Positions 1 through 64,000 of a DNA stretch of 64,000 bases are shown here, in pieces. A program made the translations under genes and the position numbers. Positions within the stretch are counted from its first letter, which is position 1, and every line of letters starts with the position of its first letter. The stretch comes from a bacterium (GTDB lineage: Bacteria; Patescibacteriota; Minisyncoccia; Phycocordibacterales; UBA2100): positions 83,947 to 147,946 of the forward strand of contig JAUSGQ010000007.1 in the NCBI GenBank assembly GCA_030674455.1, read 5' to 3'. Under the pieces are notes generated by a model. The model ran no database searches, was not told where the DNA came from, and saw only the letters and a list, made by a program, of their open reading frames with translations.

Positions 1-864
1 GGAAATTCTTTGCGCCGCATCGTGCTTTCATCTCTGCCGGGAGCCGCTGTCACGCATGTAAAGATACCGGGCGTAGCGCACGAATTCTCTACTATTGAAG
101 GCGTCAAGGAAGACGTCGTTACAATATTGCTTAATATACGAAAGATACGCCTCAAGCTCGTTACCGACGAGCCTCAAACGATTACGCTTCACGTCAAAGG
201 ACCAAAGGCTGTGACAGCTGCAGACTTGAAGCTCCCAGGCCAAGTTGAAGTTCTGAATCCCGAGAGCCATATCGCAGACATCAGCGGAAAAGTGACATTG
301 GAAGTTGAACTTCGCGCGGAACGCGGCCTCGGCTACATTCCGAAGGAAGTGCATCAGAAAGAGCGCGTTGATGTGGGTACTATCGCATTAGACGCTATTT
401 TCTCTCCGATTCGCCGCGTGAATTACGAAGTCGAGAACATGCGCGTGGGCGACAGAACGGATTTCAACCGTTTGCGAATCCTCATTGAGACGGATGGAAC
501 CATCGCCCCGAGAGAGGCGCTTGAGCGCTCAATAGAGACAATGATCCACCAACTTAAGGCCGTCGTCGGCTTCAGAGAAGAGGATGTCGCTGAGCGCGAT
601 GTCATGGCCTCTGCCGGTATACGGGAATCAAGGCGCGATGAGAAAGCGGCGCCTGACGCAGAAGTCCTCAAGACTCGCATCACCGAATTGAACATGCCGC
701 AGCGAGTAACGGATGCCTTAGATAACGCTTCGATACGGACAGTCGGCGGACTCGTGCGCAAGCGCGAAGACGACCTGCTTTCTATTGAAGGGCTCGGCCA
801 AAAGGGCCTGCAAGACATCAAGCGCGCGCTTTCTAACCTCGGCCTAACACTTCGCTCCCAATAA
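1..864 (+). CDS. rpoA: DNA-directed RNA polymerase alpha subunit, 5-prime truncated at window edge (starts near residue 40 of the E. coli alignment)
   Basis: The translation aligns with RpoA N-terminal, dimerisation and C-terminal domains (LRRIVLSSLPGAAVTHVKIPGV..., alpha-CTD LNMPQRVTDALDNASIRTVGGLV...GLGQKGLQDIK). The reading frame is open from nt 1. Confidence 0.9.
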   Translation, partial: GNSLRRIVLSSLPGAAVTHVKIPGVAHEFSTIEGVKEDVVTILLNIRKIRLKLVTDEPQTITLHVKGPKAVTAADLKLPGQVEVLNPESHIADISGKVTLEVELRAERGLGYIPKEVHQKERVDVGTIALDAIFSPIRRVNYEVENMRVGDRTDFNRLRILIETDGTIAPREALERSIETMIHQLKAVVGFREEDVAERDVMASAGIRESRRDEKAAPDAEVLKTRITELNMPQRVTDALDNASIRTVGGLVRKREDDLLSIEGLGQKGLQDIKRALSNLGLTLRSQ

Positions 865-974
865 GTATGTCCCAATTTACAAATGATACGAATACTACGA
901 ATGGCCACGAATATACGCGGATTAACATTTGTAGTTATTTGTAGATTGGAATTGATTCGTAGATTGGTAACCAT

Positions 975-1343
975 ATGAAGCATCACAACAAAAAGAGAAC
1001 GCTCGGACGAAAGACAGGACAACGGACAGCGCTATTGCGCAGCTTGGCCAGGTCTCTCATTCTTGCCGGAGGAATAACGACAACCATTGCCCGTGCAAAA
1101 GAATTGCGTCCTTTTGTTGAGAAATTGATTTCTGCAAGCAAAGCAAACACGACTGCTTCTCGCCGGACCGTTTCGGCGCGCCTGGGCGGCAGTCCTGACG
1201 CAGTCTTAGAGCTTCACCAAAAAATAGCGCCCGGCTTTAAGGCACGAGTCGGTGGATATACGCGAATTGTCCGGTTAGGGCGCGTTGGGAAGAGGGCGAT
1301 TGAATCCGCACGCATTGAATTAGTGACTGCAGACGGCAAATAA
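975..1343 (+). CDS. rplQ: 50S ribosomal protein L17
   Basis: MKHHNKKRTLGRKTGQRTALLRSLARSL...GYTRIVRLGRV is a typical L17 sequence. The gene sits directly after rpoA as in the conserved alpha operon. Confidence 0.9.
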   Translation: MKHHNKKRTLGRKTGQRTALLRSLARSLILAGGITTTIARAKELRPFVEKLISASKANTTASRRTVSARLGGSPDAVLELHQKIAPGFKARVGGYTRIVRLGRVGKRAIESARIELVTADGK

Positions 1344-1348
1344 TTTTT

Positions 1349-1705
1349 ATGGCTAAACAATCCGAATATACTATTGATGCGGCCGGCAAGAGCATGGGGC
1401 GCGTTGCCTCGCTTGCAGCGAAGACGCTTATGGGAAAGACCGAAGCGCAATACACGCCGCACATTCGCTCCGACGTTAAAGTAACCATCGTGAACGCATC
1501 CAAGCTGATTAATACTGATAAGAAGCAGCTTGGAAAGAAATACACTTCGTACTCCGGCTACCCTGGCGGATTGAAGACTGAAGCGCTCGGCAAGCTCCAG
1601 ATTCGCAAGGGCCATGGCGAGCCGCTTCGTCGCGCGATCGAGAGAATGCTCCCTCGCAACACTATGCGCGTTGCCAGAATGAAGAACCTCACAATCGTTG
1701 TATAA
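1349..1705 (+). CDS. rplM: 50S ribosomal protein L13
   Basis: The L13 pattern (SGYPGGLK, RAIERMLPRN) is present. It is followed by rpsI as in the conserved L13-S9 operon. Confidence 0.9.
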   Translation: MAKQSEYTIDAAGKSMGRVASLAAKTLMGKTEAQYTPHIRSDVKVTIVNASKLINTDKKQLGKKYTSYSGYPGGLKTEALGKLQIRKGHGEPLRRAIERMLPRNTMRVARMKNLTIVV

Positions 1706-1830
1706 TGCAATTTATAATTCTCAATTTTGCAATTTATAATCAATATGCAATGAGCTAATTATCAAACATGGAACATTGAAAATTCAATGAAAATTGGAAA
1801 TTAATAATTGAAAATTCATTTACTATCACT

Positions 1831-2226
1831 ATGTCAACCAAAGAAAGATACGTAGAAGCAGTTGGACGAAGAAAGACCGCGAGCGCACGAGTTCGGCTTG
1901 TTCCCGCAAAGACTTCATCAATGACAGTAAACGGAAAGACTGCCGCGGAATATTTCCCGCTCGAAGCGCTCGTAAAGACCGCTTTTGAATCGTTAACCTC
2001 AACCAATTCGACGTACGCAGTTTCGGTGCACGTATCCGGCGGAGGCCACAAAGGGCAGGCAACAGCAGTGCGGCACGCGATTTCCCGCGCACTCACGGAA
2101 ATCACACCCGAATTCCGCAAAGACCTTAAGCACAGAGGATTTTTGAAACGCGACCCGAGAGCGAAAGAGCGAAAGAAATTCGGTCTCAAGAAAGCGAGAA
2201 GGGCTCCTCAATGGAGTAAGCGCTAA
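1831..2226 (+). CDS. rpsI: 30S ribosomal protein S9
   Basis: YVEAVGRRKTASARVRL...GGGHKGQATAVRHAISRAL...KRDPRAKERKKFGLKKARRAPQWSKR is a canonical S9. Confidence 0.9.
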   Translation: MSTKERYVEAVGRRKTASARVRLVPAKTSSMTVNGKTAAEYFPLEALVKTAFESLTSTNSTYAVSVHVSGGGHKGQATAVRHAISRALTEITPEFRKDLKHRGFLKRDPRAKERKKFGLKKARRAPQWSKR

Positions 2227-2239
2227 CAAACCAATTGGT

Positions 2240-2497
2240 ATGCATCCAATACGTGTCGGTATAATCAACGCGATCCTGCCCGGCCTCGGCTATTTATTAC
2301 TTGGGCGACGTCTGCTATTCGGTTGGCTTATCTTCGCCGGGACTATACTGTTGATCATTGCCAGTTTTGTAGAACCTGCGGCAAATGATCTACTTCTTAG
2401 TACGACTTTTGAAGGAAGAATTCTTGAGGCTTTCTTCATGGGTGTGTGGGCAATAGCCTTTGGAGTTGATGCGTATAACGAAGCGCGAGTAAAATGA
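2240..2497 (+). CDS. small hypothetical membrane protein (85 aa, 2 predicted TM helices)
   Basis: The ORF has a hydrophobic helical composition. No recognisable family. Confidence 0.35.
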   Translation: MHPIRVGIINAILPGLGYLLLGRRLLFGWLIFAGTILLIIASFVEPAANDLLLSTTFEGRILEAFFMGVWAIAFGVDAYNEARVK

Positions 2498-2569
2498 ACT
2501 CCTGCTTAGCCCTAGGCCATAGACTCTCGGTCTAGAAGTCGAAAGGTTTTTTTGTTATACTCACGCTCC

Positions 2570-3148
2570 ATGACAGAGGAGCGTAAAAAAAATGAGGCTC
2601 CTGAAACGGAGTCTCATGATGAAGTCGATTTTGAACCCGAAGAAGAGTTCGGAACTTTTGGTGCTGCAAAAGCAAAACTCGCCAAATTAAGGGCGGAGCT
2701 TGAGAAGTGCAAAGAAGAAAAGCAGGAATATCTTGTCGGCTGGCAGAGATGCAAAGCCGATTCAATCAATGCGAAAAAAGATGCAATTAATATGGCGGAG
2801 CGGGCGGGAAATCGCGCGCGAGATTCGCTCATCGAAGATATCATTCCGGCGCTTGATAGCTTTGATATGGCGATATCGAGCGGCACATGGGCAACCATGG
2901 ACGAGAATTGGCGCAGGGGAATGGAAAATGTCCGTTCGCAATTGCTTTCGGCTATTTACAATCAGGGGGTTGAAGACTTCGCTGAAATTGGAGACGAATT
3001 TGACCCGGCCATGCATGAAGCGGTGCAAGAAGTTGAAGAGAATGGCGGAAAACCCGGAACTATCGCAAACGTAATTCGCCGCGGGTATCGGAGAGAAAAT
3101 CAGATAATTCGAGCAGCCCAGGTTTCAGTTGTAGTTCACAAAAAATAG
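2570..3148 (+). CDS. grpE: nucleotide exchange factor GrpE
   Basis: It has the GrpE coiled-coil plus C-terminal beta domain (IEDIIPALDSFDMA, FDPAMHEAVQ). The start is set at the internal ATG (MTEERKK). It sits upstream of dnaK. Confidence 0.85.
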   Translation: MTEERKKNEAPETESHDEVDFEPEEEFGTFGAAKAKLAKLRAELEKCKEEKQEYLVGWQRCKADSINAKKDAINMAERAGNRARDSLIEDIIPALDSFDMAISSGTWATMDENWRRGMENVRSQLLSAIYNQGVEDFAEIGDEFDPAMHEAVQEVEENGGKPGTIANVIRRGYRRENQIIRAAQVSVVVHKK

Positions 3149-3160
3149 AGTACGATTAGA

Positions 3161-3189
3161 TTGACAAAAGCTTTCTAACTATTTATATA
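3161..3189 (+). promoter_or_regulatory. sigma70-like promoter upstream of dnaK (TTGACA-17-TATATA)
   Basis: A TTGACA hexamer at 3161-3166, a 17-nt spacer and TATATA at 3184-3189 are seen directly. No CIRCE inverted repeat was found nearby. Confidence 0.45.
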
Positions 3190-3332
3190 TAATGTTGATA
3201 AAATCCAAATCTCAAAATCCAAATCTCAAACAAATTACAATGATTAAATTCCAAACAATTCCGGTTTGTTTAATTAGTTTATTTACTGGAGCTTGTTTGT
3301 AATTTGGAGCTTGGAGCTTAATATATAAATAC

Positions 3333-5249
3333 ATGGGAAAAATAATTGGCATCGACTTAGGAACTACAAACTCGGCAGTTGCCGTTGTTCGCGGCGGTGA
3401 GCCGGAAATCGTCGAGAACGCGGAAGGGGCGCGAACCACTCCATCCGTAGTCGCAATCTCTAAAACAGGGGAGCGCCTCGTGGGACTACTGGCGAGAAGG
3501 CAAGCTGTTACGAATCCAAAAAACACGATATTCCAAATAAAGCGCTTTATCGGCCACTCGTTTGACGAGCCCGCCGTCGACAAAGACAGAAAGGCCGTAC
3601 CGTTTGAGATACGAAAATCTACCAGCGGCGGCATTGAGGTGCACATGGGCGCCGCTCCGGGCGGGTCGGACGAGCCAAAGTGGTACCGTCCTGAAGAAAT
3701 TTCAGCGATGATTTTGCAGAAATTAAAACAGGATGCGGAAGCAAAGCTGGGAGAGACAATAACCGAAGCTGTTATAACGGTACCCGCATACTTTAACGAT
3801 GCACAGCGCCAGGCAACGCGAGATGCCGGAAAAATCGCCGGTCTTGATGTAAAAAGAATAATCAATGAGCCGACTGCGGCCGCGCTTGCATATGGTTTTA
3901 ATAAAAAGAAAAACGAGAAGATCGTCGTATTCGATTTTGGCGGAGGAACGTTTGACATATCGGTTCTCGAAGTCGGCGATGACGTGATAGAGGTGCGTTC
4001 AACCGATGGTGACAGCCACCTAGGAGGAAAAGACATCGACCAAAAGATAATGGCGTGGATTGCCGATGAGTTTAAGAAAGAGTCGGGGATTGATGTGCGT
4101 AATGATGCCCTAGCCCGCCAGCGCCTTGATGAGGCAGCGGAAAAGGCAAAAATAGAGCTCTCAACCGCTCTCGAAACCGAGATTAACATTCCATTCATCA
4201 CCTCTGATGCGTCCGGTCCGCGGCACTTGCTTGTTAAGATGACGCGGGCAAAGCTGGAAGATATTGCCCGCGAATTCATCGAGAAAGCGATGACCATTAC
4301 CAAGCGGGCGATGGACGCATCACCTTTTAAAAACGGCGACCTGAACGAAGTCATCCTGGTCGGCGGACAAACGCGCATGCCTGCCCTCCAAAAAGCCGTT
4401 GAGGATTTCTTTAAGAAGAAGCCCAACATGACGGTGAATCCGGACGAGGTAGTCGCAATCGGAGCCGCCATACAAGGAGGCATTCTTCAGGGCGATGTAA
4501 AAGATGTTTTGCTTCTTGATGTAATCCCTCTGTCTATGGGAATTGAAACGATGGGAGGAGTGGCGACAAAAATCATTGAACGAAATACGACGATACCAAC
4601 ATCGCGCTCGCAAGTATTTTCGACTGCATCCGACAACCAGCCGTCTGTTGAAATACACATCGTGCAGGGCGAGAGGCCGATGGCAGCTGACAACAAATCG
4701 CTCGGAAGATTCAACCTCGACGGTATTCCACCGGCGCCGCGCGGCATGCCTCAAGTTGAGGTAAAATTCGACATAGACGCGAACGGCATCTTGAGCGTTA
4801 CCGCAAAAGACAAAACGACCGGAAAGGAACAGTCAATCAGAATTGAAGCGCGTTCCGGCCTCACGGATGCCGAAGTTGAAAAGATGCGCAAAGATGCTGA
4901 CACTAATGCCGAGGCCGACAAACAAAAACGGGAACTTGTTGAAGCCCAAAATGCAGCAGACCAGCTCCAATATTCCGCAGAAAAAGCTCTCAAAGAGCAC
5001 GGAGAGAAGGTGAGCGAGGATATACGCAAGAATGTAGAGGTGAGAATTGACGCTCTTAAGACTGCGCGCGCAGGCACCGATGCCGCAGCGATAAAAACGG
5101 CGTCTGAGGCGCTTTCATCAGCGATGAGCGCGATTGGCCCCGCCGTCGCCAAGGCTAAGGCGGACGAGGAAGCGCAGTCGAAGACTCCGCCTGCGCAAGA
5201 GCCGCCAAATGGTGACGAGCAAAAACCGCCGGATAGTGAAACAAAGTGA
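3333..5249 (+). CDS. dnaK: chaperone DnaK (Hsp70)
   Basis: [32 protein letters not shown] and the full length (638 aa) are unambiguous Hsp70. Confidence 0.95.
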
Positions 5250-5311
5250 GCGAGCAGTCTTAAGGTTCTAGGTTCTAATAATTGACGCCTAGGCTGTTGA
5301 TGTTAGAGTTA

Positions 5312-5905
5312 TTAAAGCCCGAAGATTTTCTTGAAAGAATTCTCGTGGGTAATGCGCTCTGCAACCGCAATTTCAATATTATTTGTAATGTTGAAATAAT
5401 CAGCGATGACCTCAAGTTCTTCTTCGCACGGATAGGGACATATAAATACTGACTTTTGATACCTTTCAAACCCAAGCCGCTTTAACGTGGCCGCGAATGC
5501 GTCGCGCGCTGATTTCATCTGATTTGGTATATCGAAGAACACGAGATGCCACCTGCTATCCCAGACAGCCAGTTTGGCCGGCCTGAGATCATATATCGCA
5601 TTACGTGCAACGACCTTGGCACCAGCCTTTGTAAGCTCAATCTCAGCCCGTTCATTCCCATATCTACGGATTCTTATATATTTCTTGTCAATAATATATT
5701 TTGAAATATATCTAAGCTGGCGCTCCGAAGCCTGCTGAAGTTTCTCGAAATCACGAAGTGCGCGGTAGGCACTCAATGAGTTTCGGGCAGGGTGTCGCGA
5801 AATTGCTATTGCTGCATTGCCAATGGTACTCAATACCTTATAGAGAAGTTGACTCTTGCGACTTGACGAGATTTTCATAGAAAGCCTGTCAAGAAAGTAT
5901 AACAT
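5312..5905 (-). CDS. PaaX-family-like transcriptional regulator (N-terminal wHTH plus PaaX_C-like domain)
   Basis: The C-terminal motif WDSRWHLVFFDIPNQMKSARDAFAATLKRLGFERYQKSVFICPYP matches the PaaX C-domain (Cas2/VapD-like fold) signature W.G.W.lv.fDiPe...R..lr..L..lGfg.lq.SVwv.P. The N-terminus is HTH-like. Confidence 0.55.
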   Translation of the reverse strand: MLYFLDRLSMKISSSRKSQLLYKVLSTIGNAAIAISRHPARNSLSAYRALRDFEKLQQASERQLRYISKYIIDKKYIRIRRYGNERAEIELTKAGAKVVARNAIYDLRPAKLAVWDSRWHLVFFDIPNQMKSARDAFAATLKRLGFERYQKSVFICPYPCEEELEVIADYFNITNNIEIAVAERITHENSFKKIFGL

Positions 5906-5968
5906 CCTACGCCTAGGCGTGTGCAGATAGATTCTTGCGATTAGTTCTTCGGGTTATACTTCACTGTA

Positions 5969-6490
5969 ATGAAGCTGGTCAGGCCTTCTGCAAAATACGA
6001 GAAGAGTTTTAAACAAGCGGTGCAAGAGTTTAAGGACGCAAAGTTTGATTCGCATTATCATGATGCTTTTGCAAATTTGCAAAATATAGGATTTGATGAA
6101 TTTGTAAAAAATGAGGTCGAGAAATCTAAAGGCAAGCATCTGCAGAAAGGGTACGTTCCGGAAACTGTGTTTTGGCTAGTCGAGGGCAATGAATATATAG
6201 GGCGCATATCAGTGCGGCACGAGTTGAATGATAATTTACTGCGCATTGGCGGACACATTGGTTATGAGATACGTCCCTCGCGCCGAGGCCAGGGATATGG
6301 AACCGCTATTCTCGCCAAAGTGCTAACAAAGGTAAGGAGACTGGGAATAAAGCGCGTGCTTCTTACATGCGACGCGACAAATATAATTTCACGAAGGATT
6401 ATTGAGCGCGCAGGTGGTGTCTTGGAAAATGAAGTTTCAAATGCAAGCGGTCCCAACAAGTTAAGATTTTGGATCGATATTACGCGATAG
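5969..6490 (+). CDS. GNAT family N-acetyltransferase
   Basis: The acetyl-CoA binding motif RRGQGYGTAIL and the surrounding GNAT core (VRRLGIKRVLLTCDATN) are present. Size is 173 aa. Confidence 0.7.
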   Translation: MKLVRPSAKYEKSFKQAVQEFKDAKFDSHYHDAFANLQNIGFDEFVKNEVEKSKGKHLQKGYVPETVFWLVEGNEYIGRISVRHELNDNLLRIGGHIGYEIRPSRRGQGYGTAILAKVLTKVRRLGIKRVLLTCDATNIISRRIIERAGGVLENEVSNASGPNKLRFWIDITR

Positions 6491-6525
6491 CTTTTCTTTT
6501 GAAGACATTCAACTATAATGGATGG

Positions 6526-7599
6526 ATGAAAAACTATTACGATATTCTCGGTATATCTAAGACGGCGACGGATGATGAGATAAAATCTGCATTTCGAAAG
6601 CTTGCACATAAGTATCACCCCGACAAGAAAGGAGGCGACGAAAAGAAATTCAAAGAAGCGAGCGAGGCGTACGCAGTACTATCCGACAAGAAAAAGCGCG
6701 CTCAGTACGATACGTACGGAAGTGCGTTTGCGGGAGGCCAGGAAGGGCCGCGAGGCGGTTTCGGCGGCTTTGATTTCTCCAATTTCGCGCGCGGAAGCGC
6801 AAACTTTGACCAAGAATTCGACCTCGGCGATATTTTCGGCGAGTTCTTTGGCGCGGGCGCCCGAGGCGGGTCCGCGCGAAGAGGGCGTGATATTTCAGTT
6901 GATATTGAGCTTCCGTTCCGCGAAGCGATTTTTGGTACAGAGCGGCGGATGCTCATCGCTAAAATGGCGGTCTGCGGGGTCTGTGATGGCACAGGAGCCA
7001 AAAAAGGCACAAAGCGCACCACATGCTCATCTTGCAACGGCAAGGGCAGCATTCGCGAAGCGCGCAATACATTCTTCGGCAATTTCACCACAGAGCGCGT
7101 TTGCCCGCGCTGTTTGGGGAGGGGCGAAGTTCCCGAGCATGAGTGCGAAGTCTGCAAAGGCCAGGGAGTTGCAAAACGGGAAGAAGAAATACATGTCGTT
7201 ATTCCTGCTGGTATATCCGATGGAGAAATGATACGCATGCCCGGCCGCGGCGAAGCAGTGGCGGGAGGCACTGCTGGCGATTTGTACGTCAAACTTCATA
7301 TTAAAGAAGACAAAGCATTTGCCCGAGACGGACACAATCTTATGACCGTACTTCATTTGAAACTTACGGATGCTCTGCTTGGCGGTGAATTCAAAGTTGA
7401 AACACTCGACGGCCCGACAACCGTGCGCGTTCCTCAAGGCGTCGCGCATGGCGAACTTATACGCGTAAGAGAACGAGGAGTGCCATACGGCAGAGGTTCG
7501 CGGGGTGACCTGTTTGTTCGCGTTGATATACAATTGCCTAAGAAACTCTCGCGCGCGGCGAGCGAGCTTATTGCACAGCTTCGTAAAGAGGGACTGTAA
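6526..7599 (+). CDS. dnaJ: chaperone DnaJ
   Basis: It has a J domain (YYDILGISKTATDDEIKSAFRKLAHKYHPDK), a G/F-rich region, and four CxxCxGxG zinc-finger repeats. The start is set at the ATG 6 nt downstream of a TATAAT (6514-6519). Confidence 0.9.
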   Translation: MKNYYDILGISKTATDDEIKSAFRKLAHKYHPDKKGGDEKKFKEASEAYAVLSDKKKRAQYDTYGSAFAGGQEGPRGGFGGFDFSNFARGSANFDQEFDLGDIFGEFFGAGARGGSARRGRDISVDIELPFREAIFGTERRMLIAKMAVCGVCDGTGAKKGTKRTTCSSCNGKGSIREARNTFFGNFTTERVCPRCLGRGEVPEHECEVCKGQGVAKREEEIHVVIPAGISDGEMIRMPGRGEAVAGGTAGDLYVKLHIKEDKAFARDGHNLMTVLHLKLTDALLGGEFKVETLDGPTTVRVPQGVAHGELIRVRERGVPYGRGSRGDLFVRVDIQLPKKLSRAASELIAQLRKEGL

Positions 7600-7665
7600 G
7601 GGCAGGTTTAAGGTTTTAGGTGTCAGGTTATAGGAAATCTTTAAAACCAAACAAGAAATCTTTTC

Positions 7666-8157
7666 ATGGAAATATCCTCAATTAGCAATTTCTTTGCTTA
7701 CGTTCCGACGGACTGGATAATCATAGTCGCTCTCGCGGTCATTGCTTCATTTGATGCTATTCGTTCCGGCATGGGAAGGCAGGTCGCTCTCGCACTATCG
7801 CTGCCGGTCGCACTTTTATTTTCCACATCACTTCAAAGCGCTAAATTCCTCTCCGGCATTTTGCCGCAAATTGGAACTCCCATTTTAAAAGCGGCTTTTT
7901 TCGGGGTCCTTTTTGTGGTCGCATATTTTCTCATCCGCCGCATGACCGAATCGTATGGAAGCGGAAGCGGCGCAGTAATACAAGCTGTCGTAGCAGGCGT
8001 AGCAACGACTGCAATTATAGTCATCATCTGGTTGCAAGTGCCGGAGCTTCAAGCTATTTGGAACTTTGGCCCGCAGGTACAGGCTGTTTTTGCTGAAGCG
8101 TATCGTTTCTGGTGGCTGCTCGGCTCCTACGTTGCTCTCGCGTTTGTGAGGGGCTAA
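7666..8157 (+). CDS. hypothetical integral membrane protein (possibly CvpA-like, 4 TM)
   Basis: The sequence is hydrophobic with four helices. Length and topology are reminiscent of the CvpA family, but no diagnostic motif. Confidence 0.4.
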   Translation: MEISSISNFFAYVPTDWIIIVALAVIASFDAIRSGMGRQVALALSLPVALLFSTSLQSAKFLSGILPQIGTPILKAAFFGVLFVVAYFLIRRMTESYGSGSGAVIQAVVAGVATTAIIVIIWLQVPELQAIWNFGPQVQAVFAEAYRFWWLLGSYVALAFVRG

Positions 8158-8205
8158 AGCGCAAAAACGCTCGCCCGACCAATCGCTAATGCGATTGGTT
8201 TAGGG

Positions 8206-9681
8206 CTAATTCTTGCCAATCAAAGTTTCCGCTCCTCCGCTTATCGTTGTAACGGAACCGGAAAAGAACGGTTTGATGCTATCCGTATCTGTCGTGCCAT
8301 CTTCGGTAAGAAACACTGAATTTCCGGAGACATCTGTGTTGCCTCCCGGCAATGTATAAATTCCATAGCCATAGTTTTGTCCAACGAGATATATGTATGT
8401 AGCATCGTCTATATCAAACTGAATTGTGCGATTCGAGCCGGTAATACCGATGTCGCCCTGAATATACGCGTCTACGGAATTTCCTTTCCGAATGAGAACT
8501 CCCTCGGGAAACGATGCAGTGTAATCCCTGCCATCCGCCTCCGTTTGATATGACTGTTCGTCAACGACTACTTTGACATTCGATATGTCAGAGTTGCTCG
8601 CAGTGCCGCTCTGCCGCCACGTCAGGGAATATAGCCTCAAATCTTCCGTAGAACCCGCGGTAATGCGAATACCGGAAAATCTAACGGCCGTGTCGTTGAC
8701 ATAGCGAGTCATCGCGTTGTTCGGGTCATATTGCGAAAGAACCGCCGAAGCAGTGCCGATTTGAAGCGAAGAGTTTATGCTTTGAGAAGCGCCGCGTATG
8801 GGCAATTGCCCCTCAACGGGAACCGACGCGTCAATCGTCCTCACTTGAAGAATGGCCACTTCTCCAGAATGTTCCGAAAGGTCCCACGCCATATTTCCGT
8901 CGACAGAGAGCGCCAGAGGTTCCCCGACGCGAACTTCGAGCGGTTTTTTGAATTTAAACACTGCCGTGTGGTCAGAACGGATATACGCGTAACTTAATTC
9001 GTTATCATCTCCATCGACAAGAGACAAGTAATCAAACACCTTGTCACTCGACGGTCCTGTTCTTTGAACAGTTATGCTGTTCACTGTTAAATCCGCGCCC
9101 CTGGCGCTAATCTCGAAACTGGTGAATGGTACGTAGTACGCCTGCTGAGGCGCGATTGTGGAAACCGGCTGTTCTGCGGAGGAGACCACAAGAGCGGCAG
9201 ATTCTGTACTTACAGACGAAGAAGACAAGGCCTGCGCAGAGATTGCCGAAGCAACTTGCGTCATCGGCAGGTTAGTCTGACTAACCGCAGGTGCAACACA
9301 AAGCGCATTCAGCTTCGCGCGAGTTCTAATGCCTACAATGCCGGTACCTTTAAACAAACCTGCCGGAGTCAAGATTTCTGAGGCGAATTTCTCCTGAAAT
9401 TTGATTACCGACGTTTTCGTACGCGGACCGAAGACATTTGATTCATTGCCGGGAGAACCCGCGCTAGTTTCTGCAATCCGAGTTTCCGGGCTGGAATTCA
9501 AAAATCTTTGCAATGCCAGAACATCAACGCCAGTAGAACCAACTTTCAAATTTCTCTCCCAAGCGAAAGGGCATGCCGAAGAAGTATCGGCAAAAGCTGT
9601 TGAGGCAAAAAGAAGGAGAAAGACCGGCAAAATGAGCAACCAACGACCGCGACCGACCCGAGCAAGGGCATTAACATACAT
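8206..9681 (-). CDS. secreted protein with peptidoglycan-binding (PG_binding_1) domain
   Basis: A signal/TM segment (WLLILPVFLLLFASTAFA) and a PG_binding_1-like segment (GSTGVDVLALQRFLN...FGPRTKTSVIKFQEKF) are present. The start is set at an internal ATG (MYVNALARV) because the annotated 5-prime 68 codons overlap the next gene region. Confidence 0.6.
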   Translation of the reverse strand: MYVNALARVGRGRWLLILPVFLLLFASTAFADTSSACPFAWERNLKVGSTGVDVLALQRFLNSSPETRIAETSAGSPGNESNVFGPRTKTSVIKFQEKFASEILTPAGLFKGTGIVGIRTRAKLNALCVAPAVSQTNLPMTQVASAISAQALSSSSVSTESAALVVSSAEQPVSTIAPQQAYYVPFTSFEISARGADLTVNSITVQRTGPSSDKVFDYLSLVDGDDNELSYAYIRSDHTAVFKFKKPLEVRVGEPLALSVDGNMAWDLSEHSGEVAILQVRTIDASVPVEGQLPIRGASQSINSSLQIGTASAVLSQYDPNNAMTRYVNDTAVRFSGIRITAGSTEDLRLYSLTWRQSGTASNSDISNVKVVVDEQSYQTEADGRDYTASFPEGVLIRKGNSVDAYIQGDIGITGSNRTIQFDIDDATYIYLVGQNYGYGIYTLPGGNTDVSGNSVFLTEDGTTDTDSIKPFFSGSVTTISGGAETLIGKN

Positions 9682-9780
9682 ACGATTAGTATAATATGCA
9701 TCAAGCATGGCAAGGGTATGTAACGTGATTTCTGTGCATATCCTGTGGTATATTGACTGTGCACAATAGTGCCGTAATTT

Positions 9781-11106
9781 ATGAGATTTAAGGAGGCCAA
9801 AGGAGCCATAAAGAGATCTAGGTCTATAGAGGATATTAGGCAGGCACGCGAAACAATCAAGGGTCTTGACGATGAACATTATCATCTTCCTTTTGAATTC
9901 CCGGTTGCGAGCGAGTTATTAGACGCCTATCTTGCGCGAAAATCATTGCCGTATAATAAACAGCCAAATGCAAGGATTTATCTTTCTGCGGACGGAAAGG
10001 TTAATTACGACGCGTACACGCTTGGAGAAGTACATGACCCAACTTACGTTTTCGGCATTGCCGATGAGAGCAGGCACGCAGAAGTCAATGGGTTACAGAC
10101 ACCTCAATTTAGCGACGTCGTGGCAAGTGCCCCGATTGAGCAACCATCAATTACAAACATAATTCATGTCAAGAATACCGGATTAGTGGTTTTTAAGGCA
10201 TTTCTTAAAAAGTCGCTTAGCACAATGGCAAGAAGCAAGATTCCCCGGGCCAATGCCTTGTATGACGAGAAAAGGGCCGTCAGCGAGAGTGCACAGCTTG
10301 CACTGTTGGGAGATATTTTTAAGAATAGCGCCGATGTTTATGTTCCGCGAGTACTCGGCCACAGTCGTTCCGTAATCGCGATGGAGTATATCCAGGGAGA
10401 GGACATCTCAGAATTGACTTTCAAAAGATTCCTAAATAAACACGATTTTCTTGCAATTGCTGATGTACTTGCAACGATACACATTGAATTTGCTAGAAAT
10501 GCCGAGAAAATCAAGGGTAAATTCAATATTCCTGAAAGTCACACCGCGAATAGCGTCGTAAGTTTCGAAAAGAGAACGAGTCAGTTTCATCACGAGCATC
10601 GGGATAACGGCTTGAAACAAGAGTTATTTGATAGATTTACATCGTTAATTGAACGCGGGCGTCAAGTCATTGCTGATAATCACGAGGCATACCATGATTA
10701 TCGGGATTTGATTTACGGTGACTTTAAGGATGAAAATCTGATTAAAATGCCAGATGGCAGAATAGCACTGATTGACCCGACTATTTGTGCTGGCAGAAAT
10801 AGTATGGACATAGCAAAATTTGCGCGAAGTATTCTTTTCAAGGACCCAACGACTTACACTAAACACTTCCATGATTTCTTGAGAAGGTATCAGGAGCAGA
10901 CCGATACTGTCGTTAATGAGAGAGAGGTCGCAAATATGCTGGGTATTGACATGCTCAACATCATGCGAAGCTATTTTCTGATACCCGAAAAGCAGGTACT
11001 GGTATTTCCACCTACGGTTCGTAATGTCCGACAACATGCAAAATATTACCTTGATTTTATTGACAATGTGTTTGCAAGCAATCTACAGCTCGAGCTTGCG
11101 CATTAA
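9781..11106 (+). CDS. protein-kinase-like fold phosphotransferase (APH/RIO/Kdo-kinase-like)
   Basis: A hinge-like VIAMEYIQGEDI, the catalytic loop LIYGDFKDENLI (HGDxxxxN-like, with D and N conserved) and the metal-binding RIALIDPT (DFG-equivalent) are present. The first ~180 aa have no recognisable family. The gene is AT-rich relative to its neighbours. Confidence 0.5.
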   Translation: MRFKEAKGAIKRSRSIEDIRQARETIKGLDDEHYHLPFEFPVASELLDAYLARKSLPYNKQPNARIYLSADGKVNYDAYTLGEVHDPTYVFGIADESRHAEVNGLQTPQFSDVVASAPIEQPSITNIIHVKNTGLVVFKAFLKKSLSTMARSKIPRANALYDEKRAVSESAQLALLGDIFKNSADVYVPRVLGHSRSVIAMEYIQGEDISELTFKRFLNKHDFLAIADVLATIHIEFARNAEKIKGKFNIPESHTANSVVSFEKRTSQFHHEHRDNGLKQELFDRFTSLIERGRQVIADNHEAYHDYRDLIYGDFKDENLIKMPDGRIALIDPTICAGRNSMDIAKFARSILFKDPTTYTKHFHDFLRRYQEQTDTVVNEREVANMLGIDMLNIMRSYFLIPEKQVLVFPPTVRNVRQHAKYYLDFIDNVFASNLQLELAH

Positions 11107-11114
11107 TCATACAT

Positions 11115-12545
11115 ATGAAATTGGGGACGTATAAGCTTTCCAATAAAGACTTCTTGCGAAGCTATGGCCCTGAGGATATAGAGAATCTCGATACGTCAAG
11201 CAGATACGATTGTGATGTGCTAGTTTGGAATAACAGATATGATTTTTGCTCGGAAATGCTAGTGAGTTTCCCACGTCTAAAATTATTCATAAATTGGGGA
11301 ACTGATGACGCTAACTTGCCTGATTTAGACATGTTGGCGAAGAGGGTTATGGTCAAGAAAGTTGATTTTTACGCACAACAAAGCCTGTGTGAATATGTTC
11401 TTATGTTGATGGTTGCGTTTGAGCACGCTCAAGAGAAAATCTTTCATGATGATGCAGACAATTTCACTATGCAGATTTATGGCAAAAAGATAGGAATTAT
11501 CGGCTTAGGCAAGATCGGTTTTAACGTGGCAAGCTTTCTTCACAAATCCTTCAATTGCATTATCTATTACAACACTACTAAAGATTACCGTATCCCAGAT
11601 TACCAATACGCGTCTAAGGATGACTTGATAAGAGTCTGCGATTACGTAATTATTGTGGCGAAGTCAAGAACGTGTTCTGTTGACCCAAAAGTCATGGAAC
11701 ACGCAAACCCAGATCTTGTTATTCTTAACATCTCGCGGGACAGCATATTGCCCTTCAAGATAATATGTCCATATCTGCAGAGTGGAAAAATTAGAGGGTT
11801 CATAGGCGATGTTACAAAACTAAACCCAGGCGATGGAGTTGCCAAGAATATCCTTATCTCTCCTCGAATTGGCTATCAAACAAAAGAGGCCGTAGAGTTA
11901 AAGCAAAACATCTTATTGTTCTATTTGAAACAATATATGTTTTGTGAGGCCAATAAGAAATCGTATGTTCATATTGCCCGGCATGGTAAGACAGAATGGA
12001 ACTCTTTAAGAATCTACCAAGGCACATATGATTCGCCGCTAACGCACAATGGCAAAGAGGATGCTGAGAAAATTGCTGAATCTCTTGCAGATAAAAAAAT
12101 CGTTCACGTCTTTACAAGTCCTCTCGGTAGGGCTAAAAGAACCGCGGAAATAATTGTCGATAAACTTAATGTACCAATATCAACAATCCCTTCTTTTATT
12201 GAGATGAATTTTGGCATCTTTCAACAAAAACCTCAAGAGCAAATCAAGGAATTGTTTGATGATTTCTTCACAAATCGAAATAATAATGCGCACTACAAGT
12301 TGTTTGTGCCATATCCATCTGGTGAAAGTTATTTTGACGTATATCAACGAATTCTATTTGACATTATGAGGATATTGGTTACGTATGATAATTTTGCAAT
12401 CGTCGGGCACGAAAGTGTTAACAGGATGATAAGGGGAATAATAACCGGCAAGAATCTAACAGAAATGGTTAACGCTAGACAAAAGAATAATGAACTCATT
12501 GCAATAGAATTATCGGAAAATATTGAAAGTGTGATTGTCGTTTGA
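11115..12545 (+). CDS. fusion protein: D-isomer 2-hydroxyacid dehydrogenase-like NAD-binding domain (catalytic Glu/His apparently substituted) plus histidine phosphatase (phosphoglycerate-mutase-like) domain
   Basis: The N-terminal half has a Rossmann GKKIGIIGLGKIGFNVA and an ILNISRDSIL...GKIRGFIGDV core, but the expected EP/PH catalytic residues read NP/PR. The C-terminal half has the RHG motif (HIARHGKTEWN), SPLGRAKRTAEII and a second His (VGHESVNRMIRG) typical of His_Phos_1. Confidence 0.6.
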   Translation: MKLGTYKLSNKDFLRSYGPEDIENLDTSSRYDCDVLVWNNRYDFCSEMLVSFPRLKLFINWGTDDANLPDLDMLAKRVMVKKVDFYAQQSLCEYVLMLMVAFEHAQEKIFHDDADNFTMQIYGKKIGIIGLGKIGFNVASFLHKSFNCIIYYNTTKDYRIPDYQYASKDDLIRVCDYVIIVAKSRTCSVDPKVMEHANPDLVILNISRDSILPFKIICPYLQSGKIRGFIGDVTKLNPGDGVAKNILISPRIGYQTKEAVELKQNILLFYLKQYMFCEANKKSYVHIARHGKTEWNSLRIYQGTYDSPLTHNGKEDAEKIAESLADKKIVHVFTSPLGRAKRTAEIIVDKLNVPISTIPSFIEMNFGIFQQKPQEQIKELFDDFFTNRNNNAHYKLFVPYPSGESYFDVYQRILFDIMRILVTYDNFAIVGHESVNRMIRGIITGKNLTEMVNARQKNNELIAIELSENIESVIVV

Positions 12546-12576
12546 ACATCTGTTGCTATACCAATGTGCGCGATAA

Positions 12577-13191
12577 ATGATTTCGTCCATGGCATCAATA
12601 ATAACTGAACGAGGAAGAGCAATTCACGGCTGGTTTTTACGCCACAAGGAGCGGATTGGGATTATCGCTATAGGACATACGGCAAAACAGATTGAGGAGT
12701 TTTTCTTAGACTGGCTTTTATACGGATTTGTCGTGTTCAAGAGCGCCGAAATTTGGGGTCCTTATTACGGCGCCTTGGTTGCTTTCGCTGTGATGTCGCC
12801 ATTCTCGGCTTTGCTTTGCTATCTCTACATTCGTTTTTACGACTGGGCAAAAAAAGATTGGCTCGGCTTGGAAACTATCGAGGAGTTTAGGCAATCCGAA
12901 GCAACAGCTGGCCCAATAATGCGATGGGTAATTAAGTTCACTAAACTTGGCGACTTTCCGATGTTCGTTGTGTTATCAATATATGGAGACCCGTTTGTAG
13001 TTACTTTGTATTTCCGGCGCGGAGCGCACTTGTACAACGGCCTTTCAAAACGGGACTGGTCTATTTTTTGGGCAAGCGTAGTGTTCTCCAACGCGTACTG
13101 GACGCTCCAGTGGGGAATTATTGTCGCGCTTTTGCATCCGCTTTGGCAGTATGTATTGCAACCGATTCTCCATTTTGTGGGATTTTTCTAA
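12577..13191 (+). CDS. hypothetical membrane protein (204 aa, ~4 TM)
   Basis: The ORF is hydrophobic. It is co-oriented with, and 31 nt after, the previous gene. No recognisable family. Confidence 0.4.
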   Translation: MISSMASIITERGRAIHGWFLRHKERIGIIAIGHTAKQIEEFFLDWLLYGFVVFKSAEIWGPYYGALVAFAVMSPFSALLCYLYIRFYDWAKKDWLGLETIEEFRQSEATAGPIMRWVIKFTKLGDFPMFVVLSIYGDPFVVTLYFRRGAHLYNGLSKRDWSIFWASVVFSNAYWTLQWGIIVALLHPLWQYVLQPILHFVGFF

Positions 13192-13245
13192 TTCGCGTAA
13201 GTAAGGTTGACAACGTGGTGGAAAACGTCGTATCTCAACTGACGA

Positions 13246-13291
13246 GAAGATTGACTTAAAATATCCGGTCGGATATTTTAAGTCAATCTTC
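13246..13291. promoter_or_regulatory. perfect 22-2-22 palindrome (operator-like) containing an embedded promoter TTGACT-17-TATTTT
   Basis: GAAGATTGACTTAAAATATCCG-GT-CGGATATTTTAAGTCAATCTTC is seen directly. TTGACT lies at 13251-13256, the spacer is 17 nt, and TATTTT lies at 13274-13279, ~45 nt upstream of the MazF-like start. Confidence 0.55.
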
Positions 13292-13325
13292 TAAATTCCA
13301 CTTGAGTTCCCATGCTGGTGCTACA

Positions 13326-13727
13326 ATGGCGCGAATGGGGAAGGAGTTTGACAACTGGAACGAGCGGAAGAAAAAGCTACATAACAGTGAGCGACAGTTA
13401 TTATTTCACGAGCGCGAAATCTGGTGGTGTTCGCTCGGCATCAATATCGGGTTTGAACAAGACGGGACGAATGAACTCTTCGAGCGGCCGGTGTTAATCG
13501 TGAAGAAATTCAATCGGGATGTACTGTGGGCGTTGCCACTCACGCGCTCCGATAAGAAAAACCGATATTATATTCCTATCAGTGTTGGCGGCGCGAATTC
13601 TGCTGTCATACTCTCTCAATTGCGGCTCATCAGTAGCAAGCGTCTCCAAAGGCATATGCACAAGTTGCCACAGGGGCAGTTCAAAGAGATATTGCGTCTC
13701 GTGCAACAGTTTTTCCCGAGCAGGTAA
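13326..13727 (+). CDS. MazF/PemK-family toxin-like endoribonuclease (solitary, no adjacent antitoxin ORF)
   Basis: It aligns motif for motif with MazF/EndoA: [30 protein letters not shown] versus [33 protein letters not shown] versus [26 protein letters not shown] versus ERDSVILLEQIRTIDKQRL. The annotated ORF begins with TTG at 13302. The first ATG is at 13326. Confidence 0.65.
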   Translation: [133 protein letters not shown]

Positions 13728-13732
13728 AATCG

Positions 13733-13761
13733 AAACCCGCCTTGCGGCGGGCTTCTCGGTT
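13733..13761 (+). terminator. putative Rho-independent terminator after the MazF-like gene
   Basis: A GC stem CCCGCC-TTGC-GGCGGG is followed by CTTCTCGGTT, 6 nt after the stop codon. Confidence 0.5.
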
Positions 13762-13815
13762 GGCCTAGTGGCCATTTGTGCTTGCATAATAACAAACCGA
13801 GGAATCCAGTCAAGG

Positions 13816-13845
13816 TTGACAACTGGGTAGAAAACGTCGTATTAT
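13816..13845 (+). promoter_or_regulatory. sigma70-like promoter TTGACA-18-TATTAT upstream of the secreted-protein gene cluster
   Basis: Seen directly. It lies within the second copy of the ~31-bp direct repeat AAGGTTGACAAC..GAAAACGTCGTAT. Confidence 0.5.
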
Positions 13846-13941
13846 ACGGCTACTTCAGCTTCAAATAGTCGTTGGAGGATGCTCTTTTTGTTAGTGAGTG
13901 TTCTTTGACAGGTATCTCAATCGCAATTTTCAGGAGAACTC

Positions 13942-14928
13942 ATGATTTCCCTCAAAGGATTTACCCGTGGCTTCATCGCCACGGTTCTGCTCGCGCTGGC
14001 CGGAGTGAGCGTTGCACAAGCCGGAATCTTTCGGGCACTTTTCAGCGGCTCCCAGGATTCCTTTACCCTGTCGGCCGTACTGCCTGCGTACTGCGGTGGC
14101 AAACGTGTGTATGTCGTCGGTATCACCCGGTCAGGGGAAGCCGCTACGTACGTTGCGTTCACTTCGGTGAACGCACCGGTCGTGTTCGATTTGAACGCGG
14201 CCATTCAGGGACTTGCGGAAATCCCTGAATACACGGCAGCTCGCGCGAGCGACGGGAGTATACCCATCCTCGCGTCTTTCAACGTCACCCCCTACCCCGG
14301 AGGGGAAATCTGGGTCGGCTGCGGAACGTCCACGGTAGACGTTCTCGCAAACTCGAGGTACGGCCGGATTTTGGTTGTGAGCATCTCCTGGTGGCCATCG
14401 CAAAGGTCACCAAACGTTGGGGACACTAGCCAGGGCCCGCAACAAATTCCCAACGATGCGGTGTATGTTGGCGACTGGGGTTGGCAAAGGGCAGTCATAA
14501 ACGGCCTCGTGCCATTCCTAGCCTCAGGAGTGGAACTGACCGGTTATACCACCCGTGCAATTCGATTCGCCTTCTACATTTCCGCCAGCAACACCTCGTG
14601 TATGAAAATGATATATGAGGATGACGGAAGCGCGGTTGGTTTCCCCAATACCAGTGGTGGGGAATGCTTCACCAACAGAATTTCCTGGGCAACAGGTACT
14701 GACGATGGTTATATTGCCTTTTCTCCGGATTTCCAGGGTGGTGTGTGCGCTCATTACACCTGGAACGAGAGCCGATTGACACTCGTCGGACAGAGAATTG
14801 TATGTCCACCTGACTTTCTCCAGATGCACTCTCCAGATACCCTGCCGGCCAGCAGGGTATGTTTTTTATTCACACAAATTGTTGCGCACAATTTGCGTTG
14901 CAAAAGAGATGATATACTTTTTATGTAA
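13942..14928 (+). CDS. hypothetical secreted protein (signal peptide, Cys-containing), GC-rich
   Basis: The N-terminal signal peptide is MISLKGFTRGFIATVLLALAGVSVAQA. An SD AGGAG lies 8 nt upstream. There is a marked GC increase versus the preceding island. No family recognised. Confidence 0.5.
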   Translation: MISLKGFTRGFIATVLLALAGVSVAQAGIFRALFSGSQDSFTLSAVLPAYCGGKRVYVVGITRSGEAATYVAFTSVNAPVVFDLNAAIQGLAEIPEYTAARASDGSIPILASFNVTPYPGGEIWVGCGTSTVDVLANSRYGRILVVSISWWPSQRSPNVGDTSQGPQQIPNDAVYVGDWGWQRAVINGLVPFLASGVELTGYTTRAIRFAFYISASNTSCMKMIYEDDGSAVGFPNTSGGECFTNRISWATGTDDGYIAFSPDFQGGVCAHYTWNESRLTLVGQRIVCPPDFLQMHSPDTLPASRVCFLFTQIVAHNLRCKRDDILFM

Positions 14929-15392
14929 TGAAACTTTCCAAATCTCTGGCCATAGTGTCCGTGGTTGTTCTTGTAAGTCCGGTCGGATTTGTCCATGCCA
15001 AGGTTTACTGCCCGGGTGAGACGGCAATTCTAAATTACAGCATCTCTAATGTAGTAACAGGCGGAAGCTGTGATAGCCAAATTACCCCTCCATTCCTTTC
15101 TCCTTATCCATCACTTCCTAGTGGAGGAATAACAGTCAGTCAGGGAACTGCGCAGGGTTCGGTTTCGTACACTGTTTCGGAAGGCGGAACGTTTTCATTC
15201 AGTTGCACGAACCCGGGCGCAAGCCCAACAACTGGCAGTACTGTACTTGAAGTCAATGCAAACCAAGAGAGATGTTGCGGTAATTGGGACCTATCGAGTA
15301 AATCATCGTGGAATGGAACCACTTGCGTGGACCCTTTTTCTGTCGTGCCGCAAGCTCCGGCTTGGATTGGCGGTTCTTGCAGGAGAATTTGA
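14928..15392 (+). CDS. hypothetical secreted Cys-rich protein
   Basis: It has the signal peptide MKLSKSLAIVSVVVLVSPVGFVHA and multiple Cys residues. The start overlaps the previous stop (ATGA-type coupling). Confidence 0.5.
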   Translation: MKLSKSLAIVSVVVLVSPVGFVHAKVYCPGETAILNYSISNVVTGGSCDSQITPPFLSPYPSLPSGGITVSQGTAQGSVSYTVSEGGTFSFSCTNPGASPTTGSTVLEVNANQERCCGNWDLSSKSSWNGTTCVDPFSVVPQAPAWIGGSCRRI

Positions 15393-15484
15393 ACGGCTGT
15401 TTTCAATAAATAACAGGAAAAACATACGCACAGTAAGCGCCGATAACGCAGTGCTGGCTCTGTAGTTTGCGGTATAATGGCCAT

Positions 15485-15817
15485 ATGCGATTGCGCGCTT
15501 TCTTGATTTTCTTGATTGTAGTCGGGGCCGTGGTTTCTTCGGGACTAGCATGGAAGCGGTTTTATGTTGATAGGAATTACTACATCTACGCGCAAGTGCC
15601 GTGCGACCCTCTTGTAAATTCCTGCTTTATCGGTGAGGGAACGGGCGCGTCTCAGTATTACAAAAAAATACAAAAACTTGCTTACTTGGTTCCGGCCTGC
15701 AATGGATGGAACGAGGCGTGTCCGCCATTGAAATGCGAGCCGAATGAACCGCAATGCAAAGAGACTTATTGCACTCCAGAGGAAGACACGCCTTGTACAT
15801 CTGGCATATTCCAATAA
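15485..15817 (+). CDS. small membrane-anchored Cys-rich protein
   Basis: It has an N-terminal TM/signal anchor (MRLRAFLIFLIVVGAVVSSGLA) and a Cys-rich C-terminus. The ATG lies 6 nt downstream of a TATAAT box (15473-15478). Confidence 0.4.
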   Translation: MRLRAFLIFLIVVGAVVSSGLAWKRFYVDRNYYIYAQVPCDPLVNSCFIGEGTGASQYYKKIQKLAYLVPACNGWNEACPPLKCEPNEPQCKETYCTPEEDTPCTSGIFQ

Positions 15818-15827
15818 TAAAGATTAT

Positions 15828-16613
15828 ATGTCGCCTCACAGAGTTGATGAAGCCGGAAAGATATATACGCCGCTTCAAATTGCCTTAAGCGAGATAGAGG
15901 AGCGCAGGCGAAATCCGGTTCTTGCGGAGAAAATAAAGAAGTTCTTCGGGGATTTTCCTCCTCCGAAAGAATTCGGCGATATGCCGCGCGTGGTTCTGGT
16001 TCGTTACATTATGAGTCCCACATTTGAATACTCTTATTTCCTTGACATGTGTAAAGGACTTCGTTTCAAGCCCTTATTTCTGGAGTTCGCGAGCGATAAA
16101 TTTGTCGCTAAAAATCCGTCGAAATATTCCTTATGTAATATGTCTTTTTTCACCCAAAATATTTCTGGAGAGAAGAAAGTGAAATCCAGAATGAAGCTCG
16201 TTAATTTCAATAAGGATGAGGGGAAGCTACTTTGTGATATTGTCGCGAAAAATGGTGAGAAATTGGTTGACTTGCACCATCGAATATTAAAAGAGTCTGG
16301 AGGCCATGTTCCAGGAAGTCTTGTTGATTTCTCGGAATGGTTCCGCAAAAGCACGACACTATCCAAGGAATATTATTATCTTTATTACTTGGCATTGTTC
16401 CTTGTCAACGGAATTTTGTTCGAGAATTTCCTTCTGAATAAAACGGAGTCTGCTTTTACAAAAGGTAAAGTTATACCGGCCTTTGACAAACTCGTTGAAA
16501 TGTTCGGGGTTCGGCCGCTCATTGTTCACTTGGCACCGCGCGAGACCGACGAGGACCCGTTTTGGGAATATTATGATAAGCGCATCAAGCCAATGGTAGA
16601 GAAAAGCAAATAA
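15828..16613 (+). CDS. hypothetical protein (262 aa)
   Basis: It is an intact ORF, AT-richer than its neighbours, ending 2 nt before the histidine kinase gene. No recognisable domains. Confidence 0.4.
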   Translation: MSPHRVDEAGKIYTPLQIALSEIEERRRNPVLAEKIKKFFGDFPPPKEFGDMPRVVLVRYIMSPTFEYSYFLDMCKGLRFKPLFLEFASDKFVAKNPSKYSLCNMSFFTQNISGEKKVKSRMKLVNFNKDEGKLLCDIVAKNGEKLVDLHHRILKESGGHVPGSLVDFSEWFRKSTTLSKEYYYLYYLALFLVNGILFENFLLNKTESAFTKGKVIPAFDKLVEMFGVRPLIVHLAPRETDEDPFWEYYDKRIKPMVEKSK

Positions 16614-16615
16614 AT

Positions 16616-18265
16616 ATGGATTACAATCTTCTAGAGAACCTTCAATTTTGCGGACAAATAGTAGCGGACAGCTCCGCGCTGTTGTATTACACCCACATAC
16701 CGTCCGCTGTTATAGCCATTTTTATTGGAGCGTACGTACTTTATAAAACAAGGGCATTGTCTGGGGTTCTTCTGTTTGGAATATCTCTTGTTTTTTCTTT
16801 GTGGGTTACGTTGAATCTCTTTATATGGCTGGAATTTGACAACAACGCAGTGATGATAACGCTGTGGTCGGTACTTGGGCTTCTATCGGTCTTGCTATGT
16901 TTTCTTACACACTGGTTTACGCACGAGTTTATGGCTGAAAAGCCGCTTCCGCTTTGGGTACTTGCCATGTGGGCAATTCTTATAGCTCCAGTGGCAATTT
17001 TTACACCGACATCTTTTAATCTTTCCGGAGTTGATATACAACAATGTGTTTCTGTAGAAGGACACAATTTCCTGAATTATTATTATCTGGTGGGAGTGTT
17101 GACAATGATTTTTGCGTCCATCTCGGCATTTTACGCAAGAAATATCTCACCAAGTAAAAAAATTGCACCGGCAAAGTGGTTAATCTTTGCAGGCGTTCAA
17201 TTATTTTTATTGTCTTTTCTTACAACAGGTTTCGTGGCGAGTTATCTAGTTGACTCGGGGCTTATTCCGGATTTCGGACTGGAACAATATGGCGTAGCGA
17301 CCATGGCTGTGTTCATGGGCTTTCTCGCGTATGCCACTGTTCGTTATCACGCATTCAATCTTAAGCTTCTCGCTGCGCAGGCGCTTGTTTTGTCTCTTGT
17401 GGCGCTTATCGCATCGGAGTTTCTGTTTGTCACCAGCGCAATAAATCAAATTCTTGTTGGACTAACCTTGGGACTTGCCGTAATTTTCGGTTTCTTTTTG
17501 GTGCGTAGCGTAAAAGCAGAGGTGCTACAGCGCGAGCTTATCCAAAAACAGGAGGAGGAATTGGAAGCGGTTAACAAACAGCAAGAGGGGCTTCTGCACT
17601 TCATCAGCCATGAAATTAAGGGGTACTTGTCCAAGAACGAGGCGGGTTTTGCCGCGATTGCCGAGGGCGATTACGGAACCGTCTCTGTATCTCTGAAAGA
17701 AATGGCCGCTTCCGCGCTCCAAGATACGCGCCGCGGCGTTGAAACTGTCATGGATATTTTGGACGCTTCCAATCTGAAGAAGGGAACTGTTGCCTATGAT
17801 AAAAAGAGTTTCGATTTTCCTAAAGCAATTCAAGAAGTTGTTAATTCCCTAAAACCGATGGCGCAGGAAAAAGGGATTTCATTGGAATATACCGACAGCA
17901 CCGGCGGTTCGGCGAAGATTAACGGGGACGAAAACAAGCTATGCCATCATGTAATCCGAAATTTGATAGATAATTCTATTCGCTACACGCCTTCAGGAAG
18001 CGTGAAAGTAAGCGTGGACAAAGGCGGTTCCGTACTTCGAATGACAGTAGCGGACACTGGTGTCGGTATCTCGCCGGAAGACATGAAGAAACTCTTTACC
18101 GAAGGCGGACGCGGTGCCGACTCGATAAAAGTAAATGTACATTCAACCGGCTACGGATTGTTCATCGCAAAAACGATAGTCGAAGCGCACGGCGGCAAAA
18201 TCAGGGCGGAGTCGGAAGGAAAGGGCAAGGGTTCGAGATTTATTGTTGAGTTGCCTGCGGTTTAG
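16616..18265 (+). CDS. membrane sensor histidine kinase (multi-TM N-terminus, HisKA plus HATPase_c)
   Basis: It has ~8 predicted TM helices, the H-box LHFISHEIKGYL, the N-box NLIDNSIRYT, G1 VADTGVGIS and G2 GYGLFIAKTIVEAHGG. No response regulator gene is adjacent. Confidence 0.8.
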   Translation: MDYNLLENLQFCGQIVADSSALLYYTHIPSAVIAIFIGAYVLYKTRALSGVLLFGISLVFSLWVTLNLFIWLEFDNNAVMITLWSVLGLLSVLLCFLTHWFTHEFMAEKPLPLWVLAMWAILIAPVAIFTPTSFNLSGVDIQQCVSVEGHNFLNYYYLVGVLTMIFASISAFYARNISPSKKIAPAKWLIFAGVQLFLLSFLTTGFVASYLVDSGLIPDFGLEQYGVATMAVFMGFLAYATVRYHAFNLKLLAAQALVLSLVALIASEFLFVTSAINQILVGLTLGLAVIFGFFLVRSVKAEVLQRELIQKQEEELEAVNKQQEGLLHFISHEIKGYLSKNEAGFAAIAEGDYGTVSVSLKEMAASALQDTRRGVETVMDILDASNLKKGTVAYDKKSFDFPKAIQEVVNSLKPMAQEKGISLEYTDSTGGSAKINGDENKLCHHVIRNLIDNSIRYTPSGSVKVSVDKGGSVLRMTVADTGVGISPEDMKKLFTEGGRGADSIKVNVHSTGYGLFIAKTIVEAHGGKIRAESEGKGKGSRFIVELPAV

Positions 18266-18432
18266 GAAGACACGTTATTTTGATGATGCGAAACAATTAT
18301 TTCAAGGTTGCCGCCGGCGCGGGATTTGTCTTGGCGATAATGCTGTTCGTCGCGGCCGGCGGCGCGGAGCGGTTGCGCGAAACGGTCAAGTGGGTATCAA
18401 AGGAAGCTCAATCAAATGTGAATAATGGGATA

Positions 18433-19219
18433 GGATAATGGGGTCAGCCACCATTTATGATATCATGCGCGCATGCCAAGGATGCAATAATGGATAATGG
18501 GGTCAGCCACCATTTATGATATAATAACCGCATGCCAAGAATAGAACGAACTGACATTGGTGATTATGTGTATCACGTAATCAATAGAGCAAACGCTCGA
18601 GTACAGATATTTGACAGCGACAAAGATTACGAGCTTTTTGAGAATATCCTTGAGGAAGCGGTGGAGAAATTCGACATGAGACTCTTGGCTTATTGCATCA
18701 TGCCAAATCACTGGCACTTAGTTCTGTATCCAAGAAATGACGGAGACCTTTCTCTCTTTATGGGCTGGCTTACTAACACGCACACAAGAAGATGGCATAC
18801 CGGAAAGGGAACCATAGGACAAGGCCATCTTTATCAGGGCAGATACAAGTCATTCTTATGCCAAGATGATAGTCATTTTCTTTCCCTCGTGCGCTACGTG
18901 GAACGTAACGCGAAAAGAGCAAATCTAGTTAAAAAAGCGGAAAACTGGAAATGGTCTAGCGCATGGCGAAAAGAATATGGAACAACTAAACAAAAGAAGA
19001 TTCTCTCACCATGGCCGGTTCCTGCACCGAGAAACTATCTGCAATGGCTAAATCAAGCACAAACAGAAGATGAAGAAGAGGCAATAAGGAGGTCTGTTAC
19101 AAAGGGTAACCCATATGGTGGGAGTGGCTGGACAGATAACGTAGTAAAAAGATTCGGCCTTGAGCAAACACTAAGGAAAGTAGGCAGGCCGAACACAAAC
19201 AATGGTGGCTGACCCCATT
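18433..19219 (+). mobile_element. IS200/IS605-family (tnpA-only) element or REPtron-like unit with a tandem-duplicated left end
   Basis: The 31-bp GGATAATGGGGTCAGCCACCATTTATGATAT occurs twice in tandem (18433-18463 and 18493-18523) before the transposase gene. Its inverse complement (AATGGTGGCTGACCCCATT) lies at 19201-19219, overlapping the gene stop. Confidence 0.5.
18532..19212 (+). CDS. IS200-like / REP-associated Y1 (HUH) tyrosine transposase
   Basis: It has the HUH motif CIMPNHWHLVLYP and a conserved Tyr region (RYVERNAKRANLV). It is 226 aa long and flanked by inverted copies of a hairpin-forming repeat. Confidence 0.75.
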   Translation: MPRIERTDIGDYVYHVINRANARVQIFDSDKDYELFENILEEAVEKFDMRLLAYCIMPNHWHLVLYPRNDGDLSLFMGWLTNTHTRRWHTGKGTIGQGHLYQGRYKSFLCQDDSHFLSLVRYVERNAKRANLVKKAENWKWSSAWRKEYGTTKQKKILSPWPVPAPRNYLQWLNQAQTEDEEEAIRRSVTKGNPYGGSGWTDNVVKRFGLEQTLRKVGRPNTNNGG

Positions 19220-19425
19220 TCTGCCATTTCCAGTGTAGTAAAATCAACCGATATGTTGACAGGTGCAGATATTAAGAAATTAAAAGTTGTCTTTACTTCA
19301 AAACCTAACTATATTCCAATCAGAAAACAACTAGCGCGCCACGAGCATTGGATAAAACAGATTGCTAGGAAGGTTGGTGTCGTGCTAGCTGAATGAATCC
19401 ATACATCATATAATTTCAATTTGTT

Positions 19426-19457
19426 CTACAGGACAATTCCATGGAATTGTCCTGTAG
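19426..19457. repeat. 32-bp perfect palindrome CTACAGGACAATTCCATGGAATTGTCCTGTAG
   Basis: Seen directly, 47 nt upstream of the ArsR-like gene. Confidence 0.8.
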
Positions 19458-19503
19458 AATGAGTTATGTCGATAACGATTAACAATTATAAATCGAGGTT
19501 TCT

Positions 19504-19788
19504 ATGAAAATCAACGCAAAAACCAACATGAAACGATGGACGGTGGTATTTCGTACTTTGTCCAATATAAATCGGCTGAAAATCATAGCTATGCTTTCCG
19601 ACGGCCGTAAGATGAATGTCGGTGATATCGCAGAAGACTTGAGGATTTCCTTCAAGGGTACATCGAATCATCTGGCTATGCTCAAAAATCTAGATGTTTT
19701 AGAAGCACAAGGTGCTTCCGGGCACGTGTTCTATTTTATAAATCCCAACATGCCTAAAGATTTCAAGATGGTAGTGGGTGTAATGTAA
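19504..19788 (+). CDS. ArsR/SmtB-family HTH transcriptional regulator
   Basis: LSNINRLKIIAMLSDGRKMNVGDIAEDLRISFKGTSNHLAMLKNLDVLEA matches the ArsR wHTH signature. Size is 94 aa. Confidence 0.6.
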   Translation: MKINAKTNMKRWTVVFRTLSNINRLKIIAMLSDGRKMNVGDIAEDLRISFKGTSNHLAMLKNLDVLEAQGASGHVFYFINPNMPKDFKMVVGVM

Positions 19789-19808
19789 ATCCTAGCCTCG
19801 GTTAGTTG

Positions 19809-19840
19809 TAATGGAACAATTCCATGGAATTGTTCCATTA
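19809..19840. repeat. 32-bp perfect palindrome TAATGGAACAATTCCATGGAATTGTTCCATTA
   Basis: Seen directly, 21 nt after the ArsR-like stop. It shares the core CAATTCCATGGAATTG with the upstream palindrome. Confidence 0.8.
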
Positions 19841-20019
19841 GCTGAAGCAAAAAACTCGGTAGAATATATATCGTTGCAAAAGATATCCATTAAGAAAGAT
19901 TCCTACCTCGGTTCTTGGACGGAATGAGAGATACTTCAAGTTGGGAACTGGATTCATGATTTACTAGAACTTGTGTAATAAGTGGTGCTAGATGCGGTTT
20001 TTCTGTTATTATAAGCCGT

Positions 20020-20955
20020 ATGCAACGGCTTCTAACCGGTGTTCAGCCATCCGGCACAACCCACCTTGGCAACTATTTTGGCGCGCTCCGGCCTTTCGTT
20101 TCCATGTATAAGGAATACGAGAGCATGCTGATGCTCGCCGATTACCACGCACTCACCACGCTCAAAGACCACGCCGAACTGCGCGAAAATGTAATGAATG
20201 CCGTCAGAGATTACATTGCTATCGGAGTGGACCCGAAACAAGCAACAATTTTCCAGCAATCCTCCGTTCCCGCTCACACGGAACTAGCATGGATTCTTGA
20301 GTGCCAAGTTACAGTTCCATTTCTGATGCAAGCGCACGCTTATAAAGACAAAGTTGCCAAAGGACTCGAGGCGAACGCCGGCCTGTTTTGCTATCCGATG
20401 CTCATGGCAGCCGATATTCTTATGTACGATACTGATGTGGTTCCGGTTGGTATTGACCAGAAACAGCACGTGGAATACGCGCGAGAGGCTGCCGCGAAAT
20501 TTAATACCGCGTACGGCGAGACTTTTAAGGAGCCGAAGGAAATGGTTTTGCGCGACTCGGCGACAGTTCCCGGCACTGACGGCAAGAAAATGAGCAAGAG
20601 TTATGGAAACACAATACCGCTTTTTGGCACAAAAGATGAAATTCACAAAGCGGTGATGGCGATCGTTACAGACTCAAAAGGTGAGAGCCCGGAGAATGTG
20701 TACGCGATACACCGCCTTGTAAAAGACGAGTCAGAAATCGCAACTCTATATAAATCTAATAAAGGAAAATACAAAGTTGTTAAAGACGCGCTTGCGGACG
20801 ATATTGATGCAATGGTCGCGCCAATGCGTGAAAAGCGCGAGTCTATAAGCGATGCCGATGTCATAAAAATACTCAAAGACGGTGCAGAAAGGGCGCGCGA
20901 GCAGGCCGAAGCGAAAATGGAAATTGTCCGGCAGAAAGTCGGAGTAACAATATGA
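20020..20955 (+). CDS. trpS: tryptophan--tRNA ligase
   Basis: It is a class I enzyme with an N-terminal TGVQPSGTTHLGNY (HIGH-like) and KMSKS (KMSKSYGNTIPLF). The ~311 aa size is typical of TrpRS. Confidence 0.9.
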   Translation: MQRLLTGVQPSGTTHLGNYFGALRPFVSMYKEYESMLMLADYHALTTLKDHAELRENVMNAVRDYIAIGVDPKQATIFQQSSVPAHTELAWILECQVTVPFLMQAHAYKDKVAKGLEANAGLFCYPMLMAADILMYDTDVVPVGIDQKQHVEYAREAAAKFNTAYGETFKEPKEMVLRDSATVPGTDGKKMSKSYGNTIPLFGTKDEIHKAVMAIVTDSKGESPENVYAIHRLVKDESEIATLYKSNKGKYKVVKDALADDIDAMVAPMREKRESISDADVIKILKDGAERAREQAEAKMEIVRQKVGVTI

Positions 20956-21066
20956 GGTGCCAATCTACAAATGGATTCCAATCTACAAATAACTACGAAT
21001 TAGAAATTCTAACATTTGTAGCCATTCGTAGTATTCGGATGATTCGTAGATTGGTACATCAATAAT

Positions 21067-22467
21067 ATGAAAAACCGAGTGATGATAAAGGAACTAAGAA
21101 CTTTCATTGGGACGTCAGTAACCATTTGCGGATGGGTTTCGGTGCGGCGCAATCAGGGCAAGCTCGTATTCTTCGATTTTCGCGATGCAAGCGGGACTGT
21201 CCAGGGAGTCGTTTTACCGGCATCTCCTGCAATGGAAGCGGCAAAGACGATTCGTACGGAATATGTTGTCGCAGTTACCGGAGAAGTCGTGAAGCGCGGC
21301 GAGAAAAATGTTCAGCAAGGAAAGGAAAATGGCGACCTTGAACTGCGCGTAGAAAACATTGTCATTCTTAACTCATCCGAAACTCCTCCATTTGACGTTA
21401 CCGCAGACACTTCTGGGATAAGCGAAGAAGCTCGCCTGGAATACCGTTACATTGACCTGCGGAGCGAGAGAATGCAGAAGAACATACGAATGAGAAGCGA
21501 ATTCGTCCGCCGGGTACGGGAGTTTCTTTTTAGCAAGTCGTTCGCCGAAATTGAGACTCCGCTTCTTACGGAATCCACGCCCGAAGGCTCGCGGGATTTC
21601 GTCGTTCCGTCAAGGTTACACCCCGGCAGTTTTTATGCGCTGCCACAATCGCCTCAGCAGTACAAACAACTTCTTATGGTCGGCGGGTTCGAGAGATACT
21701 TCCAGATAGCGCGCGCCGTTCGCGACGAAGACCTTCGAGCAGACCGCGGATTTGAACATTCGCAGGTTGATATCGAGATGTCTTTTGTGGAACAGAGCGA
21801 CGTCATGGATATTATCGAAGAAATGATGATTGAGACATGCGAAGGTATGGGATTCAAGATAAAGGAAAAACCGTTTCCTCGATTTACATACGCGGAAGCA
21901 ATGGCGAAGTTTGGCTCCGACAAGTTTGACCTTCGCAGCGATGAAGACAAAGCCAACGGGGTACTAGCATATGCATGGGTATACAAATTCCCGTTCTTCG
22001 AAAAAACCGACGAAGGCAAATGGACATTCACGCACAACCCGTTCTCAAAAGCAGCCGATGAACATTCGGAATTGCTTTTACAGAAGAAAGATATTGCTGA
22101 AATCCTGACGCTCCAATACGACCTCGTCTGTAATGGATACGAGACCGGCGGCGGTAGCATTCGCGAACATCGCCCCGAGTATCTCAAGAAAGTATATGAG
22201 GTCATGGGCTTCAACGATGAGGAAATCGAGGAGCGCATCGGGCACATGCTTCGGGCGTTTACCTTTGGCGCTCCTCCGCACGGAGGCATCGCGCTTGGCG
22301 TCGAGAGAATACTGATGACCCTTACAGGCGAGCAGTACTTGCGAGAAGTTCAGGCATTTCCGATGACGCGCAGGGGGCAAACAGCCGTCATGAAGGCGCC
22401 GAAGCCGCTCACATCCGAACAGCTCCGGGAACTTGGCCTAAGTGTCGCCAAGAAAACAAAGGAATAA
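21067..22467 (+). CDS. aspS: aspartate--tRNA ligase (compact archaeal/eukaryal-type)
   Basis: An OB-fold anticodon-binding N-terminus is present. Class II motifs are FRDEDLRADRGFEHSQVD, the QSPQQYKQLLMVGG flip loop and GGGSIREHR motif 3. Size is 466 aa. Confidence 0.9.
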   Translation: MKNRVMIKELRTFIGTSVTICGWVSVRRNQGKLVFFDFRDASGTVQGVVLPASPAMEAAKTIRTEYVVAVTGEVVKRGEKNVQQGKENGDLELRVENIVILNSSETPPFDVTADTSGISEEARLEYRYIDLRSERMQKNIRMRSEFVRRVREFLFSKSFAEIETPLLTESTPEGSRDFVVPSRLHPGSFYALPQSPQQYKQLLMVGGFERYFQIARAVRDEDLRADRGFEHSQVDIEMSFVEQSDVMDIIEEMMIETCEGMGFKIKEKPFPRFTYAEAMAKFGSDKFDLRSDEDKANGVLAYAWVYKFPFFEKTDEGKWTFTHNPFSKAADEHSELLLQKKDIAEILTLQYDLVCNGYETGGGSIREHRPEYLKKVYEVMGFNDEEIEERIGHMLRAFTFGAPPHGGIALGVERILMTLTGEQYLREVQAFPMTRRGQTAVMKAPKPLTSEQLRELGLSVAKKTKE

Positions 22468-22605
22468 ACATGCCCGGTAGGACAATTTCGAATTGCCTTG
22501 AATGAATATTCACCAACATATGGCAGGAAAGATTGCTGAAACACTTAAAGGCATATTCGCAGTTGAATATACGGCCGTAATTATTCGAAATTGTACTAAC
22601 CGGGT

Positions 22606-23346
22606 ATGACCGCGTTCACCGTTTCAACTGAAAAGTTCAGCGGTCCGCTTGAGGCTCTGTTTAATCTTATCGAGGAGCGGCGAATGTCGGTCTCCGACGT
22701 TTCTCTTGCAGAAGTGACGGATGCATACCTTTCATACGTTGAGAAGCTGCCTGAACTTCCGCTGGCGGAAACGTCTCAATTTATCCTTGTCGCCTCTACG
22801 CTGCTGCTCATCAAATCACGCCAGCTTCTGCCGATGCTTCAGTTGTCCGATGACGAGCGCGAAAGCGTCGAAGAGCTTGAACGGCGGCTGGCGCGCTACG
22901 CAATCATTCGCAAATCGGCTAAGCTGCTTCGCCGCTCCTGGGGTACATCGCCGCTTATACTCCCGAAACGAGCGCCCATGGCAGAACCGATATTTTCTCC
23001 CGGGAAGATTTCTCTCGATGCAATCCTTGAGGCAGTCACGCGAATGATAAGCGTGCTTCCGAATGTCATGAAATCCGCACAGGCACTCGTCGCGCCAGTT
23101 TTAGCGCTCGAAGATGTTATCGTCCGCCTCGAGAAACGATTGGTCGGAGCCGTGCGCGCAAAATTCAGCGAGCTTACAAAGTCGGCAGAGAAGCATGAGG
23201 TAATTGTTTATTTTCTCGCCATGCTGGAACTCGTGCGCTCCGGCTCCATTAGCGCAACGCAAGAGCGCATTTTCAGCGATATCACGCTAGAGACGGAATC
23301 GCTTGTAGCGCCCAAATATGGGGATGGGGCAGGGAGTAGGTTATAG
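22606..23346 (+). CDS. scpA: segregation and condensation protein A
   Basis: FSGPLEALFNLIEERRMSVSDVSLAEVTDAYLSYV is a typical ScpA N-terminus. scpB follows. Confidence 0.8.
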   Translation: MTAFTVSTEKFSGPLEALFNLIEERRMSVSDVSLAEVTDAYLSYVEKLPELPLAETSQFILVASTLLLIKSRQLLPMLQLSDDERESVEELERRLARYAIIRKSAKLLRRSWGTSPLILPKRAPMAEPIFSPGKISLDAILEAVTRMISVLPNVMKSAQALVAPVLALEDVIVRLEKRLVGAVRAKFSELTKSAEKHEVIVYFLAMLELVRSGSISATQERIFSDITLETESLVAPKYGDGAGSRL

Positions 23347-23375
23347 GTTTCAGGTTTCAGGTTTCAGGAACAATT

Positions 23376-23954
23376 ATGATCGAAGAATATCAAACTGACA
23401 CAGTAGAAAAAATCGAGCAATTGGCGGCGAGGGCTGAAGCTTTTTTATTTGCAGAGGGCGAGCCCATGGCAATCGGCAGATTAAAGAAGCTCCTATCATG
23501 CACGGATGAAGAACTTGAGGGAGCGCTTCAGTCGCTCTCAAATAGACGGGAAGGGAGCGGTATGACGCTGATACGGACAACAAAAGAAGCGGCCCTTGCA
23601 GTTTCACCTTCATGCGCTCCAGCCATACGCGCCGAAATCGAAAAAGATCTTGAACGGGAAATAGGGGATGCAGGGCTTGAGGTTCTTGCGATACTTTTAT
23701 ATCGAGGGCCTTCAACAAGGTCGCAAATCGATTATATCCGGGGAGTGAATACGAGTACCACTCTGCGCACGCTTTTGGCGCGCGGACTCACAATGCGCAC
23801 TGAAAATCCGAATGACTCGCGCGAGTATCTGTATCATCCGACTGCTGAACTGTTGGCGCATTTGGGAGCATCAGACATTACAAAGCTACCCGATTATGAA
23901 AAGATAATCGAGGAATTGAAAGCTTTTGAAGAATCTAAAGAAAAGACTTTGTGA
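23376..23954 (+). CDS. scpB: segregation and condensation protein B
   Basis: It has a tandem winged-helix ScpB pattern (AEAFLFAEGEPMAIGRLKKLL; LEVLAILLYRGPSTRSQIDYIRGVN). Confidence 0.8.
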   Translation: MIEEYQTDTVEKIEQLAARAEAFLFAEGEPMAIGRLKKLLSCTDEELEGALQSLSNRREGSGMTLIRTTKEAALAVSPSCAPAIRAEIEKDLEREIGDAGLEVLAILLYRGPSTRSQIDYIRGVNTSTTLRTLLARGLTMRTENPNDSREYLYHPTAELLAHLGASDITKLPDYEKIIEELKAFEESKEKTL

Positions 23955-24942
23955 TTATATGAACATTGATATTTCGAAAATAGTCGGAGAAAAGAGGCAC
24001 GGATTGATTCCCATTGTGGCCATGCTTCTTCTATTCCTCGTTGCGGTCGCCGTAATCATGGAAAGTGAGTACCACCCTCCCATGGAAGGAAAATCGCAAG
24101 TCGCATCCGCATCCGATACGCGCGATGAGTTTGCCGAACTGGACATCAAAGCCGTAGCCGCGATAGTCGTTGACCTTAAAAACGGCAAGGTTCTTTATGA
24201 AAAAAATCAAAACGTCCAGTTGCCGCTCGCGTCGCTCGCAAAAATTGCGCTTGCGCTTGCCGTGGACGATGTTTTGCCGGCCGACACGGTAATAACTATT
24301 TCGCGCGATACCGCTCCTAAGGGAAGCGCAGAACGGCTTGCGAAAGGAGATGCGTGGCGTGTAAAAGATGTTATTGATTTCACGCTCGTTTCTTCTTCAA
24401 ATGAGGGCGCTGAAATTCTTGCAAATGCATCAAACCGCGCGATTCCGGCAAAATATCCGTATGCTCCGGAAGACTTTGCGGCAATATGGCGCATGAACGA
24501 GTTTGCAAAGCAGCTCGGTCTTAAACAAACATTCTTCCTCAATGCGAGCGGTCTCGACATAAGCCCGACTCTTTCGGGGGCGTACGGTTCCGCGCGAGAT
24601 GTTGCGACGCTGTTCGGGTATGCGGCTTCTGAACGCCTGCCTGTATTCGCAAGCACTGCGGAGGATGGAGTCATCCTCACATCAGCAAACGGCCGGAGTA
24701 CCGCGCGAGCATTCAACACCAACGAAGCTTTGGGAGACATACCGGGACTCATGATGGGAAAGACCGGAATTACCGACCTTGCCGGCGGCAACCTTGCAGT
24801 AGTCTTTGACGCTGGCCTGACCCATCCGGTAGTCGCAGTAGTACTGGGCTCCACCCGCGAAGGTCGCTTTTCGGATATACGACAGATTGTGACAGAGGTA
24901 AGAAATGTCCTTTCGGAACAAAACTTAACCTCAGCAAATTAG
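23926..24942 (+). CDS. D-alanyl-D-alanine carboxypeptidase (serine-type, PBP5/S11-like)
   Basis: It has an N-terminal TM anchor, the SxxK motif (ASLAKIALA), the SxN motif (SSNEGAE) and KTG (KTGITD). The start may alternatively be the ATG at 23959. Confidence 0.7.
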   Translation: MKNLKKRLCDYMNIDISKIVGEKRHGLIPIVAMLLLFLVAVAVIMESEYHPPMEGKSQVASASDTRDEFAELDIKAVAAIVVDLKNGKVLYEKNQNVQLPLASLAKIALALAVDDVLPADTVITISRDTAPKGSAERLAKGDAWRVKDVIDFTLVSSSNEGAEILANASNRAIPAKYPYAPEDFAAIWRMNEFAKQLGLKQTFFLNASGLDISPTLSGAYGSARDVATLFGYAASERLPVFASTAEDGVILTSANGRSTARAFNTNEALGDIPGLMMGKTGITDLAGGNLAVVFDAGLTHPVVAVVLGSTREGRFSDIRQIVTEVRNVLSEQNLTSAN

Positions 24943-24969
24943 GCATCCGGCACTCTGGACAAGGCACGG

Positions 24970-27900
24970 ATGTATGCCACTATTCGATTATTACCATGCC
25001 TAAAAGCGAGCCTCCTTTTCATGCTTAGAAAATTCACCTTCGGAGGCATTGGCTTAGCTCTTCTCATAACTCCTTTATTTGCTAGTGCTGATACGACAAG
25101 CGATGCGACTGAATTATCGCGCTGGGAGGCGGTAGTAACTTGTCTAAAAATCAAAGTTGACAACCATGATTACGTTAATGCACTTTCTTGTTTAGGAGCT
25201 GGAACAGCCGCGAACACATTATTTTCTCCGTCTGTGAGTTCTCTCAAAGCTGGCGCGCTTGCCGCCGTAGCAACGACATTCACACAGTCGTCCGGCTCAA
25301 ACAGCGCCGAGCCGGCAACAGATGCGGAAAAGGAGGCGGAGATGCTTACCGATCTCCTTAGCTCCAAAATTGCGCCGGAACCGGTAACGAGGTCAAAAGT
25401 CGGCGCGTTCGCTTCAGAATCTGAGAAAGTAAAACAGCAGGTACAAGTCGCGAAGCATCGCGGACAGCTTATGAAACAGTTGGCTGAAGATAACCCCGAG
25501 GCCTTTCTTCGCAATGTTATGCCGGAGTCTCAGCGCTCCAAATTCTCAACCGAGGTTAAGAACGAAATTGAGCAAAAAGTGGCACTAACGGGGAAAGTGG
25601 AGGTCGTACACCTTGATGATTTCACAAACCATGAAAACTCAAAGTTTAATTATTTTCTTCAATCGGGAGGTTCCAGAATCTCGCTTAAGGTCGCAGGGAA
25701 CACGCCAGCAATGTTATCCGGCTCTTCAGTGCGCGCGAATGGATATAAACTCGGTCAAACTCTTGTTGTGGCTGCAAATTCAAATTCAGATGGGGATTCA
25801 GGCGGAGGAGGAGGTTTGACGGTACTTTCGCGGCCAGCTCTTGAATCTGCCAGAACGCAAAGAACTCTGGTAATTCTTGTAACTAGTCCTGGGCAGGCAA
25901 GTACGCCGACAAAAGAAGAAATGAGAAACCTTATATTCTCCGGAAATATTAATAGATATTACGAGGAGCAATCATACGGAAACGTACGATTTGAAGGAGA
26001 CGTGACTGATTGGATATCAGTGCCTGCTTCTTCATATCCTGTGTATGGGCCTATCGAACTCGACCAGTCGGATATAAGTAGCTATATTTCACGAAATCAC
26101 ATAGACTTGTCGCTCTATGATCGAGTCATGACCGTTGTAAACGGCTGGGCCGGTGGTTATGCATGGGCCGGCAAGGTGGACAGGTTAATCAACGGTGTAA
26201 CCTATCGCCTTTCCATAGGTTCGACGGGCTGGTCGGTTTCAGGATGGGCAGTAGAGAACATGTCCGGCTTTGAAAATGTATTCTCGCACGAAATGGGGCA
26301 CGAGCTTGGAGTCATGCATGCTAATTCACGGGAATGTAGCGGTCCATCTCTGGATAGAGATTGTCGTCACAATGAATATGGCAATGCCTTCGACATTATG
26401 GGATATGGAAATAATGCGGAGCATTTCAATGCATATTACAAAGATTCTCTAGGATGGCTTGATAATTCCTCGAAGGTTTCCATTACTCAAAGCGGAAGAT
26501 ATTCACTCTCGCCAATCGAGGCGCGGACAGGCGTGCGAGCTGGCATTATCACCAACCCTGCTACTCCTTCCGCGCTACCCTTGTATCTCGAATTTAGGCA
26601 ACCGATGGGATATGACAGTATATTGCCGCCCAACTCGGCAGGCCTGCAGTTAAATCAAGTTGTTACAAGAGGTCCATATGATTGGCTTCCATTTCCATGG
26701 CTCATTAACGCGAATTACGCGACCGATCCTCCATGTAATCCAGGTTTCCCATGTTTTTCACAGCCGTCGCTTATGCAGGGTAGCAATTTCTCATGGGCTG
26801 GTCGTGGCATCAGCATAGGTTCACTCGTTACAACACCAACATTGGCAACTTTTGATGTCGGGCTTACACAGCCATTGTGCGAACGAAACGGTTTATATGA
26901 TAGTAATAACAATCCATACTGGCAACAGCGTGTGGCTGCCGGCTCAAGCGCAACACTGCAAATTAATTTGACGAACGGCAACACTATCGCATGCGGTCCG
27001 AGTACAGTAGAATTTTCGACCTCTGTGACGAATTCGAGCGGATGGTCTATCTCGCAATATCCGAACGAGAGTAACGAAAGAGTTGTTATTGCGCCCGGCG
27101 AGACTGAGCGTGTGTATGTATCCCTTTCTCTGCCAGAAGATGCAGCACCGGGCAATAGAACTGTACGTATCACGGTGTCTGATTTGACCAACGGTCGTTC
27201 ATACAATATTGAGAGGACAATTACGGTCACGGCGAGACCAACGATAACCGAAATCTTTCCTTCAAGCGGAAGAGCGGCGACTGCCGTGACATTAAAAGGT
27301 ACGGGGTTCAATGAGTACCCAGGAAACACTATAAATATCAATGGAGGAAATCTCTCTGCCACTATTAGAAATGTTATTGCTAGAGCCGGAACTCTAACCT
27401 TCACCTTTCCTACAACCTTTGAGAGTTACGGCGGAGGAAGCGAGCCGCGACCTTCACAAGTTCCACCGCCATTGGGTCAGTACTCAATTGCTGTTTCTCG
27501 AAATGATGACGGCGGAACCGCAAGCGCAACGTTCACAGTAACGTCGGGTAATTCAGCTTTTCCCACCATCACATCAATTAATCCTTCGAGTACAACAGGA
27601 AGACCAACAAACTTTACGATTATTGGGACAAACTTCCAGTCTGGGTCAATGATTTACTACACCTATGCTGGCACTGGCAGTATTCCTTCTGGCACTTTTA
27701 CGCCGACGTTCAACCCCTCTAGACCTGATAGATTGACGTTCACTACGGCATCATTGCCTAAAGGAATCTACACTTTTTATGTTAAGAATCCTGACGGTCA
27801 AATTTCAGACACCGAGAATGTGACGGTTTTCTGTTACGACTTCAGAAGTATTCCATTGCAGGAGGGAAGTCAGGGAGCTGATGTTATTGCTCTCAAGCAG

Positions 27901-30711
27901 GCATTGCGTCTGGCTTTGAATAATTCATACGGCGAATCCGGTCGAGAGCCTCAGGATTATTATGGCACTGAAACTGTCGCTAACGTTAAGACATTCCAAT
28001 CAATACATCGTATTGAGCAGACTGGCATTGTTGAAGTTCAAACCTCAGCAAAATTGAACGATATCTTTGGATGCCAGCAGACAACCCCCACCTCTGACCC
28101 CATTATCTCTTCATTCACCCCCGAGTCGGTTGTGGCCGGAGCAACAACAAACATAGTAGTTAAAGGCCGCAACTTCCAGTTGGGAGCGGTTCTTGTCTAC
28201 ACTCTCGGTTCTGATACAGGCGAGTTGCCAACGACTTTTACGCCTGCGCCGATTCCGGGGCAAGAACAAAAATTGACCACCGGACGATATACCATTGACG
28301 CAGTAGGAAGTTATACCTTCCACGTCAAAAATCCCGACGGAAGAAGAAGCGAGGAAAAGATATTTGTTGTTACTCCGCGTGGGCAAGGAACTCAAACAAA
28401 CACTACTGCCGATAGTCCGCTGGCGTCCGCTCCCCAAATCCAATTTACCGTGAATGGTTCTGCGTATAGCGGTTCTAGATACGATGTATCTTTTGGAAGC
28501 ACAGTAAATATCGGGTGGAAGGTCACCAATCCATCCGGCGCAATATGTTCCGCCGCAGGAAACGGCATTGGAGATAATTTAGGTTCCGGCTCTATGCAAG
28601 CCAGCAATTCGTGGACAAACTGGACAACGCCGCCTCTTTACACCAGCACCACATACGGCATCAAATGCACCAACTCTCGAGGAACTACATACAAATACGT
28701 GTATGTGACGGTTGCGCCGCAGACAAACACATCGGGGGGCCCCGGTATCAGCATCACTGTTGACCCTGTTGACGCCAATACTAGCAACACATCTTACAGT
28801 GAAAGTTCTCCGCGAGTCAGCGTTGGGTTTGGAAAGAAGGTCAATATCGGTTGGGGCGTCACCAACGCCGGGGGCAGTACTTCGGGCATTACATGCTACG
28901 CAGCCGGAACAGGGCTAGGCGGAAGAAATGGTTATGAGAGCACTCCTTTAAGCGGCCTATGGACTACGCCGGCACTCTATACCGACACTACCTATGGAAT
29001 ACAATGCAAGAACTCGGCAGGCGCAATCACAAACAGATACATCTCTATTGATGTCGGCGAGCAGGCGAACACCGCCACTGCAATCACCCCGCCCGCCATC
29101 ACCATTAACGGTGATAGTAGTAACAATCAGCAACTTACATATTCCCCAGAAGTTGCATTTGGCGGCACTGCCAATATCAACTGGAGCGTTTCTCCGACGA
29201 GCGGCACCACTTGCTCCGCCGCAGGCAACGGCGTCTGGGGCAACACCGGTTCCGGTTCCGCAGAGTTAAGCGGCTCGTTCGCTACGCCGCCCCTCTACAC
29301 CAAAACCACGTACGGCATCAGATGCACTAACTCCGCCGGTACTACGTACAAGTACATAACCATCGGCATTCAAGAACAACAAAACACCACCACCACCGCC
29401 AGCACTCCCGCGCCAACTATCACCATTACGCCGCCTAGCGCGTCAATCGACTTTGGCGATAGCGCCACCTTCGGCTGGGATGTGACGCCACAAACTGCCG
29501 ATACCAAGTGCTATGCCGCGGGAACTGGTCTGGGCGGGGCAGAGGGATACCAAGAGATAGGCCTAACCGGAAGAAATTGGGTTACGCCGGCGCTCTACAC
29601 TTACACTACGTATGGAATAAAGTGTACAAACCCGGGCGGCACGACATACAAGTACGTGAACGTTTCTGTCGCCCCACAGCAGAGTACGACTTGCACCGAA
29701 GTCCCACAAACTCCGCTACCATGCGCCGACTATGCCGGTTCGTACGGAGTTCCTGCAGGATACACAGTCGGCAACGGCTCGTGGACAAAGAACAGCTGCA
29801 CCGGCAATCCAACCTACACTGGCGGGTGTTCGGCTCCCGCTCCAACCACACAGTCCTGCACCGAAGTTCCACAAACCCCACTGCCATGCGCCGACTACGC
29901 CGGCTCATACGGAGTCCCATCCGGATACACAGTCGGCAACGGTTCATGGACGAAAAATAGCTGCACAGGCAATCCAACTTATACCGGCGGCTGTTCTGCG
30001 CCAGCTCCAACGCAATCTTGCACCGAGGTCGCTCAAACTCCTCTACCGTGCGCCGACTACGCCGGCTCATACGGAGTCCCATCCGGATACACAGTCGGCA
30101 ACGGTTCATGGACGAAAAATAGCTGCACAGGCAATCCCACATACACGGGTGGTTGCTCCGCTCCCTCTGTCCCGACAGTCCGGCTCTCACAAAATTCGAG
30201 CAGTGGTACATCGGTCACTGTCACCTGGAGTTCCGACAATGCCGATTCATGCCGCCTTCAATACAATCTAAACGGAGGAGCCTGGACTGATTGGACATCG
30301 GGCGGTTCAAGCGGTTCAGTGAGCGGAGATTTGACTTCAGGAACGTGGAAAGCCAGAGCCATATGCACCGGCCCGGGCGGTACGACGACGAGTAGCACGA
30401 TAACCCACACTGTGGCAATCAGTTCTTCGCCCTTGAGCCAGACGGCGAGCGCCGCTGGCGCATTTCCAGAAGGAGAGGATGCGTTTATCTACACATGGAA
30501 CAATGACCTTCAGCTTAACTCGCGGTACGCGGCAGACATCAAGGCATTGCAGACTGCACTCGCGAAAGAAGGGGTGTACATCGGAGAAGTAACTGGAGGA
30601 TTCCACATGCAAACGTATTACGGGGTTAAAAGATTCCAAGAGAAGTACGGAATTGACTCCACCGGCTTTGTCGGCCCGCAAACGAGGGCAAGACTCAACG
30701 AGCTGTACTGA
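24970..30711 (+). CDS. giant secreted multidomain protein: metzincin-type zinc metallopeptidase domain, Ig-like/repeat domains, two peptidoglycan-binding domains
   Basis: A signal peptide is present (start possibly at MLRKFTFGGIGLALLITPLFASA, 25021). HEMGHELGVMH equals the HExxHxxGxxH metzincin motif. There are 4-5 ~95-aa repeats ending ...YGIKCTNSxGTTYKYVxV, and 3 tandem ~55-aa Cys repeats (CTEVPQTPLPCADYAGSYGVP...). PG_binding_1-like segments are present internally and at the C-terminus (YAADIKALQTALAKEGVY...GVKRFQEKYGIDSTGFVGPQTRARL). Confidence 0.7.
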   Translation: MYATIRLLPCLKASLLFMLRKFTFGGIGLALLITPLFASADTTSDATELSRWEAVVTCLKIKVDNHDYVNALSCLGAGTAANTLFSPSVSSLKAGALAAVATTFTQSSGSNSAEPATDAEKEAEMLTDLLSSKIAPEPVTRSKVGAFASESEKVKQQVQVAKHRGQLMKQLAEDNPEAFLRNVMPESQRSKFSTEVKNEIEQKVALTGKVEVVHLDDFTNHENSKFNYFLQSGGSRISLKVAGNTPAMLSGSSVRANGYKLGQTLVVAANSNSDGDSGGGGGLTVLSRPALESARTQRTLVILVTSPGQASTPTKEEMRNLIFSGNINRYYEEQSYGNVRFEGDVTDWISVPASSYPVYGPIELDQSDISSYISRNHIDLSLYDRVMTVVNGWAGGYAWAGKVDRLINGVTYRLSIGSTGWSVSGWAVENMSGFENVFSHEMGHELGVMHANSRECSGPSLDRDCRHNEYGNAFDIMGYGNNAEHFNAYYKDSLGWLDNSSKVSITQSGRYSLSPIEARTGVRAGIITNPATPSALPLYLEFRQPMGYDSILPPNSAGLQLNQVVTRGPYDWLPFPWLINANYATDPPCNPGFPCFSQPSLMQGSNFSWAGRGISIGSLVTTPTLATFDVGLTQPLCERNGLYDSNNNPYWQQRVAAGSSATLQINLTNGNTIACGPSTVEFSTSVTNSSGWSISQYPNESNERVVIAPGETERVYVSLSLPEDAAPGNRTVRITVSDLTNGRSYNIERTITVTARPTITEIFPSSGRAATAVTLKGTGFNEYPGNTININGGNLSATIRNVIARAGTLTFTFPTTFESYGGGSEPRPSQVPPPLGQYSIAVSRNDDGGTASATFTVTSGNSAFPTITSINPSSTTGRPTNFTIIGTNFQSGSMIYYTYAGTGSIPSGTFTPTFNPSRPDRLTFTTASLPKGIYTFYVKNPDGQISDTENVTVFCYDFRSIPLQEGSQGADVIALKQALRLALNNSYGESGREPQDYYGTETVANVKTFQSIHRIEQTGIVEVQTSAKLNDIFGCQQTTPTSDPIISSFTPESVVAGATTNIVVKGRNFQLGAVLVYTLGSDTGELPTTFTPAPIPGQEQKLTTGRYTIDAVGSYTFHVKNPDGRRSEEKIFVVTPRGQGTQTNTTADSPLASAPQIQFTVNGSAYSGSRYDVSFGSTVNIGWKVTNPSGAICSAAGNGIGDNLGSGSMQASNSWTNWTTPPLYTSTTYGIKCTNSRGTTYKYVYVTVAPQTNTSGGPGISITVDPVDANTSNTSYSESSPRVSVGFGKKVNIGWGVTNAGGSTSGITCYAAGTGLGGRNGYESTPLSGLWTTPALYTDTTYGIQCKNSAGAITNRYISIDVGEQANTATAITPPAITINGDSSNNQQLTYSPEVAFGGTANINWSVSPTSGTTCSAAGNGVWGNTGSGSAELSGSFATPPLYTKTTYGIRCTNSAGTTYKYITIGIQEQQNTTTTASTPAPTITITPPSASIDFGDSATFGWDVTPQTADTKCYAAGTGLGGAEGYQEIGLTGRNWVTPALYTYTTYGIKCTNPGGTTYKYVNVSVAPQQSTTCTEVPQTPLPCADYAGSYGVPAGYTVGNGSWTKNSCTGNPTYTGGCSAPAPTTQSCTEVPQTPLPCADYAGSYGVPSGYTVGNGSWTKNSCTGNPTYTGGCSAPAPTQSCTEVAQTPLPCADYAGSYGVPSGYTVGNGSWTKNSCTGNPTYTGGCSAPSVPTVRLSQNSSSGTSVTVTWSSDNADSCRLQYNLNGGAWTDWTSGGSSGSVSGDLTSGTWKARAICTGPGGTTTSSTITHTVAISSSPLSQTASAAGAFPEGEDAFIYTWNNDLQLNSRYAADIKALQTALAKEGVYIGEVTGGFHMQTYYGVKRFQEKYGIDSTGFVGPQTRARLNELY
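29692..30180 (+). repeat. three tandem in-frame coding repeats (165/162/162 nt), copies 2 and 3 near-identical at DNA level
   Basis: An ~86-nt stretch (29889-29974 versus 30051-30136) is identical between copies 2 and 3. Copy 1 starts at 29692. Confidence 0.8.
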
Positions 30712-30753
30712 CCTCTATTCAAGGTTCCACCTTGAATAGAGGTTTCAAGTTTT
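30712..30753 (+). terminator. Rho-independent terminator after the giant gene
   Basis: A 13-bp perfect stem CCTCTATTCAAGG / CCTTGAATAGAGG with loop TTCCA, then TTTCAAGTTTT, begins the nucleotide after the stop codon. Confidence 0.6.
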
Positions 30754-30876
30754 GACAATCGAAGCCCCCGAGGAAACACCTTCCATGGTCAAGGAGTTAC
30801 CTCGAAGACAAATTAGACATCCGATGTCTAATTTGCTTGGTTTGGCGGGAAAGAATGGAGGACGTACAATAGGGCA

Positions 30877-31938
30877 ATGATATCCGACCTCGCGCGGGTG
30901 CTTATTCCGGCTGGAGCGTCGTTTGCAATTGGGATTCTATTAACGCCGCTGTTGACCCACTATTTATACAAATACAAAGCCTGGAAAAAACAACCGGGGA
31001 AAACCGCCATCGATGGCACGCAGGCATCGGAGTTCTACAGGCTTCACGAGAAGAACGAAGTGCGCGCTCCGCGCATGGGCGGCATCGTCGTGTGGGGAAG
31101 CGTAGTGCTTACAATACTGGGAATTGCAATTGTTTCTAAATTCGTAGCGGGCGCGGAAATTCTCAACCTGGACTTTTTGAGCCGAAGTCAGACATGGATA
31201 CCGCTCGCGGCGCTCATCATCGGTTCGCTTGCCGGCCTCATAGACGACTTAATGGTCATTAGACCAAGCAAGGATGGTATGCCGCTTCGCCTGCGGCTCC
31301 TCATCGTCATCTTTCTTTCTTCGTATGCCGGCTGGTGGTTTTGGCACAAGCTCGACGTAACAACGGTCAACATCCCGTTCGGAACACCGCTTGAGCTCGG
31401 GTGGTTAATCGTCCCTCTCTTCGTCACCATCGCTCTTGCAGTATACGCATCGGGCGTTATAGACGGCATAGATGGCCTATCCGGCGGAGTATTTGCTTCG
31501 ATTTTTGCGTCGTACTCGATCATTGCATTCGCACAGAATCAAATCGACCTCGCTGCCTTTTGCGCCGCCATAGTCGGAGGCCTTCTTGCGTTCTTGTGGT
31601 TCAACATACCGCCTGCGAGATTTTATATGTCGGATACCGGTACGATGGGGCTCACGCTCGCGCTCGCAGTTATCGCGTTCATGACGGACAGCCTGGGCGA
31701 AGGAGTAGGCATTGCGGTATTGCCAATTATCGGAGGATTGCTCGTCGTTACAGTGGCATCGAATATCGTGCAAGTGGCATACAAAAGAATCTTGGGGAGA
31801 AAATTACTGCGCATCGCCCCGCTCCACCATCACTTTGAGGCGATAGGGTGGCCGGGATATAAGGTCGTCATGCGCTACTGGGTGCTTTCAATCGTGTTAG
31901 CTTTCGCGGGTGTTATCGTCGCGCTGGTTTCTATCTAG
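30877..31938 (+). CDS. mraY: phospho-N-acetylmuramoyl-pentapeptide transferase
   Basis: It is a multi-TM protein with the conserved MraY motifs (DDLMVI..., the HHHFE motif near the C-terminus, and the GIDGLSGG aspartate-rich loop). Confidence 0.9.
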   Translation: MISDLARVLIPAGASFAIGILLTPLLTHYLYKYKAWKKQPGKTAIDGTQASEFYRLHEKNEVRAPRMGGIVVWGSVVLTILGIAIVSKFVAGAEILNLDFLSRSQTWIPLAALIIGSLAGLIDDLMVIRPSKDGMPLRLRLLIVIFLSSYAGWWFWHKLDVTTVNIPFGTPLELGWLIVPLFVTIALAVYASGVIDGIDGLSGGVFASIFASYSIIAFAQNQIDLAAFCAAIVGGLLAFLWFNIPPARFYMSDTGTMGLTLALAVIAFMTDSLGEGVGIAVLPIIGGLLVVTVASNIVQVAYKRILGRKLLRIAPLHHHFEAIGWPGYKVVMRYWVLSIVLAFAGVIVALVSI

Positions 31939-32059
31939 AAAATGTTATGCGCAAAGCGAATTACAATTTCTTTATTCAGCACCTTCGTTTTTCAATGAAA
32001 CAAAGGTGCTGGGTCTAATATTTACTAACCTCGCTTCGCTCGCTAATTAAATCTAGGAC

Positions 32060-33169
32060 ATGACAAAAAAGGGTGCACATGTCGATAAGCCGTTAGCCAT
32101 TTTGATTTTTGTTCTCTTGGTCGGCGGAAGCATGATATTCGCCTCTGCGGCTCTCGGATATCTTGCTCGCGGGGGCGGGAATGTCTCTTCCGTCGTCTTT
32201 AACCATCTCGTATTGGGTGCGGGCATCGGCGTCATCGCGCTCCTCATAACGAGCAGCATTGATTATCGCGTGTGGAGACGCTATGCGCCGTTCTTTTTTA
32301 TTCTCGCCGTCATCGCGACCGCGCTGGTTTTTGTACCGCAGCTAGGAATAGTTCACGGTGGAGGAAGACGCTGGCTCGAGATCGCGGGAATGTCAATCCA
32401 GCCTTCGGAAGCAATGAAGTTGGGGACCGTATTCATGGCTGCAGCATATTTCTCCGCCATTCGAGCTCACATTCAATCCTATTGGCATACAATCGGCGGC
32501 CTGCTTGGAATCCTTGCTCTTCCCGCGGCACTTTTGATTCTTCAGCCGGACATAGGAACGCTCGGCATTATCGTTGCAAGCGCGCTCGCCGTGTACCTGG
32601 CTGCGGGAGTTCCATGGAAACATATCGCCATTATGGCGTGTATCGTACTTATTGCTTTCGGGGCGTTAATCGCGGTCAAGCCCCACGCGCGGGAGAGGAT
32701 TGTAACGTTCTTTTATCCCTCTCAAAACCAGCAGGCAGAAGGGTATCAGATCAGGCAGTCGCTCATTGCGATCGGCTCCGGTGGGCTCGCGGGGCGCGGA
32801 TTCGGGCAAGGGGTCCAAAAGTTCACCTATTTGCCGGAGCCGATGGGAGATTCCATATTCGCAGTTGCCGCTGAAGAACTTGGCTTTATCGGCAGTGTTT
32901 TCATCATAGCGCTATTTCTCGTGGTGGCTCTAAGGGGATTTGCGCTTGCTTCGCGAGCTCCTGATGTGTTCGGTGGCCTGCTCGGCATCGGCATCTCCAC
33001 ATATCTCGTGAGCGAGGCGTTCATCAACATCTCCTCTATGCTCGGAGTCCTTCCACTCACGGGTATTCCGCTCACATTCATAAGCCAGGGCGGAACTGCT
33101 ATGCTCGTTTCGCTCGCGAGTGCAGGAATACTTCTGAATATATCTAAATATTCCACATCAAACCGCTAG
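32060..33169 (+). CDS. ftsW: SEDS-family peptidoglycan glycosyltransferase FtsW/RodA
   Basis: It has 10-TM SEDS topology with conserved LQPDIGT and GFIGS motifs. The mraY-ftsW-murG gene order is conserved. Confidence 0.85.
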   Translation: MTKKGAHVDKPLAILIFVLLVGGSMIFASAALGYLARGGGNVSSVVFNHLVLGAGIGVIALLITSSIDYRVWRRYAPFFFILAVIATALVFVPQLGIVHGGGRRWLEIAGMSIQPSEAMKLGTVFMAAAYFSAIRAHIQSYWHTIGGLLGILALPAALLILQPDIGTLGIIVASALAVYLAAGVPWKHIAIMACIVLIAFGALIAVKPHARERIVTFFYPSQNQQAEGYQIRQSLIAIGSGGLAGRGFGQGVQKFTYLPEPMGDSIFAVAAEELGFIGSVFIIALFLVVALRGFALASRAPDVFGGLLGIGISTYLVSEAFINISSMLGVLPLTGIPLTFISQGGTAMLVSLASAGILLNISKYSTSNR

Positions 33170-33191
33170 CTGTTTGTGTTAAACTGTTAGG

Positions 33192-34334
33192 ATGCGCATT
33201 GTACTCACAGGCGGCGGTACCGGAGGGCATTTTTATCCGCTTATTGCCGTTGCCGAAGCCATAGAGGACATCTCGAAAGAGCGCGTTTTAATCGAGCCGG
33301 AGCTCTACTATTTCGGGCCTAACGCTTTTGATGCTGAGGCACTGCACGAGCACGACATTACTCATGTTGCCATTCCTGCGGGACGAATGAGAAGGTACGG
33401 AAGCATTCTCAATTTCTTCGATATTTTTAAGACACTGTGGGGAATCATAATCGCTACGATACGGCTTTTTGGCATTTATCCCGACATAGTATTCTCGACA
33501 GGAGGTTTTGCTTCGTGCCCCGCGCTCGTTGCGGCGCGCGTGCTTGCTATACCAGTCGTCATTTACGATGCCGATGCGGTACCCGGCAGGGTCTCTCTCT
33601 GGTCCTCAAAATTCGCGCGATGGATAGCGGTGGCTCATCCCGACGCGGTTTCCGGCTTCCACGAAAGCGTGCGGGATAGAATCGCGCGTACGGGCCACCC
33701 GATACGAAAAGAGATAGAAAAGCCTACTGGCGAGGGCGGTCATGAATTCCTCAAACTGGACACGGCAGTTCCCACGATATTTATTATGGGAGGCTCGCAG
33801 GGTTCAGTCGCAATTAATAATGTCGTATCGAGCGCGCTTCCTGAATTAGTTAAGAAATATAACATTGTTCATCAAGCCGGTCTTGCGAATTTAGATGAAG
33901 TATCAAAGGTATCAAAATTAATCCTGCGAGATTCTTTCTTCGACAAACGCTACAAGGTTTTTGGATTACTGAACACGCTTGCTTTGCGGATGACAGCCGG
34001 AATATCATCGCTCGTAGTGTCTCGTGCCGGAAGCGGTTCAATTTTCGAAATAGCATCGTGGGGAATACCGGCAATTCTTATTCCAATACCAGAGGACGTA
34101 TCGCACGACCAGAAAGAGAATGCTTATTCATACGCGCGCAGCGGAGCTGCCATCGTACTTGAACAGCGCAACGTGACTCCGCACCTCTTTATCGCAGAAA
34201 TTGACCGCGTAATCAGTGATCCGGAAATGCAAAAAAAGATGTCCGCGGCTGCGCTTGAATTTGCACGGCCGGAAAGCGCTCGGAAAATTGCGGCAATAAT
34301 CATCGACACTGCGCTCGAGCACGAGTCCGCATAA
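33192..34334 (+). CDS. murG: undecaprenyldiphospho-muramoylpentapeptide beta-N-acetylglucosaminyltransferase
   Basis: The N-terminal GGGTGGHFYPLIAVAEAI and the GT28 C-terminal domain are present. Confidence 0.85.
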   Translation: MRIVLTGGGTGGHFYPLIAVAEAIEDISKERVLIEPELYYFGPNAFDAEALHEHDITHVAIPAGRMRRYGSILNFFDIFKTLWGIIIATIRLFGIYPDIVFSTGGFASCPALVAARVLAIPVVIYDADAVPGRVSLWSSKFARWIAVAHPDAVSGFHESVRDRIARTGHPIRKEIEKPTGEGGHEFLKLDTAVPTIFIMGGSQGSVAINNVVSSALPELVKKYNIVHQAGLANLDEVSKVSKLILRDSFFDKRYKVFGLLNTLALRMTAGISSLVVSRAGSGSIFEIASWGIPAILIPIPEDVSHDQKENAYSYARSGAAIVLEQRNVTPHLFIAEIDRVISDPEMQKKMSAAALEFARPESARKIAAIIIDTALEHESA

Positions 34335-34347
34335 CTCGAATTTAGGT

Positions 34348-35706
34348 ATGGGTACTTCTAACAAGGTGAGAGTGCGATTTCCTCCGAGTCCGACAGGTTT
34401 CTGCCACGTCGGCACTGCGCGAATGGCAATAATTAATTTCTTATTTGCCAAAAAAAACAACGGAGCGGTAATATTTCGAAGCGAGGATACCGATAAAGAG
34501 CGAAGCACCGCGGAATTCGAAACGGACATCATCGATTCCTTACATTGGCTCGGACTCGAATGGGATGAGTTTTATCGCCAGTCGGAACGCACAGATATAT
34601 ATCGCCAATCGCTCGCATCGCTCATAGCTTCCGACAAGGCGTATGTTTCTGAAGAAGAGAGCAAAAAAGAACCGGGAACAAAGGCGCGCGTTGTTCGTCT
34701 CCGAAATCCGGGGACAAAGGTTACATTTTCCGACCTTATTCGCGGAGACATTACTTTTGACACGGCCGAGCTCGGTGATTTTGTTGTTGCCCGTTCCGAG
34801 ACAGACCCTTTGTACCATTTCGCCGTCGTGGTTGATGACGCCCAACTGAACATCACACATGTCATTCGGGGTGATGACCATATTTCAAACACACCCCGCC
34901 AAATTCTCATTCAAGAAGCGCTGGGTTTCGAGAGGCCGCTGTATGCCCACTATCCGCTCTTACTTGGTACGGACAAGTCGAAATTGTCAAAAAGAACTGG
35001 TGATACGGCAATAAGAGATTATAGAGAAAACGGCTATTTGGCGGATGCATTCCTCAATTACATAGCAATACTTGGCTGGACTCCGAAATCCCAAAGAGAG
35101 CTAATTTCACTTGAAGAAATGATAGACGAATTCGATATTGGTGACTTGCACAAAAGCGGGGCTGTTTTTGATATTGAAAAATTGCGTTGGTTCAACCGCC
35201 AGTATTTGCTCAAAATACCGCACCAAGAATTTGCGGTATCCGCTCTCGGAATAATGGAGGAGGCTTTTTCAAAGCGCGGGCTCAAATGGAATTCCGATAT
35301 TGCCGCCAAACTCGTAGACATGCTGTGGGAACGAATATCCGTATGGAGCGATCTGCGGCAGCTCATAGACGAAGGAGAACTGGACTACTTCTTTTCAGAC
35401 CCTACGTATGACAAAGGCCTCATACCGGGGAAAAAAGGAAACGCGGAATCCGCGGCTGTGCATCTTGGCGCATTGCAGAAACTGATTGCCGACGTTCCAG
35501 AAAGTGAATTCTCAAAAACAGATACGATTAAACAGACCGTGTGGGCCTACGCAGAAAAAGAGGGAACCGGCGCAGTCCTGTGGCCGTTCCGCTATTCTCT
35601 TACAGGAAAGGAGCGTTCGCCCGACCCGTTTTTTGTAGCATCCGTAATCGGAAAGCAATCGGTCGCCAGGCGCGTCTCCACTGCCATTTCCGCGCTTACT
35701 GTATGA
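34348..35706 (+). CDS. gltX: glutamate--tRNA ligase
   Basis: RFPPSPTGFCHVGTARMAIINFLFAKK (HIGH region), EDTDKERST and KLSKR (SKLSKRTGD) are present. Confidence 0.85.
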   Translation: MGTSNKVRVRFPPSPTGFCHVGTARMAIINFLFAKKNNGAVIFRSEDTDKERSTAEFETDIIDSLHWLGLEWDEFYRQSERTDIYRQSLASLIASDKAYVSEEESKKEPGTKARVVRLRNPGTKVTFSDLIRGDITFDTAELGDFVVARSETDPLYHFAVVVDDAQLNITHVIRGDDHISNTPRQILIQEALGFERPLYAHYPLLLGTDKSKLSKRTGDTAIRDYRENGYLADAFLNYIAILGWTPKSQRELISLEEMIDEFDIGDLHKSGAVFDIEKLRWFNRQYLLKIPHQEFAVSALGIMEEAFSKRGLKWNSDIAAKLVDMLWERISVWSDLRQLIDEGELDYFFSDPTYDKGLIPGKKGNAESAAVHLGALQKLIADVPESEFSKTDTIKQTVWAYAEKEGTGAVLWPFRYSLTGKERSPDPFFVASVIGKQSVARRVSTAISALTV

Positions 35707-36980
35707 ACAGTGCTCGCAGGAGGTTATCGGCGCTTATAGCCGCAGTGCTTATTATTCCCGGCCTTCTCTTCGCGCAAACTGCCGACGAATTGCAGCGGCA
35801 GATCGATGAACAGAACGCGCAAATCGCAACGCTGAACAAAGAAATAGCGCAATATCAGACGCAACTTAATGCGACATCGAAAAAAAAACAGACTCTTCAA
35901 AATGAGTTGGACCAGTTGAACATTTCACGCAAGAAGATTACCGCCTCCATCAACGTGACGAAGAAACAGATAAACTCTACGCAGTTACAGATTCAGCAGC
36001 TGGCAAAAGGAATCGTAAGCAAGGAGGCCTCCATCAGCGGGTTTCAGGACTCCATCGCGGAAACATTGCGTAACTTGAGTCAATCTGAAAGCGTGCCGCT
36101 CGCACAATCCCTCTTGTCATCGGATTCTATCAGTGATGCGTGGGATGATTCAGAACAGATCGCGCAACTGCAGGCAGCGGTGCGCGGCGATATTAACCGC
36201 CTTGCGGGAGAGAAGAAAATCCTTTCGCAAACGAAAACAACAGCGGAGCAGAAGCGCGCGCAACTGCAGAAGCAGCAGCAAACTCTAGTGGTACAGCAAG
36301 GCTCGCTTGATGCGACAGTTAAAGCGCAAAAAGAGCTACTCGCCCAAACAAAGTCCCAGGAGTCCACGTATCAAAAGATAATCGCGCAAAAGAGAGCCCA
36401 GGAAGCGGCGTTCGAGCAAGCTCTCGGCGACCTCAAGGCAAAATTGCAGTACACCGTCAATCCTAATGAAATACTAAGGGCAGGGAAGGGAATCCTTGCG
36501 TGGCCCCTTGATTCGGTGAGAATTACCCAGCAATTTGGCGACACCGATTTTGCGAGGGCAGGCGGGTACAATGGAAAAGGCCATAATGGTATGGACTTGG
36601 CAGCACAGACAGGAACACCCGTAAAAGCAGCTCTCTCCGGGCGCGTAGTGGATACTGGCAACACGGACTTGGTCAGAGGCTGCTATTCCTTCGGAAAATG
36701 GGTTCTCATCCGGCATGACAACGGACTCGATACTATGTATGCGCACTTCTCGCAGATCAGCGTTTCCCCTGGTCAGCAAGTCGCCACTGGCCAACTCATA
36801 GGCTACAGCGGACAATCCGGCTACGCCACCGGCCCGCATTTACACTTTGGCGTCTACGTATCATCGGCTACGCAAATAATGAAGCTAGGCGACGCAACAA
36901 ATAAAAAGTCGCCATGCTCGACCGCTACCATGCCAATCGCCCCGCTGTCCGGTTATCTTAATCCCGCAAATTATCTTTGA
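35703..36980 (+). CDS. M23-family (LytM) metallopeptidase with N-terminal coiled-coil (EnvC-like architecture)
   Basis: It has a signal anchor, a long coiled-coil (LQRQIDEQNAQIATLNKEIAQYQTQL...), then the M23 motifs GHNGMDLAAQTGTPV and GPHLHFGV. The start overlaps the gltX stop. Confidence 0.7.
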   Translation: MNSARRRLSALIAAVLIIPGLLFAQTADELQRQIDEQNAQIATLNKEIAQYQTQLNATSKKKQTLQNELDQLNISRKKITASINVTKKQINSTQLQIQQLAKGIVSKEASISGFQDSIAETLRNLSQSESVPLAQSLLSSDSISDAWDDSEQIAQLQAAVRGDINRLAGEKKILSQTKTTAEQKRAQLQKQQQTLVVQQGSLDATVKAQKELLAQTKSQESTYQKIIAQKRAQEAAFEQALGDLKAKLQYTVNPNEILRAGKGILAWPLDSVRITQQFGDTDFARAGGYNGKGHNGMDLAAQTGTPVKAALSGRVVDTGNTDLVRGCYSFGKWVLIRHDNGLDTMYAHFSQISVSPGQQVATGQLIGYSGQSGYATGPHLHFGVYVSSATQIMKLGDATNKKSPCSTATMPIAPLSGYLNPANYL

Positions 36981-37023
36981 TGATTGCTCCTCTCATAACC
37001 CGTACTTACTTAACGCGGTCGCA

Positions 37024-37731
37024 TTAGTTATGTACAGGATTAGGTATTTGGTTTTTCCATTCCACGTTGTTGATTGCCTTCACTTCGATAGCGGAAGCTT
37101 TTCGTATTTTTCTTAAAGAGCTCTTTGGCGCTACATTAAAATGACGGCTGTCGTCGAGCGCGTCCACAAGCCAGAACAACTCTTCCTCCTCCGTAACCCA
37201 TTTAGCGGGTGAATATCGGCTTAAGTCAAACGCATCTGAATACCGACGCAGAGACTTGGTTCCGTCATCCATGATGTACTCATGGAAATACGACATCGCG
37301 AGTTCCCGAACGCTTCTATAAACCGGGTCGCGATACCTCAATATTGGGTGATTGGTTTTGCTTATTGCGCCCCACAAACTATCCTCCTTGAACAAGGCGA
37401 CAACATGGTCTTCGTCGCGGTCAATCGTACCAAGGTCAAGCAAAAGCGGTTTTTGGCCGTGATAGGCAAGCGCCGTACACGCGAAAAGCGACCCTTCGAA
37501 GCAATGCGCGGTCTGTTCGCGAATAACGCGCCGCGGCGACATATACGTTTCTTTTCCAATTTCGAAATTTATCGGAAGCGTATCTAAATAGTCTTGGATT
37601 TTCCCGGGAGAAGTTAGTTTGGCAAAAATCGAGCGCTCGAAAGGGGAGAGTATGGCTCTTAATTTGTCCCCATATTTCATGGCTCTATCATACCTGTGGA
37701 TAGGTTGATTGACAGGTGAACCTTGGTTCAC
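37024..37731 (-). CDS. hypothetical protein, possible NAT/transglutaminase-like Cys-His-Asp fold
   Basis: TAHCFEGSLFACTALAYHG resembles the catalytic Cys region of arylamine N-acetyltransferase/transglutaminase-like folds, and DEDHVVALF supplies a His. This is weak. The true start may be the internal ATG (MKYGDKL). Confidence 0.35.
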   Translation of the reverse strand: MNQGSPVNQPIHRYDRAMKYGDKLRAILSPFERSIFAKLTSPGKIQDYLDTLPINFEIGKETYMSPRRVIREQTAHCFEGSLFACTALAYHGQKPLLLDLGTIDRDEDHVVALFKEDSLWGAISKTNHPILRYRDPVYRSVRELAMSYFHEYIMDDGTKSLRRYSDAFDLSRYSPAKWVTEEEELFWLVDALDDSRHFNVAPKSSLRKIRKASAIEVKAINNVEWKNQIPNPVHN

Positions 37732-37738
37732 TTATACT
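37709..37738 (+). promoter_or_regulatory. lexA promoter with Cheo-type LexA box (GAAC-N4-GTTC) in the spacer
   Basis: TTGACA lies at 37709-37714, GTGAACCTTGGTTCAC at 37716-37731 and TATACT at 37733-37738. The lexA ATG is at 37745, so the transcript is probably leaderless. Confidence 0.6.
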
Positions 37739-37744
37739 TACAGC

Positions 37745-38323
37745 ATGTACGAAAGGTATAAGAAGGCGATTATTTCATTCTACGATTTACATGGTCGCTT
37801 GCCTGGATATCGGGAAATGATGGAGCTGACGGGATTCAAATCGAAGAACGCGGTTTTTAAATTAATACAAAAATTAATTGAGGATGGCATCGTGACAAAA
37901 GACAAATTGGGAAAACTGATTCCGCGCAACATAAAAGGAGGCGTACGCCTGCTCGGGCTCGTAGAAGCCGGTTTTCCAAGCCCGGCCGAGGAAGAACTCC
38001 TTGATGTCATGAATTTTGACGAATTCCTGACCCCCAACAAAGAGTCCAGTTATATTCTTAAAGTAAAAGGGGATTCAATGATAGATGCAGGGATTCATCC
38101 GGGCGACATGGTGATAGTCGAGCGGCGCGCCACGTATAAACCCGGCCAGATAGTTATCGCGAATATCGATAACGAACATACGATGAAATATTTAAGAAAG
38201 ACCGCCGGAGGAAAAGGCGGGGAGTTTTTTCTGGAACCGGCTAATAAAAAATATAAACCAATATACCCGCGCGAGTCGTTCCGCGTTGAGGCTGTTGTTA
38301 CCGCAGTGGTAAGGAAGTATTAA
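37745..38323 (+). CDS. lexA: LexA repressor (S24 peptidase)
   Basis: The N-terminal wHTH is MYERYKKAIISFYDLHGRLPGYREMMEL. The Ser nucleophile lies in VKGDSMIDAGI and a Lys in the C-terminal domain. The annotated ORF starts with TTG at 37709. The ATG at 37745 is preferred. Confidence 0.85.
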   Translation: MYERYKKAIISFYDLHGRLPGYREMMELTGFKSKNAVFKLIQKLIEDGIVTKDKLGKLIPRNIKGGVRLLGLVEAGFPSPAEEELLDVMNFDEFLTPNKESSYILKVKGDSMIDAGIHPGDMVIVERRATYKPGQIVIANIDNEHTMKYLRKTAGGKGGEFFLEPANKKYKPIYPRESFRVEAVVTAVVRKY

Positions 38324-38447
38324 AACCATACTTAATTTCCAATTCACAATTTGCAATTTGCATTGAATTTCCAATTTTCAATGTTTAAAACTTAATTCAT
38401 TGTAAATTGATTGAAAATTGCAAAATTAGAAATTGTAAATTCATTTT

Positions 38448-39719
38448 ATGATGTTTGAGCGGGCAATTCTTCATATCGACGGCGATTCTTTTTTTGCTTC
38501 CTGCGAAGTCGCGAAAAATCCGAGTTTAAAAGGGAAGCCGGTCATAACCGGGCGCGAGCGCGGCATTGTTTCCGCCATGACGTATGAGGCAAAAGCGAAA
38601 GGCATAAAACGAGGAATGATCCTCTCCGAAGTGCGCCGAATATGTCCAGACGCCATAATTCTGCCTTCCGATTACGAAACGTACAGCATCTTCTCCAAGC
38701 GCATGTATGCCATCGTACGGCGATATACGGACATTGTAGAGGAATACAGCATAGATGAGTGCTTCGCAGGGATTGAAGGGCCAAATGGCAGGGAAGTAGC
38801 AACCTCGATAAAACAGACCCTGGAGAGGGAACTCGGAATGACTTTTTCCATTGGTCTTTCCGCTACAAAAGTGCTGGCTAAAATCGGTTCCAAATGGAAG
38901 AAGCCCGACGGCCTTACCGTGATTGCGCTTAAAGACGCGCCTCTGTACCTCGACAAAACGCCCGTGGAAAAGATATGGGGTATCGGACCCGCCACTTCGC
39001 TTTTATTAAATTCCCGCGGGGTACGGACAGCTCTTGAATTTTCCCTGAAGAATGACGCGTGGGTCAGGGGCTTGCTCGCAAAACCGTATGTGGAAATTTG
39101 GAAAGAACTGAACGGGGAAGTCGTGAATGAGCTGGATGTGGATGGCAGGCAAACCTACAAATCCATAGCAAAGACAAAGACATTTACTCCGCCATCCCAC
39201 GATCCCGCGTTCGTATACTCTCAGCTCTCCAAAAATGTCGAGAACGCCTGCATCAAACTCCGCCGATGGCATCTTGAGGCGCGCGAGGCCCACATATTCT
39301 TGAAGACGCAAAGTTTCGCATATCACGACGCTAAAATCTCTCTGCCGCACCCCACCTCCGCGCCGCAGGAAATTCTTTCTGCCATATCAAAAAGTTTCCC
39401 CCGGATTTTCCAAAGGGGAGTACGGTATCGGGCAACCGGCATTTCACTCATGAATTTAATCGACAGCCAATTGCCAAAGCAATTGAATCTGTTCAACGAA
39501 TATTCAAGCGGGGATGACATTAAAGCGGTCTACGAGAGCATGGACGCGCTTAGTAGCCGATACGGCAAGCATGCAGTTTTCTTATGTTCTAGCTTCAGCG
39601 CGATGAACCATAAGAACCCACAAGACGGCTACGGCGCTACCTCGGAGCGCACAACTAATATTTTTAAAGGGGAATCAGGCCGTAAACGCCTTGGCATACC
39701 GATGCTCGGGGAAGTATGA
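38448..39719 (+). CDS. dinB: Y-family DNA polymerase (DinB/UmuC-like)
   Basis: ILHIDGDSFFASCE, SIDECF and the little-finger domain are present. It is downstream of lexA (SOS cassette). Confidence 0.8.
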   Translation: MMFERAILHIDGDSFFASCEVAKNPSLKGKPVITGRERGIVSAMTYEAKAKGIKRGMILSEVRRICPDAIILPSDYETYSIFSKRMYAIVRRYTDIVEEYSIDECFAGIEGPNGREVATSIKQTLERELGMTFSIGLSATKVLAKIGSKWKKPDGLTVIALKDAPLYLDKTPVEKIWGIGPATSLLLNSRGVRTALEFSLKNDAWVRGLLAKPYVEIWKELNGEVVNELDVDGRQTYKSIAKTKTFTPPSHDPAFVYSQLSKNVENACIKLRRWHLEAREAHIFLKTQSFAYHDAKISLPHPTSAPQEILSAISKSFPRIFQRGVRYRATGISLMNLIDSQLPKQLNLFNEYSSGDDIKAVYESMDALSSRYGKHAVFLCSSFSAMNHKNPQDGYGATSERTTNIFKGESGRKRLGIPMLGEV

Positions 39720-39743
39720 GAAAGTTAGTGGTAAAAGCGCACA

Positions 39744-40364
39744 TCACAAAAGAGGGTTGGAATACGCTTTTCTCGCCTTAAGCAGAGTAAATAATGTATC
39801 CATAGTTACAATTCTTGTTGTTTTGGGCAAAGGTTTGAGTTTAGTGATAGCATAACGATCAATGTCATCCTGCCTTAAACTTTCATTTGCCGTGACGAGA
39901 AATAATTCAATGGGAAAATTGCGATATTTGCCCATTTTGATATTTATGTTCGACTTCAGATACCTCATTGTATCGGTATAGAAAACGTCAATACCAAAAT
40001 TCCCATCAGGCGAATAAACATAAAAATCAACGCGATTCTTTGAAGATTCAAAGAACTTTTCCGTGTGGACAAAAACTTCCCCGAACCTATCGCGCAACAC
40101 TTTCTCTAATGCAAGTTCAGTCTTGCGCCCTCTGTCCTTTACGCGGCTCGCAATCTCGCTTCTAAAGGAACCTTTGCCAAAATGAACATCAGAATATCCC
40201 AGCTGTTTGCGTAATCGTGCGAGACCGCCAAATCTTTTTTGAATATTCCGAGAAGAGGGAAGATATTCAAGTTGATCAATTTCCAAAGCGCGCGGAAGTC
40301 GTCCGTGTTCATTTTTGAAGCGTTCGAATCCCTCTTTGATCTTATCAACAGTCCAGATTTTCAT
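39744..40364 (-). CDS. hypothetical protein with N-terminal homing-endonuclease-associated (HNH-repeat-like) module, possible nuclease
   Basis: WTVDKIKEGFERFKNEHGRLPRALEIDQLEYLPSSRNIQKRFGGLARLRKQLG fits the W..e.I......f....GR.P...e......PS...i...FGsw..A repeat seen in homing endonucleases. The C-terminal half has no clear motif. It lies 15 nt downstream of the recombinase gene. Confidence 0.4.
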   Translation of the reverse strand: MKIWTVDKIKEGFERFKNEHGRLPRALEIDQLEYLPSSRNIQKRFGGLARLRKQLGYSDVHFGKGSFRSEIASRVKDRGRKTELALEKVLRDRFGEVFVHTEKFFESSKNRVDFYVYSPDGNFGIDVFYTDTMRYLKSNINIKMGKYRNFPIELFLVTANESLRQDDIDRYAITKLKPLPKTTRIVTMDTLFTLLKARKAYSNPLL

Positions 40365-40378
40365 AAAAATGTTATTTA

Positions 40379-41335
40379 TTATTTAAGTGGATGGAATCTT
40401 TTATGCGTAGCTTCTGCATACTTATCCGATGCATGAACATATCTGGTGGTCGTTTCAAGCGACTCATGTCCAAGAAGAATCTGTATTGCGGCAGGATTCG
40501 CGCCTTGCTCGGCAAGATAGGTTGCAAAACCATGTCGTAAAGAGTGAGCGCTGGTAGGCACGTTAATATTCAAAAGTTCTCGATACTGTTTGATTTTCAT
40601 CTGAAGATAGTTAGGAGAAATGTGTTTATTCTTGTCCGATGCATTCTTTCCCCGATTCGGAATAAAGAGAAAGGGGGAGTCATCTGCACGTTTCTTTAAG
40701 TAGTTGTCTATGTGTTTTTTTGCACGTTCCGTAAGGTACACAAATCTCTGTTTCTTTCCTTTGCCCTGAATGAATATCTTACCCGTTCTGTCGATCTGGG
40801 TTCTTTTAATACTAATGAGTTCCGAAATACGCATGCCTGACGCAAATAAGGTTTCCAGAGCTGCGCGATTGCGCAGCGCAATCATGGAGTCCTTTTCAAA
40901 TTTCATCGGGGATTCTATTAATTTTTGTAGTTCAGCCAATTCAGATATTTGAGGATGCTTCTTTTCCATGCGCAGCAATTTAATAGATTCGGGCGCAATT
41001 GGTGTCTCTGTGTCCATATCAATCAAATAGGACAAATAGCGCCTTAGAGAGGTCAGGGTGCGGTTAATGGAGCCGCTTTTGAGCTCTTTCTCTGCGGCAA
41101 AACCATTAGCTGTTTTACGGTCTTGAGAATTTAAATACGCTTTAAATTGCTCTATGGTCCGTTTCGTAATATTCAAAAAAGGAAGGCCGTCCATATCTTG
41201 AGAGAGGAAGCGCTCAAAAGTCTCTAAATCTCTCTCATAGTTATACAAAGTTTCCTTTGAATAGTTATTCGCTTGAATGTGTAATAGAAAGTCTTCTCGA
41301 AAGGGAAGCCTTGATTTATCCGATTTTGTCGCCAT
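40379..41335 (-). CDS. tyrosine site-specific recombinase (XerC/XerD family)
   Basis: It has an N-terminal SAM-like domain, and the catalytic region HSLRHGFATYLAEQGANPAAIQILLGHESLETTTRYVH carries the R...HxxR...Y signature. Confidence 0.8.
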   Translation of the reverse strand: MATKSDKSRLPFREDFLLHIQANNYSKETLYNYERDLETFERFLSQDMDGLPFLNITKRTIEQFKAYLNSQDRKTANGFAAEKELKSGSINRTLTSLRRYLSYLIDMDTETPIAPESIKLLRMEKKHPQISELAELQKLIESPMKFEKDSMIALRNRAALETLFASGMRISELISIKRTQIDRTGKIFIQGKGKKQRFVYLTERAKKHIDNYLKKRADDSPFLFIPNRGKNASDKNKHISPNYLQMKIKQYRELLNINVPTSAHSLRHGFATYLAEQGANPAAIQILLGHESLETTTRYVHASDKYAEATHKRFHPLK

Positions 41336-41659
41336 ATTTATAATATATATAACTGAGTATAATAACTCTAATACTCAGTTAGTATAGCAGTCTTTGAGAG
41401 CCATGCAAATATTATGCCACATAAGGCCGGTTATGACTCTCGCCAGGGCGATATCTGTAAACTCGACTTTATACGCGCTACGATTCAAATCAGCGATAAA
41501 ATATTATTTAAAAATACTTAAGCAACTGCGCGGAAAAGAAAAATATCTTTAAAGATGAAGAAAGATTGTCGACATCCGCGATGCTCTATATGGAAGGGTA
41601 TGCGCCCGCTTGCCACTCCCCTACTCGCCCTTCGTAGCTTTAGCGAAGTAGGGTTCGTT

Positions 41660-42253
41660 CTACTTTTTCCACGGAATCTCAAACTGTTCAAATTCCGGCA
41701 AAAGCTTTCTTCCGTACAAAAGGCGCGCGATTACTTCGGCGTGCGACAAAGCGCCAGTGAGTGCATTGTGAGGCGATGGTTCTTCGGGGATACCGCAATA
41801 GTTGAGAACTGCGTCGAGGTCAAGCGCCGAGCGGCGGTGCTTTACCGGCGGCTGGAGCCCTCTTTCTATCATGTGCATGTAGCAAAGGGAATGCGTGTCA
41901 ATCGTACGGTACGCAAATTGCCAATCCGTGTGTCCCGCGCGCTCGGCGGCCGCTTTTAAGAAATCGCGGTCAAAAGAAACATTTTGTCCGGCAAGCGTCC
42001 TTTCTTCCAAGCCTTCGCTCCAATGCAAAAAAGCGTGTATTAAATCGCCCTCGCTTTGCTTTTTTTTGTCCGTAATTTGCCCTTTTGTAAAACCATTTAC
42101 CGCGAGCGCCTCGTCCATGATATGCGCGCCGTCCCACACGCGGCATTCCTCGTAAAATCGATTGGTCGGATTTGCGAAATCAAGAGCGCCAACCGATACG
42201 ATGGAATGTTTTTTTGCTTCTACTCCTGAAGCTTCTACATCGACGACGAGCAT
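41660..42253 (-). CDS. DEDDh-family 3-prime-to-5-prime exonuclease (DnaQ/RNase T-like)
   Basis: Exo I is VVDVEASG, Exo II is FDRDFL, and Exo III is HNALTGALSHAEV (H-x4-D). Confidence 0.7.
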   Translation of the reverse strand: MLVVDVEASGVEAKKHSIVSVGALDFANPTNRFYEECRVWDGAHIMDEALAVNGFTKGQITDKKKQSEGDLIHAFLHWSEGLEERTLAGQNVSFDRDFLKAAAERAGHTDWQFAYRTIDTHSLCYMHMIERGLQPPVKHRRSALDLDAVLNYCGIPEEPSPHNALTGALSHAEVIARLLYGRKLLPEFEQFEIPWKK

Positions 42254-42329
42254 AGGACACAGCGTACAGCGATTAGCGGCTAGCGTAAAGGGACAAAAAA
42301 TAATAAATCTGTGATCTATACGCTAAACG

Positions 42330-42707
42330 CTATTCGCTAGTCGCTACCCCGAGTCCTTTGCAATTCTTTGCCGGCAAATACCCCGCCGCGCGAGCTTTTT
42401 CCTCGCTCGCAAACCACACCTGATTTTGAGGCAATATTTTAGAGGCAGAAGCGCACCACGGGAAATAGTACGCGTTCCCCGTGCGAGAGGCCATGATTAG
42501 ACCGCCAATGCTCATTTCTCTTAGATTCGCCTGGGATGGCGCTTGTGTGATAGAAACAGGCGGCATAACGGCTTCCAAAACAGACAAACGGCCAAGTCCG
42601 AACGAGCCTAAGACGACCAAAAACACAATGAGCACGGTTCCCCATCCGTCCACTAAATCTTCCGTCAAATTCTTGATTTTGAGCCACCATTCATGTATAC
42701 TCCCCAT
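42330..42707 (-). CDS. membrane-anchored Ada-like zinc-binding domain protein
   Basis: An N-terminal TM helix is present. The C-terminal YYFPWCASASKILPQNQVWFASEEKARAAGYLPAKNC matches the Ada N-terminal Zn-binding domain pattern (YY....C..PsC....rpeN.vfF.s..eA.aaGfRPC.rC). The start is set at the internal ATG (MGSIHEWW). Confidence 0.5.
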   Translation of the reverse strand: MGSIHEWWLKIKNLTEDLVDGWGTVLIVFLVVLGSFGLGRLSVLEAVMPPVSITQAPSQANLREMSIGGLIMASRTGNAYYFPWCASASKILPQNQVWFASEEKARAAGYLPAKNCKGLGVATSE

Positions 42708-42767
42708 GTTCTTAATTATAGTATATTTCCTGGTACCTAAAACCTGATACCTAGCACCTAATGCATT

Positions 42768-43046
42768 ATGGCCCATACAAAAGCTGGCGGAACAGCGCAT
42801 AACCTAAATGATTCGAATCCTAAGTACCTCGGAGTTAAGCGCTCCGATGGACAAAAGGTTGGTGTGGGCGAAATCATCGTCCGCCAACGCGGTACAAAGA
42901 TTTTGCCCGGCAAGAACATCGGCGTCGGAACCGACCACACTCTTTTTGCAATGGCGACCGGTATTGTCCGTTTTCGTACAAAAAGAAAAACTGATTTTGA
43001 CGGACGCTCCAACACGCGCCGCGTGGTGGACGTTCTAACCGTTTAA
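42768..43046 (+). CDS. rpmA: 50S ribosomal protein L27
   Basis: [31 protein letters not shown]...[26 protein letters not shown] is canonical L27. Confidence 0.9.
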
Positions 43047-43486
43047 GAAGCAAGTATCTCAACAGTTGCTGTGGCTCGGTGAACACCGAGTTTTATCTCT
43101 ATCTTTGCCACCCCTACCCTCTTTATCGGTTCGTCCAACACAACTGCGCCTTCGCCGATATCTTGATTATATTTCTTTGCGATTTCGCTTGCTATTCTTT
43201 TCGCAGAAATACTCTCATATAGGTGTCCCGATTCATTTACCCTGACTTTCAATGCGATTTTATCGGCGGAGAGCTTGCGGGCGAGTTCTTGAAATTGCGC
43301 ATCTTGCACTTGTGCAGTAATTTCAGAAATTCTTTGGCGCTTGTCGTGCTCGGCAATATTCTTCGTTGACGCTTCTTGCGCCAGTCCTCGGGGAATAAGA
43401 AAATTGAGCGCGTACCCGTCTGCCACCTCTTTTGTCTCATCCCGCTTCCCCACCTTCGCCACATCCTTAAGCAGAATGATTCTCAT
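43043..43486 (-). CDS. rplI: 50S ribosomal protein L9
   Basis: [36 protein letters not shown] is the L9 N-domain, and a C-domain is present. It is convergent with rpmA, with a 4-nt overlap. Confidence 0.85.
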
Positions 43487-43530
43487 GGACCCATGGTACA
43501 TGAGATTTCGTGACGCGCAAAAACCTCTTA

Positions 43531-44276
43531 AGGTTAGTCAGACTAACCTTTATTCAAACTCCGCTTGCAACCATTTTCCCCCTTCAATTACGTCTCTAGC
43601 GAAATTCTTGAAAGATCTCGGTGTCGTAAATATCTCTCCTAGCAAATCTTTCTCGATAATCGGCAGCTGTGAAGAGTTTGCATAATGACTAAGACTTGAG
43701 TATTTGTACTCAATCCCCCATTCCCATGCATCTTCAAAATGCTCGGTAGCGCCGCGCAGACCACCCTTCGGATATAACTCAAACACATTTTTCACCATGA
43801 TGTATGCCGATACATACCGTAAATAATTATCGTTCTCTATGGTGCGTCCTCGGTACGAACCCTGAAAGATGCTTCCTTGCTGGTCGTATTTCTCGTTGTG
43901 ATAGTTCGTCATGCTCTGACACAGCTTTTGCATGAAGGCAGAAATCCCGCCTTCACGTATCTCTTTTAGGAGAAGATGAAAGTGATTCGGCATGAGCGTG
44001 TACGCGAGAATTCGCACAAGTGGTTCTCTGTCGGGCCACGTCGCAGGCCTAAAGAATCGCCCATCAAGGTCTGCGCTATACCAGTTCTCATCGAAAAATT
44101 CGTCGTTCATATAATACAGCAGGCGCAAAAAACGCCACTGCTCCGATTCGTCTTCAGTGATGGGCAATCCTCGCGCACCTCGCTTTACCACATGCACATA
44201 CGAGTCAACCCCGAAAGGCTCTACACGCATACCTCATTCTACCCTATAGGTTAGTCTGACTAACCTTTATTCAAAC
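43531..44276 (-). mobile_element. IS200/IS605-family (tnpA-only) element bounded by direct copies of the hairpin repeat GGTTAGTCWGACTAACC-TTTATTCAAAC
   Basis: The 28-bp repeat is present at ~43531-43558 and ~44249-44276, flanking the transposase ORF. The core GGTTAGTC/GACTAACC is an imperfect palindrome. Confidence 0.55.
43550..44230 (-). CDS. IS200-like / REP-associated Y1 (HUH) tyrosine transposase
   Basis: It has the HUH motif LMPNHFHLLLKE and a conserved Tyr region (YLRYVSAYIMVKN). It is 226 aa, the same size as, and related to, the transposase at 18532-19212. Confidence 0.75.
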   Translation of the reverse strand: MRVEPFGVDSYVHVVKRGARGLPITEDESEQWRFLRLLYYMNDEFFDENWYSADLDGRFFRPATWPDREPLVRILAYTLMPNHFHLLLKEIREGGISAFMQKLCQSMTNYHNEKYDQQGSIFQGSYRGRTIENDNYLRYVSAYIMVKNVFELYPKGGLRGATEHFEDAWEWGIEYKYSSLSHYANSSQLPIIEKDLLGEIFTTPRSFKNFARDVIEGGKWLQAEFE

Positions 44277-44318
44277 GAAGTTGTGGATAAAAGAGTCATA
44301 CTGCAAGCCAATGCGTCC

Positions 44319-44335
44319 GGTTAGTCAGACTAACC
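44319..44335. repeat. solo copy of REP-like hairpin GGTTAGTCAGACTAACC
   Basis: Seen directly, 43 nt from the IS end. An identical 19-mer also occurs at 59900-59918. Confidence 0.7.
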
Positions 44336-44344
44336 CCTGGAAGA

Positions 44345-45109
44345 TTAGGCAAGATTGCGCAAGAGCTTGTCCACACTTGCGCGCGTGCTGAAGTAATATT
44401 TTGCCGCGCTTTTTGATGATCTGCCAACCCGGATAGTAATGCCGTCGGTAAGGGCGCGAAAGGCGTCTTCATCGGTGGCGTCGTCGCCGATATATATCGG
44501 CACGGCTTTCGCGAGTGAGCACCTGCTCGCGAGACGGACCGCATCGCCTTTCGTGCGGCTCTCGAGCGAACGTATGTTGAAAATGTATTCGCTCCCTTCG
44601 CTAATATCAAGAAAATTTGTAAATTGTTTTGAGATACTCCTCATCTCCCTGCTAAATCGCGCAACACGCCTGCGCGCGAGTGCGCGAAAATGCACGCTAA
44701 AAGTCAACTTTTTGTCCTCCACAACGACTCCTCGGTAACATCGCGAAAGTTCAGTGAACGCTCTTCGCGCTTCGCTAAGCTTCGCGCACGCCGCGCGCGT
44801 AAGCTTCTCGCGGCCTCGCATCTTTCCCATCCGCCATTCTGCGCCGTGATTGCCGGCGTACCATACGCCTGCCTGATTGACACGAGCGCGCACATCCGCA
44901 AGAGCTCGGCCGGAAATTACGGCAACGCGGCCGCCCGCAGCGCATTTGGCGAGGCAGGCGCGCGTGCGCCTCGACACGCGCGCCATGCGAGGACGAGCAA
45001 CGATAGGCGCAAGAACCCCGTCAAAATCAAGAATGAGCAAGAAACCGTTTTCTTTGACGCGCCTAAGTATACTGCCCATGTGTTTGTCGGCGTTTCTCAT
45101 CCTATTCAA
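44345..45109 (-). CDS. otsB: trehalose-6-phosphate phosphatase (HAD-IIB)
   Basis: HAD motif I is LILDFDGVLAP and motif IV is IGDDATDEDAF. It lies immediately downstream of, and overlapping, otsA. The region is GC-rich. Confidence 0.75.
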   Translation of the reverse strand: MNRMRNADKHMGSILRRVKENGFLLILDFDGVLAPIVARPRMARVSRRTRACLAKCAAGGRVAVISGRALADVRARVNQAGVWYAGNHGAEWRMGKMRGREKLTRAACAKLSEARRAFTELSRCYRGVVVEDKKLTFSVHFRALARRRVARFSREMRSISKQFTNFLDISEGSEYIFNIRSLESRTKGDAVRLASRCSLAKAVPIYIGDDATDEDAFRALTDGITIRVGRSSKSAAKYYFSTRASVDKLLRNLA

Positions 45110-47306
45110 GCTGCGAAAGTGCTTTAATAAGTTCTGCCGACCAGCGGTAAATATTGTATTCGCGGACTGAAGCGCGCATCGTTTTCATGCGGCGGTGCTG
45201 TTCCGTCTTCGGCATCGAGAGCGCCGTGTGAAGCGCGGCGGAAGTTTCTTCCGCGCTATATGGATTGACCACAAGCGCGCCTTTGAGGTCTCGAGACGCC
45301 CCCGCAAACTGGCTAATGACCAGTACTCCTGATTCATCGCGCCTTGCGGCCGCAAATTCTTTGGCGACGAGGTTCATGCCGTCATGCAGAGAGGTGACAA
45401 GGCATACGTCGGCGAGCTGATAGAGGTTGCGAAGCTCCGCGTGGCTATAACTGCGTCGTTCAAGGATAATCGGCTTCCAGTCCTTGGTACCGAATTTCTC
45501 GTTTATCCTCTCGGATTCGGCAACGACCCTTTGGGCGTACTCGCGGAACATACCGACCGATTCGCGCGTGGGAGACCCTATTTGCAGAAGCGTGGTCGTG
45601 CCTCGGTATTCTGCATGGCCGTCCAGAAGAAATTCAAACCCTTTGAAGCGCTCCGGTATGCCTTTGATGTAGTCTAGCCGGTCGACTCCGAGTATAAGGT
45701 TGCCGCGTATCTTTAGTTTAACCAATATGTTTCTATCGGGCGTCTCGCTCGGCTCGGCATTGCCAGGATATGCGATGGATATCGGGAACGGCTTCACGAA
45801 AGTGCGGTGGGCTTCGCGAAAAATAGAGAAGTGCTCGTAGTCTATGCGCGATTCGACTTCGCTCGCGACCGTGTCCATGAAATTGTTGCAGTTTTGCTGA
45901 GTATGAAATCCCATTAGGTCCGCGCCGAGCATTCCCTCAAGTATCTCCTTTCGCCACGGGCAGATGTTGAATTGAGTGGCCGACGGCCAGGGAATATGCC
46001 AGAACATCGCTACCTGCGCGTCGGGACGGCTCTTTTTGATGAGCGCAGGCACGAGAGCCAGATGATAGTCTTGCACGAGTACTATAGGGTGCTCAACATG
46101 GCGTATTTCCTCAAGAAGCGTCTTCGCGAAGAGGCCGTTCACTTTGCGATACGCAAGCCAGTCCTCTTTCCGAAATTGCGGCCGCACATGAGCCATGTGG
46201 CATAGCGGCCAGAGCGCCTCGTTAGAGAAACCGTTGTAGTATCCCTTGGCGTCTTTGGGAGAGACCCAAACGCGCTTCAGCGTATATTTCGGCTCTTCTG
46301 GCGGGACACTAAGCTTCCCATCCGCACCAGCGGTTTCTCTGTCGGCAGCGCCGCTGCCATGGGCAATCCACATGCCTCCGCACGCCTCCATTACCGGTTC
46401 CATCGCTGTGATGACTCCGCCTGCTGGCGTTGTCCACTTGACCTCGCCCCTCACCTTGGTGTTCACATACGGTTCTCCATTGGAAAGAATGAATATCGGC
46501 CTGTCTTTGAGATGCGCTTTTATAAATTCCTTGAGGCGCTCGGCTGTCCATGGCGAATCCAGTTTTTCCAGACGCATCCGTGCTTCTTCGCTCGCCACTC
46601 GCCGCGCTTGGCGCAGACTCGTTGTAACTTTGGAAATTTCACCTGCGAGCGGTTCAAAGAAACTTGAACTCGGTGCCGTGTCGACTTCGGAATCGCCTTT
46701 GCGCACCGCCTTGAGCGACTCGACCATCTTGGAGATAGCTTGGGAAAAAACCCATCGCACCAGGACAAAGATAGCGGCTGAAAAAATCAGTAGAAGGAAT
46801 AGCAGACGAATAATGTTGTCTTTCCAAATGAGGCGAATGTTTTCGTCGATGTATGTAGCGTTCTGCGCGACAGCGAGAGCTCCAACGACTCGCTCGTCTT
46901 CGTGGAGCGGTATCACATGTACATAGTAGGTACCGTCGTTGCGGCGAATGAACTCTCCTCCGGCTTCGTCGCTATCCATCGCCGTTGCTACAAGTTTGCC
47001 ATCTTTCGTAATCGGCATGTCTAAAGACCCCGCGACTAGGACTCCCGAACTGTTAAAAACGCTAATGCCCGCAAGTCGTTCGCTGCTGACAAACCTATCG
47101 ATTATCCTTTGCACAGTGCTCGTCGCACGCGTGTTGTATGACGGCTCAATGCTTTCCGCAAGACTGTCCGCCAATACCTGGCTTCGGGATTGCATGCGCG
47201 AGGTAAGCTCAAGCTTTGCCTGATTGGCTTGGCTCATCGCGAAATACCCCGCAATGAGAATTACAACCAGAACGGCGCTACCCGCGATCTGTAGGACCTG
47301 CTTCAT
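45102..47306 (-). CDS. otsA: alpha,alpha-trehalose-phosphate synthase (GT20) fused to an N-terminal two-TM sensor domain plus HAMP-like linker
   Basis: The GT20 core spans ~250-734 ([44 protein letters not shown]...). The N-terminus has TM1 ([13 protein letters not shown]), an ~150-aa extracytoplasmic segment, TM2 ([23 protein letters not shown]) and a HAMP-like helix pair ([12 protein letters not shown]...[14 protein letters not shown]). Confidence 0.8.
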
Positions 47307-47368
47307 TCGTAAATAATACCCGTTGTATTGATTAAATCCAGAGTGTTAAGAACCAGCCAATGAGCCGG

Positions 47369-50002
47369 CTAGCTTGCAAATCCTCGCGGCGCCAGTTGCC
47401 GTTTACGGCGAAAGAACCATTTTCCTAATTCTATCAAAGCTATGTTCAATACGCCCACCCCGACAACACCCAATAGCCAAGTGCCCGGCAAAGCTACCGT
47501 ATCAAACAATATCTGCAGGAACGGAACATACACGGCGGCTCCCATAAGAACAAAACCGATGAGCACTCCTACGATGAGAAAATGATTAGAGAAAAACGGG
47601 TATCTGAAAATGCTATTGTCCAAGCTCCTTACGGAAAATGCCAAGAATAGTGAGTAGCTTCCAAAACTTGCGAAAATGAATGTCCGCACCACATCTGCAG
47701 GAAAGCCGATCTCAAGCAACAGCCAATACAAACCGAACAGGAATGCGCTCGTTGAGAGTCCAATAAATATAATCAGAAATTTCATCAGCGGGTTAAAGAG
47801 TTCTACCGCATGGTCTCGCCGGCGAACAACAAGACCGCCCCCATCTCTCTCGAATGCGAACGCAATCGCAGGGAAACTGTCTGAAAAGAAATTTACCCAA
47901 AGAATTTGCAGCGCGTTCATAGGCAGGGCAATGCCGGTTACTATCGAACCGCCGATGAGGATCAGCGCGTCGGCCACGCTCGACAAAAGGTATACAAGCA
48001 CCTTGCGTATATTGTTCATTATCTGCCTCCCCTCTTCGACGGCGGCCGCAATCGTTTCAAAATTGTCATCCAATAATACGAGGTCTGCAACATCGCGTGT
48101 TACTGCGGTGCCTGAACCCATGGCTATACCGATATCAGCCCGCTTTATGCTTGGGGCGTCATTTACCCCGTCGCCTGTCATGGCAACTACCTCGCCAGCC
48201 TCTTGGAAAGCCTTAACAATCCTCAATTTATCCAAAGGAGAAACGCGCGAGATTACACTGAGAGCGGGCAATCTCTTTTGCAAATCCTCATCCGACAACA
48301 GGCGCAATTCCGCGGCGTCGAGTACTCCGCCTTCGCCGACGCGGAGCCCTACTTCGCGCGCGATAGCGAGAGCTGTACCGCGATGGTCGCCGCTCATTAC
48401 GACTACCCGTATACCGGCTGATTCAACATCGCGGATTGCCTGCTTTACCGTTACGCGAATGGGGTCGCGCAATGTTATCAAGCCCTCAAAGGATAGGTCT
48501 TCCAGCTCTAAATCTTTTGAAAAATCAAAGTCTTTTGATTCAGCTACGATTTTTGTCGCAACACCGATGACGCGCTCTCCTGATTCCGCCAATGTATCGA
48601 CAGTCGCAAGCACTCTCTCGCGCTCTCCGGCGACGAGTGTTGAGCGATTAATGAATATGTCAGGCGCGCCGACGAACACCAGAATATTCTTGCCGTTCTG
48701 GTGAACGAGCGAAACCGAAAATTTATTCACCGCATTGAACGGAAGAGTACCTATCACAATGGTCTTGTTTTTTACATCGGACGCCAGTATTCCGCGAAGT
48801 GCGGCTGATTGAACCAGCGTAGTCTCCAGAATCCGGCCGGACATTTTCCATTTATTCGGCGGATCTTCCTGATTTTCTATTACAACGCTCGTGTTGATGA
48901 GCGCCATCTCAAGAAGCGCTTCTTCGCTCGTGCCCCCAGCTGGCAATAGTTTGCTTAATTTCATTTTCGCCATTGTCAGAGTTCCGGTTTTATCAGTTAG
49001 GATTACCGACGTACTCCCCAAAGCCTCGGCTGCAACAAGCTTTCTCACCACGCCTTTCCGCCGCGCCATGCGCTGAACTCCTGTCGCGAGAATGACGGTC
49101 ATTGCGACGGGCAGTCCTTCGGGAACGGCTGAAACAGCAATGGCCACGGCCATCAGAAACATATCTATGCGAGAATGTCCGAGATAAATGCCGGCGGCAA
49201 AGATAATTACCGTGAGAACCGCCAAGGAAATACCGGCGCGTATGCTGAACCGCCGTATTGCACCCTGCAAGGGAGTCTCTTCTCTCCGCGCCTCGGCTAC
49301 CAACTCCGCAATCTTGCCGATCTCCGTCGAGAAGTCCGTGCGGCAAACAATCGCCGTTGCGACGCCCTGCGTCACCAATGTTCCTGCAAATACCATGGAT
49401 TTCTGGTCTGCTAGACCCACTTCCAGACCTACCGAATCTGTCGATTTCACGACGGGGAGAGATTCACCCGTAAGTACAGCTTCGTCGATCTGCACATCAT
49501 TCGCGTACACGAGACGTCCATCGGCGGGCACTCTATCGCCTTGCGAGATACGTATCACATCTCCAGGCACGAGGTACTCGGCATCAATTTCGTACTCCCT
49601 TCCGTTTCTCTGTACGCGCGCGCGCTGTTTTAAATACGTTTTTAGTTCGGATATAGCTTTATCGGCCTTATACTCCTGATAAAATCCGAGTGCGCTATTC
49701 ACGAGAACGGCCGCAAAAATAAATATTGCATCGCGAAGATGGTCTATAAAAATGGTCACAAAGCCGGCAAACAACAGCATCAAAATCAAAGGACTCTTGA
49801 ACTGGTTTGCAAGTATATAAAAAATCGAAGTGTCTTCTATTCTTTCAATGATATTCCTGCCGAATATCCTCAACCTCTTCGCAGCCTCCTCTTTAGAAAG
49901 TCCGCTTTGAATGTCCGTTTCCAGTAATCCAACCACCTCGGAATCGGATAATGACCAGAAGGGCTTTTTTTGTATTTCAGTCGCGAGCTTCTGATGCATC
50001 AT
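47369..50002 (-). CDS. cation-transporting P-type ATPase (type II, Ca2+/Mg2+-ATPase-like)
   Basis: It has DKTGTLT (phosphorylation site), TGDGVNDAPSIKRADIGIAMG, a TGES-like loop and 10 TM segments. The N-terminus is typical of PacL/SERCA-type pumps. Confidence 0.9.
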   Translation of the reverse strand: MMHQKLATEIQKKPFWSLSDSEVVGLLETDIQSGLSKEEAAKRLRIFGRNIIERIEDTSIFYILANQFKSPLILMLLFAGFVTIFIDHLRDAIFIFAAVLVNSALGFYQEYKADKAISELKTYLKQRARVQRNGREYEIDAEYLVPGDVIRISQGDRVPADGRLVYANDVQIDEAVLTGESLPVVKSTDSVGLEVGLADQKSMVFAGTLVTQGVATAIVCRTDFSTEIGKIAELVAEARREETPLQGAIRRFSIRAGISLAVLTVIIFAAGIYLGHSRIDMFLMAVAIAVSAVPEGLPVAMTVILATGVQRMARRKGVVRKLVAAEALGSTSVILTDKTGTLTMAKMKLSKLLPAGGTSEEALLEMALINTSVVIENQEDPPNKWKMSGRILETTLVQSAALRGILASDVKNKTIVIGTLPFNAVNKFSVSLVHQNGKNILVFVGAPDIFINRSTLVAGERERVLATVDTLAESGERVIGVATKIVAESKDFDFSKDLELEDLSFEGLITLRDPIRVTVKQAIRDVESAGIRVVVMSGDHRGTALAIAREVGLRVGEGGVLDAAELRLLSDEDLQKRLPALSVISRVSPLDKLRIVKAFQEAGEVVAMTGDGVNDAPSIKRADIGIAMGSGTAVTRDVADLVLLDDNFETIAAAVEEGRQIMNNIRKVLVYLLSSVADALILIGGSIVTGIALPMNALQILWVNFFSDSFPAIAFAFERDGGGLVVRRRDHAVELFNPLMKFLIIFIGLSTSAFLFGLYWLLLEIGFPADVVRTFIFASFGSYSLFLAFSVRSLDNSIFRYPFFSNHFLIVGVLIGFVLMGAAVYVPFLQILFDTVALPGTWLLGVVGVGVLNIALIELGKWFFRRKRQLAPRGFAS

Positions 50003-50562
50003 AGTGCTTTCGCGATTGAACCTATCAGTAATATGCCGAGACCGTTGAACATGAAGGAAAGAGGGATGAACCAGTACATCCTCACTTTAGAGAAACCCAG
50101 AAGACTAATGCCCAGCTCATCAGGCAACGGAGAGGCAATAATTAGCCCTGCAATCACAAACGTAAACCACCTGATAAATCTAAGGTGGAGAAACGCGCTT
50201 ACCTTTCTTCCCGCGCGCCAGTGTCCGGCCAATTCCATCAAATGCTTTGAGAATCTGTCGCGTATAAAGCGAAAGATTATCAGGTCGCCAAATACTGCAC
50301 CCATACCTCCAAAAATAGCCGTCAAAAATATCGAGTTGGCATTGGCAATCTCGCCAAGAGCAACGATTGCCGGAGCAGTCGTAAAAACAGACGTGAAGAA
50401 CATACCGGCGATAAAACTACCGAGCAGTTCCCGCTCTTGCGTGGCTGTCAAGATTTCTATTAATATCTCCGTTTTTACCAGAACAACGGCAACAAAAATG
50501 CTTAACGCAATAACACATAAATCGCGCAGCAAGAAATTCCCCCCCACCCTTTTCTTTTTCAT
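49999..50562 (-). CDS. hypothetical membrane protein (187 aa)
   Basis: It is a hydrophobic multi-TM protein. The start overlaps the ATPase stop by 4 nt. Confidence 0.4.
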   Translation of the reverse strand: MKKKRVGGNFLLRDLCVIALSIFVAVVLVKTEILIEILTATQERELLGSFIAGMFFTSVFTTAPAIVALGEIANANSIFLTAIFGGMGAVFGDLIIFRFIRDRFSKHLMELAGHWRAGRKVSAFLHLRFIRWFTFVIAGLIIASPLPDELGISLLGFSKVRMYWFIPLSFMFNGLGILLIGSIAKAL

Positions 50563-50618
50563 GGATGCAATAACCTTAGCAAAGAAGGAGAATTGTTACA
50601 GGCACGGCTGTGTATTGC

Positions 50619-51839
50619 TCATTGGCCGAGAAGCATTTCGACTGCTTTGTCCATCTGCGGGTCTTTCTCCGCTTTCGCGTCTTCTTCCGTCATTTTTACT
50701 TCCACATCCGGAACAATTCCGGTTGTCGGGATTTGTTTTCCATCCGGTGCAAGCCACCTTGCAATCGTCAACTTAAGCGACGTGTCGGCTGTTATATCTA
50801 TAAGCTCCTGCACGGACCCTTTGCCGAATGTTGGTTCACCGACAAGTTTGGCTTTTCCGTAGTGGCGAAGCGCTTCAGAGAGAATCTCTGAAGCCGAGGC
50901 GGAGCCGCGGTTTACGAGAATAACCATCTTTAATTTATCCGTAAAAATATCGTAGCCGCGAGAACGATGCACGATGTTTTGCGCATTGCCGGCATAATCC
51001 TCGGTAACGATCACCTTCCCTATCGGCAGAAACCAGCTGGCCATATCCACCGCAGACTCAAGGTATCCTCCGGGATTCCCGCGCATATCGATAATGAGGC
51101 GCGAATTACCCGACTGAATGAATTTTCGCAAGCTGCTCCTGAAAAGATCGGAGGAATTTGCGGTAAAGCTCATCACCGATATTACGAACACTCCGTTAGA
51201 TAGCGTCTTTGTCTCAATTGCCGGAACGTTTATCACCCCGCGCGTTACTTTAATTTCTTTTGCCGCAGGCCAGCCGTCGCGAAGAATCGTCAAGACAACC
51301 TCGCTTCCCCCAGGTCCGCGGATTTTCTTGACCGCCGCAGATATATCGATTCCCTTCGTGTCGACGCCGTCAATTTTCAGGACTTTATCCCCGCTTTTGA
51401 TACCAGCTTTTTCCGCAGGTGAACCCTTTAGCGGAGACACAACAGTGAGAATTTGGTCGCGCACGGCGATTTCCATGCCCACGCCCTCGAAACTGCCGCT
51501 CATGTCGTCGGTAAAAAGCTTGGTATCGCTCGGCGGAAGAAAGTACGTATAGGGGTCATTAAGAGATGCGGCCAATCCCGCGACCATGCCCCACACTTTG
51601 TCCAGATTTGCTTCCTCAGTGCTTGTCGCGATAGGCGTACTCGTTGCCACCGATGCCGGTACGAACTTCTCGTCTATGATGTTCCACGCTTTCCAAACAG
51701 GTGAAAAATCCACACCTGCGGGCGGCTCCGCAGATAAGACCGCGGAATTTACTGTCGGAAAATCGCGGATACCGATGGCATATCCGGATGCAGCACCGAG
51801 CGCAACAAAAACGACAGCGCCCACAACGGCATGCCGCAT
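50619..51839 (-). CDS. ctpA: carboxyl-terminal processing protease (S41, PDZ-containing)
   Basis: It has a PDZ domain (GSPAEKAGIKSGDKVLKIDGV), S41 catalytic regions (LVNRGSASASEI, Ser; a Lys downstream), and a signal anchor after the internal start MRHAVVGAVVFVALG. The annotated ORF extends to 51953 with a TTG start. Confidence 0.75.
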   Translation of the reverse strand: MRHAVVGAVVFVALGAASGYAIGIRDFPTVNSAVLSAEPPAGVDFSPVWKAWNIIDEKFVPASVATSTPIATSTEEANLDKVWGMVAGLAASLNDPYTYFLPPSDTKLFTDDMSGSFEGVGMEIAVRDQILTVVSPLKGSPAEKAGIKSGDKVLKIDGVDTKGIDISAAVKKIRGPGGSEVVLTILRDGWPAAKEIKVTRGVINVPAIETKTLSNGVFVISVMSFTANSSDLFRSSLRKFIQSGNSRLIIDMRGNPGGYLESAVDMASWFLPIGKVIVTEDYAGNAQNIVHRSRGYDIFTDKLKMVILVNRGSASASEILSEALRHYGKAKLVGEPTFGKGSVQELIDITADTSLKLTIARWLAPDGKQIPTTGIVPDVEVKMTEEDAKAEKDPQMDKAVEMLLGQ

Positions 51840-51952
51840 GCTTATACCATCCTTTCCCTCATCAATCATCGGCGAATTATCGCATATTAGGATTGGAAGC
51901 CAAAGCTGCATTCGGCTGCTGTCGCGGCTTAGAGATACGGTATAATGTCTCA

Positions 51953-52864
51953 ATGCGCACAGACTATAAGCACAACGGTATTATGTGGATAGACCTTGAA
52001 TCGCCGACAAAAGAGGAAGTGAGCGGGATAGTCGACCAATTCGGTGTGTCAACGATGGTAGCGGAGGAGCTGCTCGTTCCTTCTATGAAGCCGCGGACGG
52101 AATTTTATGATTCTTACGTGTACGTAGTCCTGCACTTCCCTTCCCTGCGACGTTCGCACAGACCGATAGAACAGGAAATTGATTTCATTGTCGGGCGCGA
52201 TTTCATAATTACGACCCATTACGACATCGTTGACCCACTTCACAAATTTTCAAAAGTGTTTGAAGTTAATTCTCTGTTGGACAAGAGCAATATGGGCAAC
52301 CATGCGGGGTTTTTCTTTTTTTATATGCTGAAGAAGCTGTATAAAGGCGTCGAATACGAAGTTGAGCGTGTTCGCCATCATTTAAGTACTATTGAGGGAG
52401 ACATATTCACGGGACACGAGGCAGGTATGGTGGAAGTAATATCAAGGGCGGCACGGGACCTCCTGAATCTGCGACAAATTATTGAGCCTCACCGCGAAGT
52501 TTTGCGTACAATTGAAGCAGAAGGGGCGAGGCTTTTCGGTGAAGATTTCATGCCTTATTTACGCGCCTTATCCAATGATTATTACCGCGTCCACAACCAT
52601 GTCATGCGCAATACTGAATCGCTTCACGAACTTCGTGAGACCAATAATTCACTCCTTTCGACGAAAGAGAACGAAACGATGCGCGTACTTACCATCATGG
52701 CGCTTCTCACTTTCCCGCTGTCGCTTCTCGTGGCGATAATGGAAATCGACAGTGTTTACAACCCCATCAAAGGTCAGCCGTACGATTTTTGGATCGTCGT
52801 AGGTATTGTTCTTTTGCTCGGTTCGTCCATGATCGCATACTTCAAGCACAGAAAGTGGTTCTAA
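51953..52864 (+). CDS. CorA-like (MIT family) divalent cation transporter with non-canonical pore motif
   Basis: The N-terminal CorA cytoplasmic domain pattern is present (MWIDLESPTKEEVSGIVDQFGV...FIVGRDFIITTHYD), with two C-terminal TM helices. The canonical YGMNF after TM1 is replaced by IMEIDS. TATAAT lies 6 nt upstream of the ATG. Confidence 0.6.
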   Translation: MRTDYKHNGIMWIDLESPTKEEVSGIVDQFGVSTMVAEELLVPSMKPRTEFYDSYVYVVLHFPSLRRSHRPIEQEIDFIVGRDFIITTHYDIVDPLHKFSKVFEVNSLLDKSNMGNHAGFFFFYMLKKLYKGVEYEVERVRHHLSTIEGDIFTGHEAGMVEVISRAARDLLNLRQIIEPHREVLRTIEAEGARLFGEDFMPYLRALSNDYYRVHNHVMRNTESLHELRETNNSLLSTKENETMRVLTIMALLTFPLSLLVAIMEIDSVYNPIKGQPYDFWIVVGIVLLLGSSMIAYFKHRKWF

Positions 52865-52872
52865 AATCCTTC

Positions 52873-54378
52873 ATGGGCATTCCATTCATTAAAAAGTTGT
52901 GGAACAGAGTATCGGGAAAGCCCGCTCTCTTTTTCTACAACACCCTCGGTGCCTCAAAGCAGGAATTTACTCTGCCTCCCCCGGCAAGAACCGTTCGTAT
53001 GTACAACTGCGGGCCGACCGTATACGACGTCCAGCATATAGGCAATCTTTCCATGTTCGTTTTTACCGACACGCTGCGGAAAGTACTCGAATACAATAAT
53101 TATTCGGTCAAGCAAGTCATCAACATTACCGACGTGGGCCATCTGACTTCAGACAGTGACGAGGGCGAAGACAAGATGACCAAGGGCATTGAGCGCGAAG
53201 GGCTCGAGATGACGCTTGAGAATATGCTGAGCCTCGGGGAGAGATATACAGGGATATTTCTGCAAGATCTGACTAATCTCGATATCCCTATTGATAAGAT
53301 CAAGTTCCCGCGGGCGAGCGAGTACATCAAAGCACAAGTGGCGATGATAGCGACTCTTATTGAGAAAGAATTCGCGTATCGCACTTCTGACGGAGTCTAT
53401 TTTGATACCTCTCGATACCCGGCCTATGGAGCCCTCGGAGGATTACACTCGGAAGCCCAAATTGAAGGAGCGCGGATAGCCGCAAATAGAAACAAGCGCA
53501 ACCAGGCAGATTTTGCTTTATGGAAGCTCTCCTCCAGAGGAGGATCCGCCTCCGGCGGAAATATATCAGGCTGGGATAGCCCCTGGGGAAAGGGTTTTCC
53601 CGGCTGGCACATCGAGTGCTCGGCAATGGCACGCGCCGAACTCGGGCAACAAATCGACATTCACACCGGCGGTATCGAGCACATCTCAATACATCACAAC
53701 AACGAAATCGCGCAATCAGAATGTGCGACAGGGCGAAAGCCATTTTCAAGGTTCTGGATGCACCGTGCCCATATACAGATAGACTCTAAGAAAATATCAA
53801 AATCGCTTGGTAACGTTTTATATTTATCAGACATAACCGCTCGCGGGTTACATCCCTTGTCTTTCCGCTATTTGCTTTTGGGAGCGCATTACCGCACACC
53901 TCTTAATTTTACGTGGGCAGCCCTTGCCTCCTCAGAAAAAGCATTTCTCCGGTTGCGCATGATCGCCGACAGTTACCCCGCAGGCGGCAACGTGCCTAAG
54001 CAATATAAAAAGCGATTTCATAAACGCGTCAATGATGATGTGGATACCGCCGGCGCTCTCGCCGTAATTTGGGAAATGGTAAAGGATAATTCGTTGTCTC
54101 GCGCGGACGTCCGCGCCGGTATTTTGGATGTAGACAAAGTGCTTGGACTGAATCTTGCGGGCACTGATGAGAAAGCGACTGCCGCGTGTATTAAACTCTT
54201 TGGCAAGAAGGTTGAGATTGAGCAGTTGCCCGAAAATGTGCGGACAATGATAGATGAAAGAAATGTCGCGCGAGAAAAGAAGGAATGGGAACAAGCCGAC
54301 CTATTGCGCAAGAATATTGAGAACATGGGGTATATTCTGGAAGACACGGGGACAGAAACGATAATTTTCAAGAAATAA
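52873..54378 (+). CDS. cysS: cysteine--tRNA ligase
   Basis: CGPTVYDVQHIGN (HIGH), the zinc ligand region GWHIECSAM, KISKS (KMSKS), and the C-terminal anticodon-binding domain with ARKEKEWEQADLLRKNIENMGYILEDTGTET are present. Confidence 0.85.
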   Translation: MGIPFIKKLWNRVSGKPALFFYNTLGASKQEFTLPPPARTVRMYNCGPTVYDVQHIGNLSMFVFTDTLRKVLEYNNYSVKQVINITDVGHLTSDSDEGEDKMTKGIEREGLEMTLENMLSLGERYTGIFLQDLTNLDIPIDKIKFPRASEYIKAQVAMIATLIEKEFAYRTSDGVYFDTSRYPAYGALGGLHSEAQIEGARIAANRNKRNQADFALWKLSSRGGSASGGNISGWDSPWGKGFPGWHIECSAMARAELGQQIDIHTGGIEHISIHHNNEIAQSECATGRKPFSRFWMHRAHIQIDSKKISKSLGNVLYLSDITARGLHPLSFRYLLLGAHYRTPLNFTWAALASSEKAFLRLRMIADSYPAGGNVPKQYKKRFHKRVNDDVDTAGALAVIWEMVKDNSLSRADVRAGILDVDKVLGLNLAGTDEKATAACIKLFGKKVEIEQLPENVRTMIDERNVAREKKEWEQADLLRKNIENMGYILEDTGTETIIFKK

Positions 54379-54436
54379 CGGAGTTTATCAAAACATTCCA
54401 ACATTCTCAAGAATGTTGGAATGTTTTGACGGCATT

Positions 54437-57400
54437 TCACTCCCCTTCCAAAACAAAATTTACAAGTCGGCTGGGTACATAAATCGTGCGTAATATCTTC
54501 TTGCCCTCCACGCGCGAGCCAACTGCCGCGAGCGCCGCATCTTCAACAGTCTTTTTATCCGAATCAGTCGGCACTTGAACTTCTCCGCGTGTTCTGCCGT
54601 TTATCTGAATTGCGATAGTAACATTCTCGTCTCTCAGCAAAGCAGGATCAAACACCGGCCACTTTTCAAGATGAATCGATGATTTATTTCCGGCTTCATG
54701 CCACAACTCTTCTGTTATATGCGGAGCGAACGGTGATAAAAGCTTCAGAAATACTCCAAATTGTTCCTGGCCGATTGCGCCTTCTTTTTCTATCGCATTC
54801 AAAAGTATCATCAAAGAGCTGATAGCCGTATTGAATTTGAGCAGAGCTATATCTTCTCCAATTTTTTTAACAGTCCTGTGCAACACCGGTTCTATGTTCG
54901 CATTTACTGTCAACTGTGGACTGTCAACTGTAGACTGTCCCATCCGCCACACTCGTTCAAGAAATCTGCGGATTCCTACGACGCCGTCCGGATTCCACGG
55001 GTAGCTTGAAACCTCGTTGTAAGGGCCGATGAACGCAAGATACATGCGCACCGTGTCGGCTCCCAAGCGCTCCACTACCAGGTCGGGGTCAATGACATTC
55101 CCGCGCGACTTGCTCATCTTCTGCCCGTCGGGCCCCAGTATCAAACTCCTGTTCATTCGCCGCTTGTATGGTTCCGATTCCCCCACCAGCCCCAAGTCAA
55201 ATAGCGCTTTGTGCCAGAAGCGCGAATAGAGAAGGTGCATGGTCGTATGTTCCGCTCCTCCCGAATAAAGATTTACGGGCATCCAATTCGCTTGCTTCTC
55301 TTTGCTAGCGAATTCCTTCTTGTTGTTGGGGTCTGTGTAGCGCAGGAAATACCATGACGAATCGACGAACGTATCCAGCGTGTCTGTCTCGCGCTCCGCC
55401 TCGCCTGCGCACTTTGGGCACTTTGCGGCAACCCATTTCTTCGCCTTGGCGAGCGGCGACTTCCCGCTCCCTTCGGGTAGATAATCTTTGACCTCGGGCA
55501 GCTCCACGGGCAAGTCCACGTCTCCGACCGGCTGTGAGCCGCACTTTCCGCAATGGATAATCGGTATTGGCACTCCCCAATATCTCTGCCTCGATACTAT
55601 CCAATCGCGAAGCTTGTAAGTGGTTTTCTTAACGCCCAATTCTTCCGTAATGGCTTCCCTTCCTTTCTGCGATGTCAGGCCACTGAACCTGCCGGAATCT
55701 ATCATCAGCCCTTCTCCCATGTAGGGAAGTTCGCCGCCGTTTTTGTCCGCGTTGTTCCGCGTTTGGGCCGATAGGGTTTGTATCGGCACCTGTAGACGGT
55801 CTGCGTTAATCTGCGCCGATATGACTTCCCTTATGGGAAGACCATATCGGGATGCAAACTCAAAGTCGCGCTCGTCGTGCGCCGGCACTGCCATAATCGC
55901 ACCCGTGCCGTAATGGCCGAGTACGTAATCGGCAATATAAACAGGAATCCTTTCCCGTGTCGCGGGATTGATTGCATCCACACCCTCGAGCCTCACTCCT
56001 GTTTTTTCTTTATTCGTCTGGCGGTCCATATCTGATTTCTTTTCAGTTAGGGCGATATATCGCCCTATTTCCTTCTCATTGCGGAGAAGCCGCTGATGCG
56101 CGAGGGCGCGTTTGACCCAAGGATGTTCAGGTGCAAGCACGACGTACGTTGCACCAAAGAGCGTGTCTGGGCGGGTCGTAAAGACAGTAATGCGCGGCAT
56201 AAGCTGTGCTAATACGAGCGGCTCTTGCGCGCCCAGGAAATGCTCCTCATTGGCTTTTCCTTCTGCTATCTGCGCATCAAGAATGTCGGCTAGGTGTGCA
56301 ATGTACGCCCCGCGCTTGCCTTTTTCCGCCGCATCAGAAAGTACGAGTCTTAAACCGGCAAGCGTCTTGAGTTTGTCGTACTTGATATCCCACGAAAAGT
56401 CTTTCCAATACGTTCTCGGTTCCGCATTCGCAAATGCCGAATCTATTGCCGGAGCTACGAGAACCAACCCGCCTACCGGACGATTTATTTTTTGCAGCAA
56501 TTTCATCGCCACAACTGCTCCCAGGCTATGGCCGATGATGACGGTGTTCTCATCTATGTGGCAGTGGTCGAACACGTATTTGACTTGCTCGTATTCCTTC
56601 GGCTCGCTCGTATTTGGAAGTTCAGGTGCTTGGACGGCATACCCCTTGCTCTCGAGCTCTCGCTTGAGCCACGAAAAAAATGCGCCGGTAGGGCTTCCTT
56701 TGTAGCCGTGCAGAAGCAAAAAATTCGGCTGCGGAGCATTTTTATTCTCAAATTCAATCGGAAAACTTATTTCGGCCCCATTGCTGCGCCCTATCCAATT
56801 CCTTTGCGACTCCTTGATTTGCTCCGGCCAATCTAAGCCGGATAGATCGTCTATCAATCTATCCGCGTAATCCGTTATCTTGATATTCCACTGGAGCATC
56901 TTCTTCTGCACCACTTCGCTGTCACAGCGTTCGCATTTACCGTCCGTAACTTGTTCATTGGCAAGAACCGTTTTGTCTTTTGGACACCAATTAACCGCAG
57001 TCTCTTTTTGATACGCCAACCCTTTCTTAAAAAGCTGCAGGAACAACCATTGCGTCCATTTGTAATAATCAGGGTTGCACGTGATTACTTCGCGCGACCA
57101 GTCAAACGATGTCCCCATAGAGGCAATTTGCTTTTTCATATATGCAATATTCCCTTCCGTCCACGTGCGCGGATTGAGCTTGTTCTTTATTGCCGCATTT
57201 TCCGCAGGCAGGCCGAAGGCGTCAAAACCAATCGGATACATCACGTTCTTGCCTTGCATGCGAAGCGCGCGCGCTAAAATATCCGGCACGGCAAATGCGT
57301 ACCAATGCCCGGCGTGAAGATTTCCGGAAGGATACGGGAATTCTACGAGCAGGTAGAAGTTCTCTTTCTTGCCCGCCGTAGCTTTACTGTGTCCGTCCGT

Positions 57401-57523
57401 AGCCTTGAGCGAAGGAGGAGCGGAGGCGGGACCGGGCGCCTTGTCCGGCGTTGTGTAAATCTTGCTTGTCTTCCAATATTTCTGCCACTTGCGCTCAATG
57501 GCCTTATGGTCGTATTTCTTCAT
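54437..57523 (-). CDS. leuS: leucine--tRNA ligase with an inserted alpha/beta-hydrolase (Ser_hydrolase/YdeN-RBBP9-like) domain preceding the CP1 editing domain
   Basis: LeuRS motifs are FPYPSGNLHAGH (HIGH), NWIGRS, TTRPDTLFGATY plus GTGAIMAVPAHDERDFEFA (CP1 editing), and KMSKS. Between NWIGRSNGAEISFPIEF and ITVFTTRPDT lies a ~195-aa insert with LLLHGYKGSP (oxyanion HG), GHSLG (nucleophile elbow), and candidate Asp (LVLSDAAE) and His (AYIAHL) residues. Confidence 0.85.
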   Translation of the reverse strand: MKKYDHKAIERKWQKYWKTSKIYTTPDKAPGPASAPPSLKATDGHSKATAGKKENFYLLVEFPYPSGNLHAGHWYAFAVPDILARALRMQGKNVMYPIGFDAFGLPAENAAIKNKLNPRTWTEGNIAYMKKQIASMGTSFDWSREVITCNPDYYKWTQWLFLQLFKKGLAYQKETAVNWCPKDKTVLANEQVTDGKCERCDSEVVQKKMLQWNIKITDYADRLIDDLSGLDWPEQIKESQRNWIGRSNGAEISFPIEFENKNAPQPNFLLLHGYKGSPTGAFFSWLKRELESKGYAVQAPELPNTSEPKEYEQVKYVFDHCHIDENTVIIGHSLGAVVAMKLLQKINRPVGGLVLVAPAIDSAFANAEPRTYWKDFSWDIKYDKLKTLAGLRLVLSDAAEKGKRGAYIAHLADILDAQIAEGKANEEHFLGAQEPLVLAQLMPRITVFTTRPDTLFGATYVVLAPEHPWVKRALAHQRLLRNEKEIGRYIALTEKKSDMDRQTNKEKTGVRLEGVDAINPATRERIPVYIADYVLGHYGTGAIMAVPAHDERDFEFASRYGLPIREVISAQINADRLQVPIQTLSAQTRNNADKNGGELPYMGEGLMIDSGRFSGLTSQKGREAITEELGVKKTTYKLRDWIVSRQRYWGVPIPIIHCGKCGSQPVGDVDLPVELPEVKDYLPEGSGKSPLAKAKKWVAAKCPKCAGEAERETDTLDTFVDSSWYFLRYTDPNNKKEFASKEKQANWMPVNLYSGGAEHTTMHLLYSRFWHKALFDLGLVGESEPYKRRMNRSLILGPDGQKMSKSRGNVIDPDLVVERLGADTVRMYLAFIGPYNEVSSYPWNPDGVVGIRRFLERVWRMGQSTVDSPQLTVNANIEPVLHRTVKKIGEDIALLKFNTAISSLMILLNAIEKEGAIGQEQFGVFLKLLSPFAPHITEELWHEAGNKSSIHLEKWPVFDPALLRDENVTIAIQINGRTRGEVQVPTDSDKKTVEDAALAAVGSRVEGKKILRTIYVPSRLVNFVLEGE

Positions 57524-57636
57524 ACTCTTTCTGCCTGCCCGTCCGAAGCTTTACTGTGTCCGTCCGTAGCCTTGTGCGAAGGAGGAGCGAAGGCGGGCCA
57601 GTTCTTTTCTATCTTTTTATGGTCGTATTTCTTCAT
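57520..57636 (-). CDS. 38-aa upstream ORF derived from a partial duplication of the leuS 5-prime end, stop overlapping the leuS ATG (ATGA)
   Basis: It translates to MKKYDHKKIEKNWPAFAPPSHKATDGHSKASDGQAERV, compared with leuS MKKYDHKAIERKW...PASAPPSLKATDGHSKATAGK. The DNA segment 57541-57636 is a near-copy of 57370-57523 with an internal deletion. Confidence 0.4.
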   Translation of the reverse strand: MKKYDHKKIEKNWPAFAPPSHKATDGHSKASDGQAERV

Positions 57637-57705
57637 ATATTTACCATATCATAACGCATACATGCCGAAAACCCCGCATAGTATGCGGGGTTTTCGGCTA
57701 TTAAT

Positions 57706-58662
57706 CTATTGAACCCTGGTTTTTGAATACGGAGGATAACGCTGTGGGTCTATGGTGCGCTCAAAGCAAGTCCTGCCCTCGCCGTGCTGCCAATTATCCG
57801 GAAGTTCTTTGCCGTTTATGGCTACCGGCGACATGGGTCGCGCGACAGAACCATTTCCGTAACTGCTCCCTTCTCGCGCAAATGTTGCGCACAAGCGGAA
57901 CGAAAGTGGCCCCGTTACAGCAAATTCATACTGATCCTTTGTCTGCGGGTCCACCGGAATAATTGTGTTGCTGATGGGGTCGGCAACTTCAAGAAGATTG
58001 GCCGGCAGCTTTTCTTTCTGCTGCCAGTAATTCACGACCTGCCACTGAATAGACTGTAAGTCCTGCACGCGAATATTGTCTTGCTTCCCCTCGCGCAGCT
58101 CCTGCGGAGTCCCCAGGATAAAGAATCCTGCGACGATAGTGACTAGAACAAGTGCGCCGACAGCCCAGTTCACCATTTTTGCTTTTGCGGGCTCGCGCTG
58201 CCAGTAGCCGCGAAGGTCGGCAAGGAAATGCAAAAATGCCAATCCAACTACAAGGAATACTGCAAGAACTTTCAGAAGAAAACCGGCGGTAATATCCTCT
58301 CCTTGCAGATATGTGTTTACGAGTACGATGAGGTCAATGACGATTGTGACCCCTGCGAGAAAGAGAGTAACGAACAGCGCCCATCGGCGTATCCAAATGT
58401 CGCGTCTTGAAGGGTCGTTCGCAATATCGCGGCGAATGAGCCGCATGAGTATTAAAAGAACCGGCGTCAGCACGATGAGGGTCGCCGTCTCATAACTGAT
58501 ACTGGGAGAGCCCGAGTAATACAGGTTAGTTACGGGATTCGGAAAGGCATAATTTATATAGTCAAAAAGAAGCGTGATGAATGCGATGATGCCTCCATAG
58601 AGAGCAACCATGCTCCCTATCCACAAGAAGAAATCCTTTGGCGTTACTTTCGGTTTGTCCAT
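57706..58662 (-). CDS. hypothetical integral membrane protein (318 aa)
   Basis: Several TM helices are followed by a hydrophilic C-terminal domain. No family recognised. Confidence 0.45.
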   Translation of the reverse strand: MDKPKVTPKDFFLWIGSMVALYGGIIAFITLLFDYINYAFPNPVTNLYYSGSPSISYETATLIVLTPVLLILMRLIRRDIANDPSRRDIWIRRWALFVTLFLAGVTIVIDLIVLVNTYLQGEDITAGFLLKVLAVFLVVGLAFLHFLADLRGYWQREPAKAKMVNWAVGALVLVTIVAGFFILGTPQELREGKQDNIRVQDLQSIQWQVVNYWQQKEKLPANLLEVADPISNTIIPVDPQTKDQYEFAVTGPLSFRLCATFAREGSSYGNGSVARPMSPVAINGKELPDNWQHGEGRTCFERTIDPQRYPPYSKTRVQ

Positions 58663-58791
58663 CCCGATAAGAATACCACAGTTGTCAGCTTGTCAAAACA
58701 GTCGCCTAGCCGCTGCTAAAAGGCTCGCATTTCTGCTATCCACAAGAAAAATGAGCGCGCGAGTCGAGACTCAAGTGATAGATTACATTCT

Positions 58792-58968
58792 ATGCTCGTA
58801 CACAAATGCGACCGTTGTAAGAAAACGCTTACCGACCGGGAGTTAACCGTTAAAGCGGGCGTAGGATATGATTCCTATGAATTCTGCAAAAAATGCGGTG
58901 CACCGATCGTGCGTATTTTAAAAGGCTACGGACTCGTAAAGAACTTAAAAACAGGCCTTGCACTTTGA
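58792..58968 (+). CDS. small zinc-ribbon protein (58 aa, CxxC...CxxC)
   Basis: MLVHKCDRCKKTLTDRELTVKAGVGYDSYEFCKKCGAPIVRIL... It is below the ORF-track size cutoff. Two CxxC pairs are spaced 22 aa apart. Confidence 0.3.
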   Translation: MLVHKCDRCKKTLTDRELTVKAGVGYDSYEFCKKCGAPIVRILKGYGLVKNLKTGLAL

Positions 58969-59022
58969 GTGCATGGGCGTCGTTCATATTGCAAGAATAC
59001 GTAGCGGGGCTATACTTGGAAC

Positions 59023-59292
59023 ATGATAAAGAAAAAAGTCACGCTTGAGGTTCTTGCGGCGCGAATACAAAAAGGCTTTGCCTCTGTTGAGACAAAAATG
59101 GAGAAGGGATTCTCTGCTGTAGCAGAAGACATTGCCGATATCAAGCGCGACATTGCCACCAAAGAGCAGGTGGTTGCGCTCCACACGCAGGTACAATCAA
59201 TTGAGACAGAGATTCGCGGCATGAGGCACGCAAAGATGCAATCGCGGGTCACCGATCTCGAAGAACATGCATTTGGTAAAAGCCGCGCCTAA
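59023..59292 (+). CDS. small hypothetical coiled-coil protein (89 aa)
   Basis: It is an intact ORF with a charged helical composition. Confidence 0.35.
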   Translation: MIKKKVTLEVLAARIQKGFASVETKMEKGFSAVAEDIADIKRDIATKEQVVALHTQVQSIETEIRGMRHAKMQSRVTDLEEHAFGKSRA

Positions 59293-59324
59293 ATAGATGC
59301 CGCTGTAAGTTCAGGGGCGTCGCG

Positions 59325-60464
59325 CTAGCTATGCTTGAATTCCATTACGTCACCATCTTGGACGACGTATTCCCTGCCTTCCGAGCGTAAAAGGCCTAAT
59401 TCCCTCGCTTTTGCGTATGCCTGCCCTGCGGAGCCTTGGCGAAGCAGGGAGCCCGATTCGAGTAGTTTCCCGCACTCTATAACGTCGGCGCGGATGAATT
59501 TATCCCTGAAGTCGGTATGAATTGCGGCTCCCGCCTCGGGCGCAGTCGAGCCGCGAGTTACGGTCCATGCCCTCGTTTCGTCCTCTCCTGTCGTAAAGAA
59601 AGATATGAGATTCAGCATTCTATAGCCTGCCCTAATAAGTCCGTTCAGTCCGTCATCCGGCACGCCGAGTTCGCGGCGAAAATTGTCGCGTTCATCTTCG
59701 TGCACATCCCGTAGTTCACCTTCGACTCCAGCATCGACGAACACCCACTCGGCTTTGGAGTCTTCAAGAAATCTCTGAAGCGCTTTCCACGCGTCTCCCC
59801 CTTCTGCATCAACGTTCACGACTCCGCTCTTGCGATTGAGAACGTATAGAACGGGCTTAAGCGTGAGGAGATGCAAGCTCTTGGCCGCTTCCCGCTCGAG
59901 GTTAGTCAGACTAACCCCCCGAGCGGGTTTTCCCTGTTTCAATACCGGCACAATTTTTCGCAACACGTCTCTCTCGGCAATCACCTCTTTATCGCCTCCT
60001 TTTGCATCCCGCTCCGCGCGCTCAAGACTTTTCTCCGCCGTCTGCATATCGGCGAGAACCAGTTCGAGGTTTATAACTTCAATGTCGCTCACGGGGTCAA
60101 TTTCTCCCGAGACATGATGAACGTCATCGTCATGAAAAATCCGCACTACTTCCGCTATCGCATCCACCTCGCGAATGTGAGACAAGAATTGATTTCCCAA
60201 GCCTTCGCCCTCCGATGCACCCTTGACGAGCCCCGCTATGTCCACAAATTGCACAGCGGCAGGAATAGTCTTTGCTGAATGAGACATCTCGGTCAATCTT
60301 CCAAGCCGCTCATCGGGAACTTCTACGACGCCCACCGAGGGGTCAATCGTACAAAATGGATAATTCTCGGCCGGTACTCCTTTAAGAGTGAGCGCATTGA
60401 ACAGCGTTGACTTGCCGACATTCGGTAGACCTACAATCCCTATCGTTAGATTTGAACTCGACAT
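59325..60464 (-). CDS. ychF: ribosome-binding ATPase YchF (Obg family)
   Basis: G1 is GIVGLPNVGKSTLFNALT, the G4 region is present, the TGS C-terminal domain includes GDVMEFKHS, and the conserved LTLKP segment is present. Confidence 0.85.
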   Translation of the reverse strand: MSSSNLTIGIVGLPNVGKSTLFNALTLKGVPAENYPFCTIDPSVGVVEVPDERLGRLTEMSHSAKTIPAAVQFVDIAGLVKGASEGEGLGNQFLSHIREVDAIAEVVRIFHDDDVHHVSGEIDPVSDIEVINLELVLADMQTAEKSLERAERDAKGGDKEVIAERDVLRKIVPVLKQGKPARGVSLTNLEREAAKSLHLLTLKPVLYVLNRKSGVVNVDAEGGDAWKALQRFLEDSKAEWVFVDAGVEGELRDVHEDERDNFRRELGVPDDGLNGLIRAGYRMLNLISFFTTGEDETRAWTVTRGSTAPEAGAAIHTDFRDKFIRADVIECGKLLESGSLLRQGSAGQAYAKARELGLLRSEGREYVVQDGDVMEFKHS

Positions 60465-60501
60465 AATTTGTTAAGCGCCTCGAACATTCTGCAGTAAAAA
60501 T

Positions 60502-61977
60502 TTAGGCCATTAACAGGAAAATTGACAAAGGCATTTCAAGAATTGGTTGTTCGATTTTCCAATCTTCTTTTGTGACTAGAATGCCGAAACTATTTTGCTT
60601 TCCTTGTGTTTCTAGAAACGAGCGAACTGAGTCACGATGATGGTTATCTGTTTGATTTTTATAAACAATTTCAATTGGTATCACGCGACTGCCAACTCGC
60701 ACTACAAAATCAATCTCCTGCTTACCGCTTGGCTCACGATAATACGAGACATCAGAAACGCCGGGGAATAATCGAATAACATTATGAGCAAGTGTTTCCG
60801 CAATTCTGCCGCGTTCCTCTCCCTCAAGAGAAGTAACAACTTTTGTTATTCCCTGCATAAGCACGAGGTCAGCCGCGTATAACTTCGCATGAGTAGAACG
60901 TAAACGCACCGGCTTGCCTGTAAAACGCTCAACTTTTCGGATTAACTCTGTTTGTAGGAGAAGAGGCAATGCTTCAGTGAGCGTAACACGAGTCGTCTGA
61001 ATGAGAGCCGCGAGTTTCTCAAGATTCATTTCGTCGCCCGTGCGCGCAAACGCGTAACGTAAAAATTGATGGAAAATCTCCGGCCGTCTGATTTCTTTCA
61101 CTAGACGCAAATCTTCTAATGTTACGCGTTCAACATACTGTTGGTCGATAAATACGGAACGCTCAACGGCCGTACCCATCAGCCACAATTGGGGAAAGCC
61201 ACCTTTCTGAGCATATTCATCTGCATAAAGATTCCATTGCCTTATTGTGCTTGGTTTTATTTCTTCCTGTAAGCGTCGATTCAATCGCATTACTGATGAA
61301 ACTTCGCCAATGTCCAAAACATCTTCTGCTAACTTGCTCAAAAAGACTCTGTGTTCGAGGTAATGATATCGAACGAACTCACGGAAAGTAAACGGTGGCA
61401 GAGAAATATCAACCAGTCTGCCAAGCAAACTTTCTAGAGATTTCCTGAAAATAGTATGGGATGCCGAACCTGAAATAATAAAACGAATCGGATATCGCAA
61501 ATCAACGTAGCGCTTGATGTATAATTCCCAGCGCGGTAAACGTTGAACCTCGTCAAGAAAACAGTAAAGCGTATCGGGCGATGTGCGCAACGCAGTGCCG
61601 GCAACTTGCGCCCACTGCGCGAGCAATGCCTCAAACAAGGTGCCTTGGTCTTTTTGTGGCAACTGCTGAATCAACGGGTCGTCAAGCGAGAAAAATAGGA
61701 TTTTATTGACCGGGATTTTCTTTTCTTCAATCAAACAGCGGATAACCTGATTTATAATGGTTGTTTTGCCGACACGGCGCGGACCGTTAATCAGCAAAGC
61801 GAGTCCGTGAGTCGCCTCCGTATGGCGCATGGCCTGAATAAACGCATCCCGTTTGAAATCGGGAACTCCGGGTATTGAAAACGACTTTGTTTTCCACCAC
61901 GGATTGTACGCAAGCAGGAATTGCCGTAAGTTATGTATACCTAGGGCTTCAAGGTATTTTTGCGGGTTTTTAGACAT
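60502..61977 (-). CDS. AAA+ ATPase of the DUF4143 (AAA_14-like) family
   Basis: Walker A is LLINGPRRVGKTTI and Walker B is LYCFLDEVQ. A C-terminal DUF4143-like region is present. Confidence 0.6.
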   Translation of the reverse strand: MSKNPQKYLEALGIHNLRQFLLAYNPWWKTKSFSIPGVPDFKRDAFIQAMRHTEATHGLALLINGPRRVGKTTIINQVIRCLIEEKKIPVNKILFFSLDDPLIQQLPQKDQGTLFEALLAQWAQVAGTALRTSPDTLYCFLDEVQRLPRWELYIKRYVDLRYPIRFIISGSASHTIFRKSLESLLGRLVDISLPPFTFREFVRYHYLEHRVFLSKLAEDVLDIGEVSSVMRLNRRLQEEIKPSTIRQWNLYADEYAQKGGFPQLWLMGTAVERSVFIDQQYVERVTLEDLRLVKEIRRPEIFHQFLRYAFARTGDEMNLEKLAALIQTTRVTLTEALPLLLQTELIRKVERFTGKPVRLRSTHAKLYAADLVLMQGITKVVTSLEGEERGRIAETLAHNVIRLFPGVSDVSYYREPSGKQEIDFVVRVGSRVIPIEIVYKNQTDNHHRDSVRSFLETQGKQNSFGILVTKEDWKIEQPILEMPLSIFLLMA

Positions 61978-62231
61978 AATTCTTTATATTATAGCTATGT
62001 ATACTATACTATACATAGCTAATTATGCTGTCAAGAGGCGCTTTCGTCCACGATTTTTATCTCCTCGTCGTTAAGGCCGAGTATACCAGAGCCATGCGCT
62101 ACTGGCGACGTAGCGCACAGACAAGTCAGCGCTCAGACTTGTCGGGAGTTGCGGCGGAGGGAGAAATATTTACAGATGATTAGGGTAAGCAGCACGGAAG
62201 TCCGACTTCCATACTTAGACCGATTAGTAGA

Positions 62232-62978
62232 TTAGTAGTCTGAACGTTTGCGGCGCCAGAACCAGATGCCCCCGCCAAGAACCACAAGGATAACGAGCGT
62301 CACAAGCGATGCGATAGCCGGACTGCCGGTACCGAACGTGAGGATGTTCTCAAACGGCGACAACGCCACTGCTGCGGCTTGCGCTGGTACTCCACTGTCT
62401 GTGGATGCGGCTTCCGTGGCCGTTGATTCTGTTACGGTGCCGGCAGTCACTGTCTTTGAAGGCGTACTGGGCTCTGTAACCGTCTGTGTCGGCGCAGGAG
62501 CCGTGCTTGCGGCAGAAATAGTCACTGCTACTGAACCTTGACTACCCGCGACTGCATTTTGATTGTTTGCATCCAGAATAAGCGATTCGGAGGTCGCTGA
62601 AATTGTTGCCGTGCCGTTTTTCTTCGCGCGAAAAGTTGCGGTGCCAAGAACAGTTGCTGAAGTAACGCCGCCCGGATATCCGCCGGTCTTCGCCATTACG
62701 CCGTTTGTATTGTCCTCCGTGTCATACCCAGATTGGGAGAGCGGCATCCACTTCGATGCAAACGAGAAGCCGGTGAGCGTTAACACTGCAGGATCAAACG
62801 AAAGATTCGCTCGCACGGTATATGCTTTCCCAGAGGTTGGATTCACGCCGACGGTCACACTGAACGTATTCCCAGCTACCGTCGCGACGGTCGCTGGCGC
62901 GAGCGTCACCGAGGACGCCATAGCCGCAGCCGGGAGCAAAAGCGCAGAAAGTGTAATCGCAGAAAGTATTTTTTTCAT
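62232..62978 (-). CDS. cell-surface protein with cohesin-like domain and C-terminal TM anchor
   Basis: It has a signal peptide and a beta-sandwich cohesin-like segment (TFSVTVGVNPTSGKAYTVRANLSFDPAVLTLTGFSF...TATFRAKKNGTATISA). A Thr/Ala/Ser-rich linker precedes the C-terminal TM helix plus RRKR. Confidence 0.5.
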   Translation of the reverse strand: MKKILSAITLSALLLPAAAMASSVTLAPATVATVAGNTFSVTVGVNPTSGKAYTVRANLSFDPAVLTLTGFSFASKWMPLSQSGYDTEDNTNGVMAKTGGYPGGVTSATVLGTATFRAKKNGTATISATSESLILDANNQNAVAGSQGSVAVTISAASTAPAPTQTVTEPSTPSKTVTAGTVTESTATEAASTDSGVPAQAAAVALSPFENILTFGTGSPAIASLVTLVILVVLGGGIWFWRRKRSDY

Positions 62979-62987
62979 AGTCTAGGG

Positions 62988-64000
62988 TTATGCAGTCCAG
63001 TGAACCATTAATAAGTTAAAGTCGAACACGTCGACTGTGCCGTTGCCGTCGAAGTCGGCAACGACTGTCGCTCCCTTCTCGCCCCAATGCACCATCAGGG
63101 AATTGAAGTCGAGGACGTCGATATGATTGTCGTTATTGGTGTCATACACCTTCTGTGCTGCGGTGAGCGCTGTGACTGTTGGCGTGACAGTTGGAGTGGT
63201 GTTCGTAGTCCCACCACCTCCTCCTCCGCCACCGCTCGGCGCCGGAGCCGGAGCCGGAGCCGGATTAGCCGCCAACGAACCGAAACTCGTGAAGTGGTAG
63301 GTCACAATCTTGGTATTAGTGCCGTCGCTGATCGAGCATTCGCTATTCGCCGGCGGATTACCTGGGGTTGCATAGGGGCTGGCACACACATTAGTAATCC
63401 GCACCCAGGTATCCGAGCCGGACGGCCGATATCCTACAGCCCCTGTAACGCCCGTCAGCACTAGCGTGACCGGTTTATCGAAGGTTAACGTTCCGTCGGG
63501 TGACCCGACTGAAACGACCGTGCTCCCAACACTATATCCGGCGGGAGCACTCCCGCCGCTTGGCGTACCGGAAACCGGCGGGGTTACCTTGCCATCCCAT
63601 CCGGACGGACCGGTAATTTTAGTCCCGTCGGGGAAGCTCGCGCTCACGCTGCTCAATGCGGAGTTGGTCAATACGATTGGCGTACCAGAAACACCTGAGT
63701 TGAGCGTGACCGCACGCCCGCTCAATCCGGACGATAGGTTCATTACGGTCGTGTCGTTCAAGACAACATTCGTCGCTCCTGCGGGCAAGCTAACCGACCC
63801 CGCGCCAGCAGAGGTGACCGAAACATCTGCGCCGTTGCCAAATACCGTATCACTAGGCACGGCTGTAGTGAAATTCAATTCTGTGTGTTCCCCATTCGCA
63901 AACACGGCCGTTGCACCGGTATCAACAGAGTCAATAAAGAACTTCAGAATTGACCCGGTTCTATTATTGTCTGGGTCAGTAACGAACAGTAGGTCGGGAT
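62988..64000 (-). CDS. surface protein with C-terminal dockerin-like tandem Ca-binding repeats (5-prime end beyond window)
   Basis: The C-terminus (YDTNNDNHIDVLDFNSLMVHWGE and DFDGNGTVDVFDFNLLMVHWTA) matches the dockerin duplicated EF-hand-like repeat (DxNxDGxIDxxD...L). A poly-Gly/Pro-Ala linker precedes it. The ORF is open to the window edge. Confidence 0.6.
   Translation of the reverse strand, partial: PDLLFVTDPDNNRTGSILKFFIDSVDTGATAVFANGEHTELNFTTAVPSDTVFGNGADVSVTSAGAGSVSLPAGATNVVLNDTTVMNLSSGLSGRAVTLNSGVSGTPIVLTNSALSSVSASFPDGTKITGPSGWDGKVTPPVSGTPSGGSAPAGYSVGSTVVSVGSPDGTLTFDKPVTLVLTGVTGAVGYRPSGSDTWVRITNVCASPYATPGNPPANSECSISDGTNTKIVTYHFTSFGSLAANPAPAPAPAPSGGGGGGGGTTNTTPTVTPTVTALTAAQKVYDTNNDNHIDVLDFNSLMVHWGEKGATVVADFDGNGTVDVFDFNLLMVHWTA

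Follow-up and report, generated by a model that had tools for sequence, protein, structure and literature searches.

The AT-rich stretch at positions 9781-13191 of the window, by which we mean the entire 64,000-nucleotide piece of DNA analysed, raises two questions: whether its three genes are horizontally acquired cargo, as the original prediction proposed, and what their products do. We consider it likely, at a probability of roughly 60%, that the stretch is an old, mostly vertically inherited and rare two-gene module of CPR/Patescibacteria with no recent import, and that its products would form a coupled kinase/phosphatase module serving aromatic, above all tryptophan, metabolism. The three co-oriented open reading frames are all real and lie on the + strand, separated by the predicted gaps of 8 nt and 31 nt. 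They comprise a kinase gene (9781..11106, 441 aa) whose product has the APH/eukaryotic-like-kinase fold of small-molecule kinases, a fusion gene (11115..12545, 476 aa) joining a 2-hydroxyacid-dehydrogenase (2HADH)-like half to a histidine phosphatase half, and a membrane-protein gene (12577..13191, 204 aa). A 559-aa open reading frame on the minus strand apparently overlaps the start of the kinase gene. Its true start is most likely an internal Met (~9708), which would be followed by a signal peptide and give a secreted product of ~500 aa. The short region between these divergent genes (9709..9780) is likely to be the promoter region of the kinase-fusion-membrane transcription unit, and a sequence scan of it found no strong consensus promoter.

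The drop in GC content on which the island proposal was built is real, with 1-kb windows at 0.38-0.40 between 10.5 and 13 kb compared with a window-wide value of 0.485. Of 50 genes, none is poorer in GC than the fusion gene (0.378, z = -2.6); the kinase gene is low as well (0.427, z = -1.4), while the membrane gene, at 0.455 (z = -0.8), is unremarkable, which argues against a single AT-rich island. Further dips occur in the window at 39.7-41.3 kb and 15.7-16.6 kb. The composition of the two genes is atypical, as in a genomic island, yet their orthologues share the offset: in nearly every lineage the kinase and fusion genes lie 2-13 points below the other genes of their own locus, even when embedded in trp/shikimate operons. 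Low GC content is thus largely a trait of the family. Codon positions 1 and 2 are also GC-poor in these genes, which points to amino-acid composition as the source. Repeated lateral spread within CPR is another possible source of the shared offset.

The surroundings of the pair also argue against import. Relatives whose kinases are 51-78% identical carry the kinase-fusion pair in the same dnaJ-tm163 neighbourhood, and the loci L006 and L017 (other loci are given by L numbers, individual relatives by P numbers) carry the same wider gene set in rearranged form. No tRNA genes were found in the window, no integrase-type domain in the flanking open reading frames scanned, and no flanking repeats around the pair. 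The downstream mobile elements named in the original prediction were recovered, namely a MazF/PemK match (9.4e-12) and an IS200-like Y1 transposase (18532-19212, 1e-17), but neither serves as a boundary of the module. The MazF gene is an insertion of 0.6 kb with its own 31-nt direct repeats on both sides, and the IS200-like gene is likewise a separate small insertion beside the module. Horizontally acquired cargo bounded by mobile elements is therefore an improbable reading, which we regard as already largely refuted. PADLOC models gave no match for the eight proteins between 8.2 and 16.6 kb, so an assignment to anti-phage defence failed.

The conserved unit was found to be the kinase and fusion genes, and not the trio. 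The two genes are adjacent in ~12 of 18 lineages. The kinase gene immediately precedes the fusion gene, at a spacing of -4 to ~17 nt, in the window and also in L001-4, L006, L008, L009, L010, L014, L017, L021, L041, and L050; in L007 and L019 the genes are adjacent with gaps of up to ~70 nt as called, and in L018/L038 they are convergent. Single polypeptides of other bacteria (P0085, P0112, P0114, and P0105) join a kinase domain of this family to His_Phos_1. The fusion gene also occurs without the kinase gene (L012, L015/16, L020/L045, and L022/L030), with an ATP-grasp ligase instead in some cases; its retention alone in several lineages counts against a coupled module. Hydropathy supports the predicted membrane protein, with ~3-4 hydrophobic segments compared with the four proposed, and the protein has no Pfam, NCBIfam or PADLOC match. 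Its homologues (48-52% identity) were found only in the close relatives L006, directly after the fusion gene, and L017, ~3 kb upstream of the kinase gene; L001-L004 and L008 lack the gene. The membrane gene is a neighbour loosely linked to the pair and lies outside the conserved core.

The assignment of the first protein as an atypical kinase holds, and its catalytic set is complete. The core spans residues ~120-435, with beta3 Lys138, the catalytic loop Y312-G-D314-F-K316-D-E-N319 and the Mg-binding D332 (IDP). The predicted protein-kinase-like motifs YGDFKDEN and IDPT are present and invariant across the family, whose invariant residues in the alignment are G313, D314, K316, N319, D332, P333, G338, and D343. 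The N-terminal domain, predicted to be ~180 aa long, is an extension of only ~100-120 aa, with the N-lobe beginning near residue 120. This extension is specific to the window's clade and has no confident model (AF2 pLDDT <50 at the N-terminus, 70-96 in the core). Pfam gave weak matches to ABC1/RIO1/FN3K/APH; the APH profile scored 15.2 bits on the window kinase against a gathering threshold of 23.2, and was significant for the relatives P0006, P0072, and P0085. The best Foldseek matches were MTR kinase, PsiK, ethanolamine/choline kinases, and APHs (E = 1e-7 to 1e-5), with no ePK among the top 50 fold matches. The closest PDB sequences were AKT2/PKA, matching over the catalytic and Mg loops only (40 residues, E = 8e-5). 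We read the alignment as lacking an activation segment or APE motif after the Mg-binding Asp; the activation loop is replaced by a D-x5-G-x4-D-(I/L)-A segment of the APH type. A Hanks-type Ser/Thr protein kinase was rejected on these grounds. The bilobal fold, beta3 Lys, D-x4-N, Mg-binding Asp, and APH segment are those of APH/eukaryotic-like small-molecule kinases, and we predict from sequence and model that the protein is an active small-molecule enzyme of the APH/MTR-kinase fold. The family is rare, with 73 matches among 1.84 billion representatives.

The second protein had been described as a fusion of a pseudo-dehydrogenase and a histidine phosphatase. Both domains are present and the canonical catalytic triad is missing, while the term 'pseudo' needs a caveat. 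In the AF2 model of the protein (pLDDT 91.3, pTM 0.89), residues ~1-280 form a two-lobed D-2-hydroxyacid-dehydrogenase fold (Pfam 2-Hacid_dh_C, 1.7e-16), with Foldseek matches to GRHPR/PHGDH over ~300 aligned columns. The Rossmann GxGxxG motif (G130, G132, G135) is nearly invariant, with one exception at each position among 43 sequences. The catalytic triad of the 2HADH family is Arg-Glu-His (PMC6303947). In the window protein, the Arg is kept as R208, the Glu is absent, and the His is replaced by R251. Across the family, the Arg position holds R/D/N/S/G/E/K/F/W/M, with Arg in only about half of the members; the Glu position is never conserved; and at the acid/base His position the close clade has K and distant members have H, with R confined to the window protein. 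The N-domain lacks the NAD-specifying Asp and the Arg-Ser motif of SERA, and the PGDH model TIGR01327 scored 36 bits against a cutoff of 454.

The caveat is that type IIIK PGDHs are active with Arg and Lys and without Glu (PMC6303947), and that the cleft is strongly conserved. The cleft residues W38, N40, N60, W61, and K263 are strictly conserved, the two substrate-binding loops contain family-specific invariants, and the beta3-alpha3 loop has the sequence V-W38-N39-N40, in which W and N40 do not vary. Judging from its sequence, the domain probably still binds a dinucleotide, NADP(H). It may have swapped the canonical Arg-Glu-His chemistry for these different, strictly conserved cleft residues and act as a ligand- or NADP(H)-binding specificity or regulatory module in a non-redox role, and not as a classical dehydrogenase. 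The conserved cleft and NADP-type loop could equally belong to a new redox activity instead of a sensor. The Rossmann lobe is missing from some natural variants (P0035-38, L044), and the entire N-domain from others (L022, L030, L043, and L046).

Residues ~285-476 of the fusion protein are a branch-1 histidine phosphatase (Pfam His_Phos_1, 1.6e-39), with the RHG His, two Arg, the second His, and the acidic donor in place. This core (R289, H290, R339, E363/E404, H432) is invariant in all complete members, and only truncated sequences break it. N436, R440, and Q456, in 'HESVNRxIRG' and 'RQKN', are additional family-specific invariants. Its best profile matches in the PDB are true phosphatases, namely PhoE (1ebb, 2e-29), PSP1 (4ij5, 9e-25, aligned over the whole domain), FBPase-2 (1e-24), and CobC (6nru, 2e-24). 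The domain scores under every NCBIfam equivalog cutoff, with 110 bits against 162.9 for CobC (TIGR03162), 76 against 350 for PspA/iPSP1 (NF045917), and 27.5 against 74.5 for SixA; the CobC and PspA shortfalls count against the module. No cobalamin genes occur in any neighbourhood inspected. Members of the PhoE/iPSP1/CobC-type subgroup are known to act on a very wide range of substrates (PMC12051542). We predict that this half is an active phosphatase of the PhoE/PSP1/FBPase-2/CobC type.

The neighbourhoods of the pair associate it with aromatic amino-acid metabolism. The gene order in L009 and L050 is trpB-trpA-kinase-fusion, and in L012, L022, and L030 the fusion or phosphatase gene is convergent with trpA. 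The chorismate synthase gene immediately precedes the pair or phosphatase gene in L019 and L022; in L012, one gene lies in between. DAHP synthase, DHQ synthase or prephenate dehydrogenase is encoded nearby in L010, L015/16, L041, and L045. TrpRS or TyrRS genes adjoin in L017, L018/38, L048, and L041; in L017 and L048 the TrpRS gene is the next one after the fusion gene, and in L018/L038 it comes right after the convergent kinase gene. Other neighbours include a uridine-kinase-like gene with a ComF-like PRTase (L018/L039), a PfkB ribokinase-like gene (L010), and Ham1 (L044). One cluster holds canonical AroD and AroE, which indicates that the pair is not a stand-in for a missing shikimate enzyme. 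Its position inside tryptophan and aromatic amino-acid operons of other lineages points to an undescribed accessory function there. In the window and its closest relatives, the pair is accompanied by dnaJ and by genes for a sensor histidine kinase and TrpRS. A tryptophanyl-tRNA synthetase gene is present at 20020..20955 (+ strand; TIGR00233 trpS, 278 bits, cutoff 176.75), with the histidine kinase cluster and inserted genes between it and the pair, and no trp or shikimate genes were found within the 64-kb window. The aromatic link is thus indirect for this genome.

The idea of a small-molecule module in the original prediction is supported by these findings. The domain identities, the intact catalytic motifs, the pairing, the gene fusion elsewhere, and the neighbourhood association are consistent with a coupled pair whose members handle one and the same small phospho-metabolite, or consecutive ones, and in which the kinase would add a phosphate and the histidine phosphatase would remove one. 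The two enzymes may share a substrate. A kinase and a phosphatase acting on one substrate would run a futile cycle unless they are regulated or steps lie between them, which counts against the module. Aromatic amino-acid metabolism, tryptophan foremost, would be the process served. The leading concrete model, and a tentative one as to the substrate, is the three-carbon serine node: a phosphoserine(-like) phosphatase would supply the serine that tryptophan synthase beta consumes, and the PGDH/GRHPR-derived domain and the kinase would feed or gate the node. This model leaves unexplained the links to the common and Tyr branches and the uridine-kinase-like and PRTase neighbours in L018.

The serine/glycerate-node guess made in the original prediction is a live candidate. 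In its full form, the locus would encode a glycerate/3-phosphoglycerate-to-serine set of a glycerate kinase, an active type IIIK-like PGDH or glycerate dehydrogenase, and a phosphoserine/3-PGA phosphatase, with gene and domain order matching reaction order. By both fold and sequence, the N-domain comes closest to GRHPR and PGDH, and the active site of the window clade, with Arg plus Lys/Arg and without Glu, has the composition of active type IIIK PGDHs (PMC6303947; PMC6300728). The match to PSP1 across the whole phosphatase domain and the location after trpB-trpA, where TrpB consumes serine, also favour it. However, the Arg-Ser phosphate-binding motif that is invariant in SERA is an invariant Trp-Asn here, the NAD-specifying Asp is missing, and the substrate-anchoring Arg is lost in around half of the family, including P0023 (N at this position), which has the best trp-operon context. 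The Arg of the window protein at the acid/base position, where Lys or His is expected, and the persistence of variants without the Rossmann lobe also speak against the set, and phosphoserine aminotransferase is present in no cluster inspected. To our knowledge, no APH-fold glycerate kinase has been described. We consider the full set unlikely.

Protein phospho-signalling is considerably less probable still. In that reading, the histidine phosphatase would oppose a Ser/Thr protein kinase, or would be a SixA-like phospho-His phosphatase for the neighbouring sensor histidine kinase, with the dehydrogenase-like domain as a CtBP-like NAD(P)H sensor. YGDFKDEN resembles the ePK motif HRDLKPEN, the closest PDB sequences are protein kinases, and CtBP and plant AN are 2HADH folds that serve as non-enzymatic modules (PMC6303947). 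A sensor histidine kinase gene immediately precedes the pair in L007 and L017 and lies close to it in the window, L006, and L018, but this adjacency is limited to one clade with conserved synteny. Moreover, the fold neighbours of the kinase are exclusively small-molecule kinases, the APH-type segment replaces the activation loop, and the SixA score is far below its cutoff. We give similarly little credence to a role in cofactor or nucleotide homeostasis, as an NAD kinase/NADP(H) 2'-phosphatase or a vitamin/nucleoside kinase-phosphatase couple whose Rossmann domain would bind the dinucleotide as substrate and not as cofactor. The archaeal MJ0917 fusion is such an NAD kinase/NADP(H) 2'-phosphatase; we know of no NADP phosphatase in the histidine-phosphatase family. 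The best NCBIfam match of the phosphatase is the riboside-5'-phosphate phosphatase CobC, the best fold match of the kinase is MTR kinase, a ribose 1-kinase, and the uridine-kinase-like, PRTase, PfkB, and Ham1 neighbours would fit, but the strong trp/shikimate/aaRS association would be left unexplained, and variants without the Rossmann lobe retain the same phosphatase.

The aromatic kinase/phosphatase module that we favour can be compared with known systems part by part. The kinase resembles MTR kinase, PsiK, choline/ethanolamine kinases, and APHs as its best structural neighbours, and a brace of the APH type follows its Mg-binding Asp. The helix preceding the catalytic loop carries an invariant His ('..IH', position 234), which we take to be the LxxLH motif of APHs. 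The kinase differs from small-molecule ELKs in its identity of only 12-15%, TM-scores of ~0.5, an ePK-type Lys in the catalytic loop (D-x-K-x-x-N), and the N-terminal extension of this clade. The phosphatase shares a complete catalytic core and similar length with PhoE, iPSP1 (PspA), and CobC, and is set apart by its sub-cutoff equivalog scores and own invariants. Like type III (IIIK/IIIH) PGDHs and GRHPR, the N-domain has the complete two-lobed fold, with target-normalised TM-scores of 0.67-0.73 to GRHPR/HPPR (5aov, 3ba1), and the GxGxxG motif; in the family, H or K occurs at the acid/base position and the Glu is missing, a composition like that of type IIIK PGDHs. It departs from them in the Trp-Asn in place of Arg-Ser, the absent NAD-specifying Asp, the variable carboxylate-anchoring Arg, the Arg at the acid/base site of the window protein, and the fused phosphatase; no dehydrogenase-phosphatase fusion was found in the 2HADH knowledgebase. 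The logic of the module would most resemble that of PFK-2/FBPase-2. Here, the kinase has an APH/ELK fold and not a P-loop fold and is encoded by a separate gene, the phosphatase bears an extra 2HADH-fold domain, and Fru-2,6-P2 is not indicated as the substrate. Both systems pair a kinase with a branch-1 histidine phosphatase, here putatively for a single small phospho-metabolite; the P-x-GESY-x-D-x3-R and H-(Q/E)-(A/S)-V-x-R motifs are common to the phosphatase half and FBPase-2; and in other bacteria kinase and phosphatase domains are joined in a single protein.

Three co-oriented genes were found on the plus strand of the window at exactly the predicted coordinates. They comprise a kinase gene (9781-11106, 441 aa), a fusion gene encoding a D-2-hydroxyacid dehydrogenase (2HADH)-like half and a histidine phosphatase half (11115-12545, 476 aa), and a membrane protein gene (12577-13191, 204 aa), separated by gaps of 8 nt and 31 nt. 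The GC dip described for this region was also confirmed, with values of 0.38-0.40 in 1-kb windows from 10.5 to 13 kb versus a window mean of 0.485. GC content was the lowest of all 50 genes in the fusion gene (0.378, z = -2.6), low in the kinase gene (0.427, z = -1.4), and ordinary in the membrane gene (0.455, z = -0.8). In the fusion gene, GC was reduced both at codon positions 1+2 (0.367) and at position 3 (0.400), so amino-acid composition contributes to the dip. Similar dips occur elsewhere in the window (39.7-41.3 kb). We then compared loci of other lineages carrying members of the family (L-numbers; homologous proteins have P-numbers). In every lineage measured, the GC content of the fusion gene was 2-13 points lower than that of the other genes at its locus, and the kinase gene was likewise low except in L021, where it was above its flanks, and L018, where it equaled the locus mean. 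The low GC of the pair persists inside trp/shikimate operons of other lineages. The dip is therefore largely a property of the gene family and not a sign of recent arrival in this genome.

The original prediction interpreted the three genes as a horizontally acquired island. We rejected a recent island on the basis of this family-wide composition, conserved synteny, and insertion signatures that were sought and not found. The order dnaK-dnaJ-tm163-kinase-fusion was observed in L001-L004, with kinases 78% identical to that of the window, and in L008 (51% identical). L006 has the order 559aa(-)-kinase-fusion-membrane-p116-p289-HK (HK, sensor histidine kinase gene), which is that of the window without the MazF, p328, and p154 genes. 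In L017 the same gene set was found with the kinase-fusion block relocated (dnaJ-tm163-559aa(-)-membrane-...-p289-HK-kinase-fusion-trpS-asxS). The window contains no tRNA genes and no match to Rfam RNA elements, the flanking ORFs scanned encode no integrase-type domain, and no repeat brackets the three-gene unit. A defense system was also rejected, as PADLOC gave no match for the 8 proteins at 8.2-16.6 kb. The trio does not hold as a unit either: outside the window, the membrane gene is shared only by L006 and L017, and the conserved unit is the kinase-fusion pair. The case illustrates that a GC dip with toxin and transposase genes nearby can mimic an island when composition is a gene-family trait.

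The downstream elements that had been taken to bound the island are both real. The MazF/PemK-like gene (13302-13727, Pfam 9.4e-12) has no obvious antitoxin ORF beside it. A 31-nt direct repeat (13203-13233 and 13812-13842, 90% identical) containing a TTGACA -35-like box flanks this gene alone, and a perfect 23-nt palindrome with a 2-nt spacer lies upstream of it at 13245-13292. The cassette is absent from L006 despite the same flanking genes. It looks like a solo toxin cassette, putatively inserted by duplication of the promoter region of the next gene. The GC-rich ORFs p328 and p154 (13942-15392) have no family match; p328 has a GC content of 0.54 and a signal-peptide-like N-terminus. Together with the MazF gene they fill the interval between the membrane gene and p116, which is empty in L006, and probably represent an accessory insertion that codes for secreted proteins. 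The IS200-like element encodes a Y1 transposase (18532-19212, 226 aa, 1e-17), and a small ArsR-type HTH gene comes next (19504-19788). Both are located between the HK gene and trpS (tryptophanyl-tRNA synthetase, TrpRS), and neither is present at the corresponding position in L017.

Other features near the pair were also recorded. A conserved p116-p289-HK block (15467-18265), with 2 nt from the p289 stop to the HK start, travels with the pair in Paceibacterota (L006, L007, L017, L018). The HK combines about 8 TM segments at its N-terminus with an H-box and HATPase_c; p289 and p116 gave no family match, and no response regulator was found nearby. Upstream, a 559-aa ORF (8206-9885, minus strand) overlaps the kinase start only if the first ATG is used. 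Its start is likely an internal Met (about 9708), after which a signal peptide is predicted. The tblastn similarity of its first ~75 residues to L006 arises because the conserved kinase CDS lies on the opposite strand. The ORF has a weak PG_binding_1 match and is conserved beside the kinase in L006 and L017. A 197-aa PaaX-middle/Cas2-like protein is encoded between dnaK and a GNAT gene (5312-5905, minus strand), and a 1913-aa ORF is located at 24970-30711 (plus strand).

The kinase and both halves of the fusion protein are members of known superfamilies. Pfam gave only sub-threshold matches for the window kinase, to ABC1, RIO1, fructosamine kinase, and APH. In an alignment that took in distant short forms (311-374 aa), G313, D314, K316, and N319 (YGDFKxEN), D332-P333, G338, and D343 were invariant, and K346 and F347 were nearly so. 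A beta3 Lys, an alphaC Glu, and an APH-type D-x5-G-x4-D-(I/L)-A segment are also present, and the catalytic set is complete. The AF2 model is confident at residues 160-430 and not at 1-136; the N-terminal 100-120 residues are confined to the clade of the window and are absent from P0007 and the short forms. The top Foldseek matches were all small-molecule kinases (MTR kinase, PsiK, ethanolamine/choline kinases, APHs, and macrolide kinases). The nearest solved chains by sequence were AKT2/PKA, with the match confined to 40 residues in the catalytic and Mg loops. Judged by these features, the protein is an intact kinase of the small-molecule type. The family is genuinely rare. A word-indexed homologue search recovered 8 proteins and gained only 3 with the broad kinase alignment, and an exhaustive HMMER scan of 1.84 billion cluster representatives was needed to reach 73 proteins at E <= 1e-3, 15 of them at E <= 1e-30.

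About 34 proteins share the fusion architecture, with identity down to 29%. All carriers belong to CPR lineages (Paceibacterota, Peregrinibacteria/Peribacteraceae, Gracilibacteria, and Saccharimonadales). The AF2 model of the fusion protein was confident (pLDDT 91.3, pTM 0.89). The C-terminal half has all catalytic residues of branch-1 histidine phosphatases (R289, H290, R339, E363/E404, and H432), which are invariant across all complete sequences, and is an intact phosphatase by its motifs. Its best scores were against true phosphatases (PhoE 2e-29, PSP1 9e-25, FBPase-2 1e-24, CobC 2e-24), not mutases, and it shares with these types a P-x-GESY-x-D-x3-R motif. It reached no NCBIfam equivalog cutoff. 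The substrate cannot be read from the sequence because this subgroup acts on diverse substrates (PMC12051542).

The N-terminal half has a complete two-lobed 2HADH fold, matching GRHPR (5aov), PHGDH (6plg), and HPPR (3ba1) in Foldseek with target-normalised TM-scores up to 0.73. The GxGxxG motif is nearly invariant in the family, whereas the catalytic triad is not. At the triad positions, the window protein carries R208 and R251 but no Glu. Among 43 members of the family, only about half have R at the Arg position, conservation is lacking throughout at the Glu position, and the His position is H in ~21, K in ~17, and R in the window protein only. Type IIIK 3-phosphoglycerate dehydrogenases (PGDHs) are active with Arg and Lys and without Glu (PMC6303947; PMC6300728), which cautions against calling the domain dead. 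However, the Arg-Ser phosphate-binding motif that is invariant in the PGDH group SERA gives way here to an invariant Trp38-Asn. The domain also lacks the NAD-specifying Asp, and an NADP-type [ST]R..K loop is present in many members. Family-specific and essentially invariant are W38 and N40 in the beta3-alpha3 loop, N60, W61, and G62 in the beta4-alpha4 loop, and Y254 and K263. Both loops bind substrate in canonical 2HADH enzymes. Some variants have lost the Rossmann lobe and kept the N-lobe loops and phosphatase (P0035-38, L044), while others consist of the phosphatase only (L022, L030, L043, L046). We read the domain not as decayed but as a putative ligand- and NADP(H)-binding module, conserved and non-canonical, and classical 2HADH chemistry is, in our reading, probably not the conserved function of the family.

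The kinase and histidine phosphatase are tightly paired and occasionally fused. In about 12 of 18 lineages, the fusion gene immediately follows the kinase gene, with -4 to about 17 nt between them. In four HMMER hits, His_Phos_1 and a kinase domain of this family sit on a single polypeptide, of about 760 aa in P0085, P0112, and P0114 and of 497 aa in P0105. These one-chain proteins are independent "Rosetta-stone" evidence that the two activities may work together. P0085, P0112, and P0114 (L033 8001-10292) have the order His_Phos_1, family kinase, and a second, degenerate His_Phos-like domain in which RHL replaces RHG; the gene context of P0085 was uninformative. In P0107, hydrolase-like and nucleotidyltransferase-like regions are joined to the family kinase.

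The neighbors of the pair are strikingly often aromatic amino-acid genes. The pair follows trpB-trpA and precedes EPSPS/SK-DHQase II in L009 (the P0007/P0016 contig), and in L050 it follows trpC/F-trpB-trpA, with a DAHPS+DHQS fusion, an EPSPS+DHQase-I+shikimate-DH fusion, SK, and CS further along. L012 has trpEGD-EPSPS/SK-CS-HisPhos350-fusion, then convergent trpABCF, DHQS, and DAHPS. In L010, EPSPS/SK, DHQS, DAHPS, and PfkB precede the pair, and HAD, chorismate mutase, prephenate DH, HisC, and TrpRS follow. Shorter arrangements are CS-kinase-fusion (L019), CS-phosphatase convergent with trpABFCD (L022, L030), DAHPS-fusion-ATP-grasp (L015/16), fusion-ATP-grasp-prephenate DH (L045), and kinase-fusion-TyrRS-...-DAHPS (L041). 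In Paceibacterota without visible trp genes, TrpRS comes after the pair, as fusion-trpS in L017 and L048 and as kinase(-)-trpS in L018/L038. No trp or shikimate genes were detected in the 64-kb window (tblastn, 17 probes), and its trpS is 7.5 kb downstream of the pair, beyond the HK cluster and the inserted IS200-like and ArsR genes. The pair is robustly associated with a trp/aro/aromatic-aaRS neighborhood.

Several of these loci have unusual features of their own. The L050 fusions (10537-15035), a 604-aa DAHP synthase + DHQ synthase and an 895-aa EPSP synthase + type I dehydroquinase + shikimate dehydrogenase, are multi-enzyme shikimate proteins on a CPR contig, reminiscent of the eukaryotic AROM arrangement. 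In a Saccharimonadales MAG, TrpB1 (L021 960-2447, minus strand) has an apparent N-terminal Trp-repressor-like domain (Pfam Trp_repressor 2e-07; TIGR01321 40.8 bits, under the cutoff of 67), an unusual enzyme-regulator fusion if the ORF start is right. In one Paceibacterota sub-lineage (L018/L039), a uridine-kinase-like P-loop kinase gene is directly upstream of the fusion gene, which a ComF-like PRTase gene separates from the convergent kinase gene (L018 227-862 and 2284-3240; L039 710-1345).

In our preferred reading, the kinase and phosphatase would act on the same or successive phospho-metabolites, with a logic like that of PFK-2/FBPase-2, and the N-domain may confer ligand- or NADP(H)-dependent specificity or control. 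We further propose, with a probability of roughly 0.3, that the pair is an unrecognised accessory component of a CPR trp/aromatic supraoperon. It could form a new route, in which the kinase, 2HADH domain, and phosphatase would turn a three-carbon or ribosyl compound obtained by salvage into a pathway co-substrate, such as serine for TrpB; the 2HADH domain would then be a re-wired NADP(H)-dependent one with K263, D232, N205, W38, and N40 as its new catalytic set. Or it could be a switch, again resembling PFK-2/FBPase-2, that would adjust the amount of a regulatory phospho-metabolite according to NADP(H) or aromatic ligands.

The serine/glycerate node suggested in the original prediction survives as one viable candidate and is the leading, if still doubtful, concrete substrate model. 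It leads because the nearest neighbor of the phosphatase is trpA or trpB in five lineages, because TrpB uses serine, the product of the phosphatase reaction, and because PSP1 matches over its full length and the fused domain comes from the PGDH/GRHPR clade. To our knowledge, no other step of the pathway consumes a phosphatase product. But the scores are below threshold, the role of the kinase is left unexplained, and the Tyr and common-branch links are unaccounted for. The same holds for the uridine-kinase-like and PRTase neighbors, which hint at a ribose/nucleotide link that our preferred reading does not explain. A kinase feeding an O-phosphoserine-dependent TrpB2 was rejected, as the adjoining TrpBs are canonical TrpB1 (TIGR00263 541-562 bits, cutoff 392). 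The apparent lack of AroD or AroE in L010 and L012 raised the idea that the pair replaces a missing shikimate dehydrogenase or dehydroquinase. This was rejected because in L050 DHquinase_I and Shikimate_DH are fused to EPSP synthase in the pair's own cluster.

CPR/Patescibacteria comprise a large share of bacterial diversity, and their metabolism is strongly reduced and poorly understood. A limited literature search found no published description of this domain fusion, of the re-wired cleft of its 2HADH half, or of the pair's conservation and setting in trp operons, and nothing directly relevant on CPR shikimate gaps. As a concrete, cloneable candidate, the CPR-restricted pair, conserved at the ends of trp operons and beside TrpRS/TyrRS, may supply a missing accessory step or act as a control point in how CPR bacteria make or manage aromatic amino acids. 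The N-domain joins the few 2HADH lineages without the Arg-Glu-His triad, namely type IIIK PGDH, subfamily X4, and plant AN.

Follow-up and report, generated by a model that had tools for sequence, protein, structure and literature searches.

The gene under study lies in a 64-kb window (the whole stretch of DNA that was analysed, 64,000 nucleotides) and encodes a full D-2-hydroxyacid-dehydrogenase (2-HADH) fold followed, with no linker between them, by a branch-1 histidine phosphatase. In a conserved operon it comes second, after the gene of an MtnK/APH-fold small-molecule kinase. We postulate that the fusion is a lineage-restricted two-part protein, i.e., a working phosphatase with an accessory dehydrogenase-like domain, placed within a kinase/phosphatase module that serves aromatic amino-acid synthesis, and we give this reading a probability of roughly 45%. 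The kinase, the 2-HADH-like part, and the phosphatase are found together repeatedly, next to DAHP synthase, at the ends of trp operons, and upstream of TrpRS or TyrRS. This setting suggests that they carry out an accessory step of the tryptophan/aromatic amino-acid pathway that has yet to be described. The features discussed below are collected in Table 1.

Table 1. Coordinates of the fusion gene, its parts, and its neighbors in the window
Feature	Position (nt)	Strand	Extent or basis
Partner gene, MtnK/APH-fold small-molecule kinase, 441 aa	9781..11106	+	Foldseek, family Pfam
Kinase catalytic loop YGDFKDEN...IDP	10714-10779	+	aa 312-333
Fusion ORF	11115..12545	+	476 aa plus stop codon
2-HADH substrate-binding subdomain, first segment	11115..11414	+	aa 1-100
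WNN motif, family-specific, invariant	11226-11234	+	aa 38-40
INWGTDD motif, family-specific, invariant	11289-11309	+	aa 59-65
Rossmann dinucleotide-binding domain	11415..11849	+	aa 101-245; Pfam PF02826, PDB alignments
GxGxxG loop (GIIGLGKIG)	11493-11519	+	aa 127-135
Substrate Arg R208	11736-11738	+	PDB alignments
D232	11808-11810	+	invariant cofactor-type position
Ex-catalytic Glu position, now N237	11823-11825	+	PDB alignments
Return segment of 2-HADH catalytic domain	11850..11963	+	aa 246-283
Ex-catalytic His position, now R251	11865-11867	+	alignment to 2dbq H288
Y254, near-invariant	11874-11876	+	family alignment
K263, invariant	11901-11903	+	family alignment
Branch-1 histidine phosphatase domain	11964..12542	+	aa 284-476; Pfam PF00300
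R289-H290	11979-11984	+	phosphatase catalytic
R339	12129-12131	+	phosphatase catalytic
E363, proton donor	12201-12203	+	phosphatase catalytic
H432-E433	12408-12413	+	phosphatase catalytic
TrpRS-type class Ib aminoacyl-tRNA synthetase	20020..20955	+	Pfam tRNA-synt_1b, 200 bits

Domain layout and the phosphatase half

Pfam places 2-Hacid_dh_C (PF02826) at residues 106-238 of the fusion (E 1.7e-16, 60.5 bits, cutoff 25.1) and His_Phos_1 (PF00300) at residues 286-469 (E 1.6e-39, 136 bits, cutoff 21.7), the latter match spanning profile positions 2-184 of 194. An AlphaFold2 model (pLDDT 91.2, pTM 0.89) displays a complete two-domain 2-HADH fold with the phosphatase directly after it, and a long helix of the return segment (residues 257-278) leads straight into the phosphatase. 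The 2-HADH fold of the N-terminal half was confirmed by Foldseek, which matched it to more than 50 structures of that family (E 1e-17 to 1e-15). Collectively, the Pfam matches, residue alignments, structural model, and Foldseek search confirm the proposal of the first-pass annotation that a 2-HADH-like domain is fused here to an intact histidine phosphatase. The strings quoted for the two halves were located at residues 123-136 (GKKIGIIGLGKIGF), 203-209 (ILNISRD), 235-239 (KLNPG), and 248-254 (ISPRIGY) in the dehydrogenase-like half, and at residues 289-296 (RHGKTEWN), 335-342 (SPLGRAKR), and 431-436 (GHESVN) in the phosphatase half. In the first subdomain, W38, N40, N60, G62, and N67 are invariant among 26 family sequences. 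The product is identical to the NCBI protein MDO8552179.1 from a metagenome-assembled genome, whose automatic label, "histidine phosphatase family protein", conceals the fusion architecture entirely.

The C-terminal half keeps the full His_Phos_1 catalytic set, as had been claimed from the sequence: R289, H290, R339, E363, and H432 are invariant among the 26 family members, as are N296 and, in the RHG motif, G291. R289, H290, R339, and H432 have their counterparts in the R8/H9/R58/H149 set of HFP/iPSP1 (PMC12051542), and in the alignment E363 takes the position of the Glu in PhoE, PspA, and CobC. The domain is modeled with a pLDDT of 95-98, and its closest solved chains are PhoE (1h2e, 5e-17), PspA (4ij5, 7e-13), CobC (6nru, 5e-12), and FBPase-2 (3e-11). 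Among named families, the CobC alpha-ribazole phosphatase model (TIGR03162) scores best, with full-length coverage and 110.1 bits, below its cutoff of 162.9; the second-best NCBIfam match, PspA-type phosphoserine phosphatase (NF045917), reaches 76.2 bits, below a cutoff of 350; and dPGM (TIGR01258) reaches 39.5 bits, below a subfamily cutoff of 81.7, with only the first ~65 residues matching. The fusion thus has in common with PhoE, CobC, and PspA a domain of ~190 residues and the full catalytic set, as well as the E-x-x-F-G loop of CobC, in which F366 ("EMNFG"), invariant in the family, aligns with His85 of PspA ("EIDHG"), as does the corresponding residue of CobC ("EMFFG"). Unlike those proteins, it is rigidly joined to a 283-residue 2-HADH fold, and it misses the cutoffs for CobC, PspA, and dPGM. 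We regard the phosphatase as the likely working enzyme, and it is predicted to act on small molecules. By the mechanism of its family, H290 would attack the phosphate of a small metabolite, R289, R339, and H432 would hold that phosphate, and E363 would protonate the leaving group.

Catalytic and cofactor positions of the dehydrogenase-like half

The catalytic positions of the N-terminal half were set by residue-by-residue HMMER alignment to the glyoxylate reductase of P. horikoshii (2dbq) and to 5aov of P. furiosus. In the numbering of 2dbq, R208 matches the substrate Arg (R241, in "niargk"), N237 the catalytic Glu (E270, the final E of "feeeP"), and R251 the catalytic His (H288, in "tpHig"). 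The replacement of Glu by Asn and of His by Arg is therefore real, and the earlier reading of these positions, with Arg kept, holds. Decay of the triad is seen across the family. Arg is kept in 13 of the 26 members, with D, N, S, G, E, K, or F in its place elsewhere, and Glu is kept in 2 of the 26; at position 251, 13 of the 26 members of alignment A1 have H, 12 have K, and 1 has R, and P0075 has Asn there. Given this family-wide loss of the Arg-Glu-His machinery, the N-terminal half is not a canonical 2-hydroxyacid dehydrogenase. Its NCBIfam equivalog scores are far under every cutoff (best, 57 vs 389).

The dinucleotide pocket has been retained, with G127, G132, G135, Y152, N205, and D232 invariant across the 26 members. 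Mean pairwise identity is 0.41 in the Rossmann domain, vs 0.37 and 0.47 in the rest of the protein, and the least conserved region is the loop that bears the ex-catalytic Glu and His positions (identity 0.29), which is also modeled with the lowest confidence (pLDDT 64-76). Strand beta-B lacks the terminal Asp, 14 of the 26 members have Arg at position 155, and the structures nearest to this half are NADP(H) complexes. These features speak against the NAD(H)-type domain that had first been proposed; the pocket probably is of the NADP(H) type. The N-terminal 283 residues form a complete 2-HADH fold that retains this dinucleotide pocket.

The best match of this half in both sequence and fold is Bsp5 (6p2i), an acyclic imino-acid reductase of the 2-HADH family that uses NADPH. 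The alignment spans residues 19-275; from residue 19 onward, the N-subdomain of the fusion pairs with the N-terminal domain of 6p2i. Like the fusion, Bsp5 is without the canonical Glu and His ("DNP" and "TPG", vs "LNP" and "SPR" in the fusion), keeps the Arg, and has no NAD-specifying Asp. The two also differ. Identity is only ~20%; Bsp5 has no phosphatase domain and acts as a stand-alone enzyme in a natural-product pathway; the residues that replace Glu and His differ; and, unlike in Bsp5, the Arg is not conserved across the fusion family, to which the WNN and INWGTDD motifs, Y254, and K263 are peculiar. Glyoxylate/hydroxypyruvate reductases, hydroxyphenylpyruvate reductase, and phosphoglycerate dehydrogenases (2dbq, 5aov, 3baz, and 1ygy) are like the fusion in the two-domain fold, the GxGxxG loop, the N205 and D232 positions, and an NADP-type pocket, whereas they have the catalytic Glu and His where the fusion has Asn and Arg.

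Bsp5 is an NADPH-dependent reductase without either residue. Loss of Glu and His therefore does not prove inactivity, which is also a caution for the annotation of other 2-HADHs. The description of this half as catalytically altered thus stands in that the acid-base pair is gone and the pocket is kept, and it does not extend to inactivity. Indeed, the conservation of the Rossmann domain and, in the cleft, of Y254 (nearly invariant) and K263 (invariant) would fit a catalytic site as well as a binding site.

Distribution, natural variants, and gene neighborhood

Among 1.84 billion representatives, about 18 clusters have the fusion architecture, which makes it rare, and it is restricted to Peregrinibacteria-type CPR bacteria. 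A literature search found no paper joining "histidine phosphatase", "2-hydroxyacid dehydrogenase", and "fusion"; this result and the rarity of the architecture bear out the initial remark that it is unfamiliar from characterised proteins. A scan of a genome collection with a generic GxGxxG peptide yielded ordinary 2-HADHs only, with no family members among the matches listed. The same Pfam pair occurs in the same order in a metagenomic protein of 531 residues (P0179) that joins a canonical 2-HADH to a dPGM-type phosphatase. Unlike the fusion, P0179 keeps the triad ("NTGRG", "FEHEP", "TPHIAS") and carries dPGM motifs ("ERDYG", "AHGNSLRAL"), and it is so distant (E 5e-38, vs about 1e-200 within the family) that it represents a separate fusion event.

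The entire Rossmann domain is missing in five natural variants (P0027-P0030 and P0085), all of which retain the N-subdomain, the phosphatase, and the adjacent APH kinase. Because the deletion boundaries differ among these variants, at least two independent deletions must have occurred, and since the phosphatase and its kinase partner were kept each time, the Rossmann domain behaves as an accessory part. A further variant is seen at locus L099, where DAHP synthase is followed by the kinase, a stand-alone 2-HADH-like gene, and an overlapping HAD-IA sugar-phosphatase-like gene (IA sugar-phosphatase/beta-PGM/HxpB type, not SerB-like). The phosphatase requirement of the module is therefore independent of fold, and a 2-HADH-like gene that stands beside an unrelated HAD phosphatase is more than a regulatory appendage of the histidine phosphatase. 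Accordingly, the suggestion that the dehydrogenase-like half is a domain regulating the phosphatase survives in part: the deletions agree with an accessory role, and L099 shows that the half is not confined to serving its fused partner. Two stand-alone N-terminal halves (P0086 and P0100) retain Arg and His. We propose that the N-terminal half is most likely an accessory ligand- or cofactor-binding module that would tune or feed the phosphatase and that is dispensable in some lineages. The variants form a series (triad partly kept, His replaced by Lys or Arg, Rossmann domain deleted, and genes split with a swapped phosphatase fold) that displays an enzyme domain demoted to, or repurposed as, an accessory module, and they are ready-made for experiments.

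The stop codon of the partner kinase lies 8 bp upstream of the fusion ATG, and a related kinase abuts the fusion at 12 of 15 non-redundant loci. Two divergent members have an ATP-grasp ligase as partner in place of the kinase, and one member pairs with a second histidine phosphatase; the C-terminal extension of a 350-aa histidine phosphatase at L006 gave no match to the family N-subdomain. G313, D314, K316, N319, and D332 of the kinase are invariant in its family, so that the catalytic Asp (D314), the Asn (N319), and the metal-binding Asp (D332) of a kinase-like fold are all present. Pfam APH matches 9 of 10 kinase family members (best E 4e-7), and the kinase of the window itself is under the cutoff (15.2 vs 23.2); no HipA signal was found in the family with Pfam. 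The first ~120 residues have a low-confidence predicted structure, and Foldseek places the AlphaFold2 core closest to 5-methylthioribose kinase (2pu8, E 8e-8), followed by PsiK, APHs, choline/ethanolamine kinases, and FN3K, with protein kinases absent from the best 50 fold matches. A single-sequence search of the kinase against the PDB gave no match, and its family profile matched AKT/PKA catalytic loops only (E about 1e-3). The first-pass annotation mentioned neither this conserved partner nor the tie to aromatic amino-acid genes.

Genes of DAHP-synthase/trp/aro clusters accompany the module at 8 of the 15 loci. Its immediate neighbors include DAHP synthases of type I-alpha and of type I-beta (L001, L008, and L099), the gene order at L090 is trpD-CF-B-A-kinase-fusion, and at L006 the fusion sits between aroC and trpA, in an aro cluster whose edge holds a genuine ACT-type SerA. 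In addition, TrpRS, TyrRS, or ValRS lies directly downstream of the module in five of the 15 loci. The TrpRS of the window is 54% identical to that directly after the fusion at L001, and the same order, i.e., module and then TrpRS, is found at L095. By this comparison of gene orders, TrpRS is the ancestral downstream neighbor of the module, parted from the fusion in the window by an insertion that now comprises a membrane protein, MazF, Cys-rich proteins, a histidine kinase, and an IS200-like transposase. The 204-aa membrane protein (12577-13191) was considered as a part of the module and rejected, its only homolog in the related loci lying elsewhere in L095.

The tie to the pathway has its limits. 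A tblastn search with 35 aro/trp and neighbor proteins found no aro/trp gene within the window, and none was seen at several close relatives (L095 and L100-L103), so the link is not universal. No Rfam match to T-boxes or riboswitches was obtained in the window or in 11 homolog loci. Peribacteria are reported to synthesise few amino acids (PMC4736985). In those few CPR bacteria that can make aromatic amino acids, a conserved gene pair within trp/aro operons, near DAHP synthase and TrpRS/TyrRS, suggests an accessory or precursor-supply step that is missing from textbook pathways.

What the module may do

In our preferred reading of the fusion as phosphatase plus accessory domain, a single small metabolite is most likely phosphorylated and dephosphorylated by the module. 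This compound, probably a sugar-phosphate or hydroxyacid-phosphate, would feed or safeguard the synthesis of aromatic amino acids, chiefly of tryptophan. The nearest known logic is that of 6-phosphofructo-2-kinase/fructose-2,6-bisphosphatase, in which a kinase and a branch-1 histidine phosphatase act as one unit on one metabolite, in line with the FBPase-2 match given above. Unlike that enzyme, the module has a separate kinase gene of APH/MtnK rather than P-loop fold and an extra dehydrogenase-like component, and its shared substrate is only putative. We considered, and for want of evidence did not adopt, a replacement for prephenate dehydratase/dehydrogenase, a sedoheptulose-bisphosphatase/S7P-kinase pair for erythrose-4-phosphate supply, a 4-phosphoerythronate repair phosphatase, vitamin B6 salvage, and salvage of dephosphorylated Trp intermediates.

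A somewhat unlikely alternative is that the fusion is a true bifunctional enzyme, with the 2-HADH-like half as a neo-functionalised NADPH-dependent reductase or oxidase using the basic residue at 251, Y254, and K263. Bsp5, with N in place of the Glu and G in place of the His, is the best match by sequence (4.9e-11) and by fold (1.6e-17, TM 0.74), and the invariant cofactor pocket, the Rossmann identity, and the conserved Y254 and K263 are consistent with catalysis, as are H, K, or R at position 251 in all 26 members of A1 and the Arg and His of P0086 and P0100. L099 also keeps the 2-HADH-like protein as a gene of its own, between kinase and HAD phosphatase. Precedent comes from MtlD, the bifunctional mannitol-1-phosphate dehydrogenase/phosphatase (NCBIfam NF046057), a fusion acting on consecutive steps whose logic the module would resemble and whose phosphatase part is weakly matched by the L099 HAD; MtlD differs from the fusion in its folds (long-chain mannitol dehydrogenase plus HAD) and in its catalytically intact dehydrogenase. 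Such bifunctionality implies three steps, i.e., phosphorylation, reduction or oxidation, and dephosphorylation, with a product that feeds DAHP synthase or Trp synthase. The specific route of ATP phosphorylation, NADPH-dependent conversion by a non-canonical 2-HADH-fold catalyst, and dephosphorylation to a precursor for either synthase we consider plainly unlikely. If true, the precursor might be erythrose-4-phosphate-related or 3-phosphoglycerate/serine-related, the route would operate in CPR bacteria without standard sugar-phosphate enzymes, and the fusion would be a new kind of bifunctional enzyme rather than a pseudoenzyme. The sugar-phosphate metabolism of CPR bacteria is minimal and oddly wired; PFK and FBPase are reported to be missing in Peribacteria. 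Against a catalytic role, the carboxylate-anchoring Arg is gone in half of the family, P0075 has Asn at 251, and the loop of the active site (231-250) is hypervariable and modeled with low confidence. At least two lineages dropped the whole Rossmann domain and kept the kinase pairing, so redox chemistry cannot be essential to the module.

TrpA releases glyceraldehyde-3-phosphate and TrpB consumes serine, which makes room for another proposal, in which a pseudo-SerA domain is tied to a PspA-type phosphoserine phosphatase and the protein supplies serine to tryptophan synthase. We hold it to be improbable. The rank of PspA among the NCBIfam and structure matches (76 bits; 4ij5, E 7e-13), the phosphoglycerate dehydrogenases among the matches of the N-terminal half, the module abutting trpB/trpA at L090 and L006, and the ACT-type SerA at the edge of the L006 aro cluster argue for it. 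Phosphoserine phosphatase exists in HAD and histidine-phosphatase versions, a duality that L099 would parallel, and the serC-aroA operon of E. coli is a precedent for linked serine and aromatic genes. However, the score is far under the PspA cutoff, the L099 HAD is not SerB-like, the pathway offers no role to the kinase, and the pseudo-SerA domain is without its catalytic pair. The residue aligned with His85 of PspA, which is said (in 2013 work of Chiba and colleagues) to matter for activity, is the invariant F366, as in CobC.

Very improbable, in our judgment, is a regulatory protein kinase/phosphatase pair acting on TrpRS/TyrRS or an aro enzyme with the dehydrogenase-like domain as sensor, a logic that would be comparable to that of HipT phosphorylating TrpS. 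The downstream synthetase genes of five loci, the AKT/PKA match of the kinase profile, and the kinase loop D-(F/L)-K-x-x-N, with a Lys typical of Ser/Thr kinases, are compatible with it, and protein phosphatases of histidine-phosphatase fold exist (SixA, PGAM5, and STS). Set against these points are a kinase fold closest to MtnK, PsiK, APH, choline kinase, and FN3K, with no protein kinase in the top 50, the APH assignment of 9 of 10 kinase members with no HipA signal, a phosphatase closest to small-molecule enzymes, and the sugar-phosphatase-type HAD swapped in at L099.

Architecture of the fusion protein and its dehydrogenase-like half

The product of the fusion gene is identical to a protein that is encoded on a 154-kb MAG contig and carries only the NCBI name 'histidine phosphatase family protein [bacterium]'. 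The first-pass annotation had proposed that it fuses a D-2-hydroxyacid dehydrogenase (2-HADH)-like half to a histidine phosphatase, and this is borne out by Pfam (see table), an AlphaFold2 model, and Foldseek. The model was built from 26 sequences of the family with good confidence (pLDDT 91.2, pTM 0.89) and displays a full two-domain dehydrogenase fold that matched >50 2-HADH-family structures (E 1e-17 to 1e-15). Its C-terminal helix (residues 257-278) continues directly into the first phosphatase strand without a flexible linker, and the only weak stretches are residues 108-120 and ~230-260, the latter including the former Glu/His positions. HMMER alignment to the solved glyoxylate reductases 2dbq and 5aov places R208 at the substrate-Arg position, N237 at the catalytic-Glu position, and R251 at the catalytic-His position, in agreement with the kept Arg and altered Glu and His noticed earlier. 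The phosphatase elements reported as intact (R289-H290, R339, and H432) were all found, together with N296 and E363. The protein is, in other words, a complete 2-HADH fold (Glu to Asn, His to Arg) rigidly joined to a catalytically complete histidine phosphatase.

Few proteins have this architecture, and their distribution is lineage-restricted. Across 5.8 billion proteins, a word-indexed search returned ~34 with both domains, all metagenome- or MAG-derived, and only ~18 full-length clusters were recovered when 1.84 billion representatives at 50% identity were searched exhaustively with HMMER; the named carriers are Candidatus Peregrinibacteria/Peribacteraceae, within CPR. A literature search for the architecture found no paper, so the initial impression that it is not known from characterized proteins stands. 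A 531-aa metagenomic protein (P0179), in which a canonical 2-HADH with intact Arg, Glu, and His is joined to a dPGM-type histidine phosphatase domain, is a separate, distant fusion event, and the domain pair therefore arose at least twice. P0179 may have two real enzymatic activities and act in phosphoglycerate metabolism.

Residue counts in 26 full-length family members revealed that the triad has decayed family-wide and that the cofactor pocket is conserved. The substrate Arg (208) is kept in 13 members (D, N, S, G, E, K, or F in the others), the catalytic Glu (237) is present in 2, and position 251 is His in 13, Lys in 12, and Arg in the query alone; 7 further members display a similar scatter, including Asn at 251. 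The cofactor-type residues G127, G132, G135, Y152, N205, and D232 are invariant, and G130 and D176 occur in 25 of the 26. Mean pairwise identity is 0.37 in the N-subdomain (1-100), 0.41 in the Rossmann domain (118-230), 0.29 in the former active-site loop (231-256), and 0.47 in the phosphatase (284-476). These residue states and regional identities indicate that the 2-HADH-like domain is under selection, with its dinucleotide pocket kept and its acid-base machinery drifting. The substrate-binding subdomain also carries invariant motifs of the family's own (WNN, residues 38-40; INWGTDD, residues 59-65); K263 is likewise family-specific and invariant, and a family-specific, near-invariant Y254 occupies the canonical substrate-binding Ser position. 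The predicted pocket is probably of the NADP(H) type, judging from the beta-B strand end, which lacks Asp (position 153 is N, Y, S, F, T, C, or H), the Arg at position 155 in 14 of 26 members, and the nearest Foldseek structures, which are NADP(H) complexes (6p2i, 3baz, 2dbq, and 6bii).

Features in the window and in homologue loci (L numbers; coordinates are those of each locus)
Feature	Location	Strand	Details
PaaX central/Cas2-like domain protein	5312-5905	-	197 aa; E 5e-20
Divergent upstream gene, longest ORF	8206-9885	-	weak PG_binding_1 match; ~100-bp overlap with kinase start
Kinase gene, upstream of fusion	9781-11106	+	441 aa; ends 8 bp before fusion start
Fusion ORF	11115-12545	+	476 aa
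2-Hacid_dh_C	aa 106-238 of fusion		Pfam E 1.7e-16
His_Phos_1	aa 286-469 of fusion		Pfam E 1.6e-39
PemK/MazF-type toxin ORF	13302-13727	+	Pfam E 9e-12; shortly downstream of module, inside insertion
Cys-rich proteins without Pfam matches (328 and 154 aa) and 1913-aa ORF	13942-15392, 24970-30711	+	
IS200-like Y1 transposase	18532-19212	+	E 1e-17; inside insertion, relative to L001 and L095
DinB/IMS-family polymerase	38448-39719	+	
Tyrosine recombinase/integrase	40379-41335	-	
GT20 (trehalose-6-phosphate-synthase family) protein	45102-47306	-	734 aa; N-terminal extension of ~286 aa without domain assignment
L005, Trp_repressor + PALP (TrpB-type) protein	450-1937	-	495 aa; beside trpA
L006, histidine phosphatase	6870-7922	+	350 aa; directly upstream of fusion, at usual kinase place
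L008, ATP-grasp enzyme	3819-5045	+	
L090, multi-enzyme fusions near module	10537-14739	+	DAHPS-DHQS (604 aa); EPSPS-DHQase I-shikimate dehydrogenase (at least 895 aa)
L093, ATP-grasp enzyme	9418-10638	+	

Natural variants and the kinase partner

Loss of the Rossmann domain has occurred more than once. P0027-P0030 (311-317 aa) and P0085, which share 44-45% identity with the query over common parts, lack it entirely and retain the N-subdomain, part of the return segment, and the complete phosphatase. Deletion boundaries differ among these forms, implying at least two independent deletions, and P0028 occurs on six contigs from four sources and is therefore not an assembly artefact. The deleted genes still adjoin an APH-family kinase (L096-L098). 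At L099, a DAHP synthase (DAHPS), a partner-type kinase (motif 'YGDFKPDN...LIDP'), a stand-alone 288-aa 2-HADH-like protein with Lys at the His position (P0035), and a HAD-IA phosphatase of the beta-phosphoglucomutase/hexitol-phosphatase type form, in this order, a tight co-directional unit, the last two genes overlapping by 11 bp; an unrelated phosphatase fold thus takes the place of the histidine phosphatase and the trio is maintained. Near stand-alone relatives exist as well (phosphatases of ~200 aa, N-halves of ~275 aa). Together, these Rossmann-deleted, split, and stand-alone variants show that the system depends on phosphatase activity, that some lineages can do without the Rossmann domain, and that the role of the 2-HADH-like component goes beyond that of an appendage to one particular phosphatase.

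As Bsp5 (PDB 6p2i) illustrates, loss of Glu and His does not prove inactivity. Bsp5 is the top solved relative of the N-half by both sequence (E 4.9e-11) and fold (E 1.6e-17, TM 0.74), and the alignment gives it Asn at the Glu position, like N237 of the query, and Gly at the His position (R251 in the query). The PDB title describes an acyclic imino-acid reductase bound to NADPH and D-Arg, and 6p2i is counted among imino-acid reductases (PMC11876095). Since Bsp5 is a reductase without Glu/His, the N-half could be an active non-canonical reductase, so that kinase, reductase, and phosphatase would form a three-step pathway; set beside the family-wide drift of the triad and the Rossmann-less forms, we hold this to be possible but doubtful. 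We instead propose that the histidine phosphatase would be the working enzyme and the dehydrogenase-like half an accessory module that binds NADP(H) or a ligand. The first-pass annotation had suggested a regulatory NAD(H)-sensor domain controlling the phosphatase; this proposal is supported in part and is better put as a putative accessory module with an NADP(H)-type pocket, and it had missed the conserved kinase partner and pathway context.

Of 15 non-redundant loci, 12 have a related kinase gene adjoining the fusion. The partner is instead a second histidine phosphatase at L006 and, in the two fusion lineages that diverge most (L008 and L093), an ATP-grasp enzyme that most closely matches the L-amino-acid ligase BL00235 (3vot, E 2e-13). 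The ~150-aa C-terminal extension of the L006 phosphatase gave no match when compared with the family N-subdomain. The kinase family keeps G313, D314, K316, N319, and D332, Pfam APH matches 9 of its 10 members, and the AlphaFold2 core is closest to 5-methylthioribose kinase, followed by PsiK, aminoglycoside, choline/ethanolamine, and fructosamine kinases. The partner is thus a conserved MtnK/APH-fold kinase, which we read as a putatively active small-molecule kinase. Protein kinases are absent from the best 50 fold matches of the core, and we consider a protein-level regulatory pair very improbable.

Association with aromatic amino-acid genes and candidate substrates

The module recurs within DAHPS/trp/aro clusters and ahead of aromatic aaRS genes. 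Aromatic-pathway genes occur within the fetched flanks of 8 of the 15 loci, in varied arrangements: type I-alpha DAHPS, kinase, fusion, and TrpRS (L001); EPSPS-SK, DHQS, DAHPS, and PfkB, then kinase-fusion, followed by HAD, chorismate mutase, TyrA, a HisC-type aminotransferase, and a class Ib aaRS (L002); trpD, trpCF, trpB, trpA, kinase, fusion, an 83-aa gene, and TyrRS (L090); a near-complete aro/trp supraoperon with the fusion between aroC and trpA and, at its border, a genuine ACT-type SerA (L006); DAHPS, fusion, and ATP-grasp (L008); kinase, fusion, and TyrRS, with DAHPS 3.6 kb further on (L106); trpA/trpB and DHQS within 6 kb (L005); and the L099 unit. An aaRS gene lies directly downstream in five loci (TrpRS in 2, TyrRS in 2, and ValRS in 1). 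The DAHP synthases concerned are of both the I-alpha and the I-beta type, so the association is tied to function rather than to a single gene lineage. It is not universal: no aro/trp genes were found across the 64-kb window, and L095 and L100-L103, which are closely related to it, likewise show none. PFK, FBPase, and the bulk of amino-acid biosynthesis are reported as missing from published Peribacteria (PMC4736985). In addition, the multi-enzyme shikimate fusions on the L090 CPR contig recall eukaryotic AROM-type fusions, and the L005 Trp_repressor-PALP protein is an unusual regulator-enzyme fusion.

The named family nearest to the phosphatase half is CobC (110 bits vs a cutoff of 163); the PspA match reached 76 bits vs a cutoff of 350, and GpmB/dPGM also fell below cutoff. 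The nearest solved structures are PhoE, PspA, CobC, and FBPase-2. Past the proton donor, the fusion has the loop EMNFG and CobC likewise EMFFG, whereas PspA has EIDHG, whose His is reportedly important for phosphoserine phosphatase activity. The replacement HAD at L099 is of the sugar/polyol-phosphate type and not SerB-like. There is also precedent for histidine phosphatases catalyzing 'missing phosphatase' steps that act on aryl-ribityl phosphates, e.g., the Aquifex ARAPDP phosphatase (PMC12051542). Given these hints (i.e., family scores, loop, L099 HAD, and the Aquifex case), we favor a sugar-, polyol-, or hydroxyacid-phosphate over phosphoserine as candidate substrate; a serine-supply role, to which PspA among the nearest structures might point, seems unlikely. 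We propose that the kinase/phosphatase module may handle one small phosphorylated metabolite for aromatic amino-acid synthesis, tryptophan foremost.

The window around the module

The window is typical CPR chromosomal sequence, with rpoA, grpE-dnaK-dnaJ, TrpRS, AspRS, scpAB, and giant and Cys-rich secreted proteins; an Rfam scan of it returned zero matches. The ancestral order in its clade is kinase-fusion-TrpRS-AspRS-scpAB, and in the window the fusion is separated from TrpRS by an insertion encoding a membrane protein, MazF, Cys-rich proteins, a histidine kinase, and the IS200-like transposase. GC content is 37.8% in the fusion gene and 42.7% in the kinase gene, compared with a window mean of 48.5%, 53.6% in rpoA, and 51.7% in dnaK, and the low values could reflect amino-acid composition or foreign origin. 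The public call for the divergent upstream gene is shorter (491 aa), so the start of the 559-aa ORF is probably too far upstream. No CRISPR context was found near the PaaX/Cas2-like gene. The polymerase and integrase (38448-41335) may mark a mobile-element edge, and the Cys-rich proteins and 1913-aa ORF recall the large Cys-rich extracellular proteins of Peribacteria (PMC4736985).

What the first reader, a model, noticed from the sequence alone, without database searches (positions are those of the whole stretch)
13203..13845. Solitary MazF/PemK-like toxin cassette with a 46-nt perfect palindromic operator-promoter and 31-bp flanking direct repeats
A MazF-family gene (13326-13727) aligns strongly with EndoA/MazF. 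It has no antitoxin ORF on either side. 134 bp upstream is promoter and palindrome only, and downstream is a terminator and then the next promoter. Its own promoter, TTGACT-17-TATTTT, is embedded in a perfect 22-2-22 palindrome (13246-13291). That is the arrangement expected for an autoregulated TA operator, yet the usual partner gene is absent. The cassette is flanked by a ~31-bp direct repeat AAGGTTGACAAC..GGT.GAAAACGTCGTAT (13203-13233 and 13812-13842, 28/31 identical). Each copy carries a TTGACA -35, and a third partial copy lies at 13894-13914. This could be one of three things. It could be an inserted cassette with target or promoter duplication. It could be an orphan toxin controlled by a trans-encoded antitoxin. 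Or it could be a MazF-fold protein repurposed, for example for abortive defence.
Basis: partly seen in the sequence, partly recalled or inferred. Interest (0 to 1): 0.65.

Follow-up and report, generated by a model that had tools for sequence, protein, structure and literature searches.

The report
MazF-like toxin with convergent small-RNA partner
The "solitary" MazF-type toxin gene is not alone: the "terminator" just after its stop codon is a conserved ~55-nt small-RNA gene on the opposite strand, probably the missing antitoxin, and the same two-part module recurs in hundreds of candidate-phyla-radiation (CPR) bacterial genomes.

Summary
The gene, the palindrome, the 31-nt flanking repeat and the lack of an antitoxin ORF are all real. 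The interpretation missed the partner.

- **The partner.** Window 13725-13780 (minus strand) is a small-RNA gene. It has its own TTGACT-16-TATTAT promoter, two covarying hairpins and an intrinsic terminator that abuts the toxin's stop codon.
- **Conservation.** About 66 of 80 homologous loci carry it, almost all from Patescibacteria. It is always convergent and always sits directly after the stop codon. No protein-coding neighbour is conserved.
- **Experimental analogue.** A 33%-identical homologue on Campylobacter jejuni plasmid pVir (pVir0047) has a Northern-confirmed 77-nt convergent sRNA, CJpv3, in the same position. This is probably the published type I pair cjrA/cjpT, which I could not confirm.
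- **Best reading.** A MazF-family endoribonuclease toxin whose antitoxin is an antisense RNA covering its 3' UTR. Direct RNA-protein inhibition is not excluded.
- **Toxin promoter.** The mRNA is probably leaderless, from TGCTACAAT 7 nt upstream of ATG 13335.
- **Palindrome.** It is not conserved in homologous loci and is one of three similar intergenic hairpins in the window, so it is unlikely to be a TA operator.
- **Flanking repeats.** They occur in 7 of 53 loci but have mixed origins. Insertion of a cassette is plausible but unproven.

The sRNA family is absent from Rfam 15.

The parts
13203..13233 (+). Left copy of the 31-nt direct repeat. It carries TTGACA and a weak -10 (TATCTC) and starts 12 nt after the stop of the upstream gene (13191).
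13245..13292 (.). Perfect 23-2-23 palindrome, AT-rich. Not a family feature. Probably a terminator or insulator hairpin like those at 54388-54429 and 19424-19459.
   Evidence: Rfam gives only sub-threshold hairpin hits.
13319..13327 (+). Extended -10 promoter TGcTACAAT, 7 nt upstream of ATG 13335. Predicted promoter of a leaderless toxin mRNA.
   Evidence: Read. The same layout occurs in 32 of 56 homologous loci against 11% of random positions. An SD-like motif occurs in only 3 of 56.
13335..13727 (+). MazF/PemK-family gene, 130 aa, with an N-terminal FDxWNxxKK helix not found in canonical MazF. An alternative ATG lies at 13326. The source's own gene call also starts at 13335.
13725..13780 (-). 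Convergent small-RNA gene, ~55 nt, predicted TSS about 13779. Layout: 5' ACAAAUGG; hairpin P2 (13762-13765 pairs with 13770-13773); linker AACCGA, holding the near-invariant CCGAG (13755-13759); hairpin P1 (13732-13741 pairs with 13746-13755); tail GAUUUU, which overlaps the toxin stop codon.
   Evidence: CM hit 58.8 bits, E about 1e-15, the only significant one in the window. Fold -28.5 kcal/mol, z -6.25. Covariation. Minus-strand terminator call.
13786..13813 (-). Promoter of the sRNA: -35 TTGACT (13813-13808), 16-nt spacer, TG-extended -10 TATTAT (13791-13786).
   Evidence: 10/12 match. Conserved in position in 57 of 62 loci against 2.3% of random 45-mers.
13812..13842 (+). Right copy of the 31-nt direct repeat. 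It holds most of a TTGACA-18-TATTAT promoter (13816-13845, 11/12), probably for the next gene (ATG 13942). Its first two bases overlap the sRNA -35.

Best explanation
The locus is a compact two-gene toxin-antitoxin-like module of about 0.5 kb.

(1) The toxin is a MazF/PemK-fold endoribonuclease, probably translated from a leaderless mRNA.

(2) The partner is a ~55-nt non-coding RNA transcribed convergently from its own sigma-70 promoter. It ends at an intrinsic terminator that abuts the toxin's stop codon, so it is exactly antisense to the toxin's 3' UTR.

The RNA takes the place of the missing MazE-type protein. The most likely mode is type I-like. The sRNA pairs with the 3' UTR of the toxin mRNA and the duplex is cleaved, for example by RNase III. 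That removes the protective 3' hairpins and lowers toxin synthesis. When the labile RNA is lost, the toxin is released.

Shown here: the existence, conservation and structure of the RNA gene, its promoter and terminator, its linkage to the toxin gene, and the lack of a protein partner.

Inferred: that it is transcribed in this organism, that the protein is toxic, and that the RNA neutralises it.
For: RNA gene and its linkage to the toxin:
- The sequence after the stop codon is conserved in homologues while the upstream region is not.
- Covariance model R1 finds the element directly after the stop, always on the opposite strand, in about 66 of 80 loci, and once in the window.
- 93% of cells pair and 14 of 15 pairs show compensatory changes. 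None of 500 shuffles reaches these values, and slid controls pair at 43-63%.
- G-U outnumbers A-C 37:11, which favours the minus-strand RNA.
- TTGACA-N16-18-TATAAT sits at a fixed distance on the minus strand in 57 of 62 loci, against 2.3% of controls. The window's promoter and terminator are called independently.

No alternative partner:
- The AUG in the RNA is not followed by a conserved ORF: lengths run 2-93 codons, and 2-3 in the closest relatives.
- No flanking protein family recurs in more than 3 of about 75 loci.
- No antitoxin domain is found in the window.

Toxin:
- The fold is MazF, and the catalytic Arg and Thr align with those of EndoA.

Experimental analogue:
- C. jejuni pVir0047 is 33% identical (E 4e-17).
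- It is followed by sRNA CJpv3: minus strand, 31119->31043, 77 nt, Northern-confirmed, with one of the strongest TSS signals in the pVir rows seen, ending 5 nt after the stop (Dugar 2013, PMC3656092, Tables S5 and S12).
- pVir carries a validated type I pair with an RNA antitoxin (cjrA) and a protein toxin (cjpT), as cited in PMC7826846 and PMC10470494.
- Nitratiruptor and Helicobacter suis plasmid homologues show the same layout.
Against: - There is no transcript data for this organism or any CPR member.
- I could not read Shen et al. 2016, so cjpT = pVir0047 and cjrA = CJpv3 remain inferences.
- Unpaired nucleotides of the RNA (AAAU, CCGAG) are invariant or nearly so across proteins only 45-50% identical. 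A purely cis-antisense mechanism does not require this, so a protein or RNase may recognise these bases.
- The 3' end of the toxin mRNA is unknown, so the length of the overlap is unknown.
- I found no extra complementarity to the coding region (mean z -0.06). Control would therefore have to act only through the 3' end.
- Toxicity is assumed from family membership.
Confidence: 0.6

Rival explanations
1. Type III-like control. The same sRNA is the antitoxin, but it acts on the protein. It binds the RNA-binding groove of the MazF-like dimer as a pseudo-substrate through its conserved single-stranded ACAAAUGG and/or CCGAG segments.
For: - Single-stranded positions are invariant or nearly so, while stems covary and loops vary.
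- The toxin is a sequence-specific ssRNA-binding nuclease fold. Known type III toxins also have a Kid/MazF-like fold (my own knowledge).
- The protein itself is unusually conserved, 55-87% identity across CPR classes.
- The lysine-rich N-terminal helix could be an added RNA contact (low confidence).
Against: - There is no tandem repeat array and the RNA is not upstream, unlike all described type III systems.
- The conserved AUUUG and AAAUCGAAA strings can be explained partly as U-tracts of the two convergent terminators.
- The Campylobacter analogue is cited as type I.
Confidence: 0.22
2. There is no antitoxin function. The element is only a compact bidirectional terminator plus a promoter that insulates the gene. 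The MazF-like protein is a non-toxic or otherwise regulated housekeeping RNase, or an orphan toxin controlled in trans.
For: - P1 and P2 can serve as terminators for the two strands.
- The protein is highly conserved in small CPR genomes.
Against: - A promoter firing into a terminator 55 nt away has no purpose unless the short RNA, or the act of transcribing it, matters.
- The promoter is conserved in 57 of 62 loci, including a horizontally transferred copy in Methylocystis.
- The homologous RNA is abundant in Campylobacter.
Confidence: 0.1
3. An orphan, autoregulated toxin whose palindrome (13245-13292) is an operator-promoter bound by a trans-encoded protein antitoxin.
For: - The palindrome is perfect and unique in the window.
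- It contains a 9/12 promoter match.
Against: - The palindrome is not conserved in any of the 55 other loci examined.
- Two similar long palindromes lie at other intergenic sites in the window.
- The family-wide promoter is the extended -10 next to the ATG.
- No antitoxin-type protein is encoded in the window.
Confidence: 0.05

Closest known systems
C. jejuni pVir locus pVir0047 / sRNA CJpv3. This is probably the type I pair cjpT/cjrA of Shen et al., Mol Microbiol 2016, PMID 27291507. The paper is not held, so the identification is my inference.
   Same: - The toxin belongs to the same MazF subfamily with the N-terminal FDxWNxxKK extension (33% identity).
- There is no adjacent protein antitoxin.
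- A convergent sRNA has its own sigma-70 promoter, and its terminator hairpin ends within a few nt of the toxin stop codon.
   Different: - The RNA is 77 nt with three hairpins, not ~55 nt with two.
- There is no detectable sequence similarity; model R1 does not find it.
- The Campylobacter toxin mRNA has a 26-nt leader (TSS 30608), whereas the CPR mRNAs look leaderless.
- It is plasmid- or prophage-borne in Campylobacterota, against chromosomal contigs in CPR.
Type I TA systems with 3'-overlapping convergent RNAs: B. subtilis txpA/RatA and bsrG/SR4, and E. faecalis par (my own knowledge).
   Same: - Convergent toxin mRNA and antitoxin sRNA.
- They overlap at their 3' ends and share terminator structures.
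- The RNA has its own constitutive-looking promoter.
   Different: - Those toxins are small hydrophobic membrane peptides; here the toxin is a 130-aa MazF-fold RNase.
- I found no extra 5' complementarity of the par type.
Canonical type II MazEF/PemIK, such as B. subtilis EndoA/EndoAI
   Same: - Toxin fold, and conserved catalytic Arg and Thr positions.
- Pfam PF02452 membership.
   Different: - No MazE/PemI gene.
- An added N-terminal helix.
- About 19% identity only.
- The partner is an RNA.
Type III TA systems (ToxIN, CptIN, TenpIN)
   Same: - An endoribonuclease toxin of Kid/MazF-like fold with an RNA partner.
- Conserved single-stranded RNA segments are compatible with protein recognition.
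   Different: - The toxin is not of the ToxN/AbiQ family.
- There is no tandem repeat array upstream.
- The RNA is single-copy, convergent and downstream, and has its own promoter.

Membership tests
MazF/PemK endoribonuclease toxin family (Pfam PF02452) | Match to the family HMM above the curated cut-off | tested here: met
   45.8 bits against a cut-off of 23.1, E 7.9e-12, residues 30-130. PHROG 'MazF-like growth inhibitor' E 3e-12. No NCBIfam model matches.
MazF/PemK endoribonuclease toxin family (Pfam PF02452) | MazF/Kid SH3-like barrel fold | tested here: met
   AlphaFold model has mean pLDDT 67.7, core 76-84. The 50 best Foldseek PDB matches listed are MazF-family toxin chains or MazEF complexes, TM 0.53-0.74.
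MazF/PemK endoribonuclease toxin family (Pfam PF02452) | Catalytic Arg and Thr (Arg25/Thr48 of B. subtilis EndoA; residue roles from my own knowledge) | tested here: met
   The profile alignment puts 'fERPvl' on 'vRPVL' and 'lpLTrs' on 'aaITaq'. R51 is invariant and T70 at least 90% conserved in the family.
MazF/PemK endoribonuclease toxin family (Pfam PF02452) | Sequence-specific RNA cleavage and growth inhibition | not testable with these tools
   Needs expression and cleavage assays.
Type II MazEF toxin-antitoxin operon | Adjacent, co-transcribed protein antitoxin (MazE/PemI/AbrB/RHH/PHD type) | tested here: not met
   No ORF in the 134-nt upstream or ~215-nt downstream spacer. No flanking ORF family recurs in more than 3 of about 75 loci. 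No such domain among 42 small ORFs of the window.
Type II MazEF toxin-antitoxin operon | Operator palindrome in the promoter, conserved with the module | tested here: not met
   The palindrome is present only in the window. The family-wide promoter lies elsewhere.
Type I toxin-antitoxin system (3'-overlap class) | Cis-encoded antisense sRNA with its own promoter and terminator, overlapping the toxin transcript | tested here: met
   Shown by sequence and comparison only. Transcription is shown experimentally only for the Campylobacter homologue.
Type I toxin-antitoxin system (3'-overlap class) | Toxin is a small hydrophobic peptide (typical, not universal) | tested here: not met
   The toxin is a 130-aa soluble MazF-fold protein.
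Type I toxin-antitoxin system (3'-overlap class) | The RNA lowers toxin mRNA stability or translation by base pairing | not testable with these tools
   Only the cis complementarity is given. There is no added complementarity to the CDS.
Type III toxin-antitoxin system | Tandem array of antitoxin RNA repeats upstream of a ToxN/AbiQ-family toxin | tested here: not met
   No tandem repeats in 12900-14100. The toxin is PF02452. The RNA is single-copy and downstream.
Type III toxin-antitoxin system | The RNA binds and inhibits the toxin protein directly | not testable with these tools
   Conserved unpaired bases are compatible with this but not diagnostic.
Any Rfam 15 RNA family | Match at the gathering score | tested here: not met
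   No hit at the sRNA in the window (E<=10) or in 8 homologous loci (E<=1). The best overlapping hit is rnk_pseudo, 36 bits against 55.

The most novel reading that the evidence does not exclude
A large, strongly conserved MazF subfamily has replaced the MazE protein by a dedicated ~55-nt RNA that inhibits the nuclease directly at the protein level. The subfamily spans at least 527 loci in the species-representative genome set, mostly Patescibacteria. The RNA would act through its invariant single-stranded ACAAAUGG / CCGAG segments. This would be a new RNA-antitoxin architecture for the best-studied 'type II' toxin family, and a mobile 0.5-kb module in ultra-small genomes.
Probability: 0.22. 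Interest if true: 0.85.

Novelty: new variant of a known kind. Interest (0 to 1): 0.66.

Why it matters
**Annotation.** MazF/PemK proteins are annotated everywhere as 'type II' toxins, and copies without MazE are written off as orphans. Here a whole subfamily is systematically paired with a small RNA instead. It has at least 527 loci in 185,579 species-representative genomes. The 80 best examined come almost all from Patescibacteria, with distant relatives on Campylobacterota plasmids and prophages.

**What follows from it:**
- 'Solitary MazF' calls in these genomes would need to be re-read.
- A structured sRNA family that is not in Rfam is added to a phylum where almost no regulatory RNAs are known.
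- It gives a minimal, easily synthesised system of about 500 bp. With it one can test whether an RNA can control a MazF nuclease at the mRNA level, the protein level, or both.
- It gives an evolutionary context to the little-noticed Campylobacter cjrA/cjpT system.

Tried and rejected
- **Protein antitoxin.** No ORF in the spacers. No recurrent neighbour family. No antitoxin domain in the window's small ORFs.
- **Small peptide encoded by the sRNA.** 10 of 74 copies lack the ATG, ORF lengths run 2-93 codons, and the closest relatives stop after 2-3 codons.
- **Trans pairing of the sRNA with the toxin CDS or 5' end.** RNAduplex against shuffles gives mean z -0.06. This is a crude test.
- **Known RNA family.** None in Rfam 15.
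- **Known defence system.** No PADLOC match.
- **Type III repeat array.** None.
- **Integron attC site or transposon end** (considered, not tested formally). Covarying stems plus a positioned sigma-70 promoter and a U-tract fit an RNA gene. There is no array of cassettes.
- **Palindrome as a family operator.** Absent elsewhere.
- **Empty-site test for the window.** The 31-mer has no match in metagenome contigs. The downstream gene has no homologue other than itself among 5.8 billion proteins.
- **Empty-site test for L010.** Its 71-nt 'flanking repeat' is a dispersed multi-copy repeat in 35 contigs. Only the filled locus was recovered.
- **Literature.** Ten full-text searches found no description of a MazF/PemK plus convergent sRNA module in CPR. 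T1TAdb does not list cjrA/cjpT. Shen et al. 2016 is not held.
- **Phage carriage.** Only one distant relative in IMG/VR.
- **tRNA genes.** None anywhere in the window.

Full report
**1. What is at the coordinates.**
- The region holds an ORF matching Pfam PemK_toxin (E 7.9e-12).
- It holds a perfect palindrome with 23-nt arms at 13245-13267 and 13270-13292.
- It holds a 31-nt direct repeat at 13203-13233 and 13812-13842, 28/31 identical. There are two copies in the window against 0.00 expected.
- No ORF that could encode an antitoxin lies in the 134-nt upstream or the ~215-nt downstream spacer.
- The 'third partial repeat' was not reported by the repeat finder.

**2. The protein.**
- It has 655 relatives in the protein collection. 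They are about 130 aa long and mostly from Kaiserbacteria, Paceibacterota and other Patescibacteria, at 55-87% identity.
- 527 loci were found in the species-representative genome set, and 80 were kept. Nearly all are Patescibacteria, plus one Methylocystis.
- The family is unusually conserved, with 32 invariant columns among 22 diverse members.
- It has an N-terminal FDxWNxxKK helix that canonical MazF lacks.
- An AlphaFold model (mean pLDDT 67.7, core 76-84) matches only MazF-family structures, with TM 0.53-0.74 and 11-21% identity.
- The profile alignment places the family's invariant ERP arginine and PLT threonine on the positions of EndoA that I take, from memory, to be the catalytic Arg25 and Thr48.
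- I use ATG 13335 as the start. This fits the homologues and the source's own gene call of 130 aa.

**3. The overlooked partner.**
- In two paralogous Kaiserbacteria loci the upstream region is unrelated to the window. The 60-100 nt after the stop codon are nearly identical.
- Across the 80 loci the same element follows the stop codon.
- Read on the strand opposite to the gene, it runs: TTGACA, 16-18 nt, TATAAT, about 6 nt, ACAAAUGG, a short hairpin (P2), CCGAG(A/G)A, a 9-12-bp GC-rich hairpin (P1), and a U-rich tail that ends on the complement of the stop codon.
- A covariance model built from 42 copies (R1) finds the element in about 66 of 80 loci, always convergent and always at the stop codon. 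It finds exactly one significant copy in the window: 13725-13780, minus strand, 58.8 bits, E about 1e-15.
- 93% of cells pair and 14 of 15 pairs have compensatory changes. None of 500 shuffles reaches the observed values, and slid registers pair at 43-63%.
- G-U pairs outnumber A-C mismatches 37:11, as expected if the minus strand is the RNA. That alignment was fitted to the minus-strand model.
- The promoter motif scores at least 9/12 in 57 of 62 loci, against 2.3% of random 45-mers.
- In the window, the generic scanner independently reports a minus-strand promoter TTGACT-16-TATTAT with a TG extension (13813-13786). It also reports a minus-strand terminator, 13755-13732 plus GATTTT.
- The RNA folds at -28.5 kcal/mol, z -6.25.
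- The AUG inside ACAAAUGG does not head a conserved ORF.
- No Rfam family matches.

**4. No protein partner.**
- Flanking ORFs of at least 35 aa from about 75 loci form no family present in more than 3 loci.
- The window's 42 unassigned small ORFs give ribosomal proteins, an ArsR-type HTH and weak zinc-ribbon hits. None gives a MazE, AbrB, RHH or PHD domain.
- The conserved unit is therefore toxin gene plus sRNA gene, in varying genomic contexts.

**5. Toxin promoter and the palindrome.**
- In 32 of 56 loci a -10-like hexamer ends 5-9 nt (mostly 6-7) before the ATG, against 11% of controls. In 17 of these it is TG-extended. Only 3 of 56 loci have an SD-like motif.
- In the window this is TGCTACAAT (13319-13327), followed by 7 nt and then ATG 13335. 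The mRNA is therefore probably leaderless.
- The palindrome is absent from all 55 other loci examined. Some of those loci have ordinary terminator hairpins of upstream genes.
- The window holds two more long perfect intergenic palindromes: 54388-54429, between convergent genes, and 19424-19459.
- I read 13245-13292 as a terminator or insulator hairpin typical of this genome, not as a TA operator. This is an inference.

**6. The direct repeat and the cassette idea.**
- Long repeats flanking the module, different in sequence at each locus, occur in 7 of 53 loci. They are 30-89 nt long, and shuffled controls reach scores of about 10-13.
- They have mixed origins. In L025 and L046 the repeat is the promoter that sits directly in front of the next gene's ATG. 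In L057 it appears to be the 3' end of an upstream ORF, because it ends in an in-frame stop. In L068 it looks like a repeated coding motif.
- In L010 it is a dispersed 71-nt repeat found in 35 metagenome contigs. Only those representing the same filled locus carry the module.
- Flanking repeats are therefore not proof of target-site duplication.
- For the window, no empty site could be recovered.
- The right copy holds most of the strongest promoter match in the region (TTGACA-18-TATTAT, 11/12), which probably serves the next gene.

**7. Link to known systems.**
- tblastn finds relatives of 29-36% identity with the same N-terminal extension. They lie on Campylobacter, Helicobacter and Nitratiruptor plasmids and on CJIE4-type prophages.
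- On C. jejuni 81-176 pVir the gene is CJJ81176_pVir0047 (30634-31038), with no annotated partner.
- From the sequence I predicted a convergent promoter TTGATT-17-TATAAT and a hairpin-rich RNA ending at the stop codon.
- The supplement of Dugar et al. 2013 (PMC3656092) lists exactly this. TSS 31119 on the minus strand has one of the strongest signals in the pVir rows seen. sRNA CJpv3 runs 31119->31043, is 77 nt long and was detected on a Northern blot.
- pVir is reported to carry a type I pair, cjrA (RNA antitoxin) and cjpT (protein toxin), from Shen et al. 2016, as cited in PMC7826846 and PMC10470494.
- The paper itself is not held. That cjpT/cjrA equals pVir0047/CJpv3 is my inference, which I rate at about 70-80% likely.
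- Nitratiruptor and H. suis homologues show the same convergent layout. R1 does not detect them.

**8. Mechanism.**
- Shown: a conserved, structured, independently promoted and terminated RNA gene that is antisense to the toxin's 3' UTR and co-inherited with it.
- Inferred: it is the antitoxin.
- The sense-strand scan calls P2 plus UUUGU as a weak terminator. The toxin mRNA may therefore extend across the whole sRNA, giving a duplex of about 55 bp. That fits type I systems with 3' overlap.
- One point speaks against a purely antisense model. The unpaired AAAU and GAG are invariant and the flanking bases are at least 90% conserved. This could reflect the two terminators' U-tracts, an RNase site, or recognition by the toxin itself (type III-like).
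- My estimates:

| Proposition | Probability |
|---|---|
| RNA antitoxin of some kind | about 0.8 |
| Mainly antisense | 0.6 |
| Mainly protein-level | 0.2 |

**9. Novelty and limits.**
- The kind of system is probably already known from one Campylobacter plasmid: a protein toxin with a convergent antisense RNA.
- In the literature and libraries I could search, three things are not described. These are that a whole MazF subfamily is built this way, that it dominates in Patescibacteria, and that it has its own sRNA family there.
- Everything about function rests on comparative sequence evidence.
- Only the best 80 of the 527 loci were examined.
- E-values from R1 are rough.
- The structure model is of moderate confidence.

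Noticed in passing
L010 2341-2411 and 3011-3081; L096-L130: The 71-nt repeat that flanks the module in Kaiserbacteria locus L010 is a dispersed multi-copy element. It occurs in 35 metagenome contigs at 93-100% identity, often at contig ends. In three contigs it forms an inverted pair 6.8-9 kb apart (L097, L111, L127). This could be a MITE-like or transposon-end repeat of Kaiserbacteria.
   Followed up: partly
window 54388-54429 and 19424-19459: Two further long perfect palindromes (20-2-20 and 18-0-18) lie in intergenic positions, one of them between convergent genes. Together with 13245-13292 they suggest that this genome uses long AT-rich hairpins as terminators or insulators.
   Followed up: partly
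L038 3829-3885 (-): An orphan sRNA-like copy (37 bits) sits directly after a 116-aa predicted membrane-protein gene, about 940 nt from the MazF-like module. The RNA may also pair with other genes or survive as a remnant.
   Followed up: partly
L065 3154-3582: A second, more divergent MazF-like gene with its own convergent sRNA lies in tandem with the first module. Two paralogous modules also exist in one Kaiserbacteria genome (L004/L006) and in one Paceibacterota genome (L042/L078).
   Followed up: partly
L025 2462-2493 / 2976-3007; L046 638-675 / 1182-1219: In these loci the flanking repeat is the promoter lying 1-7 nt before the ATG of both the toxin gene and the next gene. It looks as if the module had been inserted between a leaderless host gene and its promoter, and the promoter was duplicated.
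   Followed up: partly
window 13942-14928: The downstream 328-aa signal-peptide protein is an ORFan. The only match among 5.8 billion proteins is itself (NCBI MAG, locus tag Q7S01_01480). The genes after it also lack Pfam domains. GC content rises from 39% (11-13 kb) to 53% (14-15 kb).
   Followed up: partly
L090 1655-1843: On the Nitratiruptor plasmid a 62-aa ORF begins 74 nt after the toxin's stop and overlaps the predicted sRNA promoter region. By eye it looks RHH-like (MQDKRMTQKTIRVEDDLWDKFKKIA...). It could be a plasmid copy-control protein or a protein antitoxin in that lineage.
   Followed up: no
window 11115-12545: A fusion protein combines a 2-hydroxyacid dehydrogenase NAD-binding domain with a histidine phosphatase domain (Pfam). 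It lies two genes upstream of the module.
   Followed up: no
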